A stretch of DNA of 40,111 bases, from positions 16,800-56,910 of the forward strand of contig CAYXCP010000001.1 in the NCBI GenBank assembly GCA_964463455.1. Reading direction: 5' to 3'. The stretch comes from an uncultured Gammaproteobacteria bacterium (lineage in GTDB: Bacteria; Patescibacteriota; Microgenomatia; UBA1406; GWC2-37-13). Position 1 is the first letter of the stretch; each line of letters starts with the position of its first letter. Below are positions 1 through 40,111 of this stretch, in pieces. The position numbers were made by a program, and so were the translations under genes. The notes under the pieces were generated by a model. The model ran no database searches and had not been told where the DNA came from. It worked only from the letters and a program-made list of their open reading frames with translations.

Positions 1-90
1 GCGGGGCGATGGTCGCACGCTCCAGGCGAGCGCACGCGGGGCGATGGTCGCACGCTCCAGGCGAGCGCACGCGGGGCGATGGTCGCACGC
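1..90 (+). repeat. Tandem direct repeat, 35-bp unit x2.6 (GCGGGGCGATGGTCGCACGC + TCCAGGCGAGCGCAC), truncated by the window edge
   Basis: Units 1-35 and 36-70 are identical. Positions 71-90 repeat the first 20 nt. No unique spacers, so this is not a CRISPR array. Confidence 0.95.
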
Positions 91-148
91 GTACACGAAA
101 AAGGGCGGCGGATATTGCACCCGCAGCCCCTAAGAAGTAACGCACCCT

Positions 149-355
149 TTAGGCGTCCTTTATCCCCCTCATAATTTCCAATAGCCTCATTTTCTCTCTG
201 TCCATCCGCCCCGCTACGCTCCAGGGGGAAGAAGTATTCACTAATGGGAGTGGGGCGATTGACACGGGAAGGGAGACGGGGGATGCGTCCCCTTGCATTT
301 CGGAAAGTATGGCGAGCGTACCCGCGTTGCTGGCGTTTATTTCTGGCGTATTCAT
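149..355 (-). CDS. hypothetical protein (68 aa)
   Basis: ATG start, TAA stop, fits between neighbours without overlap. No recognisable motif. Confidence 0.4.
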   Translation of the reverse strand: MNTPEINASNAGTLAILSEMQGDASPVSLPVSIAPLPLVNTSSPWSVAGRMDREKMRLLEIMRGIKDA

Positions 356-374
356 ATTTCAGGGAAGTGAATGA

Positions 375-623
375 TTAGCAATATCCGATTTTTTCTAGTT
401 GGTAGGGATGAAACCGCCGCAACTGACGCACGGCGGCATCATGCAATTTAATGGCTTTATAAGAAGGTGTCCGCAAGCCATCAGAATAAAGTTCAACGTA
501 TCTTTTAATTATGCCGACAAGTTTTTGAGCGTGTTGGCGAGAATTTATTGCGTCTCCGAGGGTGTATAATTTCCAAAAAACGGGGCGGACATAGTGACGA
601 CGCGGAAAAGAGAATTTATTCAT
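375..623 (-). CDS. hypothetical basic protein (82 aa)
   Basis: ATG start, TAA stop. Composition is closer to the AT-rich phage body than to the flanking GC-rich DNA. Transcribed divergently from the AAA+ gene. Confidence 0.55.
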   Translation of the reverse strand: MNKFSFPRRHYVRPVFWKLYTLGDAINSRQHAQKLVGIIKRYVELYSDGLRTPSYKAIKLHDAAVRQLRRFHPYQLEKIGYC

Positions 624-908
624 GATATTTTAATGTTGTTGGTTATGGGGCGAAAGAAGAAGTAATGCACCCGCCGCCCCTTGTCAATCTCCAGGGGTGA
701 AATTGTAGGAAAGTATTTGCCGGGCACTTGGCACGGTTTCCGCTCCACTGGGGACGCGTACGCGTATTTGACAAAGAAGAAGTAACGCACGCGAAAAAAA
801 ATCATTTTCCGCCGTTGACAAGAAGTTTTCCGGGGCGGAGTATAGGCGCGCCACGGGGCGCGATGGTCGCACCCCTGGCCCTTTCCACCAAAAACCAAAA
901 AACACGTT
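624..908. promoter_or_regulatory. Divergent intergenic control region with repeat boxes
   Basis: Two copies of AAAGAAGAAGTAAYGCAC (653-670, 773-790; 120 bp apart). Perfect 12-bp palindrome ACGCGTACGCGT (754-765). TTGACA at 815-820. Box-A variant GGGGCGCGATGGTCGCAC at 855-872. A-rich, SD-less leader before ATG 909. Confidence 0.5.
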
Positions 909-1970
909 ATGTCTAAATTCAAAATTGAAACCGTAGGGCAAAAAACCGCCACTGGACTTCTCAACACGTACGGCCAGCGAGTACTGGACACGGGACACGC
1001 GGGGAAACCGCGGTTGATTCTCGGCCCGGCGGGCGTTGGTAAATCGCACATTACAGAAGCGTTTGTAACGGAACTTGAAACGCAACTAAACGCGCAAGGG
1101 CGGGATTGCACCGTTCTGCGCGTTGAATCCGCTTCGGAATTCTCCCGCGCTGACGCACCCGCAAGCCTGGAACTCAAGGAAGCGTTGAAAAATTCTTGCC
1201 TGGGGATTTTCTCCATTATTTTTGTGGATGAGGCGCACAGCTTACCCCTTGCGCCTTTCGCCCCGTCCCCCTCGCCTATGCAACGCGTATTCAATACCCT
1301 GCTGTATGGTTCCGGCCAGGGCTGGGAGCGTTCCGGGCACGTTGAATTCAAAGGGGAAGCGGTTTCCTTTGACTCCCGGAATCTCTGCTTTGTTTTCCTC
1401 ACGAATCACCCGGAAAAAATGGGCGGGGGACGGAATTCCGACGCTATCCGCCGCCGTATGCAAGAAGTAACGCTTGAACTGTACACGGCAAAGGAAATGA
1501 ATCAGGTACTCCCCGCGTACTTCGAGAAAAAAGGGCGGATGGTCGCACCTGACGCAATGAAGGAGATTAGTAAATTCCACCGGGGTACGCTTGCGGCGGT
1601 TGACCATATCTTAGAACTCCTTCCCGCGTTTGGCGAAATTACCCTGGCTGACGTGCAAGAAGTCTTGCCCGTGTCAAAGTATAAACTGCGCGGTTTCCTC
1701 GCCCTGGAACTCCAGGCGATGAAATGGCTAAGGGAAACCACGGAACCAAAGAAACGGCAAAACCTGGCCTTGCGTTTTAAGGGCCTGGACATTTCGGAAA
1801 TGTACCGCCACGCAATTTCCCAGTGCACCCCCAGCAAGGCGGGGTTGATTGCGTCCCCCTTTATGACCATTAACAATAGTCAAGAGTACTTGATTATTGA
1901 TGATATTTGGGATGTTTGGGTGCGCAAGAATTCCGCCGCCCTGGCGCACGTATTCGACAAGAACGTTTAA
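909..1970 (+). CDS. AAA+ ATPase (RuvB/Cdc6/clamp-loader-like); putative replication initiator or loader
   Basis: Walker A GPAGVGKSH, Walker B IIFVDEAH, sensor-1-like FVFLTN, Arg-rich AIRRRM box, sensor-2-like HRGT. The C-terminal ~100 aa could be a winged helix. The specific role is inference. Confidence 0.85.
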   Translation: MSKFKIETVGQKTATGLLNTYGQRVLDTGHAGKPRLILGPAGVGKSHITEAFVTELETQLNAQGRDCTVLRVESASEFSRADAPASLELKEALKNSCLGIFSIIFVDEAHSLPLAPFAPSPSPMQRVFNTLLYGSGQGWERSGHVEFKGEAVSFDSRNLCFVFLTNHPEKMGGGRNSDAIRRRMQEVTLELYTAKEMNQVLPAYFEKKGRMVAPDAMKEISKFHRGTLAAVDHILELLPAFGEITLADVQEVLPVSKYKLRGFLALELQAMKWLRETTEPKKRQNLALRFKGLDISEMYRHAISQCTPSKAGLIASPFMTINNSQEYLIIDDIWDVWVRKNSAALAHVFDKNV

Positions 1971-1989
1971 CCTTTAACCTTCCTTTATA

Positions 1990-2583
1990 ATGAATCCTAC
2001 TGCACAAATTACGCTCCATTTCGTACCCGCCTCCCTGGCGGAATTCCGGGAGGCGGTTTCAATCCTACGGGGGGCGAATATCGCACCCGCCGCCGTTACG
2101 GTCGCACCCCCCGCCGCCGCCCCTATGAGCGCACCCGCCGCCCTTCCCGTGCGTCAGGCGAGCGCACCCGCCCCGCTACCGGTCGCACCCGCCCCGCGTC
2201 AGGCGAGCGCACCCCCCGCCGCCTCACGCACGGCAAAGAAGAAACACCCCCTAGAACTCCATTTTAATTTCCTATACCGGAAGAAATTCACGGTTTCCGA
2301 TGCGGATTGCCTGGCGGTTGATTACACGGGGGACAAGGGAGCGGTTGACCGGGAAACGCGCCTTTCCATGATTGCAACGCGCCTTGTCAACGGCGGGGTT
2401 GACAGGGACGGGGCGGAAGTAGCGGGAATGCCGGAAGAACAAGTACAGGCGATGATTGACAACGCGGGGGACGCGTCAGGCTATGCGGATGGGGACGGGG
2501 ACGCGGGCGGGGTTGACCCTGACGCACCCGCACCCCCGGAAAGTATCGCACGCATGGGGGACTTTGACCCGGAAGAAGTCTAA
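1990..2583 (+). CDS. hypothetical protein with Pro/Ala-rich linker and acidic C-terminus (197 aa)
   Basis: ATG start, TAA stop. The linker (…VAPPAAAPMSAPAALPVRQASAPAPLPVAPAPRQASAPPAA…) is encoded by the repeat boxes. The C-terminal half is Asp/Gly-rich. Confidence 0.6.
   Translation: MNPTAQITLHFVPASLAEFREAVSILRGANIAPAAVTVAPPAAAPMSAPAALPVRQASAPAPLPVAPAPRQASAPPAASRTAKKKHPLELHFNFLYRKKFTVSDADCLAVDYTGDKGAVDRETRLSMIATRLVNGGVDRDGAEVAGMPEEQVQAMIDNAGDASGYADGDGDAGGVDPDAPAPPESIARMGDFDPEEV
2071..2214 (+). repeat. Array of GCACCC-terminated boxes inside ORF 1990..2583
   Basis: GCACCC starts at 2083, 2104, 2131, 2164, 2185 and 2209 (spacings 21-33 bp). Exact 19-nt direct repeat GCGTCAGGCGAGCGCACCC at 2151-2169 and 2196-2214. 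Confidence 0.9.
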
Positions 2584-2613
2584 ACGGGGGACGGGAAAGA
2601 AGAAGTAACGGCT

Positions 2614-2639
2614 GGGGCGTACTCGAAAGGGTACGCCCC
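2614..2639 (+). terminator. GC-rich hairpin downstream of ORF 1990..2583 (possible terminator without U-tract)
   Basis: GGGGCGTAC (2614-2622) pairs perfectly with GTACGCCCC (2631-2639) across an 8-nt loop. Only TT follows, so termination activity is uncertain. Confidence 0.4.
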
Positions 2640-2655
2640 TTGCACGTACGGGGCG

Positions 2656-2696
2656 CAAGGCGAGCGCACCACGCACGCGGGGCGATGGTCGCACGC
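2656..2696 (+). repeat. Distal copy of the window-start repeat boxes (box B variant + exact 20-mer box A)
   Basis: CAAGGCGAGCGCAC at 2656-2669. GCGGGGCGATGGTCGCACGC at 2677-2696 is identical to positions 1-20. Confidence 0.9.
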
Positions 2697-2815
2697 ATAG
2701 GGGGGCGGAAAGAAGAAGTAACGCACGCGTCAGGGTGCGACAAAGGGACGCACAAAAGGGGACGCATGGAAGAAGAAGAAACCGCGCCAAACTGGCGCAC
2801 CACGGGCGCGAGCGG

Positions 2816-2873
2816 GTGCGTCATAATGGCACTCTCATAAGTGATAAAACGGGCGGGGGTGTGTCATAATGGC
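2816..2873 (+). repeat. Pair of 15-bp direct repeats GTG(C/T)GTCATAATGGC
   Basis: Copies at 2816-2830 and 2859-2873, differing at one base. Each contains a CATAAT -10-like hexamer. Confidence 0.8.
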
Positions 2874-3100
2874 GCAGGCCCCCTGGCATTAATGAAAAAG
2901 TAAACCGTGACAATTTGGCACACCTAGGGGGGTGGCACCCACCCACCTCAAAACTGAAAATCCCCTATCTCAGAGTGATTTGTAGTAACTCTACGAGTTC
3001 CTACCTTTGCTGGCGCTTACTCGTATAACCTTATCCCTTCATTGGATTTCCCCCGGAAAGCCAATGCCCCCCATTAATCGAAAGGAAAGTCAATATCCTG

Positions 3101-3144
3101 AAAACAAAAAGGCCCGCCCGAAAAAATCCGGGGGGCTTATTTTT
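3101..3144. terminator. Bidirectional rho-independent terminator
   Basis: GCCCGCCCG (3112-3120) pairs with CGGGGGGC (3129-3136), giving 8 GC pairs with one bulged G. A-run 3101-3111 (T-run on the - strand) and TTATTTTT at 3137-3144. Sits just after the stop of the leftward operon. Confidence 0.65.
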
Positions 3145-3149
3145 GCACA

Positions 3150-3602
3150 TTATGGAGTGATTTGCGGGGCACAGCTTTCACACTGACACCCTTTCGACAC
3201 ATATTGATAAGGCCCACCATACAGAAGGCCATAGGACGAATACCATTGCAAGGTATATCCCAACTTATTCAGTTCCTCCACCTCGGGGAGTTTCTCCACT
3301 ACTTCTTTTAGTTCAGCAACTCTCTTCGCATTAGCCTCTGCCTGCCCATACCTGATTTCAAGGCTTTTCGCAAGCGCGGCTACTTCATCATCCCACGTAT
3401 CTTTATCAGGAACGTTTTGCCAACTAATCCAGCCCGAATAGAGATTGTATCCTGAGTGCGGGTATCTGTAGTCCCAGTCAATCGTGTGGTTGATGTTTGA
3501 GATATATACCTCGTGGCCGTTCTTCGCCAGCCCCGCCTTCTCGATTGCCTCCGTCACGAACGTAACGAGCATCGCCTTTAGTTTATCTAGTTCTTCTTTC
3601 AT
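3150..3602 (-). CDS. hypothetical protein (150 aa)
   Basis: The track ORF begins at TTG 3614. ATG at 3602 forms an ATGA overlap with the upstream stop, so it is preferred. TAA stop. Confidence 0.7.
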   Translation of the reverse strand: MKEELDKLKAMLVTFVTEAIEKAGLAKNGHEVYISNINHTIDWDYRYPHSGYNLYSGWISWQNVPDKDTWDDEVAALAKSLEIRYGQAEANAKRVAELKEVVEKLPEVEELNKLGYTLQWYSSYGLLYGGPYQYVSKGCQCESCAPQITP

Positions 3603-3832
3603 ATAGTTTTCCAATCTGATTTGTAAACCTCCACCGAACCTAATGGCAGAGTAATTTCCTTGATGAACTGCTTGGCGTGGTATTCAGTGTTAAATAACTC
3701 GGGGTTCATCAGCCATCCACTTTCACGCCAATAAGAGCGGCGAAAGCAGTCTTTTAGCTTTTCGCGGCTTTGAGAGAACACCATGAACTTGCCTGTTTGG
3801 GTCTTTAGGATTCTGTGTCTTGTCTGTTTCAT
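3599..3832 (-). CDS. hypothetical protein (77 aa)
   Basis: ATG at 3832 lies 1 nt after the upstream stop (3834-3836). The longer ATG 3898 start would overlap the upstream gene by 65 nt. Confidence 0.6.
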   Translation of the reverse strand: MKQTRHRILKTQTGKFMVFSQSREKLKDCFRRSYWRESGWLMNPELFNTEYHAKQFIKEITLPLGSVEVYKSDWKTI

Positions 3833-3833
3833 G

Positions 3834-4208
3834 TTACATGTTTCCATAGCATCCATCGTATGAGTCACGCCAGTTATGAGATTCGGCGAACAAGTCATCT
3901 TCTATAATAGTCAGCCTTTCGTATTCGATTGTGCTTTCCACTTGCTGAGCCGCGAACATTGGCGCGATTATAGTTTCCATAATTCTGTCGTCACTCGCAG
4001 CGGCGCGGTCTGTAATGATGCGGTCAAATCGCCAACCGCAAAGCTTTTCAGTAAGGGGAATGGCGTATAGTTTAAAGTCGTCAAGCTCCAAAGAATAGTA
4101 ATCCGCACTATGGATCACTTTCGGTTTAAGCTCTATGATCTGCTTCTCTACTGCTCTAAACACTCTCTTGGATTTACTCCATTGGGATAACGCGATTGCG
4201 ATTTTCAT
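3834..4208 (-). CDS. hypothetical protein (124 aa)
   Basis: ATG start, TAA stop, tightly coupled to both neighbours. Confidence 0.7.
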   Translation of the reverse strand: MKIAIALSQWSKSKRVFRAVEKQIIELKPKVIHSADYYSLELDDFKLYAIPLTEKLCGWRFDRIITDRAAASDDRIMETIIAPMFAAQQVESTIEYERLTIIEDDLFAESHNWRDSYDGCYGNM

Positions 4209-4399
4209 TATCTTAAGTCTATGCTTTCAATTCTCTTATCTGTATCTATCAGCGACTCCGAAAGAGTCAGCCAAAACTTGCCATCCTTGGTTTCTTGCAA
4301 GGAAAGTGATTGGTTGAAGTCTTTGGGTAAAGTTGAGAAGCCTTTTAGCTCGCAGTCCTTATAAGAACCGTCCGTAAATCTAAATCTCATTAATCTCAT
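4208..4399 (-). CDS. hypothetical protein (63 aa)
   Basis: ATG 4399 forms an ATGA overlap with the upstream TGA (4396-4398). The longest ATG is at 4441. Confidence 0.55.
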   Translation of the reverse strand: MRLMRFRFTDGSYKDCELKGFSTLPKDFNQSLSLQETKDGKFWLTLSESLIDTDKRIESIDLR

Positions 4400-4746
4400 T
4401 GGGGTAGTTCTGATAATTCTGATTTGCCGCATTCCGTACATTGATACCTCGCAGTATCTCCATAGTCAGCGATCTCGACCCATTTTGGGTGTTTGCACTT
4501 TGCTTGGCGGGCGAGAATCTCTTTACGATCTTCCTCCCACTGCGCTTTGGCTTTTACCTCCGCCTTGACCCAGCCCTTTTTCTTAGATGGGTGCATTGGG
4601 CACTTGGTCTGATTCTTGAGTTGTTCTGTCAACTCCTTAACTGCCAGGATAAGCCTGGCGCGGGTCTGCTCGAAAGTTTCATTCTTTCCGCAGGAAATTT
4701 CGGAGTGTACGATATTGTCGTCTCCTACATCAATTACTAGCTTCAT
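4396..4746 (-). CDS. hypothetical protein with C-terminal Zn-ribbon-like CxxC pair (116 aa)
   Basis: C-terminus contains CKHP…CTEC. ATG start, TGA stop. Confidence 0.7.
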   Translation of the reverse strand: MKLVIDVGDDNIVHSEISCGKNETFEQTRARLILAVKELTEQLKNQTKCPMHPSKKKGWVKAEVKAKAQWEEDRKEILARQAKCKHPKWVEIADYGDTARYQCTECGKSELSELPQ

Positions 4747-4942
4747 AGTTTATTTACAGTGTCTTCGATCTCTTCCCAAATCTGTCTAATCTCTTCCTCG
4801 GTGAGACCCGTAGCGCGAACGTACAATCCGTCATAGCCATAAGGGCAATGCCAATGGGCATGTTTTGGAAGTGGAAAATTAATCGGGACTGCGAAAGAAA
4901 TATAAGGAAGGCTTAAGTATTCATCGGGGCAGGTGTGTTCTG

Positions 4943-5071
4943 ACCTTAGCCCCGATAATCTACAGGAACAAGCCCTTCGACTTGGTAGCCATTATCCATG
5001 TGGGGCAGCTTAAGCATGACGCAGTAGTGCTCCCAATTATTGTGTGTGTATTTGTACCAAAAAGGTTCCAT
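4943..5071 (-). CDS. possible small ORF (42 aa)
   Basis: The ATG shares its A with the upstream TGA (TGATG). It lies in a 324-bp stretch with no ORF of 60 aa or more. Translated by hand. Confidence 0.25.
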
Positions 5072-5256
5072 CATATCGTTAACGCTTCAATATCATCGAG
5101 TAGTTCAATCGTCCTCGTTCTCCACTTGGGGTTATCTCTCAAATCAAAAGCGAAAGCCTTCACCAAGTCTTTTACATCGCCTTTTTTAACAAAGCCATTT
5201 TGCCCACGCTTGCGTAGAAGCGCGTTTAGTCGTAACAGAAATTCTGTGTTATTCAT
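5071..5256 (-). CDS. hypothetical protein (61 aa)
   Basis: The track start 5262 is TTG. ATG at 5256 lies 2 nt after the upstream stop. Confidence 0.6.
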   Translation of the reverse strand: MNNTEFLLRLNALLRKRGQNGFVKKGDVKDLVKAFAFDLRDNPKWRTRTIELLDDIEALTI

Positions 5257-5701
5257 TTTCAAAAATATTGCCTACGACGATAAGCTTCTTAGCTTTAGCG
5301 CCTGTTAAATCAACGAAGTTGTGTTCGTCTTTATGCTCCCATCCTTCGGGGTCCAATGCGTAGTTTGCCAAGAATTGATTGAAGCGAACTGTTACGGGAG
5401 TGTTCTTAGCAATCAATCCCATTCGTCCTAAAGCTACGCTAGATTCAAGGATGTCTCCTTCATAAATCTCTGTTCCGTTGCGATCTAATAAGCCCGTCCA
5501 TTGTTGGACGACCAGGTTTTTCAGTTCGTAACTTTGAAGCGGGCCTTCCCATTCATCGCACCACGGGTCTAGCCCATCATCATACGATACAAAGCGTCTG
5601 GTAATTACGCCGTCAGGAATACGAATTCTATAGTCGTCGTCCTCTTTCGCCCAACGCTTTTGTCCTAAGTGCCAAACTCTAAACTTAGTTCTCATAAACA
5701 T
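5249..5701 (-). CDS. YopX-family protein
   Basis: N-terminal KFRVW, central GTEIYEGDIL, C-terminal VGNIFENE. This matches the YopX (PF09643) pattern. Confidence 0.85.
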   Translation of the reverse strand: MFMRTKFRVWHLGQKRWAKEDDDYRIRIPDGVITRRFVSYDDGLDPWCDEWEGPLQSYELKNLVVQQWTGLLDRNGTEIYEGDILESSVALGRMGLIAKNTPVTVRFNQFLANYALDPEGWEHKDEHNFVDLTGAKAKKLIVVGNIFENE

Positions 5702-6008
5702 TACCTACGATCTCATAGTCATACATGAGACCATGAATCGGAATTTTTGATAAGCTCCATCTACCTTCGGGGGTCCAATGAACAGTATGCTTGTGTTTTA
5801 GTCCAATATCAGCGTTCATAGGAAATGGCTTTACCCACCCCTCAACGATGTCCCCTTCGTAAATTTCTTTACCGTTTACATCTTTGAATCCCGTATATTG
5901 ATCGGGGGTAGATACCCCGCCCGCGATACCCTGAGGGTAATCATATACGGTGAAGTATTCAAATGTCTTAGGCGCGTGGCACCAGATTCTAAATTTTAGT
6001 TCTCTCAT
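5685..6008 (-). CDS. YopX-family protein
   Basis: MRELKFRIW…GKEIYEGDIV…VGNVYEN. Confidence 0.85.
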   Translation of the reverse strand: MRELKFRIWCHAPKTFEYFTVYDYPQGIAGGVSTPDQYTGFKDVNGKEIYEGDIVEGWVKPFPMNADIGLKHKHTVHWTPEGRWSLSKIPIHGLMYDYEIVGNVYEN

Positions 6009-6415
6009 ACGAAGTCTTTGTCTTTAAGTTGCCAATCTTCAATTAGGTTGGCGTTTTCATAGATATTGCCTATTACAGTGACATTTAAAACATCTTTTGA
6101 TTTAACGTAACTATCTAAGGGCGCAATTGCTTTGAAGGCTCCCTTCGAGAAGTATATGGGAGCGATGGTCTCTTTCAGACTACTTCCCCAAGGAACTAGA
6201 ACGCTCTGAATGATGTCTCCCTCGTAAACTTTTACTCCTTTTAGGTCAACGAAGCCCGTCCATTCGGTAATGATGGGATCGTCCAATTCTTCGACCCTAT
6301 ATTGGCCAAGCAGATCAAAGAGGGTGGTTTCTCCGATGATATGGAATCCCTCAACGAGAAACTTCGCCTTCTTTTGGCTCCAAGCGCGGAACCTAATGTT
6401 TCTTTGCTTATACAT
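6005..6415 (-). CDS. YopX-family protein
   Basis: IRFRAW…GVKVYEGDII…IGNIYENANL. Confidence 0.85.
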   Translation of the reverse strand: MYKQRNIRFRAWSQKKAKFLVEGFHIIGETTLFDLLGQYRVEELDDPIITEWTGFVDLKGVKVYEGDIIQSVLVPWGSSLKETIAPIYFSKGAFKAIAPLDSYVKSKDVLNVTVIGNIYENANLIEDWQLKDKDFV

Positions 6416-6416
6416 A

Positions 6417-6581
6417 TTACGCTTCGGCTACTAGGTCGTCGTTTTCAGGATGTTCCTCTAAGTAGAGTTCAACAGCGTCCCTCATAGCGGGGATTTCGGC
6501 TTCTAGGCGATTCAGTAGTTCGATCATGCTGATCTCTTGATGTGCGGCGACAAAAGCTAATGTGCGGCATACTGTTTTCAT
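6417..6581 (-). CDS. hypothetical protein (54 aa under the standard code); frame open upstream to ATG 6722 except for one TAG
   Basis: ATG 6581 to TAA 6417-6419. The same frame continues upstream to an ATG at 6720-6722 that overlaps the preceding TGA (ATGA). It is interrupted only by TAG at 6648-6650. Confidence 0.5.
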   Translation of the reverse strand: MKTVCRTLAFVAAHQEISMIELLNRLEAEIPAMRDAVELYLEEHPENDDLVAEA

Positions 6582-6718
6582 TGTTTGATCTACAATGTCG
6601 CCTTCGTCTTTGAAGATTTTTACGGGAGTCTCTACGTAGTGCTGTCCCTAGATGTCGAGGAATTCGCAGCCTTGGGTAAATTTATTATCGTCTGCTATTG
6701 TGATTGCTGAGTATAGTG

Positions 6719-6958
6719 TCATGGAATTATTTTGTGAGCTTTAAGGGTGTTTATTAGGTTAGTGTATTTGTAGAAATATGTCCTAAGCAAGAGTAGAACC
6801 TGAGACATTTCGCAATGCTTCTCTTCTTTGTCAATTTCCCAAGTTTGAAGAAGATCATAGATGCTTCCTTGCTTTTCTACCGTTCTCCACCAACCGTCTT
6901 TATGTTCAGTGGTAGATGTAGTAATGGGGAGGTCTTCCCAATTTGTAATTTCGTCCAT
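6719..6958 (-). CDS. hypothetical protein (79 aa)
   Basis: ATG start, TGA stop, coupled to neighbours. Confidence 0.7.
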   Translation of the reverse strand: MDEITNWEDLPITTSTTEHKDGWWRTVEKQGSIYDLLQTWEIDKEEKHCEMSQVLLLLRTYFYKYTNLINTLKAHKIIP

Positions 6959-7269
6959 TATACGATTTCTAATCCTACTTCTTCTGTGATTTCTACTTCT
7001 AGGTGCGCGAAAGTCTTCCCATCATACAACCCGTAAACATCATCATCCGTCAATCTCTCGACGAAATCAGGATGAATCCTGAGTTTGGTTTTGATCGTGA
7101 GCGGCGCGTCTGTTTCCCATTCAGTTTCCGCCAACTTTAGGAGGAACTTAGTTAACGCGAGTGGGCGCGTTACCTTGGGACGCTTTGCATATCTACTTCC
7201 CGAAAGCCATTCCATGTACTTCGGATTCATTTCTTCGGGCCAAGCCTCGTCTTTAGTTAAAAGTATCAT
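6958..7269 (-). CDS. hypothetical protein (103 aa)
   Basis: ATG start, TAA stop, overlapping start/stop arrangement. Confidence 0.7.
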   Translation of the reverse strand: MILLTKDEAWPEEMNPKYMEWLSGSRYAKRPKVTRPLALTKFLLKLAETEWETDAPLTIKTKLRIHPDFVERLTDDDVYGLYDGKTFAHLEVEITEEVGLEIV

Positions 7270-7490
7270 CGTGGACTTTCTATGTTTGGAATCCCTCTTG
7301 CTGGTTCGCGTTTTACTTCATCAGGTCTTTCGCCCCAAACATAATTACAGCGTTGACATTGGAATTCAAACCATTGAATCTGGGGCCTTAACTGTCCCAT
7401 TGTATTTGTGCTAACTGTCGTGATAGTGGGTGGCTTGTCTAATAAAGCTACTTCACAGCCTGGACATAATCCTTCTTTACTCTTTACCAT
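7266..7490 (-). CDS. Zn-ribbon protein (74 aa)
   Basis: CPGC … CQRC motif pair. Confidence 0.65.
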   Translation of the reverse strand: MVKSKEGLCPGCEVALLDKPPTITTVSTNTMGQLRPQIQWFEFQCQRCNYVWGERPDEVKREPARGIPNIESPR

Positions 7491-7491
7491 A

Positions 7492-8286
7492 TTATCCTAT
7501 GTAATTTGCTACTCCTTGCACTACTTTCTTCTTATCCATTGCGTATAAACCAGCACTACTGAAACTAGTTAATTCGAGCAACCAACAGTTCCCGTCATTG
7601 TCCTGCGCTATATCTATGCAGAAAATTCCATCAGGAAAGTATCCGATTTTTAGTATTTCCTCGCATAGTTTAGTAGCTTGCGGAGAAGCCGATGGGACTT
7701 TAGTTAATAAACCATTGAATCTGTAAGATGATACGGCCAAGATTTGTTGCCTATCTGTAACTAGAAATCTGAATTCGGCTTTAATGTTCTTAGGAGAACT
7801 TACGATTACCAACTCATTCTGTAGATGCTTGAATTCGTCGAAAAATGATTCCGTATCTTGCATATCGAGCAGCCCTGCCTTAAATGGCTTATCGCCACTG
7901 TCGGGTCTTACAAAGACTTGAGCCTCTTTGCCAAAGATACCATAGAAGAAATATAGCCTTCTTTTAAGTTCTGTCAAGGGGATAATTACATAATCGTCGT
8001 TGAATAAAAACTCCCCGAAGTATGGGTAGAACTTTGTGCAAAGGTAGTTATCGAAGTTACTATACGTAACAGGGGCACACCCCTGTTTACGTAGTTGGTC
8101 TCCGACCAACTTATTCATTTCGATGCACCCCATAAAGAGAACCTTGTCGTCATTTTGGTAATGAGCAATATCCGCTTTCTTATAGTCTCCCTTAATGTCA
8201 TGCACAGGAAAACCCAAGTCTTTAGCAGCTTGCGAAAGCTCTAAATAACTAGGCTCCTTGACTAGGTTCTCAATTATCCACTTCAT
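7492..8286 (-). CDS. ATP-grasp fold protein (R2K/DUF4343-like)
   Basis: VFVRPDSGDKPFKAG, EFRFLV, and CIDIAQDNDGNCWLLELTSFSSAGLY resemble the ATP-grasp core and C-terminal motifs. The substrate is unknown. Confidence 0.65.
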   Translation of the reverse strand: MKWIIENLVKEPSYLELSQAAKDLGFPVHDIKGDYKKADIAHYQNDDKVLFMGCIEMNKLVGDQLRKQGCAPVTYSNFDNYLCTKFYPYFGEFLFNDDYVIIPLTELKRRLYFFYGIFGKEAQVFVRPDSGDKPFKAGLLDMQDTESFFDEFKHLQNELVIVSSPKNIKAEFRFLVTDRQQILAVSSYRFNGLLTKVPSASPQATKLCEEILKIGYFPDGIFCIDIAQDNDGNCWLLELTSFSSAGLYAMDKKKVVQGVANYIG

Positions 8287-8807
8287 CTTACTACGTGTTT
8301 ACTGTTTTCAGGGAGGTAGTATCCTTCTTCTAATTCCTCGGGGCACCTCCATAAACCATCTTTAAGGACCACTTCTTTACCTCGTTCCCAATCAGGTGTT
8401 CCTAGAATTTGCCCACTTGTGAGTAGTTCTCCTTCATCGAATCTTTCTTGGAACGTATAGTCATCTACATAATAGAGATTACACTTAAGCACACCCTTGA
8501 TTACGGGTTTGCGTTCTACAGGGCCATCGTAAGGGAGTAACAGGTCAGAACCATAAGTATCAATAGTTTCAGCTAAGTCTTCTCCAAGTTCTTTATTAGC
8601 TTGGCGGACTTCTTCCTTGTATTCCTCGTACAGATTCTCCTTTATGTAGTCTTTGAGGGTTGGCTCATTATCTGTTAAGATTTCCCACTTACCTTCTAAA
8701 ACATCTTTCTCGCGCATAGAGTCTCCACAATCCCACAAAGCATATCTTGTGTGGGCCTGAATATATTCTCTAGCTACCTTGTTTATCTTCTGTTCTAAGT
8801 TCTTCAT
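8283..8807 (-). CDS. hypothetical acidic protein (174 aa)
   Basis: ATG start, TGA stop overlapping the ATP-grasp start. Confidence 0.7.
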   Translation of the reverse strand: MKNLEQKINKVAREYIQAHTRYALWDCGDSMREKDVLEGKWEILTDNEPTLKDYIKENLYEEYKEEVRQANKELGEDLAETIDTYGSDLLLPYDGPVERKPVIKGVLKCNLYYVDDYTFQERFDEGELLTSGQILGTPDWERGKEVVLKDGLWRCPEELEEGYYLPENSKHVVR

Positions 8808-8925
8808 CTTCTTCGGGTGTTTCCAGAATTTCGCAAAATTCGTACGGGTCGTTTGTGTTCCATTCCTCTTTCAAGGAAATTCTGATTGTCTTTGGTTCAG
8901 ATTCCGGTTCCTTCGGGGTATTCAT
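8755..8925 (-). CDS. possible small acidic ORF (56 aa) bridging the 8808-8896 gap
   Basis: Hand translation gives MNTPKEPESEPKTIRISLKEEWNTNDPYEFCEILETPEEDEELRTEDKQGS. It overlaps both neighbours, so it is uncertain. Confidence 0.2.
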
Positions 8926-9187
8926 TCCAGCTCAGTTTAAGTATTAGTTTATGGGTATCGTATCCTAGTTCTTTGACTTCCTGCGGGGAAGCCCAAACAT
9001 AGTTAAGGTTTTCAACTTGTCGGAAGTCTTCGCCTTTCTTTTTCATTTCGTATTCATTGCGAATCACGAAATCCGCGTTCTCAATATCATCAGGAGTATG
9101 CTCCCTTTCGTCAATATAGAGAAAGATCATACTGTATGGTTTCCTATAGCAAAGTCCTGTGTTCCTACAGTATACTGTCATCGTCAT
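8897..9187 (-). CDS. hypothetical protein
   Basis: The track start 9223 is GTG. In-frame ATGs lie at 9187, 9181 and 9130. TGA stop. Confidence 0.55.
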   Translation of the reverse strand: MTMTVYCRNTGLCYRKPYSMIFLYIDEREHTPDDIENADFVIRNEYEMKKKGEDFRQVENLNYVWASPQEVKELGYDTHKLILKLSWNEYPEGTGI

Positions 9188-9449
9188 CTTTACGTTTGTG
9201 TGTGAAGTTCTTGATAAACGCACGCCACCACAGGAATAAGAATGTGTTCATTCCCATAAATAAGAGCCAACTGTTGAATGGCATCACGAATATAGTAGAA
9301 AGTAGCCCAAGAATTACGATTGTCAACACAATTTTAAGTAATTTTGGCTTCTTCGGCGGTTCAGGGGATGGTGGTTCGCAGCCAAAACCTACGTCAGTAG
9401 GACATCTTCTTAGAGATATTACAGTGGCTACAAGTGCAGGGGTGTTCAT
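9165..9449 (-). CDS. small membrane protein (94 aa)
   Basis: Two hydrophobic helices (IVLTIVILGLLSTIFVMPF and LLFMGMNTFLFLWW). Preferred over the opposite-strand ORF 9136..9468 because it keeps operon polarity. Confidence 0.55.
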   Translation of the reverse strand: MNTPALVATVISLRRCPTDVGFGCEPPSPEPPKKPKLLKIVLTIVILGLLSTIFVMPFNSWLLFMGMNTFLFLWWRAFIKNFTHKRKDDDDSIL

Positions 9450-9459
9450 AATAGTTAGG

Positions 9460-10011
9460 TTAACATGACTCTCCGTATTTTTTGATAATTTTCACAGCTT
9501 CGATCATATTTCCTGTAAAAAAGCCGTGGGAATGGCTTTCTGAGTTAAATCTGTGTCCAAAAGAGTGAAGGGCGTTGAAAACATACTGTCGGGCGGCATT
9601 TTCTTTGAATTTTCCCACGAATGAAGGCCAAGAACCAATTCTTTTTCTGAATAGGAAGTATAGGATGACATAAGATAGGGGCGAATCGAAGCAATCAGTC
9701 CATTCAGGGAGTCCTGTATGCTTCCAACGTGGCAAATAAAACTCAGAATGCGAATTTGTCAAGAACTTTTTGAAAAATTTGTCGTAAATTGTGTTCAAAG
9801 GGCCAAAATTGGCACTTGGAGACATTAAATCGGGCACTTCCTTAGGTTTTTGGGCTGCAAAACCATGTGGAGACATACTTCCGAACGCCCCATCCTTTTT
9901 GAAGTGGATACTTTTGTCAACTTTATCAATTTCCCAACCATTTGCGAGCATTTGACGTATCGAGTCAAGTGTTGTGGGATATTTGGCAATGAAATCTAAG
10001 ACTTCTTTCAT
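9460..10011 (-). CDS. hypothetical protein (183 aa); first gene of the leftward operon
   Basis: ATG start, TAA stop. Confidence 0.75.
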   Translation of the reverse strand: MKEVLDFIAKYPTTLDSIRQMLANGWEIDKVDKSIHFKKDGAFGSMSPHGFAAQKPKEVPDLMSPSANFGPLNTIYDKFFKKFLTNSHSEFYLPRWKHTGLPEWTDCFDSPLSYVILYFLFRKRIGSWPSFVGKFKENAARQYVFNALHSFGHRFNSESHSHGFFTGNMIEAVKIIKKYGESC

Positions 10012-10090
10012 ATTTAACTCTTTGCAAGAATCGTGCCTTGCTGCTTAATAATAAACTTTTGTGAAAAAAACTTTCTCGGACTTGTAAACA

Positions 10091-10097
10091 GTGTAAA
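10091..10097 (+). promoter_or_regulatory. GTGTAA box (GTGTAAA), 7 nt upstream of ATG 10105
   Basis: Member of a recurrent motif family. See the GTGTAA-box finding. Confidence 0.35.
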
Positions 10098-10104
10098 TAT
10101 AGGT

Positions 10105-10512
10105 ATGCAACGATTACTAAATGCCCTTGCTGTTCTCTTCGGGGAAAAGGTTGCTGTTAATAAGAGAACGTTGACAGAAATATACAAACTAATACCTGAT
10201 ATGACACAAGAAACTAAAGATAAGCTAAACGCGGTGAAAGCATACCTTGCTTCACTTCCTGATAAGTTCAAAGCTCTAAAAGATCAAATTGATGCACTTA
10301 AGAGCAATGATGACGCCGATCATGCTAAGATTGATGATCTAACTGCACAGGTAGATGCGCTGAAAGGCGAGCATGATGAAATCGTTTCTGTTGCTGATGA
10401 ACTGGACGCTGCTGCGAAAGCTGCTGACGCCGCAGACGGTGACGAAACTCCTGCTGAACCCACTCCGCCTGCGGAAGGGGAAGGTGCTGTAGTAACAGAA
10501 GGTAATCCCTAA
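10105..10512 (+). CDS. acidic coiled-coil protein; start uncertain
   Basis: The track start 10033 is GTG, only 21 nt from the divergent gene. ATG 10105 is preceded by a GTGTAAA box; ATG 10201 is also possible. Heptad-like K/D/A-rich sequence, TAA stop, followed by a terminator. Confidence 0.65.
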   Translation: MQRLLNALAVLFGEKVAVNKRTLTEIYKLIPDMTQETKDKLNAVKAYLASLPDKFKALKDQIDALKSNDDADHAKIDDLTAQVDALKGEHDEIVSVADELDAAAKAADAADGDETPAEPTPPAEGEGAVVTEGNP

Positions 10513-10545
10513 TTCTACTCAGATAAGTTAAACCATAAACCAAGG

Positions 10546-10573
10546 GCGTCAGAGCAATCTGACGCTCTTTATT
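10546..10573 (+). terminator. rho-independent terminator
   Basis: GCGTCAGA (10546-10553), loop GCAA, TCTGACGC (10558-10565), giving a perfect 8-bp stem. Followed by TCTTTATT. Confidence 0.75.
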
Positions 10574-10633
10574 ATGCAAAGATGGCACAGAGTTATCTTT
10601 TGTCAAACTTTTTTTTCCATCAAACCGAAAAAA

Positions 10634-10640
10634 GTGTAAC
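10634..10640 (+). promoter_or_regulatory. GTGTAA box (GTGTAAC), 27 nt upstream of ATG 10668
   Basis: Preceded by an A-run. Lies in the intergenic region before the tail-fibre locus. Confidence 0.35.
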
Positions 10641-10667
10641 TATCTTCAATAGTACTTTCCATCATCT

Positions 10668-11075
10668 ATGGCTGACACAAAAATTTCGGATTTGACCTCA
10701 GGGGTTATAGGGACAGGGGATTTCGTTCCCGCTGCTCGCGCAGGTTCCAACGTAAAGATTAATCTTTATGATGCAATCGGGAAACCTTATGTAGGGGACC
10801 AGGCGGTAGGTGTTTTGGTTACAACTGGCTCTGGACAACTCCTAAGTAACACAGCATTAACCAATACCCCTCGTGGCCGTGTTGACGTTTATAGAAACGG
10901 TCAACGACTAAACCTCGCGGGGCATTTTACTGGCGAATGTTATTTTAGTGCTAATACGGGTGTGACAGCTAAAGCTTTAGGGTCCGCAGCCGCAGGAGAT
11001 AAACTTTACAGAGGAAGCGGAATGACGGTAGATACCGCTGCTGACGAACTAATCCATCTTTGCTACATATCATAA
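10668..11075 (+). CDS. tail-fibre N-terminal-domain paralog (135 aa)
   Basis: MADTKISDLT…VPAARAGSNVKINL is about 50% identical over 40 aa to the N-terminus of 13816..15483. Confidence 0.7.
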   Translation: MADTKISDLTSGVIGTGDFVPAARAGSNVKINLYDAIGKPYVGDQAVGVLVTTGSGQLLSNTALTNTPRGRVDVYRNGQRLNLAGHFTGECYFSANTGVTAKALGSAAAGDKLYRGSGMTVDTAADELIHLCYIS

Positions 11076-11770
11076 TGAAGAAATTTCTTATCTTACTTTT
11101 TGTCATCTTGGGTCTAAGCACTGCTACTGCCCAAGGGCCGGTTACAGGCGGACCTCTTAAAATTGGGTCTGGCTCCAGCACCATCGCGGGAACCCTACAG
11201 GTTACTGGTGGTATCACAGGAACCCCATACGACACGCAAACATCAGGGAATGTTTTCAAATTCATTGACGAATATGAACTCATTAACCCTCACCAAGTTG
11301 ACGGGACTGGTGCCGTAGTGGACACTCTTAGCACTTCTCCGAGCTATGGTCAAGCAATTTTTGCTGCCAATACGGACGAAGCCACAAACTATGTTCTGTA
11401 TCGTTTCCGTGTTCCATTTGACTTAGATACAAACGTTGACCTACAGGCTTGCTTTAGTTTTAGGCTTGGCGCGGCGGACACTGGAACGCATACTTACAAA
11501 ATTAGTATGGCAGATGTAGCCGATAGCGCAAGCGCAGACTCCCCTTCATTTTCCAATACAATTACATGGAGCTTTGGCGGTGATGCGAGTGGCGCGAGTG
11601 GTGATACCGAAACTGTTGGGTACACAACTTTAACAAGCTGGAAATCTAGTCTTACTCCTGGACATATCATTGTCATTAAACTAGCGCGTGATGGTGATGC
11701 GGCTGGGGATTCTAGTTCACAAGCATCTTCAACACAATCATTATCACTAAAATATGGGCGTTCTCAATAA
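11075..11770 (+). CDS. secreted protein with signal peptide (231 aa)
   Basis: The track start 11060 is TTG. ATG 11075 overlaps the upstream stop (TAATG) and gives MKKFLILLFVILGLSTATAQG, a classic Sec signal. Confidence 0.7.
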   Translation: MKKFLILLFVILGLSTATAQGPVTGGPLKIGSGSSTIAGTLQVTGGITGTPYDTQTSGNVFKFIDEYELINPHQVDGTGAVVDTLSTSPSYGQAIFAANTDEATNYVLYRFRVPFDLDTNVDLQACFSFRLGAADTGTHTYKISMADVADSASADSPSFSNTITWSFGGDASGASGDTETVGYTTLTSWKSSLTPGHIIVIKLARDGDAAGDSSSQASSTQSLSLKYGRSQ

Positions 11771-13799
11771 ATTTTTCGTAACAGTAGCGGCGGTTCTATC
11801 TCTATTTGCGTCTAGCGTATTAGCTGGCGGAGCTAGAATTCCATGCGCTTCTGGAACTACTCAAAGCGGTTCCTTTTTACAAGGGACTTCTGTAGGAAAC
11901 TTATCTACCTCTTTCCCAGAACCTTCTGGGATGGGGCGTGCCCATGTACCTGCCAATAAAGGGTATATGTGGATCGAACAAGACTCAGGTGGTCCAAATA
12001 GCGTAACAGCAGTAAAGCTGAGTGACGCTACAACTGCCGGAAACTGGACACTTCAAGGAGTAACCCAATCTGACTTTGAGGATTTGGCTACCGCCCGAAT
12101 TAACGGGGTAAACTACATTTATGTAGCAGATATTGGAGATAATGCAAGTGCTCGTGGCACTATTGTCATTTATCGCTGTATCGAACCTACAATTACAGGC
12201 AGTGACGGAACAATTAGTAGTGGCAATATCGAAACCATCACTTGTCAATATCCAGGTGGGAATACGCCTGCTTTGAAAGATGCAGAATGTTTCCTTGTGG
12301 ACCCATTAGTGGGCACAATGTATATCATCACTAAGATCTTCCCTGCTCAGATTTATAGCCTGGCTCATGCGTCCTCATATTCAGGAACGCAAACACTTAC
12401 CTATGTAGGTAAATTGGCGGGGGATAGTTCTACTACTTCTTTGGCAATTGGAACAGGGTCTAAGACCTTTACTCAAGCCTCAAGCCTTGCTTACCCTATT
12501 GGATTAAAAGTGCGTGCTGCTTCTGCTGCTAACTCCGCAAACTTTATGGAAGGGGACGTTACTGCTCAAAGCGGAAACTCCCTTACAATTAACATGACCA
12601 CAACTGGTGGTTCTGGAACTTTATCAGATTGGCAACTTGGAATGGGTAATGCCCTTACTCCTACATCCAATAATGGAAATGTTCAAGGTGGAACTATAAG
12701 CCCTGATGGAAGAAGTATTGTTCTATGTAACTATGGTTATCCTTATCCAGGAGCCACAGGACAAGGTGGAACAGGTTTGTTTTTGTTCACTAGAACCGTT
12801 GCTACTGAAACAGTAGGGACTGCTTTATTGAGAGCGCCTTCCAAATTAATCACCGCTGATACTGGTGGTGGGATAAACTATCCCCATAGTAATCCGCCCA
12901 GCTTTCCGCAAAGAGAAGCTGTTGAATTTGATTTGGATGGTAACTTGTTTTCTGTAGGGGAGTATTACTCTACCTATGGGACTACTACTAATCCTTTTGT
13001 TAAATATACTCAGATTGCCAGAACGCCGACAACGGCTGTATTCCGAAATGGACTAAACAGCTATAGCGGAACTACGGACTGCTATATCTACAACATCAAC
13101 AATGCTACAGATAACTCTGCAACTACTTCTCTTGTAGCCGACACAGACCGTGATACGTTCAGTGCCATTGCTAATGCTGGGGGTGGAAACATTGACATTA
13201 CAACATCTTCTACAAACGTAACTAACGCGACTGTAGGAAAAGACATTCAAATCAAGAACTGCACGGTTCCTGGATACAATGGTTACTATTCACTTGTTTC
13301 TAAACCTACTTCTACAACACTTCGTGTAGCGGCGACTTTTACTAGCACAGCTACAGGGGATGTATATGTAACAGAACGTGTTGGTTTGGTTAAGTTTGAC
13401 ATTAGTAGCATTCCTTCCACAGCAACTATCGTAGGAGCTAAGCTAGTTCTATACATTAACACAGAAGGTAGCGCCGCTCAAATCAATAAAATGAAAGTTA
13501 CATGGAGCGGAACAAGCACATGGGACTCTCTTACTCACGGTGTTTCATTAGACGATACAGAAGCATATTCTTCATATGATGCTATCTGTATCAGAAACGC
13601 TATGGATACCTACACAGGGTTCTATACCTTCAACGTTCCAGTAGCTACAATTCAAGGATGGCTAAATGGAACCATTACCAACTACGGTTGGGTTGTTGGG
13701 GGTGACGAGACTCTTGGTGACGGTTTCCAATTCGATTCTAGCGAAGGTGCAACACAGGCGCGTAAGCCAATGTTAATTGTTCGCTACACAACTCCTTAA
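11754..13799 (+). CDS. secreted protein: signal peptide, beta-propeller-like N-terminal region, C-terminal DNRLRE-like domain (681 aa)
   Basis: MGVLNKFFVTVAAVLSLFASSVLAGG signal. YIYVADIGDN and DFEDLA motifs. The C-terminal VGLVKFDISSIP…AKLVLY…MKVTWSGTSTWDSL resembles the DNRLRE domain. Confidence 0.75.
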   Translation: MGVLNKFFVTVAAVLSLFASSVLAGGARIPCASGTTQSGSFLQGTSVGNLSTSFPEPSGMGRAHVPANKGYMWIEQDSGGPNSVTAVKLSDATTAGNWTLQGVTQSDFEDLATARINGVNYIYVADIGDNASARGTIVIYRCIEPTITGSDGTISSGNIETITCQYPGGNTPALKDAECFLVDPLVGTMYIITKIFPAQIYSLAHASSYSGTQTLTYVGKLAGDSSTTSLAIGTGSKTFTQASSLAYPIGLKVRAASAANSANFMEGDVTAQSGNSLTINMTTTGGSGTLSDWQLGMGNALTPTSNNGNVQGGTISPDGRSIVLCNYGYPYPGATGQGGTGLFLFTRTVATETVGTALLRAPSKLITADTGGGINYPHSNPPSFPQREAVEFDLDGNLFSVGEYYSTYGTTTNPFVKYTQIARTPTTAVFRNGLNSYSGTTDCYIYNINNATDNSATTSLVADTDRDTFSAIANAGGGNIDITTSSTNVTNATVGKDIQIKNCTVPGYNGYYSLVSKPTSTTLRVAATFTSTATGDVYVTERVGLVKFDISSIPSTATIVGAKLVLYINTEGSAAQINKMKVTWSGTSTWDSLTHGVSLDDTEAYSSYDAICIRNAMDTYTGFYTFNVPVATIQGWLNGTITNYGWVVGGDETLGDGFQFDSSEGATQARKPMLIVRYTTP

Positions 13800-13800
13800 G

Positions 13801-13807
13801 GTGTAAT
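13801..13807 (+). promoter_or_regulatory. GTGTAA box (GTGTAAT), 8 nt upstream of ATG 13816
   Basis: Sits in the 16-nt gap after the stop at 13799. Confidence 0.35.
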
Positions 13808-13815
13808 ACCCACAA

Positions 13816-15483
13816 ATGGCAGGCACAAAAATCAGCAGCTTAACGTTGTCAACGGTAGGTGCGAATGACGAGGTTCCGATCAGACGCTCCGCAAGTAACT
13901 TTAAGATCAATCTACGTACTGCGATTACTCAAACCCTTGCGGCGAGTAATCTAGGTTCGTTGGGAGCAAGTTCGTCTTCACAACTCGCTGCCCTACTTTC
14001 TGACGAAACTGGTTCAGGAGCCGCTGTATTTAACATTGGGCCTACCATCACATCTGCCACTTTGGTTACTCCCAATCTCGGGACTCCAACAGCAGGTGTT
14101 CTTACAAACTGCACTGGACTTCCACTTACAACGGGAACTACAGGAACTCTACCTACTTCTAAAGGCGGTACGGGATTAAATGCTATAGGGTCTGCTTTCC
14201 AAGTTCTACGTGTTAACGCTGGCGGAACTGCGCTCGAATATGCAGCTAATACAGTAACGTCTTCTGCGGGGGGATTCGGGGCTCTTGACGATGGGAAAGC
14301 TTTAGTATTTTCAAATGGTGGTGACATCAACGCATACGAAATCACTTTAGGTGACGAAACTTCCAGAAACGGAAATAACGCCGCTGGAGCAGTTAACGTT
14401 TATGATAGTGCTGGTCATAGAGTCAGATTGGTTGCTCCGGTTTTAGGAGTAGATGATTTGGAACTACTGTTCCCTTCTGGGGGAACACAGCTTCTATCTG
14501 ATGCCGATAAATCAGAAGGTGGTAATACCAGTGCAGATAGCGGCAAGCTTGTAGTGTTTAATTCAAATGGGGGTCTGAGCGCCAGAGACATTACATTAGG
14601 AAAAGGAACGCCAACAAGAGCTAGAGGATTTATAAACTTCTATGACTTGTTTGGAAACACTCTTTTATTACGTCCGAACAATCAATTATCAGATACTTCG
14701 ATTGTAGTTACATTGCCACACGAGGCGGACTGCACCCTTCTTTCAGATTTAAGTAAATCATTCGGCGGAAATGGTTCGGCAGACGAAGGTTTGGTTGCTA
14801 CTTACGATGGTAGTGGGGGATTAACTGCTTATAGTGTTCAAGCAGATAACCTCACAGCAAATATCTCGATATTAGTTGGTAGTCCGGTGGGAGACCCTGG
14901 GGTAATAGCATTGTATGATTCTGGTGGTACTTATACCGGCTCTTTCATTACGGCAACATTGTCAGCGGTAAGAACATGGACTTTACCAGATTCAAGTGGA
15001 ACGGTTATTTTAGACAACAACCCTACATTTACAGCAAGTTCTTCTATAGCTTGGAGTGGTCGTGCTGGACTGCGTTCGCCAGCAGATGCGCAGGTATCTA
15101 TTCGTAACAATGCTAATAGTGCTTACGGAGTGTTACTGGCCCTGAACGAAATTAACGCAGTTACTTCCACGGCTACGGCTGGTGGAACAACTACGCTTAC
15201 AACATCTTCTGCCCGTAACCAAATCTTTACAGGAACTAGCAACCAAAACGTAACGCTGACGGCAGCTAACGCTTATGGTGCTGGATTAGCTGGTCAGTTT
15301 ACAATCAAGAATCGTTCTACGGGAACAATTACGATTAACAGAGCGGGTTCTGATACTATAGACGGAGCAACCTCAATAACCTTGGCGGCTAATGAGGCTG
15401 TTCAGATTATCTCAGACGGTGTGTCTGAGTGGGTAATTGTCGCTAAGTATAAATCAGGAAGCGGAATCCTCCTTGAATCTTAA
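13816..15483 (+). CDS. tail fibre protein (555 aa)
   Basis: N-terminal MAGTKISSLT motif. Gly/Thr/Ser-rich. Repeated modules …YD…LP…GT.LL also occur in the fibre at 32577..35111. Confidence 0.75.
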   Translation: MAGTKISSLTLSTVGANDEVPIRRSASNFKINLRTAITQTLAASNLGSLGASSSSQLAALLSDETGSGAAVFNIGPTITSATLVTPNLGTPTAGVLTNCTGLPLTTGTTGTLPTSKGGTGLNAIGSAFQVLRVNAGGTALEYAANTVTSSAGGFGALDDGKALVFSNGGDINAYEITLGDETSRNGNNAAGAVNVYDSAGHRVRLVAPVLGVDDLELLFPSGGTQLLSDADKSEGGNTSADSGKLVVFNSNGGLSARDITLGKGTPTRARGFINFYDLFGNTLLLRPNNQLSDTSIVVTLPHEADCTLLSDLSKSFGGNGSADEGLVATYDGSGGLTAYSVQADNLTANISILVGSPVGDPGVIALYDSGGTYTGSFITATLSAVRTWTLPDSSGTVILDNNPTFTASSSIAWSGRAGLRSPADAQVSIRNNANSAYGVLLALNEINAVTSTATAGGTTTLTTSSARNQIFTGTSNQNVTLTAANAYGAGLAGQFTIKNRSTGTITINRAGSDTIDGATSITLAANEAVQIISDGVSEWVIVAKYKSGSGILLES

Positions 15484-16083
15484 GATGTCAGGAGCGTCAG
15501 CGGGAATGTTTAAAGTTTCCAAACACTCTTGAAGCATATTTCTTAGTTCGCTTGGACGAATGTTGCGATTTGGATGACTTGAGCGTTCCACGCTCTTTTC
15601 CCAAGTTACGTTGTAGTTATGCGTTGGGCAACTGAACGTTCCATGATCGGGATAAATAATTACAGAGAAGAGTTCGTTTGCAAAGATATTGCAGCAGTCT
15701 GCTTCATTGAATGTCCATTTATTGTGGCAACTCATTTTGACAAACAGGTCTCCAAGGTTATCCACAGTGTTTTGGACTGGTTTAGAAACAACTTTAAGTA
15801 GCTGCGCTTGCGCTCTAAGGCAAACTAAGCTTTCTGCCAATGGAAGAAAGGCTCCCTTGTCTGATGTTTTAAGCGTGACTTCTCTAAACAGTCCTTCGCT
15901 ATCATAGTCTGAGCATTTCTGAGACCAAATGTTAAGTGGAACTCCTTTTACGGTCCACGTTTTCCCTGTCAGCAAGTCAGATGAAACTCCGTTTACGGAA
16001 ACTCCATCAGCAGTAAGAGTAATCTCGGGATTGTATAGATTAACTTCTTCTTGCTCCGTTCTTAGTTTGATATATGAATTCAT
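15454..16083 (-). CDS. hypothetical protein (209 aa)
   Basis: The track start 16152 is GTG. ATG 16083 lies 2 nt after the upstream stop. The 3' end overlaps the convergent fibre gene by 30 nt. Confidence 0.65.
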   Translation of the reverse strand: MNSYIKLRTEQEEVNLYNPEITLTADGVSVNGVSSDLLTGKTWTVKGVPLNIWSQKCSDYDSEGLFREVTLKTSDKGAFLPLAESLVCLRAQAQLLKVVSKPVQNTVDNLGDLFVKMSCHNKWTFNEADCCNIFANELFSVIIYPDHGTFSCPTHNYNVTWEKSVERSSHPNRNIRPSELRNMLQECLETLNIPADAPDILRFKEDSAS

Positions 16084-16085
16084 AG

Positions 16086-16295
16086 TTATTCTTCTTCTGT
16101 GTCGTAGAACACAATATCCTCCCATTGTTCTTCGGTGGAAACTCTCGACCACTTAGTCCTACGGAATTCTGCAAACTCGTCTCTACAGTATTCACAATCT
16201 GTAGTTTCGCAGCTTATTCCTGCGCAGTGATCGCATTCTATATACGGACGACTGCATTCGTGGCACCATTTAAGGTCGTAGTTATACCATTTCAT
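16086..16295 (-). CDS. Cys-rich small protein (69 aa), probable Zn-binding
   Basis: CHEC…CDHC…C…C..C pattern followed by an acidic tail. Confidence 0.65.
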   Translation of the reverse strand: MKWYNYDLKWCHECSRPYIECDHCAGISCETTDCEYCRDEFAEFRRTKWSRVSTEEQWEDIVFYDTEEE

Positions 16296-17014
16296 ATGGG
16301 AACGATTTCTATTTTGCCGTTTTCATCAATTGTGGCGTAATGCCATAGACTAGTGTCTATACACAGGTTTTCTGAATCTGTGTATATTTTTTTCCTTACC
16401 GTCTCGTCTCTGGAATGTCCTACGATTTGATTATATCCTTCAATAGGTGTGAATTCATCCCAATCCAACCACACAGGCCCACCGTATAAATAAGCCCCTC
16501 CACGACTTAGCCCCGCATGAAAAATCCAATGCGGAGTATCTTGTTCGCTGTGGATAAGATTTAAGGCTTCCGCTTCACTTTCTTTAAGGAAGTCAATAAG
16601 AAGACCTTTTTCTAAAACGGTCTTGGGAACATAATGTGGATGCACGCCCGCGTGCGAGAAAAGGAACTTCTTGCCAGCTACTTCACGATATGCGAAGAAC
16701 TTTAGGTATTCCTTAACTAGGGGGCTGTAAGTATATCCTATTGCATTTAACCCCGCCTGCTTACCTTTGTTCCATCCACCGCAACGAGAAGCAGGGCGGA
16801 GGTAACTAAGGTCATGATTCCCCATTAAGCAGGTAATGTAGGGCTCGTAGCATATAGACATCCACCATTCGGCGGTGTCTTGATTTTCTTTAATAGTGTC
16901 GAAGTAATCATCAAAGGTATCCCCTAGAAGGATAATGTCTTCGCCTTCATATCGCTTAATTATACTGTCAGCCTTTCTCCATTGTGTGTGGATGTCGGGA
17001 ATTACTACGATCAT
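16292..17014 (-). CDS. calcineurin-like metallophosphoesterase (lambda PPase/ApaH-like)
   Basis: Motifs in canonical order: VIPDIH, LLGDTFDD, GNHD, FSHAGV, VGHS. Confidence 0.85.
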   Translation of the reverse strand: MIVVIPDIHTQWRKADSIIKRYEGEDIILLGDTFDDYFDTIKENQDTAEWWMSICYEPYITCLMGNHDLSYLRPASRCGGWNKGKQAGLNAIGYTYSPLVKEYLKFFAYREVAGKKFLFSHAGVHPHYVPKTVLEKGLLIDFLKESEAEALNLIHSEQDTPHWIFHAGLSRGGAYLYGGPVWLDWDEFTPIEGYNQIVGHSRDETVRKKIYTDSENLCIDTSLWHYATIDENGKIEIVPI

Positions 17015-17913
17015 TACAGAGGGATGTCTATATTATGCTTGCCTTTAACAAAGTTATCGTTGTACCAAGTGAAATAGCCCTTCATGTCATCATTACCGTG
17101 TTGGTAAGCTTGCTTGAAGATTTCTTTGATTTGGTTGAGGTTAAGAGGTAAGCTAATATGTTTTTGAATAATTGGAAGGTGATGGTCGCGGAGCGCAAAG
17201 CAATCCATGACCCCAAAAGGGAATGGTGTAAACGAATTTACAGGAACAAAACTATTTGTCAAGCCGAAAATATGGTATCCTTGGTCTTCTAATTTACGAA
17301 TAAGATCGTTTGGAGTATAGTTGAACCACTTCAAGGTGAATCCATTAACTTCAAATACGATTGGGGGATGGCAGCGGTCAATAGTTTCCTGCAAGCCATC
17401 TAAAACGTTTAGCTCCCATCCTTCTACGTCGAGCTTGATAAAGTCAATACGCTCGTCCACTAAAAGATCGTCCAATTTACGGGCAGGGACGGGGATATTG
17501 TATTCATTGCCGCCTTCTTGGAGAACGTGGCTACTTGGGCCATTAAGGCAGAAGTTTACTTCCCCATCTTTATCGGAGGCCGCATAATTAAGGCAGACCT
17601 GGTTCTTGAAGTTATTGGCCTGTTGGTTCTGAACTAGAATTTCGTAGTTTGATGGAGACGGTTCGACAGAGAACACCTGTCCTTTAGTAAAGGAAGCAGC
17701 TAAGGCCGAAAAGGTGCCGATATGTGTGCCGACATCTAAAATGTTTGAATATCGGTTCCAGAAAAGGGACGATACTTTAGCCAATTCAGCCGACCAAACA
17801 TGGCCCTGGGCCAATGTCTGAGAGACGGGTTCTTGAGATTCGGGGTCAAAATAGAGAACGAGTTCTTTTGTATGTGCGTTCTCTAGGGGGTTTTGAAAGG
17901 TATTGCTTGTCAT
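17014..17913 (-). CDS. SAM-dependent methyltransferase, FkbM-like
   Basis: Motif I-like ILDVGTHIGTFS. IDFIKLDVEGWE is typical of the FkbM family. Confidence 0.75.
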   Translation of the reverse strand: MTSNTFQNPLENAHTKELVLYFDPESQEPVSQTLAQGHVWSAELAKVSSLFWNRYSNILDVGTHIGTFSALAASFTKGQVFSVEPSPSNYEILVQNQQANNFKNQVCLNYAASDKDGEVNFCLNGPSSHVLQEGGNEYNIPVPARKLDDLLVDERIDFIKLDVEGWELNVLDGLQETIDRCHPPIVFEVNGFTLKWFNYTPNDLIRKLEDQGYHIFGLTNSFVPVNSFTPFPFGVMDCFALRDHHLPIIQKHISLPLNLNQIKEIFKQAYQHGNDDMKGYFTWYNDNFVKGKHNIDIPL

Positions 17914-18165
17914 TTACTTGTAGATTGAAACTTTGGCTCCAAACGGAACCCCGCGCCAAATCGGCGTCAGGCCGCGAAATACTTCGACAGTTCCCTCGTT
18001 ATCTACGACTCGGGAACTTAGGTAGCCTCTCCCACAAACTTGAACTCGGGGATTTCGGCCTTTTTTATGAACTGAGGCCGGAATTGTGTAAACACAGGTC
18101 TCTGCGTCCCACATATCGTGTTCTATTTCGATCTCGAACGGTTTTTGGCGTAAAAATTTAAACAT
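17914..18165 (-). CDS. hypothetical protein (83 aa); first gene of the leftward five-gene operon
   Basis: ATG start. The TAA stop abuts the next start. Confidence 0.6.
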   Translation of the reverse strand: MFKFLRQKPFEIEIEHDMWDAETCVYTIPASVHKKGRNPRVQVCGRGYLSSRVVDNEGTVEVFRGLTPIWRGVPFGAKVSIYK

Positions 18166-18167
18166 AG

Positions 18168-18174
18168 GTGTAAT
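18168..18174 (+). promoter_or_regulatory. GTGTAA box (GTGTAAT), 9 nt upstream of ATG 18184
   Basis: Lies inside an 18-bp divergent intergenic spacer. Confidence 0.35.
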
Positions 18175-18183
18175 AATTAGAAT

Positions 18184-18564
18184 ATGAAAGCTTCTCTGTC
18201 CGACGTAATGATAAAAGCAGAGACCGTATCGGCCACAGTAAGCGGCTGTTTAGCGGTTTATCTGTTTGCGAAGGAGCCATCTAGTATATTATACATATTT
18301 GCAACTTCGGTCATCGGTCTTTTGTTAAGTTTGTATTTTAGAAAGGTATCTATTATTGATTTCTGTAAACTGGCGGTTATGTGCGTCGGGGCATCAATTT
18401 TTTCAGGTATGCTTTGCTGGAAACATGCTCCACATTTTGCGTGTTGGTTATCCTTTTTAATTTCCTTTTTACTAAATACAGGTTTAAATATTAGATATAG
18501 TAATTCTGAAAAATATAGCGAGCCTGTTCTAAATCCTTCTGATGTTCTTCCTAGACTCCATTGA
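18184..18564 (+). CDS. polytopic membrane protein (126 aa, ~4 TM)
   Basis: Four hydrophobic segments. No other motif. Confidence 0.65.
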   Translation: MKASLSDVMIKAETVSATVSGCLAVYLFAKEPSSILYIFATSVIGLLLSLYFRKVSIIDFCKLAVMCVGASIFSGMLCWKHAPHFACWLSFLISFLLNTGLNIRYSNSEKYSEPVLNPSDVLPRLH

Positions 18565-19129
18565 AAAAAGTATCTCGATAATTTTAGGCTTCGCCACTAT
18601 ACTGTCTTTTTTGTGTCGAAAATTTCTAGTTCCTAAAATTACTCAGTTTTTCAAAAGGAGTAAAAATCTGATAAAATGTCTGAGGGATTTATCCTACGTC
18701 CCAGGCATTAAGGATATTCAGGAAACTCTTGCGGAGCTATTGTGTACCACTTTCATCAACAAACACAAGATTGTCATTTTGTTTGAGAATCTTAACGTTG
18801 GGTTTTACGAATGCGACACTAAAGGAGAGATAGTTTGGGCTAATTCGGCTATGCAAGATTTATTCAATCTAAGCACGGAGCAAATGAAGCATGGTGGTTG
18901 GGTCGAGGCTTTCCATCCTGATGATATTGATACCACTTACAATAAGTGGAGGAACTGTATCGCAAACAAATTGCATTACAAGGATAGGTACCGCTTAATG
19001 CCAAATGAGGACAACAAAGACATCGTTTATTGCGAATCTGTTGCTGTCCCCATTCAGGACTCAAAGCACAATGTATTGTCGTACTTTGGGATTGTTCATA
19101 TCATTACCAAAGAGGCGTTCGAGAGTTAA
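18542..19129 (+). CDS. membrane-anchored PAS-domain protein (195 aa)
   Basis: N-terminal TM segment SISIILGFATILSFL. PAS-like core GFYECDTKGEIVWANSAMQDLFNLSTEQM…FHPDD…YRLM…GIVHIIT. No output domain. Confidence 0.7.
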   Translation: MFFLDSIEKSISIILGFATILSFLCRKFLVPKITQFFKRSKNLIKCLRDLSYVPGIKDIQETLAELLCTTFINKHKIVILFENLNVGFYECDTKGEIVWANSAMQDLFNLSTEQMKHGGWVEAFHPDDIDTTYNKWRNCIANKLHYKDRYRLMPNEDNKDIVYCESVAVPIQDSKHNVLSYFGIVHIITKEAFES

Positions 19130-19437
19130 ACTTCGAGGTCTCTAAAGTCACCTACCTTTTTACCGTAGGAGATTTCAAAGCCACCAAGGCTATGATCTAC
19201 GAGAACCGTTTCTCCTTCGAGGTCTAAAAGGTCTCCAGTATAGACTTCGGTTCCGGCAGCATCAAGACCAACGCGTTGTTGGAAAATGAAGCCAGGTTTA
19301 TTAACGAAATCGGTGCCAGGAAGAACTTCGAGTTTTTCGGCTTCGGGTTCATAACCCGTTACGAAGTTTAGACCATCGGGAGTTTCCAAGAAATCTTGGA
19401 CGCTGAGGGAGTAAACGCGGAACTTATATGTATTCAT
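19126..19437 (-). CDS. YopX-like protein (103 aa), divergent fourth paralog
   Basis: The track start 19539 is TTG and overlaps the upstream gene; ATG 19437 is preferred. YKFRVY…GTEVYTGDLL. Confidence 0.6.
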   Translation of the reverse strand: MNTYKFRVYSLSVQDFLETPDGLNFVTGYEPEAEKLEVLPGTDFVNKPGFIFQQRVGLDAAGTEVYTGDLLDLEGETVLVDHSLGGFEISYGKKVGDFRDLEV

Positions 19438-19454
19438 GTATTGTGTGTTTGGGT

Positions 19455-20276
19455 TTATAAGAAATAGACTTCTGAGCCGTAGCCGCCGATACCAACCTTG
19501 GTACCTTCTCCTTTTAGGATTCTTTCGTAGGGCTCGCAATCTCTACAGCCACCTTTGGCGCATTTCATATCGTCCGACTTGCGGGCTTCTTTGATAATAC
19601 GGGCTTCTTTGAGAACCATTTCGGTAGCTTTATCTACGCTTGGCAGTTGCTTCTCCACAGGATTAGCTGATTGAGCTATATACCAATAGAAAGCTTTTGT
19701 CAAGGGATCATTTTTGAATTTTGGCACCAAGATAGAATAGATCGGCAACTGTAACGAGTCGTCCTTTTCTTGGGTCTTGCCGGTTTTGAAATCGTAAACG
19801 TAAAGTTGACCATTATTGAATTCCAACCAGTCTACCTTACCTGAAAGGATAATTTCATCCTCTTCGGAAAGCCAAGTCCAAGGAAGTTCCTTCTTGTCCT
19901 GAATCATTCGCTTGGCGGGACGTTTAAGAGGGCCGGGATTATTACATACGTTTGCAATCATTTCAGTTCCGCGAGATTGGAACTGATAAAATTGATCGTC
20001 GGAAAGGAATCCGCCAATCTTTCCCTTGTATTTCTCCATGTTTTCATTGAATTCACGGAACAAGTCTCTGTCAAATCGTTGAGGGGCTGGTAGCCACGCC
20101 AAAGGTTCTAAGACATCGTGAACAGCAACACCTAAAGACAGGTGTGGGGAGGCGATGGAAATTTTACGACCGTCTTTATTCTTGTACATGTTACGCATGT
20201 AATAGGCACGACGGCACTTCTTGAAATCATTAATGGACGAGTGGCTTACCCACGTTGCTGCAAATTTATTTGGCAT
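19455..20276 (-). CDS. PD-(D/E)XK nuclease, Cas4/RecB-like with Cys cluster
   Basis: N-terminal SHSSINDFKKCRRAYY. VYDFKTGK and QLPIY motifs. C-terminal CAKGGCRDCEPY, giving the 1+3 Cys pattern of Cas4-type Fe-S nucleases. Confidence 0.8.
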   Translation of the reverse strand: MPNKFAATWVSHSSINDFKKCRRAYYMRNMYKNKDGRKISIASPHLSLGVAVHDVLEPLAWLPAPQRFDRDLFREFNENMEKYKGKIGGFLSDDQFYQFQSRGTEMIANVCNNPGPLKRPAKRMIQDKKELPWTWLSEEDEIILSGKVDWLEFNNGQLYVYDFKTGKTQEKDDSLQLPIYSILVPKFKNDPLTKAFYWYIAQSANPVEKQLPSVDKATEMVLKEARIIKEARKSDDMKCAKGGCRDCEPYERILKGEGTKVGIGGYGSEVYFL

Positions 20277-20309
20277 GTTGGAGTTATTTTGGTGTATCTA
20301 TGATTATAC

Positions 20310-20531
20310 ATGAAAACCTGTAACAAATGCAAAGAAACTAAGGAGTTCTCAGAATTCTACGTGGACCCTTATCAGGGAGACGGTTACAAAACGTTCTGTA
20401 AAGCTTGTGATAATGCCCAATGTAGAGCATATTATCACAAAGTCAAGAAGAAATTTACAGAAAAACAGAAGCAGGCACGCAGAGAAGCCTACAAACGTTG
20501 GAAAGAGAGACAGTTAACGCTTCCTAAGTAA
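20310..20531 (+). CDS. Zn-ribbon protein with basic C-terminal tail (73 aa)
   Basis: CNKC…CKAC followed by a Lys/Arg-rich helix. A GTGTATC variant box lies 11 nt upstream. Confidence 0.6.
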   Translation: MKTCNKCKETKEFSEFYVDPYQGDGYKTFCKACDNAQCRAYYHKVKKKFTEKQKQARREAYKRWKERQLTLPK

Positions 20532-20711
20532 ATACTCCTGATCGGCGATTTCCTTCTGCATGATGTACTTCTCAATATCTGCGTTAGCTTTAAGATAAGC
20601 ACTCATTAACAATGAGGAAATGTGACCGCCTTTAACTTCTACCTTAACTGATGATGAGAAGGTTTCCCCATTCTCATCTACGTCCCTAAGTGTAAGCGTA
20701 AGAGTTCTCAT
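20514..20711 (-). CDS. hypothetical protein (65 aa)
   Basis: The track start 20729 is TTG. ATG 20711 is preceded, on the - strand, by GTGTAGA with a 7-nt spacer. Confidence 0.5.
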   Translation of the reverse strand: MRTLTLTLRDVDENGETFSSSVKVEVKGGHISSLLMSAYLKANADIEKYIMQKEIADQEYLLRKR

Positions 20712-20763
20712 GGGACATTCTACACTCAAAGAAATTTCTTGTCAAGGACAAATTTGAATTATT

Positions 20764-21039
20764 TTACTCTAGCAGAATCTTGCCAGAGTTTTCGAGAAGA
20801 ATGCGTCCCGCTCCTTCTTGCGCCACAGCGTCACCAACGGATACTACGTATCCTTCCGGTCTTAGACCAGCATCGTAAGGAGTAATCATGTTTACTCCGC
20901 CACAGCCAATGGACTTCCTTTTATTATACTCACGGTACCAATGATCTACGGCGTAACCATAGAGAGCTGGGTTCGCTGCTACAAACGCATCGGCCTCCGC
21001 TTTTAGAACTTCTAACTGAGCGCAGTCCGCAACGTGCAT
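20764..21039 (-). CDS. hypothetical protein (91 aa)
   Basis: ATG start, TAA stop. Confidence 0.6.
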   Translation of the reverse strand: MHVADCAQLEVLKAEADAFVAANPALYGYAVDHWYREYNKRKSIGCGGVNMITPYDAGLRPEGYVVSVGDAVAQEGAGRILLENSGKILLE

Positions 21040-21142
21040 TTCGTTCTTAAGACTAGATACGTGGCCATTTCCTAATTATACACTTGGAGTGACAAAAACT
21101 GAGAATTTTTCTCTCCTTAATCCCTATTTATTGTAAACTACT

Positions 21143-21877
21143 ATGATTCCTATGAGTCAGAAAAAACGAAACAAGTCGGTGGATGTGACGGAGACATTCT
21201 TTCCAAACATTCCAGAATTCAATCTAAAGAAAATCACATTAACTGCCAAGCAGAAAGAGTTTGTACAGCTATTCAAAAACGACAAGTGTAACGTAATTTT
21301 CCTATCAGGCCCGGCAGGTAGCTCTAAAAGCTTCATTTCCGTATTCGCAGGGCTGATGGGCCTAAGAGAGAAAAAATATGCCAAGTTGAAGTATCTGAGA
21401 GCTGCTGTAGAGAGCTGTCAGAATAAACTAGGGTTTTTACCAGGGGACAAAGATGAAAAGATCGGTCCTTTTTGCGAAGCCCTATTTGATAAACTAGAGG
21501 AACTTATCGCTCTCAAAGATCAGGATATGCTGATTGATGAAAAGAGAATTGAGGTTCTTTCTCCAAACTTCTTGCGCGGATGCACCTTCTCGAATTCTTT
21601 AGTGGTCATTGACGAGGCACAAAATCTTAGTTTCCAAGACAACTATACGATTCTAACCCGTATAGGTGAAAACTCTACGCTGATTTTCTGCTACGACAAA
21701 AGGCAAGCCGACATTCGTAATGAAGGGATTACCAAGCTCGCAGATTACTTCTATGACAAGGAGTCTGAGGAACAAGGTATTTACCACTTCGAGTTTGGTG
21801 TTGAAGATATTAAGAGAAGCGAAATTCTGAAATACATCATCAAACATATGGAGGAAAGGGAAAATGACTCCAAATAA
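21143..21877 (+). CDS. phoH: PhoH-like ATPase
   Basis: Walker A FLSGPAGSSKSF and Walker B LVVIDEAQNL. Size and layout are typical of phage PhoH. Confidence 0.85.
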   Translation: MIPMSQKKRNKSVDVTETFFPNIPEFNLKKITLTAKQKEFVQLFKNDKCNVIFLSGPAGSSKSFISVFAGLMGLREKKYAKLKYLRAAVESCQNKLGFLPGDKDEKIGPFCEALFDKLEELIALKDQDMLIDEKRIEVLSPNFLRGCTFSNSLVVIDEAQNLSFQDNYTILTRIGENSTLIFCYDKRQADIRNEGITKLADYFYDKESEEQGIYHFEFGVEDIKRSEILKYIIKHMEERENDSK

Positions 21878-21878
21878 A

Positions 21879-21885
21879 GTGTAAG
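21879..21885 (+). promoter_or_regulatory. GTGTAA box (GTGTAAG), 8 nt upstream of ATG 21894
   Basis: Begins 2 nt after the phoH stop. Confidence 0.35.
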
Positions 21886-21893
21886 TACGCTTT

Positions 21894-23783
21894 ATGGCGT
21901 CTCTTCCAACAAATTTCGCAGCATTATGTTTACAGGCAGGTATCGCTGTAGATACCACACATTACCTGTTTATGACCACGGGTCAGTCGGGGACTTTGGA
22001 CTTATTTGTCCAAACCCCCACTGGCTCTGTGAGGATTTTCAATGCAAACTATCGTGGCTTGCTGAACGGTTCTGGTACCCCTAGTAACTCTTTAGGAGCC
22101 TCAGGCGATTACTACATTGATGATTATAACCATAAGTGGTTTGGCCCTAAACCAACCAATTCCGCTTGGGGTAGTGGTATCTCATTTATTGGGCCTACGG
22201 GCGCTACAGGGGCCACAGGAGCTTCGGGCTCTAATGGTGCTCCTGGGACGGGGATTCTATCAGGTGGACGTATTTTCGAGGTTCTAGGTAAAGCTACGGA
22301 CGACGATTATAGCACTACTTGGTATAACGTTTTTGATATTTTGGCTTTTGCCACAAACGGGCAAGACCCGATTCAAAGCTATAAGAAGATTTATCACGGC
22401 CACCTGTTTGATGAAAACGGAGACGCCGTAACGGACATTGGTTCAGGTGTTACTTATAACCCTCTCACTGATACTATTTTCGTGTTAAGCGACGGTAGTG
22501 GCTCTACACCCGCTATCTATGAATACTCTAAAGATGGAAGATTCTTGAGGGTCATTGCCCTTACAGGATTCTATGATATTGAAGCTATCAGCTTCATGAT
22601 TTGGGACTTCAACAACGTTGAAAACAGAGGTGCTTACTTTATTTTGGCCGAAGAAAGAAGCTCTTTATCAGGGACTACTTCTTCTCTTCACCAAGTTCTA
22701 ATTGACGACACGACCACCGAGCTTGTTAAGGGTGGTCCTGACCACTTAATTGATTACGAATTAGTTGGTTTGACAAAAAGTTCTCCAAACCAGGGTATTG
22801 AGGCTATGGCTTACAATCCTACCGATGGAATGGTCTATTTCTGTCTCCAAGTCCCCATTGGCTCAGACCCTTGGTGGATATACAAAGCCAGTATGGACTT
22901 AGCCACCTTTGAAACCGCTATCTTGATTGGTGGTGGGGGAGTTGGTCCCGGGGACGTAACCGAAATTCGAGACATGTGTTGGAATGCCGAGCAAAACGGC
23001 TTCATGATGATTGGTTTTAGAGGAACGCCTTCTAATGCGGTCTTAATTCGCATGGGTATAAATAGTGTCTATAACTACGCAGATATGGACCTAGATATGC
23101 TTCAACCAGAAGGTATCTGTTTGTCCGTAGAAGATAACATGTTATTTTTGGTGGGTGAAAATGCTACAGATGGGGCAGATTGGGTTGTCCTACAAAGACC
23201 AAGACTTACAAATCCATTCCTAGACGAGTCTAAGAAGCTAAAGTACTATGGTGGAAAAAACCAATACAGTGTTGTTGGAAAACAGTATCATTCCCTTGGG
23301 CGTGTAACGTTTACAGACAGTGATGGGCCTAAATCTATTCGCTCCGAGGATGCGGATGGAACATATGTATTGGCTGATGGATTTAATGAGCACGGGAACA
23401 CTCTAAAAATTACAGCGTATGGCTCTGTAGAAATTACCGAAGTTTCTCCAGGGAGTTGCGCTCTGCAATTAAGCCTTGCTAACTACATTGGATTAGCTCA
23501 AGTGGGAGGTGTAACGGGAGGCTTCGCGTTATCAATGGATATTGGAACGCATAATTGGAAGTACGAAGCTGAAATTACTTTCAGAACAGGAGATTATTTA
23601 GCTTGCTCAACATTTGAGGATTATTATGCAACGTCCGGTATTTACAAGAAGTCTATTAGTCTAGCGAGCGGTGTCAAACCGACAGATGGGAATTTTGACC
23701 TTGGAATCACGAGCGTAGAAGGTGGAACAGCCACTTATACGTACGTCGTAGATACTTACCATGTTAAACTTGAAAGAAGCTAA
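21894..23783 (+). CDS. collagen-like repeat plus YjiK/SdiA-regulated-like beta-propeller protein (probable fibre/receptor-binding protein, 629 aa)
   Basis: Seven G-X-Y triplets (GPTGATGATGASGSNGAPGTG). YNPLTDTIFVLSDGSG…IYEYSKDGRFLRVIALTGFYDIEAISF and QGIEAMAYNP…, LQPEGICL resemble the YjiK (PF06977) propeller. Confidence 0.7.
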   Translation: MASLPTNFAALCLQAGIAVDTTHYLFMTTGQSGTLDLFVQTPTGSVRIFNANYRGLLNGSGTPSNSLGASGDYYIDDYNHKWFGPKPTNSAWGSGISFIGPTGATGATGASGSNGAPGTGILSGGRIFEVLGKATDDDYSTTWYNVFDILAFATNGQDPIQSYKKIYHGHLFDENGDAVTDIGSGVTYNPLTDTIFVLSDGSGSTPAIYEYSKDGRFLRVIALTGFYDIEAISFMIWDFNNVENRGAYFILAEERSSLSGTTSSLHQVLIDDTTTELVKGGPDHLIDYELVGLTKSSPNQGIEAMAYNPTDGMVYFCLQVPIGSDPWWIYKASMDLATFETAILIGGGGVGPGDVTEIRDMCWNAEQNGFMMIGFRGTPSNAVLIRMGINSVYNYADMDLDMLQPEGICLSVEDNMLFLVGENATDGADWVVLQRPRLTNPFLDESKKLKYYGGKNQYSVVGKQYHSLGRVTFTDSDGPKSIRSEDADGTYVLADGFNEHGNTLKITAYGSVEITEVSPGSCALQLSLANYIGLAQVGGVTGGFALSMDIGTHNWKYEAEITFRTGDYLACSTFEDYYATSGIYKKSISLASGVKPTDGNFDLGITSVEGGTATYTYVVDTYHVKLERS

Positions 23784-23861
23784 ATAATTTAAAAATCATT
23801 CACATATTTCGGTATAATAGTGTATGTCGAAGATTGTTCGACAATACAACTGTGTACAAAT

Positions 23862-24023
23862 ATGAGAAAATTACCGTGGTATGATTTTGTAAGATGGCCT
23901 TCTGAACAGAGGGAAAAGTATTTGGTTTTGGTGGATGCCAAGAATCAAGCGACTCTCTATGATAAGGGAAACAAGGAGGATGAAAAGAAGTATAAGACAG
24001 CTTTAGCAAAAGTCAAGAAATAA
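23862..24023 (+). CDS. hypothetical protein (53 aa)
   Basis: The track start 23820 is GTG; ATG 23862 is preferred. A perfect TATAAT lies at 23813-23818. Confidence 0.5.
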   Translation: MRKLPWYDFVRWPSEQREKYLVLVDAKNQATLYDKGNKEDEKKYKTALAKVKK

Positions 24024-24400
24024 TGAATAAAACTTACTGTTCTGAATGTGGGCACAAAATGATCTATGAGGTCGCCAAGCCCAAGTATTGTTCGGAATGC
24101 ACTCATCCTTTAGGAGGTGCTCCAACGGTAGCTCGTCAGAAACCTCGCCCTGTTGTTGTAAATAATGATGATGACGACGATGATGACGATGACTATTATG
24201 ATGACGAACCACAAATTCCTAGACTATCCAATATTCGACTGAATGTGGATATTACTAATCCAAGGGATAACGCGGCTATTGTTGGACACGCAGTAGCAAG
24301 TAACGTGGGTGTTAATCATGACCGCCAAGACGGCAGACGTAAACACAGTTCCAAGGCTCTGCGTAAAAGAGTAAAGAGCGAGGAACCAATTGATCTATAA
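24023..24400 (+). CDS. Zn-ribbon protein with poly-Asp tract (125 aa)
   Basis: CSEC-x13-CSEC followed by a run of nine Asp (NNDDDDDDDDDYYDDE). Confidence 0.7.
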   Translation: MNKTYCSECGHKMIYEVAKPKYCSECTHPLGGAPTVARQKPRPVVVNNDDDDDDDDDYYDDEPQIPRLSNIRLNVDITNPRDNAAIVGHAVASNVGVNHDRQDGRRKHSSKALRKRVKSEEPIDL

Positions 24401-25071
24401 TGTTTAAATTTGAAGACAAGATAGACGAAATCAACAAGGTTATCAAGTCTAAGAGTGGGCGTTGGAATTTAAAACGCCTCTCTTATATAGACTTCGATGA
24501 CGTAGCGCAGATTATTCGTTTACATATCTATAACAAGTTCGATCTGTGGGACCAAACTCGCCCTATTGAAAAATGGGCTTCTGAGGTTGCCAACAATCAG
24601 ATTTACAACTTGAAGCGCAATCACTATGGACGCGTACAACCTCCTTGCATTGGTTGTAAGTTCGATCTCGATGGAGATAATGGAGAAGAGTGTGGTCTGA
24701 CTCCTAGTGGTAAAAAATGCGATGAATGCCCTCTTTACAAGAAGTGGGCGAAAGCCAAGAAGAATGCCTATGGAATGAAACTAGCTTCTTCTATTGAAGA
24801 TAACTACACAGAAAGTGCGGTTCAGGAGTTTGACATGATGGCATCTACGGACGAGTTCCACAATATTATGCTCTCACTGTTGACCAATAAGGTGAAACTG
24901 GTGTATAAGCTGTTGTACATAGACGGCTTATCAGAAGACGCTGTGGCTATTCAAGTAGGATTTAAGACTACTGAAAACAGAAAGCCAGGGTACAAGCAGA
25001 TGAGCAACATCAAGAATAAAATCTGGAAAACCGCACAATACGTAATGAATAATTACGATGTGATTAAGTAA
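24400..25071 (+). CDS. sigma-70/ECF-like factor with inserted Cys cluster
   Basis: Region-2-like DFDDVAQIIRLHIYNKFDLWD…WASEVANNQIYNLKRN. Region-4-like LVYKLLYIDGLSEDAVAIQVGF. An insert CIGC…C…CDEC lies between them. Confidence 0.6.
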   Translation: MFKFEDKIDEINKVIKSKSGRWNLKRLSYIDFDDVAQIIRLHIYNKFDLWDQTRPIEKWASEVANNQIYNLKRNHYGRVQPPCIGCKFDLDGDNGEECGLTPSGKKCDECPLYKKWAKAKKNAYGMKLASSIEDNYTESAVQEFDMMASTDEFHNIMLSLLTNKVKLVYKLLYIDGLSEDAVAIQVGFKTTENRKPGYKQMSNIKNKIWKTAQYVMNNYDVIK

Positions 25072-26213
25072 TGGGACGACCAAGGAAAAACGCAGTAGGG
25101 CTACCTCTCTTACCTACAACTAAGAACGAAGCCGAAGTAATCATTAGTAAATTTCGTTATAGACTTGACGAAAAGCAGCAGGATTTTATCCGCGAAAATT
25201 ACTTGAAGATCAATGATCTTCTTAAGTTAGCTCAGGTCTGTTATGATAATCCATTGATTGTAGAGGATTCGGAAGAGGTAGATAACGTTCGTAAGTTTAC
25301 AGCACGAGTAAGGAACGGGAACGAATGTTTCCCGTTCACTCGTGAACAAATTCAATTCATCATTGATAACGGCGAATTACAGAGCCCTATTGAGGTTTGT
25401 CGTGCGCTATTTCCCGACAAACAATCCTTGGTTATCGAATCTCAAACTGCATCGGAGATTCTAAAGGCTAATAAGATCGAAACCCGTAAGGATACAGGTA
25501 TTCCATTAAAAGATGCTGATTATGAGCCTCCGCGTATGGATGCTCAGATCATTGCAAAGATCAATGCAGCCGATATTAACGCGAAGCTGCATATGAATGA
25601 TCTTGGCTCTGACTCTCGTAAAAAAGAACGAGTCACGGCACTTAAGAGAAACATGGGCTCTGCTAGGTTTATTGCTGTAGCTTCGGCTCACAAGCCCGGA
25701 ATCAGCCGTGACCTGTTTGAATCTGAGTTCATTCGTCATACGCATGACAAACCAGACCTAACCGCAGAAGAAGCTAACTCTTACATCAGTTTGTGTAATG
25801 AGTACGTGTTATCTGTTGCGTTAGATAAGCAACTCCGAGACCTGACTGAAAAACTGTACACTGCGATGCAGAACACAGAAGGAAAGTCATACAATAAAGA
25901 GTATAACAGGGAGATTTCCGAAACTCGTGCGTCTATTGCGGACGAGTATCACAAGTGTCAAGACCGTATCAAGAAGCTACAGGAAAGCTTGAACGGCACT
26001 CGTGCTAAAAGACTACAACTACAAGGACAAGCTAATGAATCTCTCGCAAAGTGGATTGACCTTGTTAAAACAGAAGAAGGGCGTGAGAAGCTTAGACGAC
26101 TTGATGAATCCCGTAACCTTCTTATCGCAGACGAAATCAGACGTATTGAAACCTTTGACCATTTGGTCGCCGAGTTTGCCGGATTGAGCGTCTCTGAGAT
26201 TTTGAAATTCTAA
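25071..26213 (+). CDS. hypothetical DNA-binding/coiled-coil protein (380 aa); small-terminase candidate by position only
   Basis: N-terminal GRPRK, two HTH-like segments, long C-terminal coiled coil. Lies two genes upstream of TerL. Confidence 0.7.
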   Translation: MGRPRKNAVGLPLLPTTKNEAEVIISKFRYRLDEKQQDFIRENYLKINDLLKLAQVCYDNPLIVEDSEEVDNVRKFTARVRNGNECFPFTREQIQFIIDNGELQSPIEVCRALFPDKQSLVIESQTASEILKANKIETRKDTGIPLKDADYEPPRMDAQIIAKINAADINAKLHMNDLGSDSRKKERVTALKRNMGSARFIAVASAHKPGISRDLFESEFIRHTHDKPDLTAEEANSYISLCNEYVLSVALDKQLRDLTEKLYTAMQNTEGKSYNKEYNREISETRASIADEYHKCQDRIKKLQESLNGTRAKRLQLQGQANESLAKWIDLVKTEEGREKLRRLDESRNLLIADEIRRIETFDHLVAEFAGLSVSEILKF

Positions 26214-26214
26214 A

Positions 26215-27147
26215 ATGACCTGTTCTATTTGTAACAAGGAATACAGTTCGATGAACGGACTGCATTTACATATATCTAAGACTCATTCGTGGAAGCCAGA
26301 GCAGTATTACCATACGTTCTATCCACGTACGGATTTGTACACTGGAGAGCTTATCAAGTATAAAACCCTAGAACAATACAATTCGGACTCATTCAACTCC
26401 CGAGAAAACTTCGCTAATTGGGTTCGAGAGGAACCGAATCAAGCTAAGGTTCGAGAGTTCTGCTTACGAAGCTTGAAAGACAGATTGAGTAAAAAGGGGT
26501 CTGATAGTCTCCCCGCTCAAGTAGAACTTAAGAGTTTAATGCTCCCCTCCGTATTTGGTTGGGAAAAACTCTTCGGCAGTACTGAGAATTTCGTCAAAGC
26601 CCTTGACGATAACGACATCCAACCTAAGTACAACTACACAGAAATCCCTACCGTGAAAAGCGGTAAGGATTTTGTCATTTACGAGGATTCCCGTGAGCAG
26701 ATGCCGCTACTTTTAGATTGTAAGGTTGAGAAGCTTAAGCTGCCAGTAGGTGACTATACGATTTCTAAGGAATACTTCTCAGATGTTTACGTAGAACGTA
26801 AATCGTTGAACGATTTGGTTGGAACTTTAACGGGAGGCTTGGAAAGGTTTGAAAACGAGATAAAAAAGGCTAAAGACCTAAGCTCATATATAGTTGTATT
26901 GGTAGAGGATTTGTTCCAAGAGGTCTATCATTACGTCTCTACTAATCGTTATACTAAGAAGGTAAATGGAGCCCATATCTTCCATGTAATCAGACGATTG
27001 ATGTCGGAATACGATAACATTCAGTTCTTATTCGCAGGAAATAGGCGCACCGCGTCTGAAATCTGTGTAAAGATACTTAAGATGGGGTCGCAGGTCCGTA
27101 ACGTGGACCTTGAATACCTCAAAGACAAAGGGTTCTTTAAACAATAG
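26215..27147 (+). CDS. C2H2 zinc finger fused to an ERCC4 (XPF/Mus81/Hef)-type nuclease domain
   Basis: C3-x2-C6-x12-H19-x4-H24. ERCC4 signature YEDSREQ … VGDYTI … VERKSLNDLVGTL. The only gene in the window that ends in TAG. Confidence 0.8.
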   Translation: MTCSICNKEYSSMNGLHLHISKTHSWKPEQYYHTFYPRTDLYTGELIKYKTLEQYNSDSFNSRENFANWVREEPNQAKVREFCLRSLKDRLSKKGSDSLPAQVELKSLMLPSVFGWEKLFGSTENFVKALDDNDIQPKYNYTEIPTVKSGKDFVIYEDSREQMPLLLDCKVEKLKLPVGDYTISKEYFSDVYVERKSLNDLVGTLTGGLERFENEIKKAKDLSSYIVVLVEDLFQEVYHYVSTNRYTKKVNGAHIFHVIRRLMSEYDNIQFLFAGNRRTASEICVKILKMGSQVRNVDLEYLKDKGFFKQ

Positions 27148-27152
27148 ATATT

Positions 27153-28997
27153 ATGGCTTGGATTGCTGGACATCACCATCCTCAAAAGGATAAGGCTCCG
27201 CTCGCGGAGGAACTGTATAAGGTTAAAGGGAAGCTAGATGACGATGAAGCGCGTAAGTGGTTCGTGAAGTTCTGTATGGCAAACCTGTCCTTTGCTACCA
27301 ACATCCTTATTGGTGTAAAACTAGCGCCTATTCAAGAAATCAAGCTGCGTAGCTTCTTTTTACGTAACTTTATTCTTGATATTGAAGGTCGTGGTAGCGG
27401 TAAGAGCTTTGTTGTAGCTGTGTTTATTGTGCTATACGCCCTGTTTAATCCTGGCGTAAGAATTGGCATTTGTTCTGCTACTTTCCGTCAAAGCAAGATG
27501 CTTTTCAGAACTATTGAGAAGTTCAGCAAGGATGAAAAGGGCAAACTATTCAAACAGTGTATTGTAGGAGACCCGATTCACTCAGCCGACTTGTATGAAA
27601 TGCAGATCGGAAGATCGGTTGTCGTGGCTGTACCTCTCACAGAAAAGATTCGTGGTCTTCGTTTCAACGTGGTTGTTTTGGACGAGTTAATGCTCATTCC
27701 TAATGACATCATTGACAACGTTATCATTCCGTTCTTGTCTGCAAGTCAGGATGGTATGGAAAACAAGGAAATTTTCGATGCAGAAACTAAGTTGATTGCC
27801 GCTGGTCGTTTAACGGAAGCGCAAAGAACTAAGTTCCCATCAAATAAAGTAATAGGAATGTCTTCTGCGAGCTTTAAGTTTGAGCCTCTATATAAGGACT
27901 ACTACGAGAAGTACATGGACAAGATACTTGATGAAAAGGAAACGGGGGTGAACCACGCTCTTATCAAGTTCTCTTATGAAATTGCTCCCCCTGGTTTGAT
28001 GAACATGGAAATCATTGAGGACGCTCGTTCCAGAAACTCTAAAGCTACATTTGATCGAGAATATCGCGCTATCTTCACAGATGACGCCTCAGGATTCTTT
28101 AGTGTTGAAAGTATTAACAGGGCCAGTCTTAGAGGGAATGACCCTACATGTATTCGCTTGAAAGGCTTGCCCGACAAAAAATACATTCTGTCCATAGACC
28201 CGAACTACAATCAGTCAGATACTTCTGACCACTTCGCTATGGCAGTGTTCGAGATAAATGAGGAAAACGAATCTGTGGCCCTTGTGCATTCGTATGCCTT
28301 AGCCAATAGTAAGTTGGGGAAACGTAGTTTGTACTTCAAATACATCCTAGAGAGTTTCAACATTGTCTATATTATTGCGGATAATGCGGGTGGTCCTGAG
28401 TTTATCTCTGACGTAGAACAGTTCTTAGGAAAGCTGCCTCAGCCTATTATTCGCTTTGAAGACACCTTCCTTGATGGCGAAGAAGGTATTAGAGAAGCCC
28501 GCAAGGCTTACAACCCAAATATAGGTAAGATGTTCCATTCTCAAATTTTCGGTCAAAAGGGGTGGTACCTTACAGCAAATATGGCGCTGCAAGCGGACCT
28601 TGAACATGGTAAGATGCTTTTCGCTGCTCCTATCTTCAACGAGGCTACTCGCTTGAAAATGCTGAAAGAGGATGTTCCTATTCATGAATTGGAGTTCGCG
28701 CCACAATATGATAAGATGGTGCCTCAGGAAAAGATGCACGAATTCATAGATCACCAAAACTATCTACTTGACCTTACTAAGAAGGAATTAACGTTGATTG
28801 AAGTGAAGGCTAACGCTACGGGGCACCATAGTTTTGACCTACCTAAGAATCTCAAGATTACAGATGACGTAAACAGGGCTCGTAAGGACTCTTATACTAC
28901 TCTTCTCCTTGGGTGTTGGGCTGCGAGATGCTATTTCGAGATGAAGAAGATGCCTGAGAAGCGTAAGTCTAGTTTTAAGCCCTGCTTTGTGGCTTAA
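27153..28997 (+). CDS. terL: terminase large subunit
   Basis: Walker A GRGSGKS and Walker B VVVLDELM. C-terminal RNaseH-like nuclease acidic motifs (SIDPN…, IIADNAGG). 614 aa, immediately upstream of the portal. Confidence 0.85.
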   Translation: MAWIAGHHHPQKDKAPLAEELYKVKGKLDDDEARKWFVKFCMANLSFATNILIGVKLAPIQEIKLRSFFLRNFILDIEGRGSGKSFVVAVFIVLYALFNPGVRIGICSATFRQSKMLFRTIEKFSKDEKGKLFKQCIVGDPIHSADLYEMQIGRSVVVAVPLTEKIRGLRFNVVVLDELMLIPNDIIDNVIIPFLSASQDGMENKEIFDAETKLIAAGRLTEAQRTKFPSNKVIGMSSASFKFEPLYKDYYEKYMDKILDEKETGVNHALIKFSYEIAPPGLMNMEIIEDARSRNSKATFDREYRAIFTDDASGFFSVESINRASLRGNDPTCIRLKGLPDKKYILSIDPNYNQSDTSDHFAMAVFEINEENESVALVHSYALANSKLGKRSLYFKYILESFNIVYIIADNAGGPEFISDVEQFLGKLPQPIIRFEDTFLDGEEGIREARKAYNPNIGKMFHSQIFGQKGWYLTANMALQADLEHGKMLFAAPIFNEATRLKMLKEDVPIHELEFAPQYDKMVPQEKMHEFIDHQNYLLDLTKKELTLIEVKANATGHHSFDLPKNLKITDDVNRARKDSYTTLLLGCWAARCYFEMKKMPEKRKSSFKPCFVA

Positions 28998-28999
28998 TC

Positions 29000-29013
29000 T
29001 CCTTAATTAAGGA
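29000..29013. other. perfect 14-bp palindrome TCCTTAATTAAGGA just after the terL stop
   Basis: The sequence is self-complementary. Function unknown; it could be a weak hairpin or a protein-binding site. Confidence 0.5.
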
Positions 29014-29060
29014 AAAAATTTCCCTTAGCCAAATATTTAATGTAGGAAACTGTATTAAAT

Positions 29061-30965
29061 ATGAAACCGAAGCCTAAAGAACCTAAAACCAGGAACGACG
29101 GACATGAGCCAAGCATCTTTATGGCTGGTTATACGTCCAACGCTAGTTCGGCTAAACTGCCTTATACAACAAGTTTTGCTTCTCGAACATCTGTTCAGAA
29201 GAACAAGATTGATTCTAGTGGAATCAACGGAGAGCTTGAAAACATCAAGAAAGGTGTCTCTCCTATGCAGGCGGGACAGGAAGGAAGTATTTCCGTAGCT
29301 GATGTAATTGAGTTATGTCAAAAAGCATATTGGAACGTAGCGATTTTCCGTTCTACGATTGACATTCAAACTGAGTTTGCGAACTCTAAGCTATCCTTCC
29401 GTTCTCCAAATAAGACTGTAGAAAAGTTCTATACAGCTTGGTACGATAAAATCGGTGGCCCAATGCTTGCAGAACAAACATTCAGAGAATGGTTCCGTTC
29501 AGGAAACGTCTTCCTTCTTCGCTTTGATGGAGAGATCGAATACTCCGAATACCGTAAGATTACTCGTGCAGCAGATAAGTCCCTGATAAAGAAGGTAATT
29601 CCGCTACGATATATCTTACTAAACCCTAAAGACATTCGCTGTTGTGGAGCGTCGTCTTTCATTGATGCCGAATACGCAAAGGTGTTGAACGATTATGAAC
29701 TGAACCGTTATAAGTCTCCGAACCTTACTCCAGCAGAACAGGAGTTCCTTGATACGCTTCCTGCTGATGTTCGCAAAGCCATCAAGAACGGCCAACGCCC
29801 ATTGATTAAGTTGGATGCCGATAAACTGACGGCCCTATTCTGCTCTAAGCAGGATTATGAGGCGATGGCTGTGCCGATGTACTACCCTGTTCTATGCGAT
29901 ATTAACTTGAAGTTGGAATTTAAGAAAGCTGAACAAGTTATCGCCCGCACAGTGGACTACGCCGTATTGCTTGTTACCGCAGGTGACGAGGAAAGAGGTG
30001 ACATGGGCAATGAAGACATCCGCAAAGCTCTTGTGGAGCTTTTCGCTTCTGAAAGCGTTGGCCGTGTTCTTATTTCAGATTGGACCACAAAGGCTGACTT
30101 CATTATCCCCGATCTGAATAAGATTTTCGGGGCCGAGAAGTACAAGGTGGTTAATGAAGACATCGCAAACGGTCTTATGAACATCTTTTGGGGTGAAGAG
30201 AAGTTTGCAAACTCTATGGTTAAAATTCAAGTGTTTCTTGAAAGGTTGAATCAGGCTCGTGAGGCTTATATCAATCAATTCCTGAAACCAGAAATGAAAA
30301 GGATTGCGGAAACACTAGGGTTCAACACAATCCCTGAGGTAGAGTTCTCTACAATCAACCTTAAGGACGAGGTAGAATACATGAAAATCTACATTCGTTT
30401 GGCTGAGCTTGGATTACTGTCCCCTCAAGAATTGTTTACTGCTCTACAAGTTCAACAACTTCCTCTGAAAGAGGACTCTGTGATTTCTCAGAAAGAATTC
30501 AAGACACAAAAGGACAACGGTTTGTATGAGCCTCTTCTAAACAAGAAAGTTGACGAAGCTCCGGCAGGAAGACCTGCGGGAACCAAGGCTCCTAAGAAGC
30601 AAGGTTCTAAAGTTGGTCCTATTGGGACTGGCTCAAAGGCTTCATTCAGTGTTTCTAAAATCAAAGATACCGTGGAGCAACTAACCGTGTTATCTTTAGC
30701 CGTGGAAGAAATCTACAAACAGAAGAACCAAATCCAAAGATTAAGCAAGAAACATAAGGATATTTGTTGGCACGTAGCAGAATCTATTGCGATCAACGAA
30801 CCTATGGAACAATGGGCAGGACACATTTCCTCTTACATTGATAATCCTAAGATTCAAGGCGATCGTACAGACGATGCTATGTCTATTTCTGTGGCGCATT
30901 CTGTTTCACCGATAGTTGGAGCAATTCTTCTAAATGCCGTCACAAACGAAGACGAAAATGTGTAA
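29061..30965 (+). CDS. portal protein (by position and size)
   Basis: 634-aa ORF directly after TerL. No motif I can name, so this is a synteny-based call. Confidence 0.6.
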   Translation: MKPKPKEPKTRNDGHEPSIFMAGYTSNASSAKLPYTTSFASRTSVQKNKIDSSGINGELENIKKGVSPMQAGQEGSISVADVIELCQKAYWNVAIFRSTIDIQTEFANSKLSFRSPNKTVEKFYTAWYDKIGGPMLAEQTFREWFRSGNVFLLRFDGEIEYSEYRKITRAADKSLIKKVIPLRYILLNPKDIRCCGASSFIDAEYAKVLNDYELNRYKSPNLTPAEQEFLDTLPADVRKAIKNGQRPLIKLDADKLTALFCSKQDYEAMAVPMYYPVLCDINLKLEFKKAEQVIARTVDYAVLLVTAGDEERGDMGNEDIRKALVELFASESVGRVLISDWTTKADFIIPDLNKIFGAEKYKVVNEDIANGLMNIFWGEEKFANSMVKIQVFLERLNQAREAYINQFLKPEMKRIAETLGFNTIPEVEFSTINLKDEVEYMKIYIRLAELGLLSPQELFTALQVQQLPLKEDSVISQKEFKTQKDNGLYEPLLNKKVDEAPAGRPAGTKAPKKQGSKVGPIGTGSKASFSVSKIKDTVEQLTVLSLAVEEIYKQKNQIQRLSKKHKDICWHVAESIAINEPMEQWAGHISSYIDNPKIQGDRTDDAMSISVAHSVSPIVGAILLNAVTNEDENV

Positions 30966-30966
30966 C
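30960..30966 (+). promoter_or_regulatory. GTGTAA box (GTGTAAC), 17 nt upstream of ATG 30984
   Basis: Overlaps the portal stop codon. Confidence 0.3.
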
Positions 30967-30983
30967 CCAAAGAAACCACTATT

Positions 30984-31376
30984 ATGATCGCATTTGTAAA
31001 AGAAAACAAGAAAACCAGCATTTTTGGTATACTGGCGATTTTTTCCGAAGTTATTCGTAACAACCCCTCTATTATCGGCTTTCTGCCTGATGTTGTAGAA
31101 GGATATGTTTTCGGCGCATCTTCTCTAATTTTCGCCGTTCTAACTGTGATTTCTGCCCGAGACGCCAAGAGCCCTGCGCAAGCTGAGCTTGAACGTGTTC
31201 AAAAAGAGCAAGAAAAACAAGACCTTAAAGCCGAGATTAAGCAGGAGACTGCTTCTTTAGTCGAGGCTAAGGTTCCCGAAGCCGTAGCTGCTGTAACTGC
31301 CGTACCAGAAGCTTTAGTAGTAAAAGAAATAAAGACCGATACTATTACTGTATCAGATAAGGAGAAAACAGAATGA
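30984..31376 (+). CDS. membrane protein of the lysis cassette (holin or i-spanin-like)
   Basis: Two N-terminal hydrophobic segments, then a long charged coiled-coil tail. ATGA overlap with the next gene. Confidence 0.6.
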   Translation: MIAFVKENKKTSIFGILAIFSEVIRNNPSIIGFLPDVVEGYVFGASSLIFAVLTVISARDAKSPAQAELERVQKEQEKQDLKAEIKQETASLVEAKVPEAVAAVTAVPEALVVKEIKTDTITVSDKEKTE

Positions 31377-31783
31377 AAACAAAACTATTAGCTATCATGC
31401 TATCCCTTGGACTTGCGTTTGGAACTGTAAGTTGCGAAACAGCGTCCCTACAAGAACTAAAACCGCTGGTTCTGCCCGCGACCGTTTTGGTTTTGAAGAA
31501 ACCAATTGAAAAAGACCCTTCAAAGGCTGATAAGTTTTTGAAAATTGCGGACAGACTAGACACCCTAGTTGACGTGACTGAAAAAGAACTAACTTTAGAT
31601 GATTTCCTCAAAGTCTCTAAAGACCTAGGAGTGGATAAAGAATGGGCCGTATTGGCGTCATCTGTATATGATATTTACAAACCAAAAGTTGACACACAGA
31701 ACCTAAGCGCAGCCAAGGCTGCTGTCAAGGAGTTCGCTAAAGTAATTCGTGATGCTGTCAACGTGCTAAAACCAACTAAATAA
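31373..31783 (+). CDS. lipoprotein (o-spanin-like candidate)
   Basis: MKTKLLAIMLSLGLAFGTVSC signal with a Cys at the cleavage position. Lies between the membrane protein and the endolysin. Confidence 0.6.
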   Translation: MKTKLLAIMLSLGLAFGTVSCETASLQELKPLVLPATVLVLKKPIEKDPSKADKFLKIADRLDTLVDVTEKELTLDDFLKVSKDLGVDKEWAVLASSVYDIYKPKVDTQNLSAAKAAVKEFAKVIRDAVNVLKPTK

Positions 31784-32517
31784 TGAAACTAGGGGATAAA
31801 GGACCAGAAGTTAAGGAACTACAAGAAAAGCTTATTGCATTGGGTTATGACCTAAAGGCAGATGGCGATTTTGGTCCTAAAACATTAGCAGCAGTCAAGG
31901 CTTTCCAAAAGCAGCATGATCTTGAGGATGATGGTGTGGTTGGGAAACTGACGCTTAAAAAAATTCAGGAGCATACTGCTCCCAAGCCCGAACCGAAGCC
32001 AGAGCCAAAATCTGAGCCTAAACCAGAACCTAAACCAGAACCTGTTGATGGAGTTTTCGATGCTCGTACCGCTAAGAATTTAGCCACGCTAGATGCCAAG
32101 GCGGTGCCCGCATTCACAGCTTTTATTACAGAAGCTAAGAAGGTCGCGGCCAAACTAGGTTATGAGTATGTTGCTATTTCTGGAAACAGAACATGGGAGG
32201 AGCAAGATGCGCTATATGCTCAAGGTAGAAGTAAGCCAGGGCAAATTGTAACTAAAGCAAAAGGAGGACAATCGAATCATAATTTTAAGATAGCTTTGGA
32301 TTTTGGAGTTTTTAAAAACGGAAACTATATAGATGATGATCATCCAGTAGAGTCTGAAAAAGTTCATAGAGCAGTGGCGAAAGTAGCTCCGAAGTACGGG
32401 ATTGAATGGGGAGGTTTATGGCAAACGATAAAGGACTACCCACACTTTGAAATAGGTACTGGACTCTCTATGACAAGAAAAAGAGAACTATTTGCAAAAA
32501 ACGGCTCTGTTTTATAA
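31783..32517 (+). CDS. endolysin: PG_binding_1 domain, PEPK-repeat linker, peptidase M15 (VanY/L-Ala-D-Glu peptidase-like)
   Basis: GDKGPEVKELQEKLIALGY…DGDFGPKTLAAVKAFQ. Linker PKPEPKPEPKSEPKPEPKPEP. Catalytic-type SGNRTWEEQDALYAQGR…SNHNF…ALDF…WGGLW…DYPHFE. Confidence 0.85.
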   Translation: MKLGDKGPEVKELQEKLIALGYDLKADGDFGPKTLAAVKAFQKQHDLEDDGVVGKLTLKKIQEHTAPKPEPKPEPKSEPKPEPKPEPVDGVFDARTAKNLATLDAKAVPAFTAFITEAKKVAAKLGYEYVAISGNRTWEEQDALYAQGRSKPGQIVTKAKGGQSNHNFKIALDFGVFKNGNYIDDDHPVESEKVHRAVAKVAPKYGIEWGGLWQTIKDYPHFEIGTGLSMTRKRELFAKNGSVL

Positions 32518-32543
32518 TCCTCAAATAAAATATTAAGTTATTG

Positions 32544-32550
32544 GTGTAAT
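32544..32550 (+). promoter_or_regulatory. GTGTAA box (GTGTAAT), 26 nt upstream of ATG 32577
   Basis: Lies in the 59-nt intergenic gap after the endolysin. Confidence 0.35.
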
Positions 32551-32576
32551 CACTAAATAGATCGAAAATCACAAGA

Positions 32577-35111
32577 ATGGCAAGTTATGAAGTAGCAGTA
32601 AGGAGAACCGCTCCGCGTGTCCCTGGAGTAACAGAACAGTTAATTACTGAGTCTCAGGACCGTATTGCTTCTGATGAGGAAATAAATGATAGAATATCTG
32701 CTATTGAGACAGGAGACGGTTTCAATAAGGTTTCTGTATCTGGACAATCCGATTTAGACTCATCCGCCTCTACTGGAGTACTGACTTTGGTAGCTGGAGA
32801 TAACGTAACTATTACAACCAATGCTGGAAATGGATCGGTTACAATAAATGCAGAAGCAGGACTAGTTGATGGAGATTATGGAGATATTATAATTTCTGGT
32901 TCTGGTGCTGTTTTCTCTATTGCTGATAATGCAGCTTCATTTAGCCAAATTCAGCAAATTTCATCTGGAACATTACTTGGTAGATTAACATCTGGAACTG
33001 GAGATATAGAAGAAGTTACTATATCTACTTTTTTCCAAGGTTTACTAAACGATTCTTCTGCCTCTGAGGCGAGGTCAACTTTAGGAATCGAGACAGGATT
33101 AGGTTATTCTTCTTCCGACAATGGGAAGTATGCTGTTTATGATTCTAATGCGTCATTAAGTACCAGAACGCTTAAGATTTATACTGACTTAGACGATAAT
33201 AGCGGGGCTACTATTCTACAACCTTCTAATGATGCTACTACTAATACTTTAATATTACCGTCACAAGACGGTACTGTTGCGCTTGTTGAGGATTTGGCGA
33301 ATTATCAGCTACTTGATCCAGATTTAACTTCTATAAGCTCTATTTCAGCAACAAACGTAATCCCATATAGAAGTACCGCTAATACATGGGGAACGGTCAC
33401 TATAGGCAACGGGCTTTTATTTAACACTGGGGTCCTTTCTTCATATATTCCAAACGGAAACTATGGAGATATCATAGTATCGGGAAGTGGATCGGTATTA
33501 ACAATAGCCAATCAAGCTATATCATATAGCAAAATACAGCCTATTTCAGCAACGGATAAGCTGCTTGGACGAGTTAGCGCTGGATCAGGGGTTATTGAAG
33601 AAATTCCGTTTTCTGATTATGCTCAGGGCTTTATTGGGCTGAATAGCGAAACCGCTTTTCGAGATTATATAAACTTAGGCACTGGAGATTCGGGATCATT
33701 CTGGGAAGTTAATACTCAAGGGAATGTATCCTGTTATGGAGTAGTTTCATATGATGGTATATCATTAGTCAGCCCAACTAATATACCTGGATATATTCAC
33801 TCAAATCTTTTAAATACGGTTTCTAGAGAATATGAACTTCCAGATCAAGACGGAACATTTGCATTAACTAGTCAACTTTCTAGTTATCAGCCATTAGATT
33901 CTACACTCACAGCATTAGCTGCGTTTTCTAGTTCAGGGCTAATGTCAGCTACCGCACTAGATACGTTCGTATCTCGTTCAATCGTAGGAACTACTAATGA
34001 GGTTACTGTAACCAATGGGAATGGAATTAGTGGAAATCCAACAATTTCACTATCTACGGGAATTGATCCATCAAAATTAGCAAACGGTTCTGTCTCTGCT
34101 ACAGAATTCCAGTACTTAGATGGTGTTACCTCGCCTATTCAGACGCAGTTTTCAAACAAACAGCCATTAGATGCTACTTTGACTGCGTTGGCGGCTTATA
34201 ATTCTAATGGAATTTTTACGCAAACTGCGCCAGATACATTTGCTGCAAGAAGTATTGTAGGAACAGCGGGGCAAATAATTCTAACAAATGGAGATGGAGT
34301 ATCAGGTAATCCAACTATAGGATTATCTACTGGAATTAACCCAACATTTATAGGTAATGGTTTAATTTCTTCTGCGGAATTTGATTTCCTTAATGGGGTT
34401 ACATCAAACATACAAACTCAGATCGATTCTAAACAGGCTTTAGATGGAGATTTGACTTCAATCGCAGCGATATCAGCATCGAATGTAATTCCTTATAGGA
34501 TTTCGACAGATTCATGGAGCACGGTTAATATTGGAACTGGCCTATCTTTTGTTGGCGGAACATTATCAGCCTCGGTAACTAGTTCTGCAACACCAGGAGC
34601 AGGTTACTTATCTACTGATAGTGGTAAATATGCCACTTATGATGCTAATGCGATGCTTAGCACTCATACTTTAAAGATTTATACTGATTTAGATGATTCA
34701 GCGGGCGCGGTAATACTACAACCAGCCAATGACTCGACAACAAACACTTTAATCCTACCATCCGAAGATGGGACTGTGGCGCTTGTTGCGCAATTAGCAG
34801 ATTATCAGCCTGTAAATGCTAATCTAACTTCTCTTTCATCTTATAATTCAAACGGAATACTAACGCAAACTGGAGCAAACTCGTTTATATCTAGATTAGT
34901 TACTGGAGTATCTGGAGAAGTTTTAGTAACTAATGGAGATGGGGTTTTAGGAAACCCGACTATTGGACTTGTAAACTCTACAGTAACTCCAGGTTCTTAT
35001 ACAAATGCTAATATTACAGTAGATAGCAAGGGTAGAGTAACAGCAGCTAGTAATGGTTCGGCTGGCGGATCATCGTCTCCAATTCCTACTATAGTAAGTC
35101 TTTGGAGTTAA
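32577..35111 (+). CDS. large modular tail fibre protein (844 aa)
   Basis: Several internally duplicated modules (see finding). The C-terminal VTPGSYTNANITVDSKGRVTAASNG is a motif common in phage fibres. Confidence 0.8.
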   Translation: MASYEVAVRRTAPRVPGVTEQLITESQDRIASDEEINDRISAIETGDGFNKVSVSGQSDLDSSASTGVLTLVAGDNVTITTNAGNGSVTINAEAGLVDGDYGDIIISGSGAVFSIADNAASFSQIQQISSGTLLGRLTSGTGDIEEVTISTFFQGLLNDSSASEARSTLGIETGLGYSSSDNGKYAVYDSNASLSTRTLKIYTDLDDNSGATILQPSNDATTNTLILPSQDGTVALVEDLANYQLLDPDLTSISSISATNVIPYRSTANTWGTVTIGNGLLFNTGVLSSYIPNGNYGDIIVSGSGSVLTIANQAISYSKIQPISATDKLLGRVSAGSGVIEEIPFSDYAQGFIGLNSETAFRDYINLGTGDSGSFWEVNTQGNVSCYGVVSYDGISLVSPTNIPGYIHSNLLNTVSREYELPDQDGTFALTSQLSSYQPLDSTLTALAAFSSSGLMSATALDTFVSRSIVGTTNEVTVTNGNGISGNPTISLSTGIDPSKLANGSVSATEFQYLDGVTSPIQTQFSNKQPLDATLTALAAYNSNGIFTQTAPDTFAARSIVGTAGQIILTNGDGVSGNPTIGLSTGINPTFIGNGLISSAEFDFLNGVTSNIQTQIDSKQALDGDLTSIAAISASNVIPYRISTDSWSTVNIGTGLSFVGGTLSASVTSSATPGAGYLSTDSGKYATYDANAMLSTHTLKIYTDLDDSAGAVILQPANDSTTNTLILPSEDGTVALVAQLADYQPVNANLTSLSSYNSNGILTQTGANSFISRLVTGVSGEVLVTNGDGVLGNPTIGLVNSTVTPGSYTNANITVDSKGRVTAASNGSAGGSSSPIPTIVSLWS

Positions 35112-35124
35112 TTTTATTTTTTAA

Positions 35125-35131
35125 GTGTAAT
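35125..35131 (+). promoter_or_regulatory. GTGTAA box (GTGTAAT), 8 nt upstream of ATG 35140
   Basis: Preceded by a T/A-rich tract. Confidence 0.35.
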
Positions 35132-35139
35132 TATATACC

Positions 35140-35601
35140 ATGGCTAAAACAACAACATTACCATTAACACAAACACTACAAAATCCTTTAGGGACTTTAG
35201 TGAATGCTGATTCGTTTACAGCGACTAACCCAGGAACATCCCCAACTAATACCAAATTATTTTTTACTGCCGGTGCAGAAGGTTCTATTTTAAAATCTTT
35301 AACTTTTGCGACAGACGCTACTGCGGCGGCTCAAACAGTAGGAATTTGGCTATCAACAGATGGTGGAACTACTAAATATTTGCTTGGAGTTATTAACGTG
35401 CCTTTGAACTCAGGTTATACTGGGGCAATTGCCAATGTGGACGCTCTAAATAGCTCAGTATTAATTGGACTTACCCTAGATCAATCAGGAAGGCCAGTTC
35501 TTCCATTGGTCGCAAACGCTAGAATTTATATTGGTTGTTTACTTACTGCTGTTGCTGCGAGTAAGACAATTTATGTGACTGGAGTAGCCGAAGACTTCTA
35601 A
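35140..35601 (+). CDS. hypothetical virion-associated protein (153 aa)
   Basis: Lies between two fibre-like genes. TAATG overlap with the next gene. Confidence 0.7.
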   Translation: MAKTTTLPLTQTLQNPLGTLVNADSFTATNPGTSPTNTKLFFTAGAEGSILKSLTFATDATAAAQTVGIWLSTDGGTTKYLLGVINVPLNSGYTGAIANVDALNSSVLIGLTLDQSGRPVLPLVANARIYIGCLLTAVAASKTIYVTGVAEDF

Positions 35602-37589
35602 TGAATAGTGGACTTACAGCAGGATTAACGTCTCAGCCGTTAAAAACGGTTTCACGCCGTCGCAAATCTTCTAAATCTTTAAAACAAGATGTTTTAAATA
35701 CACAAGAAGCTTGGGATAATGGTTTGGGCGCGATTACTCATATAGCAGGGCCGGAAGATCAGGCTTTAAAAATTACTGCGACCGCACCGCCAATAAATAT
35801 TTCAGCTACGGCTGGAAATAGTTTAATTTTGGCGGCTTCTAGTGCTACGGGGGGACACACGACTGTAACGAGTGGCGCTAAGGGTGGTTCTGTGGTTATT
35901 ACAGCCGGTAATGGCGCATTTTCTCCAACAGGCGGATTTCCTACGACAAAAGGTGGAGACGTTACAATAACAGCGGGCGATGCCCCTAACGCTGGCGGAG
36001 GTGGCTGCAATGGTGGTGCTATTACAATTACTACGGGGTCTAGCCCTAGCTCTGGAAGTGGTGGGGGTGCCCTTACATTAACTACTGGAACATCTTCTGG
36101 GAATGGCACATCAGGTGCAATATCAATTACGACTGGTGACATAACAACTGCCCAAGGCGGCGCTGGTGCAATTACTATCAGACCGGGTAGAAATACAACT
36201 GGCGTTTTTAGTGCCATTTCAGGAGGAACTTTAAATTTAATTACTGGTGATGGTGCATCTGTAACATTGGGCGCTTCTTCTGGAGCGGGTGGACCAATTA
36301 ATGTAACACTAGGTTCAGGTGGTCCAATTACAACCGCAACTTCTACCGCTGGAAATGGTGGTGCTTTAACAATCACCTTGGGCACAGGTGGCGTTTCATC
36401 AGGAAATACAGCAGGAACTTCTGGCAATGGTTCGGCTTTTTCTATCATAGGGGGCGCGGGGGGCGCGGCTACAGGCGCGGGCGGGACTCATATAGGTGGA
36501 ACAGGATCAGCTTTATCATTTACCGCTGGAACTGGTGGCGCGGCTACTTCTGCTAGTGGAACTAGAACAGGTGGTAATGGTGGGTCTATTACGTTTACAA
36601 CTGGAACTGGCGGAGCCGGATCAACTACTAATGGAAGTGGCGGGGATTTTACTTTTGTTACTGGAGCGTCTGGCGCTGGTGGAGGCACAGCCGGAACTAC
36701 AGGAATATTTAGCTTTAAACCTGGTAATACGGAAGTAGCGCGTATTTCTGCTACCGCAAGCGGAGGCAGACTTCAAGTTGGTAGTGGTAGTGGCGCCAGC
36801 ACTGGTTGGATTTTTTCAGGAGACTCTACTATCGGTAGTGGATTTCCGGGTATTTGGCCAACTAGTATAACTCCTAGTTCTAGCAATTATATAGCATCTT
36901 CAAATGGTTCACAAACATATATAAATTGCACTGACGCTATTTACCTAAGAGTGAGTAATAGCGATTATTTTTACGTTAATTCATCAGTTGTGAGGGTCAC
37001 GGGTGCGGCAACGATTGGTTGGTGTCCATCAACTAATGTTAATGCCACAGCAGACGTTTTACTTAGCCGTAAGGGGGCGGCGAATATTCAGCAAGGTGGT
37101 GCTGATGCGGCATCCCCAATAGCACAAACTTACTCCGTTCAAAGCGTAGCAACCGGAACAAGTAATACTGCTGGCGTAAACTTTACAATCAATGGAAGTC
37201 AAAGTACAGGTAGTGCTTATGGCGGAGCTATTATTTTCCAAGTAACTCAAAATGGTGCCGCTGCAACTACTCAAAATACTTTAGTAGAATTACTACGAAT
37301 TAGCCCTACAAGCGGTATTGCTGTGGCTAAAACAATAACACTAGCGGGGACGACTGGGGCACAAACTATTAATAAAATAGCTGGTCGAGTAAATTTTGCT
37401 GCGGGGGCAAGTAGCCTTACTGTAACCAATACTTTTGCAAGCACTAACTCAGTTATTATTTGCACGGTTGCTACTAATGATGCGACAATGAAAAGCGTAG
37501 CTGTAACGCAATCGTCTGGACAATTTATAATCACTGCTAACGCTGCCGCTACTGCTGAAACCGCTGTAAACTTCTTAGTTATTAACTAA
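35601..37589 (+). CDS. Gly/Thr/Ala-rich beta-helix-like repeat protein (662 aa), probable fibre or spike component
   Basis: About 15 degenerate repeats of the type T.G.GG….GG.(I/L)T(I/F)T(T/A)G, then a non-repetitive C-terminal domain. Confidence 0.75.
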   Translation: MNSGLTAGLTSQPLKTVSRRRKSSKSLKQDVLNTQEAWDNGLGAITHIAGPEDQALKITATAPPINISATAGNSLILAASSATGGHTTVTSGAKGGSVVITAGNGAFSPTGGFPTTKGGDVTITAGDAPNAGGGGCNGGAITITTGSSPSSGSGGGALTLTTGTSSGNGTSGAISITTGDITTAQGGAGAITIRPGRNTTGVFSAISGGTLNLITGDGASVTLGASSGAGGPINVTLGSGGPITTATSTAGNGGALTITLGTGGVSSGNTAGTSGNGSAFSIIGGAGGAATGAGGTHIGGTGSALSFTAGTGGAATSASGTRTGGNGGSITFTTGTGGAGSTTNGSGGDFTFVTGASGAGGGTAGTTGIFSFKPGNTEVARISATASGGRLQVGSGSGASTGWIFSGDSTIGSGFPGIWPTSITPSSSNYIASSNGSQTYINCTDAIYLRVSNSDYFYVNSSVVRVTGAATIGWCPSTNVNATADVLLSRKGAANIQQGGADAASPIAQTYSVQSVATGTSNTAGVNFTINGSQSTGSAYGGAIIFQVTQNGAAATTQNTLVELLRISPTSGIAVAKTITLAGTTGAQTINKIAGRVNFAAGASSLTVTNTFASTNSVIICTVATNDATMKSVAVTQSSGQFIITANAAATAETAVNFLVIN

Positions 37590-37591
37590 AA

Positions 37592-38008
37592 ATGAAACTT
37601 ATTGATAAACTTACTGTCGAACTTCCTGGAGAATCCGTTGTAAAACGAATGCAGGATATTAGCTCAAATGCTATCGAATCTTTACGAGCAGCTACAATTG
37701 AAACCTTCCACCTTCTTTGGGATGATCGTTCTTCCCGTCAAGATAAATTAGATAGAATGGGCTCAAGAGCCGTTCCAGCATTTATTCAACATGCCATGAC
37801 AATAGAATTCTTGCTTAGAAGTGGAATTCAGATTGATCCTAGAGACTATACGCCACCTATGTCTTATAGCTTAAATGAAGATGGGACGATTACTTTAAAA
37901 GAAGTGATTGATCCTATTGAATTAGAACAAATTGCTGTCGAAGAGGCTGAAAGAATTGCTCAGGAAGAGGCTCAGCGTAACGCAGAAGAACATGTTGCTA
38001 ATCCTTGA
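37592..38008 (+). CDS. hypothetical protein (138 aa)
   Basis: ATG start, TGA stop, acidic helical C-terminus. Confidence 0.7.
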   Translation: MKLIDKLTVELPGESVVKRMQDISSNAIESLRAATIETFHLLWDDRSSRQDKLDRMGSRAVPAFIQHAMTIEFLLRSGIQIDPRDYTPPMSYSLNEDGTITLKEVIDPIELEQIAVEEAERIAQEEAQRNAEEHVANP

Positions 38009-38042
38009 TAATGATAGAATTTTTCTCTCTGTATAAAACACC

Positions 38043-38049
38043 GTGTATT
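38043..38049 (+). promoter_or_regulatory. GTGTAA-box variant (GTGTATT), 8 nt upstream of ATG 38058
   Basis: Same spacing as the canonical copies. Confidence 0.3.
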
Positions 38050-38057
38050 AAATAAAG

Positions 38058-39593
38058 ATGAACTTTAAATATTCTAGTATATTTACGTCACAAGCTAAAG
38101 TGGAAAGAACTTCTTTACAGAAGTTTCAGTCCACTGCGTCTATGGACGAATTGAAAGATTTACGCACTTTGGCCCCAGACGATCTAGAAGTTAAAGATAA
38201 CCCTGATCTACTATACGTAGTTTTTAACTCAGCGGTTGTCAACCTAGTAAATGCTAATGGGGATGGGATTCTTACCGATACAGCTAAATCTGTCTCTAAG
38301 TATTTCAAGAACAAGCCTGTAAATATCGAACACAACTCCAAGGATGTAATTGGCTACATTAACAATGTAGGCTTTACTTCTTTCCAAGATAACAAAGTAC
38401 TTGCGTCAGATGCAATCGAAGGTCAAGAGCCTTTTAATATTGCTCTTTCCGCTATTCTGTGGAAAACCGTTGACCCATTCTTTGTTCAATACGTCGAAGA
38501 CGCAAACAATCCTAATGACATGTGTTACAAGGATGTTTCCGCTTCTTGGGAAATTGGGTTCAATGATTACGTTGTAGCTGTAGGTCCAAAGAACCTAAGT
38601 AAAGCTCGTATCGTAACTGATCCTGAGGAAATTAAGTCTTATTCGAAGTATCTTCGTAAGTTTGGTGGTTCAGGATTCGATCCAAACAACGATGAAGTTC
38701 ACCTAATCATTGCGGGTGAAGCCCGTCCTCTTGGAGTAGCTCTTACTTCTAATCCAGCCGCTGCCGTCAAAGGAGTTATGATTGTAGAATGCGAGCCAGA
38801 AGAAACAGAGGAACCAGAGGAAAATGAAGTAGAAATGGCAGGAATTACTATTCCAATTAAAGCTGACACAACACAATTTGAAGAAGATTTGAAAAGAATT
38901 GACACTGCTATGGCATCTCATTTTGATGCTTTTGCTAATTCTTTGAAAAATCTTACGGATAAAATTTCACAGACAAAAGAACAACCTGTAACGCATATTA
39001 AATCTATGAAGAATATCAATAGTTTAGAAGATTTGTATGATTGCCTATCCGAGGCTTCCGCCTCAAATGGAGAAGGTATTTCATTTAAAGACCTTCGTGA
39101 CGTAATCAAGAGCAAGATTCTTGAACTAAACGAAGAATGGAAGAAAAAAGTAGAAGCAAAAGAACAGGAACTTTCTGTTAGCGCGACAAGCCTAAAAGAA
39201 GTGACTGATAATCTTGCTAAACTACAAACCGAACTCACTGGCCTAAAGAGCGCCGCTGAGAAACAAGAAAAGCAAAACGTTTTAGACGTTCGTCTATCTA
39301 AGATTGAAGAAAAGTTCAATCTGGACGATAAAGCTCGTAAAGTCATCGCTAAGAATATTCTTGGCCTATCCGATGAAGCATTTGCCTCATGGCAATCCGA
39401 AGAAGGTGAAGTTATTCTAGCTGGCAAGGAAAAGACTCAGACAGTTACTCTTGAAGAAGGTCTGAACAAGTCCGTTGCCTCTGTTCAAAATGTTCCCAAT
39501 GCCACGAATCCAACTCAAGAAGCACAAAGTGATGTGAAGTCTGTATCTGTATCCCGCGACAAAGGCAACAACTGGAAAATCTCTGTTAAGTAA
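38058..39593 (+). CDS. prohead protease (HK97/S78-like) fused to a coiled-coil scaffolding domain
   Basis: VNIEHNSKDVIGYI (His), SASWEIGF (Ser) and LGVALTSNPAAAVKG match the order of S78/U35 protease motifs. The C-terminal ~250 aa is E/K-rich coiled coil. Lies directly upstream of the capsid gene. Confidence 0.6.
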   Translation: MNFKYSSIFTSQAKVERTSLQKFQSTASMDELKDLRTLAPDDLEVKDNPDLLYVVFNSAVVNLVNANGDGILTDTAKSVSKYFKNKPVNIEHNSKDVIGYINNVGFTSFQDNKVLASDAIEGQEPFNIALSAILWKTVDPFFVQYVEDANNPNDMCYKDVSASWEIGFNDYVVAVGPKNLSKARIVTDPEEIKSYSKYLRKFGGSGFDPNNDEVHLIIAGEARPLGVALTSNPAAAVKGVMIVECEPEETEEPEENEVEMAGITIPIKADTTQFEEDLKRIDTAMASHFDAFANSLKNLTDKISQTKEQPVTHIKSMKNINSLEDLYDCLSEASASNGEGISFKDLRDVIKSKILELNEEWKKKVEAKEQELSVSATSLKEVTDNLAKLQTELTGLKSAAEKQEKQNVLDVRLSKIEEKFNLDDKARKVIAKNILGLSDEAFASWQSEEGEVILAGKEKTQTVTLEEGLNKSVASVQNVPNATNPTQEAQSDVKSVSVSRDKGNNWKISVK

Positions 39594-39598
39594 TAAAT

Positions 39599-40111
39599 AT
39601 GAACCTAAACGCTGTACCTAATTTAAAGCCGATTCGTGACTATGATGAGCACGACGTAATTAACTTCTTCGCTCCTACGGGCGAACTCAAGAAGGGAACC
39701 TTCGTGACCCTTCTCAATACAAACTCTGGTAACACTAACATTGCTACTAGTGGTAATAGTCCGAAAACGCCTTATCAGTCTTCTGGTGGGTCATTTGGAC
39801 AGGTTCCTGGGCACGCCTACGGCGTACGCATGGACGTAAACTGGAAAATTAAAGAAGCCGTTTCCGGCGATCCTGTTCTTGGGGTACTTCTATATGACTG
39901 TGCCGAGAGCGATCAATGGGGGCTAAGCTATCGCTACCAAAAACAAACTGCGAGACACGAACAACAAGTTACACTTCCTGGTGAATCTTCCCCTGTTCTT
40001 ACTCGTGGTCTAATCTCCACAAACAACTTCCTAGGAAGTCCTGTGGCTGGTCAAGGTGCTACGGTGAGCGGTGGTAAGCTGGTTCCTGGAACATTTAGTA
40101 AGGGTAGCTCT
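39599..40111 (+). CDS. major capsid protein candidate (5' partial, runs off the window)
   Basis: ATG at 39599, open for 171 codons to the window edge. The call rests on its position after the protease/scaffold gene. Confidence 0.5.
   Translation, partial: MNLNAVPNLKPIRDYDEHDVINFFAPTGELKKGTFVTLLNTNSGNTNIATSGNSPKTPYQSSGGSFGQVPGHAYGVRMDVNWKIKEAVSGDPVLGVLLYDCAESDQWGLSYRYQKQTARHEQQVTLPGESSPVLTRGLISTNNFLGSPVAGQGATVSGGKLVPGTFSKGSS

Follow-up and report, generated by a model that had tools for sequence, protein, structure and literature searches.

P1, F, lambda and B. subtilis oriC provide known cases of iterons that flank an initiator gene and also lie inside it. A divergent gene layout is often seen at origins, which are usually AT-rich, whereas the module described here is GC-rich. 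RuvB, which together with RuvA forms the branch-migration motor of Holliday junctions, is not itself sequence-specific. In the window (the entire stretch of 40,111 nucleotides that was analyzed), the first 2950 positions combine the gene for a RuvB-like AAA+ ATPase with the gene for a small partner protein and a dense field of short directional boxes. We consider these boxes putative binding sites for the two proteins of the cassette; most likely they would belong to a replication origin on which the ring ATPase would act, a reading that we assign a probability of roughly 0.4.

A RuvB-like ATPase gene and its partner

The left ~2.9 kb of the window is indeed GC-richer than the rest, as an earlier note on this DNA had pointed out: the first three 1-kb segments have GC fractions of 0.52, 0.53 and 0.62, and the remaining 37 kb lies at 0.38-0.47 (52-62% in 1-2950, ~42% elsewhere), with an abrupt step at ~2950. 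Inside the module, GC content is patchy, with just 43-48% at 301-700 and 81% at 2101-2200. The AT-richest patch (604-665, unstranded; GC 0.28 over 60 bp), immediately 5' of a Box C, is the sole candidate unwinding element of the module, and a weak one; no DnaA boxes were found in the module.

The plus-strand gene at 909-1970 encodes an AAA+ ATPase of 353 aa that contains the Walker A and B motifs, sensor 1, arginine finger and sensor 2. The AlphaFold model of this protein (pLDDT 95.3), which shows both a pre-sensor-1 beta-hairpin and, at its C-terminus, a winged helix, matches RuvB across all three domains, and the top 41 Foldseek matches in the PDB are all RuvB. The earlier note had taken this protein for an initiator/loader-type ATPase; structure prediction for 909-1970 gave a RuvB fold instead, and we reject the initiator/loader assignment given these 41 matches, the hairpin and the winged helix. 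In sequence searches, the only Pfam match was the generic AAA model, and the best PHROG matches were clamp-loader families (2e-9 and 2e-6). A full HMMER scan retrieved 49 relatives, 14 of these at E < 1e-30; in the alignment, no catalytic residue varies. These proteins form a small family from uncultured phages that lacks annotation, and the ATPase of the window is a previously undescribed RuvB-like member.

The ATPase gene, which the earlier note considered the only recognizable one, is not the sole gene of the unit because ORF197 (1990-2583, plus strand; 197 aa) is a conserved partner: a small gene is found 3' of the ATPase gene in all 10 of the 10 related lineages examined. In ORF197, an N-terminal I.LHF element is followed by a linker rich in Ala and Pro and by an acidic C-terminal tail, which is shared by the partners in most lineages and is absent in L077. 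Comparisons with RuvA and with the PDB, Pfam and PHROG families revealed no detectable similarity for ORF197. The genes of the module lack Shine-Dalgarno sequences, as do those in the rest of the phage.

In most of the ten loci, a non-coding gap separates the pair from a downstream block of convergent genes. In the window, a GC-rich, terminator-like hairpin (GGGGCGTAC...GTACGCCCC; 2614-2640, plus strand) lies just 3' of the partner gene, with analogous hairpins in L018 and L026, and the unit is bounded on the right by a hairpin flanked by A and T runs (3105-3145, unstranded), where the minus-strand gene block converges. On the 5' side of the ATPase gene, two putative small ORFs occupy the minus strand at 149-623 (149-355, 68 aa; 375-623, 82 aa); no homologues of these were found beside the cassette in the relatives.

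Families of strand-polar boxes

The three box families of the earlier note were recovered where it had placed them, and its claim that they are strand-polar and belong to the module holds as well: Boxes A, B and C are strongly non-random and, within the window, occur only on the plus strand and only in this module. The exact core of Box A, GGGGCGATGGTCGCAC, which lies inside the 20-nt boxes delineated previously, is located at 3-18, 38-53, 73-88 and 2679-2694, with plus-strand variants at 857-872, 1533-1548 and 2071-2086 (one, two and three mismatches, respectively); all matches are on the plus strand, and the remainder of the 40 kb contains no further one (expected number of matches, 0.14). 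Exact copies of Box B are found at 23-35, 58-70, 2155-2167 and 2200-2212, and a variant at 2657-2669, one base from the start given earlier (2656). Box C is present at 654-670, 774-790 and 2710-2726, and in partial copies at 129-145, 2597-2613 and 1462-1473. To these we add a fourth family, TAATGCACCCGCCGCCCCT, at 113, 663, 2079, 2127 and 2520. A 5-nt core is common to several of the families.

The boxes form an upstream array, a downstream cluster and scattered copies in and around the two genes (all on the plus strand). At 1-90, a perfect tandem array (35-bp unit x 2.6), which may extend leftward beyond the window, alternates Box A with Box B, so that CGCAC recurs each 17-18 bp. It is followed by a composite of a fourth-family element (TATTGCACCCGCAGCCCCT) and a partial Box C (AAGAAGTAACGCAC) at 113-146, by a Box C (AAAGAAGAAGTAATGCAC) joined to a fourth-family box (TAATGCACCCGCCGCCCCT) at 653-681, and by TTGACA followed by a Box C (AAAGAAGAAGTAACGCAC) at 768-790. 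Just 5' of the ATPase gene, a promoter-like TTGACA...GAGTATAGG precedes the first Box A variant (815-872). The partial Box C at 1462-1473 and the Box A variant at 1533-1548 fall within the ATPase gene, the latter in a variable loop of the protein. In the partner gene, in-frame repeats at 2071-2232 (units of 19-33 nt, seven CGCAC, two exact Box B copies) encode an Ala/Pro linker ~45 aa longer than in seven homologues. Thus, the boxes occupy protein regions under low constraint, the extended linker and the variable loop, which supports the origin reading. The downstream cluster (2653-2730) consists of the Box B variant, a Box A and a Box C, and includes a 25-bp exact repeat (2672-2696 = 66-90). 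Farther 3', at 2807-2873, there are two copies of GTG(C/T)GTCATAATGGC; the sequence GCGTCAT(A/G)ATGGCAC recurs in L026 at the same distance 3' of the partner gene.

The polarity counted in the earlier note, 30 CGCAC to 4 GTGCG on the plus strand, was confirmed for 1-2950 (three GTGCG inside 1-2800 and the fourth at 2816). Among 2000 dinucleotide-preserving shuffles, the mean number of CGCAC was 4.2 (sd 2.0) and the maximum 13; the rest of the window contains 9 CGCAC and 13 GTGCG. Part of the excess arises because of an in-frame Ala-Pro coding repeat: 9 of the 10 CGCAC in ORF197 are in one reading frame (GCA-CCC, Ala-Pro), and this CGCAC-rich part is an expanded linker-coding repeat, though with two exact 13-nt Box B copies. 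The enrichment within the ATPase gene is modest (5 versus 1.5 expected under synonymous-codon shuffling, p ~0.009). The density of direct repeats in the window is highest at the cassette (296, against a background of 6-76), and a peak at the cassette was also detected in L018, L026 and L020.

Related lineages and alternative readings

The cassette is usually GC-richer than its flanks, including in most of the independently assembled relatives, and dense direct repeats occupy equivalent places in about half of the relatives, with a different sequence in each lineage; no conspicuous arrays were seen in L025, L027, L075 and L076. In L026, a GC-rich array of eight 16-bp units lies 620-740 bp upstream; in L018, at least 8 copies of CTGATTCATAAC are spread over an AT-rich downstream gap of 1.4 kb; and in L077, ~20 copies of a 12-bp unit are found 670-900 bp upstream. 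The L077 motif, CTAACA/TGTTAG, occurs 61 times in the cassette versus 3 times in the other 18 kb, and 18 copies, in several reading frames, fall within the ATPase coding sequence, versus 1.4 expected under synonymous shuffling. Strong enrichment of this kind within coding DNA is limited to L077 and the partner gene of the window. In four lineages, the ATPase gene is preceded, at a distance of 120-600 bp, by pairs of Box C-like AAKAAGTWAY elements. Box C is semi-conserved across the family; Boxes A and B are private to the phage of the window. That the arrays of the relatives occupy the same positions and yet differ in sequence is comparative support for cis sites of the neighboring proteins.

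An origin seems plausible as a reading of these sequences. The locus is a self-contained phage cassette, with a divergent RuvB-type hexameric AAA+ motor ending in a winged helix, a small partner that resembles an adaptor and has a flexible linker and acidic C-terminal tail, and a dense one-directional field of boxes (upstream array, downstream cluster and copies in tolerant parts of both genes) that would be the cognate binding or loading sites of the two proteins. The ring ATPase might then be assembled on DNA at the boxes, and replication initiation would be the outcome of the cassette proteins binding there. Several observations weigh against an origin: the module is GC-rich, with no DnaA box and a single 60-bp AT-rich stretch; the ATPase is outside any known initiator family, and RuvB itself does not recognize specific sequences; arrays are not universal among the relatives, and strong motif enrichment in coding DNA is confined to L077 and the partner gene of the window; part of the CGCAC excess comes from the Ala-Pro coding repeat; and the genes converge at the cassette instead of diverging from it.

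Fairly unlikely, in our view, is that the boxes are instead autoregulatory operators, bound by the partner or by the winged helix of the ATPase, together with repeated promoters, and control expression of the cassette or the transcripts leaving it, with replication not involved. Box C and a Box A variant do lie beside TTGACA and -10-like hexamers 5' of the ATPase gene, the Box C-like elements are kept upstream in four lineages, and L077 has four 68-bp units, each with TTGACA and an operator-typical palindrome (TGTTAGG-N5-CCTAACA). An element with sigma-54-like -24/-12 spacing (TGGCACGGTTTCCGCT; 729-744, plus strand; count not significant) has a similar counterpart 5' of the ATPase gene in L026. 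However, operators do not normally saturate coding sequence, as the motif does in L077, form tandem arrays of 8-20 copies 0.6-0.9 kb upstream or cluster past a terminator hairpin, and promoter-like matches in 1-3600 show no excess (4 versus 2.5 in shuffles).

It is unlikely that the boxes are polar sites at which the winged helix or the partner loads the RuvB-like ring in a single orientation, after which the ring pumps double-stranded DNA in the manner of FtsK at KOPS, be it for completion of genome entry, branch migration with gene conversion of the cassette, or protein clearing. A fold that, C-terminal winged helix included, is that of the dsDNA pump RuvB, the extreme polarity (30:4 for CGCAC; 7:0 for TGGCAC in L026) and the spread of motifs over the whole unit, coding DNA included, are compatible with such sites. 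So are the position of the cassette in relatives, where it closes a long series of small early-type genes, and its divergence, far greater than that of a shared backbone gene (between the window and L077, the ATPase is ~23% identical and the ATP-grasp protein gene 69%). Nevertheless, the motifs are local and not genome-wide, those of L077 are in both orientations (37 and 24 copies), and we know of no precedent for a sequence-guided RuvB.

Also doubtful, and slightly more so, is a largely non-functional origin of the repeats, by GC-rich minisatellite-type slippage and local gene conversion that spread a few units, with the CGCAC excess a by-product of the Ala/Pro-coding repeat and array expansion. 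The perfect 35-bp array, the in-frame linker repeats of variable length and the relatives without arrays fit this scenario, but it does not readily account for exact 13-25-bp copies common to sites 2-2.6 kb apart, for three box families that keep one 3' core and one orientation, for different motifs evolving independently at the same positions across lineages, or for a motif enriched in several frames beyond codon usage in L077.

Very unlikely is a partition-type cassette, in which an NTPase, a small adaptor and centromere-like arrays would govern the positioning or segregation of phage DNA. An NTPase gene with arrays on its flanks and a small-protein gene after it resembles the established layout of parC-parMR, sopABC and tubC-tubRZ, but the ATPase is RuvB-like and not a Walker-type ParA, actin or tubulin, no partition system using an AAA+ ring is known to us, no homologue was detected on 72,556 plasmids, and there is no sign of a plasmid-prophage lifestyle. 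The terminase/packaging array that the earlier note had offered as an alternative found no support, and a packaging signal or physical genome end (pac/cos or terminal repeat) is even less probable: the window and the L026 contig each begin inside an array, but the contigs of L018, L020, L022, L025 and L077 (12-185 kb) have the cassette in their interior, 24 kb separate the cassette from TerL, and it has no small terminase gene beside it. Furthermore, the L020 contig reads through a 55-bp repeat whose second copy is precisely where the L021 contig starts, and therefore the contig breaks are assembly effects of the repeats. Finally, a GC-rich fragment artificially joined to the phage, as the GC step might suggest, can be practically dismissed, because the same GC-rich gene pair lies next to the same convergent block in lower-GC contigs of most independently assembled relatives and its genes lack Shine-Dalgarno sequences, like those of the phage; 1-2950 is thus a genuine two-gene unit.

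Comparison with known systems

RuvB shares with the ATPase of the window the AAA+ core, lid and winged helix, the pre-sensor-1 beta-hairpin and the full set of catalytic motifs, and the pairing with a small flexible-linker protein recalls RuvA. However, the ATPase is only 14-18% identical to RuvB, its partner has no detectable RuvA similarity, and the cassette has its own repeated DNA motifs, whereas RuvAB uses none. The clamp loaders (T4 gp44/gp62, RFC, DnaX/HolB) provide the best PHROG matches, and the order of an AAA+ gene and then a small one is reminiscent of gp44-gp62, but Foldseek places RFC and the clamp loaders below all RuvB, some matches (2chg) cover domains 1-2 only, and the C-terminus of the ATPase is a winged helix with beta-strands, not a helical collar, in a protein that has the pre-sensor-1 hairpin. 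FtsK/SpoIIIE with KOPS/SRS likewise combines a hexameric dsDNA pump and a winged-helix module with short strand-polar motifs; unlike in the cassette, the motor of FtsK has the RecA fold and KOPS are genome-wide and skewed towards dif, whereas the cassette motifs are confined to 2.9 kb and, in L077, face both ways.

With the iteron replicons (P1 incC-repA-incA, F ori2, lambda ori in gene O, B. subtilis oriC/dnaA), the cassette shares repeats in one direction on both sides, repeats inside the linker-coding part of a gene, and lineage-specific sequence. It differs in its protein, which is neither a RepA-type winged-helix dimer nor lambda O or DnaA, in the GC-rich locus that has neither DnaA boxes nor a clear AT-rich unwinding element, and in the presence of several box families on one 5-nt core. 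SV40 large T antigen, with its GAGGC sites, and papillomavirus E1/E2 combine, as the cassette may, a ring ATPase that has a beta-hairpin with a separate DNA-recognition module and clustered pentamer-scale sites, although these motors belong to clade SF3, not to the RuvB-like ATPases, and an origin-binding domain is not recognizable in the cassette. By analogy, these two systems, along with the bipartite clusters flanking dnaA or P1 repA, are probably the nearest working counterparts of the cassette, in which the small adaptor would, like E2, recruit the motor.

The repeat field of the two-gene module

The module at the left end of the window (1-2950) comprises an ATPase gene (909-1970, +) and a partner gene, ORF197 (1990-2583, +), and is filled with short direct repeats, Boxes A, B and C, built around a CGCAC core. 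The GC content of its first three 1-kb windows is 0.52, 0.53 and 0.62, compared to 0.38-0.47 in the other 37 kb, as the earlier note had indicated in describing the left 2.9 kb as GC-rich; the composition of the module is patchy, with 43-48% GC at 301-700 and 81% at 2101-2200. The box positions proposed there also hold, apart from one-base corrections, as does the strand polarity of the core: there are 30 CGCAC and 4 GTGCG in 1-2950, compared to 4.2 +/- 2.0 CGCAC (maximum 13) in 2000 dinucleotide-preserving shuffles, and the rest of the window contains 9 CGCAC and 13 GTGCG. All three boxes occur on the + strand only and are absent from the rest of the window, with 7 matches to Box A (up to 3 mismatches) versus 0.14 expected, 5 to Box B versus 0.42, and 5 to Box C versus 0.08.

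Positions 1-90 form a perfect tandem repeat of a 35-bp unit (17+18) in 2.6 copies, and TAATGCACCCGCCGCCCCT constitutes a fourth repeat family. The boxes appear to be modular, with the 5' arms GGGGCGATGGT, CAGGCGAG and AAGAAGTAA meeting 3' arms (GCG..., CCGCCGCCCC) at a single CGCAC core. With at least three clustered direct repeats of about 12-22 bp in one orientation, they are arranged as iterons are. Searches of IMG/VR and the JGI metagenomes for Box A returned only single chance matches on unrelated GC-rich contigs.

The boxes extend into the genes. Under synonymous-codon shuffling, CGCAC is overrepresented in the coding sequences of both the ATPase (5 versus 1.5 expected, p ~0.009) and the partner (10 versus 2.4 expected). 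Box B and Box A-like units sit exactly in the Ala/Pro linker of the partner, which is about 45 aa longer than in all seven homologues, and a variable loop is encoded at the Box A variant of the ATPase gene; thus, the boxes have been written into those parts of the genes where the proteins tolerate change.

RNA-level explanations were rejected: Rfam searches yielded no matches, and the predicted folding of the array was no better than that of shuffled sequences (z = -1.4); only a terminator-like hairpin stands out in RNA folding, and no tRNA genes are present. Elsewhere in the window, a second local rise in GC (0.47) was noted at 35601-37589, where GGGGGCGCG occurs twice (36450-36468) inside a 662-aa ORF with a very high GC content at second codon positions (0.65). 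In-frame coding repeats were also found at 24165-24207 (Asp-rich, GATGAC-type) and at 31990-32043 (4.5 copies of the 12-nt unit GAACCTAAACCA).

A RuvB-like ATPase and its partner

In the Pfam and PHROG searches, the 353-aa ATPase matched only generic AAA+ and clamp-loader families, respectively. An exhaustive HMMER search of 1.84 billion representative proteins produced 49 matches, of which 14 had E-values below 1e-30 and about 40% identity. The AlphaFold2 model required a 52-sequence alignment (pLDDT 95.3; 36 for the single-sequence model). When this model was compared to the PDB with Foldseek, the best 41 matches were all RuvB, aligned over nearly the whole protein (326-356 columns), with RFC, clamp-loader and Lon entries ranking lower, and no DnaA, Cdc6 or DnaC entry was among the top 50. 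The model shows the three RuvB domains, namely, the AAA+ core, the lid and the C-terminal winged helix, and a pre-sensor-1 beta-hairpin (residues 142-155) ahead of the sensor-1 strand, a region that aligns with RuvB in phmmer. Across 17 sequences, D107, E108, N166, R182, R183 and R225 are invariant and G44 and K45 nearly so; the Walker A and B motifs, sensor 1, the arginine finger and sensor 2 are all invariant or almost invariant in the alignment. At the sequence level, RuvB_N is matched by 11 of the 52 family members and RuvB_C by one (Pfam, E<1e-3), and the phmmer match of the window ATPase to RuvB in the PDB is weak (E 0.14). From the structural matches, the hairpin, the winged helix and the conserved motifs, the ATPase is predicted to be a divergent RuvB-type ring motor rather than a member of the DnaA/Orc/DnaC/IstB class, to which it shows only faint Pfam or PHROG similarity (IstB/DnaC). 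The structure prediction for 909-1970 therefore does not bear out the earlier assignment to an initiator/loader type.

Three other classes were considered and not supported. A clamp loader (gp44/62, RFC, DnaX) does not fit the C-terminal winged helix containing beta-strands or the rank of RFC under RuvB; a scan of 23 window ORFs revealed no recognisable clamp or polymerase gene. A sigma-54 enhancer-binding protein is not supported given that there is no PF00158 match, GAFTGA is absent from the sequence, no NtrC or PspF appears in the top 50 Foldseek matches, and -24/-12-like sites are not above chance. An anti-phage defence function is likewise not supported, since neither window protein has a PADLOC match and the relatives show similarity at the P-loop level only.

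No annotated or cultured member of the ATPase family turned up among GenBank phages, plasmids, PHROGs, PADLOC or BFVD, where similarity is limited to the P-loop. TBLASTN against phages and plasmids gave no match, a word-indexed protein search retrieved only the query itself, the profile search was dominated by Clp proteins, and a scan of IMG/VR with the ATPase, its alignment and TerL identified no relatives. A distant family member, P0030, matches only unannotated gut phage contigs.

The partner is conserved: in eight aligned lineages, the ATPase gene is followed by a gene for a protein of 106-197 aa. This protein carries an I.L.F element at its N-terminus and a linker rich in Pro and Ala, and ends in an acidic tail, which reads DDDDI/L in the relatives and DFDPEEV in the window. 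Acidic-tailed partners are also present in the more distant loci L075 and L076, and the tail is absent from the partner in L077. Pfam, PDB and PHROG searches gave no match for the partner; a homologue of RuvA was not detected, and the sequence of the partner is unrelated to that of RuvA. A review of jumbo phages notes that no RuvB-like ATPase is coupled to phage RuvC (PMC7824862). Our literature search revealed no description of phage RuvB-like cassettes, and the family of RuvB-like ATPases with acidic-tailed partners appears to be undescribed.

The cassette in related phages

The window belongs to a phage and encodes the large terminase TerL (27153-28997) and the portal (29061-30965). BLASTN with the module and 20 kb of backbone found no match among 50,697 phage records, and neither GenBank phages nor IMG/VR include a close relative. 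Assemblies from ENA, Logan and NCBI yielded ten loci of relatives carrying the ATPase gene (L017, L018/L019, L020/L021/L023/L024, L022, L025, L026, L027, L075, L076 and L077), on contigs of up to 185 kb. In all ten, the ATPase gene is followed by the partner gene and, in most, a stretch of non-coding DNA and then a block of convergent transcription lie beyond the pair; also in most, the pair is GC-richer than its flanks, third codon positions included. The upstream small ORFs of the module are not conserved.

Contig ends of the relatives cluster a short way ahead of the ATPase gene. A 55-bp repeat is read across in contig L020, and its second copy is exactly where contig L021 begins, so these ends are assembly breaks at repeats and provide no evidence for physical termini. 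Many family members are on contigs of 1.3-3.5 kb and, in one 20-member cluster, none of the 15 members listed exceeds 7 kb, which fits either repeat-driven breaks or odd coverage or microdiversity at the cassette.

Direct repeats are densest at the cassette in the window (296 versus a background of 6-76), L018 (~290 versus 25-60), L026 (232 versus ~10) and L020 (130-160 versus 15-70); no such peak was detected at the L025 and L027 cassettes, and a separate search in L075 and L076 revealed no conspicuous arrays. Each lineage has repeat sequences of its own. In L026, a GC-rich array with 8 or more copies of a 16-bp unit lies 620-740 bp before the ATPase gene, and the contig starts within it; TGCAnnTTGCACGAC occurs four times downstream, and TGGCAC is polar (7:0). 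In L018, CTGATTCATAAC is repeated at least 8 times within an AT-rich downstream gap of 1.4 kb, and L020 has TTATGG-type tandem repeats along with the exact 55-bp repeat upstream. Family-wide GCAC polarity was rejected, being confined to the window lineage and, in part, L026.

The most telling case of a private motif is L077 (GCA_040384045.1, contig JAWVHH010000222.1, cassette at 15500-18200), where the ATPase is only ~23% identical to that of the window but is a family member by hhalign (probability 98.9%), and the ATP-grasp gene is 69% identical to the one at window 7492-8286. The 2.7-kb cassette contains 61 copies of CTAACA/TGTTAG, compared to 3 in the remaining 18 kb. Among them are those of an array of ~20 copies of a 12-bp unit, which precedes the ATPase gene by 670-900 bp, and of four 68-bp units, each with TGTTAGG-N5-CCTAACA palindromes. 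The ATPase coding sequence contains 18 CTAACA/TGTTAG in several frames, compared to 1.4 expected under synonymous-codon shuffling. Box C behaves unlike Boxes A and B, recurring upstream in four independent lineages: in the window, L018, L020 and L077, a pair of Box C-like AAKAAGTWAY elements precedes the ATPase gene by 120-600 bp, and the element is rare elsewhere in these loci and in 63 unrelated control loci, which were not composition-matched.

Several additional features were noted. For the ATP-grasp protein of the window (7492-8286, -; R2K clade), more than 120 homologues, between 72% and 39% identical, are encoded on phage-like contigs of up to several hundred kb, which makes it a handy backbone marker for locating relatives. 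A 159-aa protein (window 10033-10512, +; L077 14972-15319, -; 53% identity) is encoded next to the cassette in L077 and 7 kb away from it in the window, and thus, the backbone around the cassette is mosaic. In L027 (3652-7451) and L076 (2228-6289), a conserved block, GATase_4, a ~450-aa protein and another GATase_4, precedes the gene pair. The element TGGCACGG-N4-CGCT, with sigma-54-like GG-N10-GC spacing, occurs upstream of the ATPase gene in the window (729-744) and L026 (370-385), whose ATPases are only 27% identical, in numbers not above chance. The non-coding GCGTCAT(A/G)ATGGCAC (window 2815-2832 and 2858-2873; L026 2407-2423) is conserved at almost equal distances beyond the partner stop codon (232 and 237 bp) and overlaps a -10-like CATAAT. 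Downstream of the cassette, T(T/A)ATGAAA is present in the window (2886-2900), L026 (2482-2493), L018 (~11665-11680) and L020 (11846-11862 and 12113-12129), and reads as a mini-ORF of 3-4 codons in the window, L018 and L026 (MKK*, MKKC*, MKS*). An A/C-rich leader, CCAAAAACCAAAAAAC, directly precedes start codons in the window (886-904), L017 (51-76) and L022 (~9928-9948). None of the 18 window genes inspected is preceded by a Shine-Dalgarno sequence, a hint that the host may initiate translation independently of SD.

Candidate functions of the cassette

The conserved gene pair, the equivalently placed arrays, the private motifs that change along with the proteins, and the pressure that the motifs exert on coding sequences, seen in at least two lineages, support the cassette as a cis-trans unit. 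Most simply, the boxes would be binding or loading sites of the cassette's own proteins, and we favour, with a probability of about 0.4, a replication origin at which the ring ATPase would assemble on the boxes. Several observations count against an origin. The non-coding module contains no DnaA box TTATCCACA with up to 1 mismatch, the single 1-mismatch site lying inside the ATPase gene (minus strand, 1223), and the sole candidate for an unwinding element, the AT-rich patch at 604-665, is weak (60 bp, GC 0.28, ~1st-5th percentile of the window). The locus as a whole is GC-rich and located at a convergent junction, and about half of the family lacks arrays. No known Rep, O or DnaA initiator family is represented nearby, with the ATPase being RuvB-like and the partner having no family match.

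A more novel reading, which we consider tentative and on balance unlikely, is that the cassette encodes a RuvB-type dsDNA motor directed to the locus that encodes it by private short motifs, some of them polar. These would be read by the ATPase winged helix or by the acidic-tailed partner, and the motor would work as a sequence-guided translocase or initiator-helicase, possibly for origin melting without a classical initiator, directional genome pulling, or cassette gene conversion between co-infecting phages. Motif and protein would then co-diversify fast on a conserved backbone.

Among the alternatives, an operator or promoter field seems unlikely, KOPS-like polar loading of a translocase rather improbable, and repeat instability devoid of function still more so. 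A partition cassette has little to recommend it because the NTPase is a RuvB-like AAA+ protein and not a Walker-ParA, actin-like or tubulin-like one, and no plasmid homologue of the ATPase was found. Even less probable is a pac site or genome end, including the terminase/packaging array that the earlier note had offered as an alternative: TerL lies 24 kb off, the cassette is internal to contigs in five relatives, and the contig ends upstream of the ATPase gene are repeat-caused. An assembly chimera is very unlikely, the least probable explanation of all, because the gene pair is also GC-rich compared to its flanks in most relatives and the module genes lack Shine-Dalgarno sequences like the rest of the phage.

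To our knowledge, origins and initiators have not been identified for most uncultured phages, and a two-gene cassette with its own site field is a compact candidate for both. A sequence-addressed RuvB-type ring, if true, would represent a novel means of initiating replication or moving DNA. The private motifs of L077, including those at synonymous coding sites, offer a natural model for protein-DNA co-evolution, and the repeat arrays also account for a practical nuisance, the breaking of assemblies at these loci.

Dense iteron-like fields beside replication-type ATPases are already known; multiple families of polar boxes with a shared core and the saturation of a cassette with a private motif appear to be undescribed. 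With regard to the origin reading, there are classical examples of single-orientation iterons both flanking an initiator gene and lying inside it (P1, F, lambda O, bipartite oriC), and iterons are expected to be lineage-specific. Counting against it, we know of no precedent for RuvB as a sequence-specific initiator; for a ring ATPase that reads sites, the precedent is SV40 large T antigen, a ring initiator-helicase that reads pentamers.
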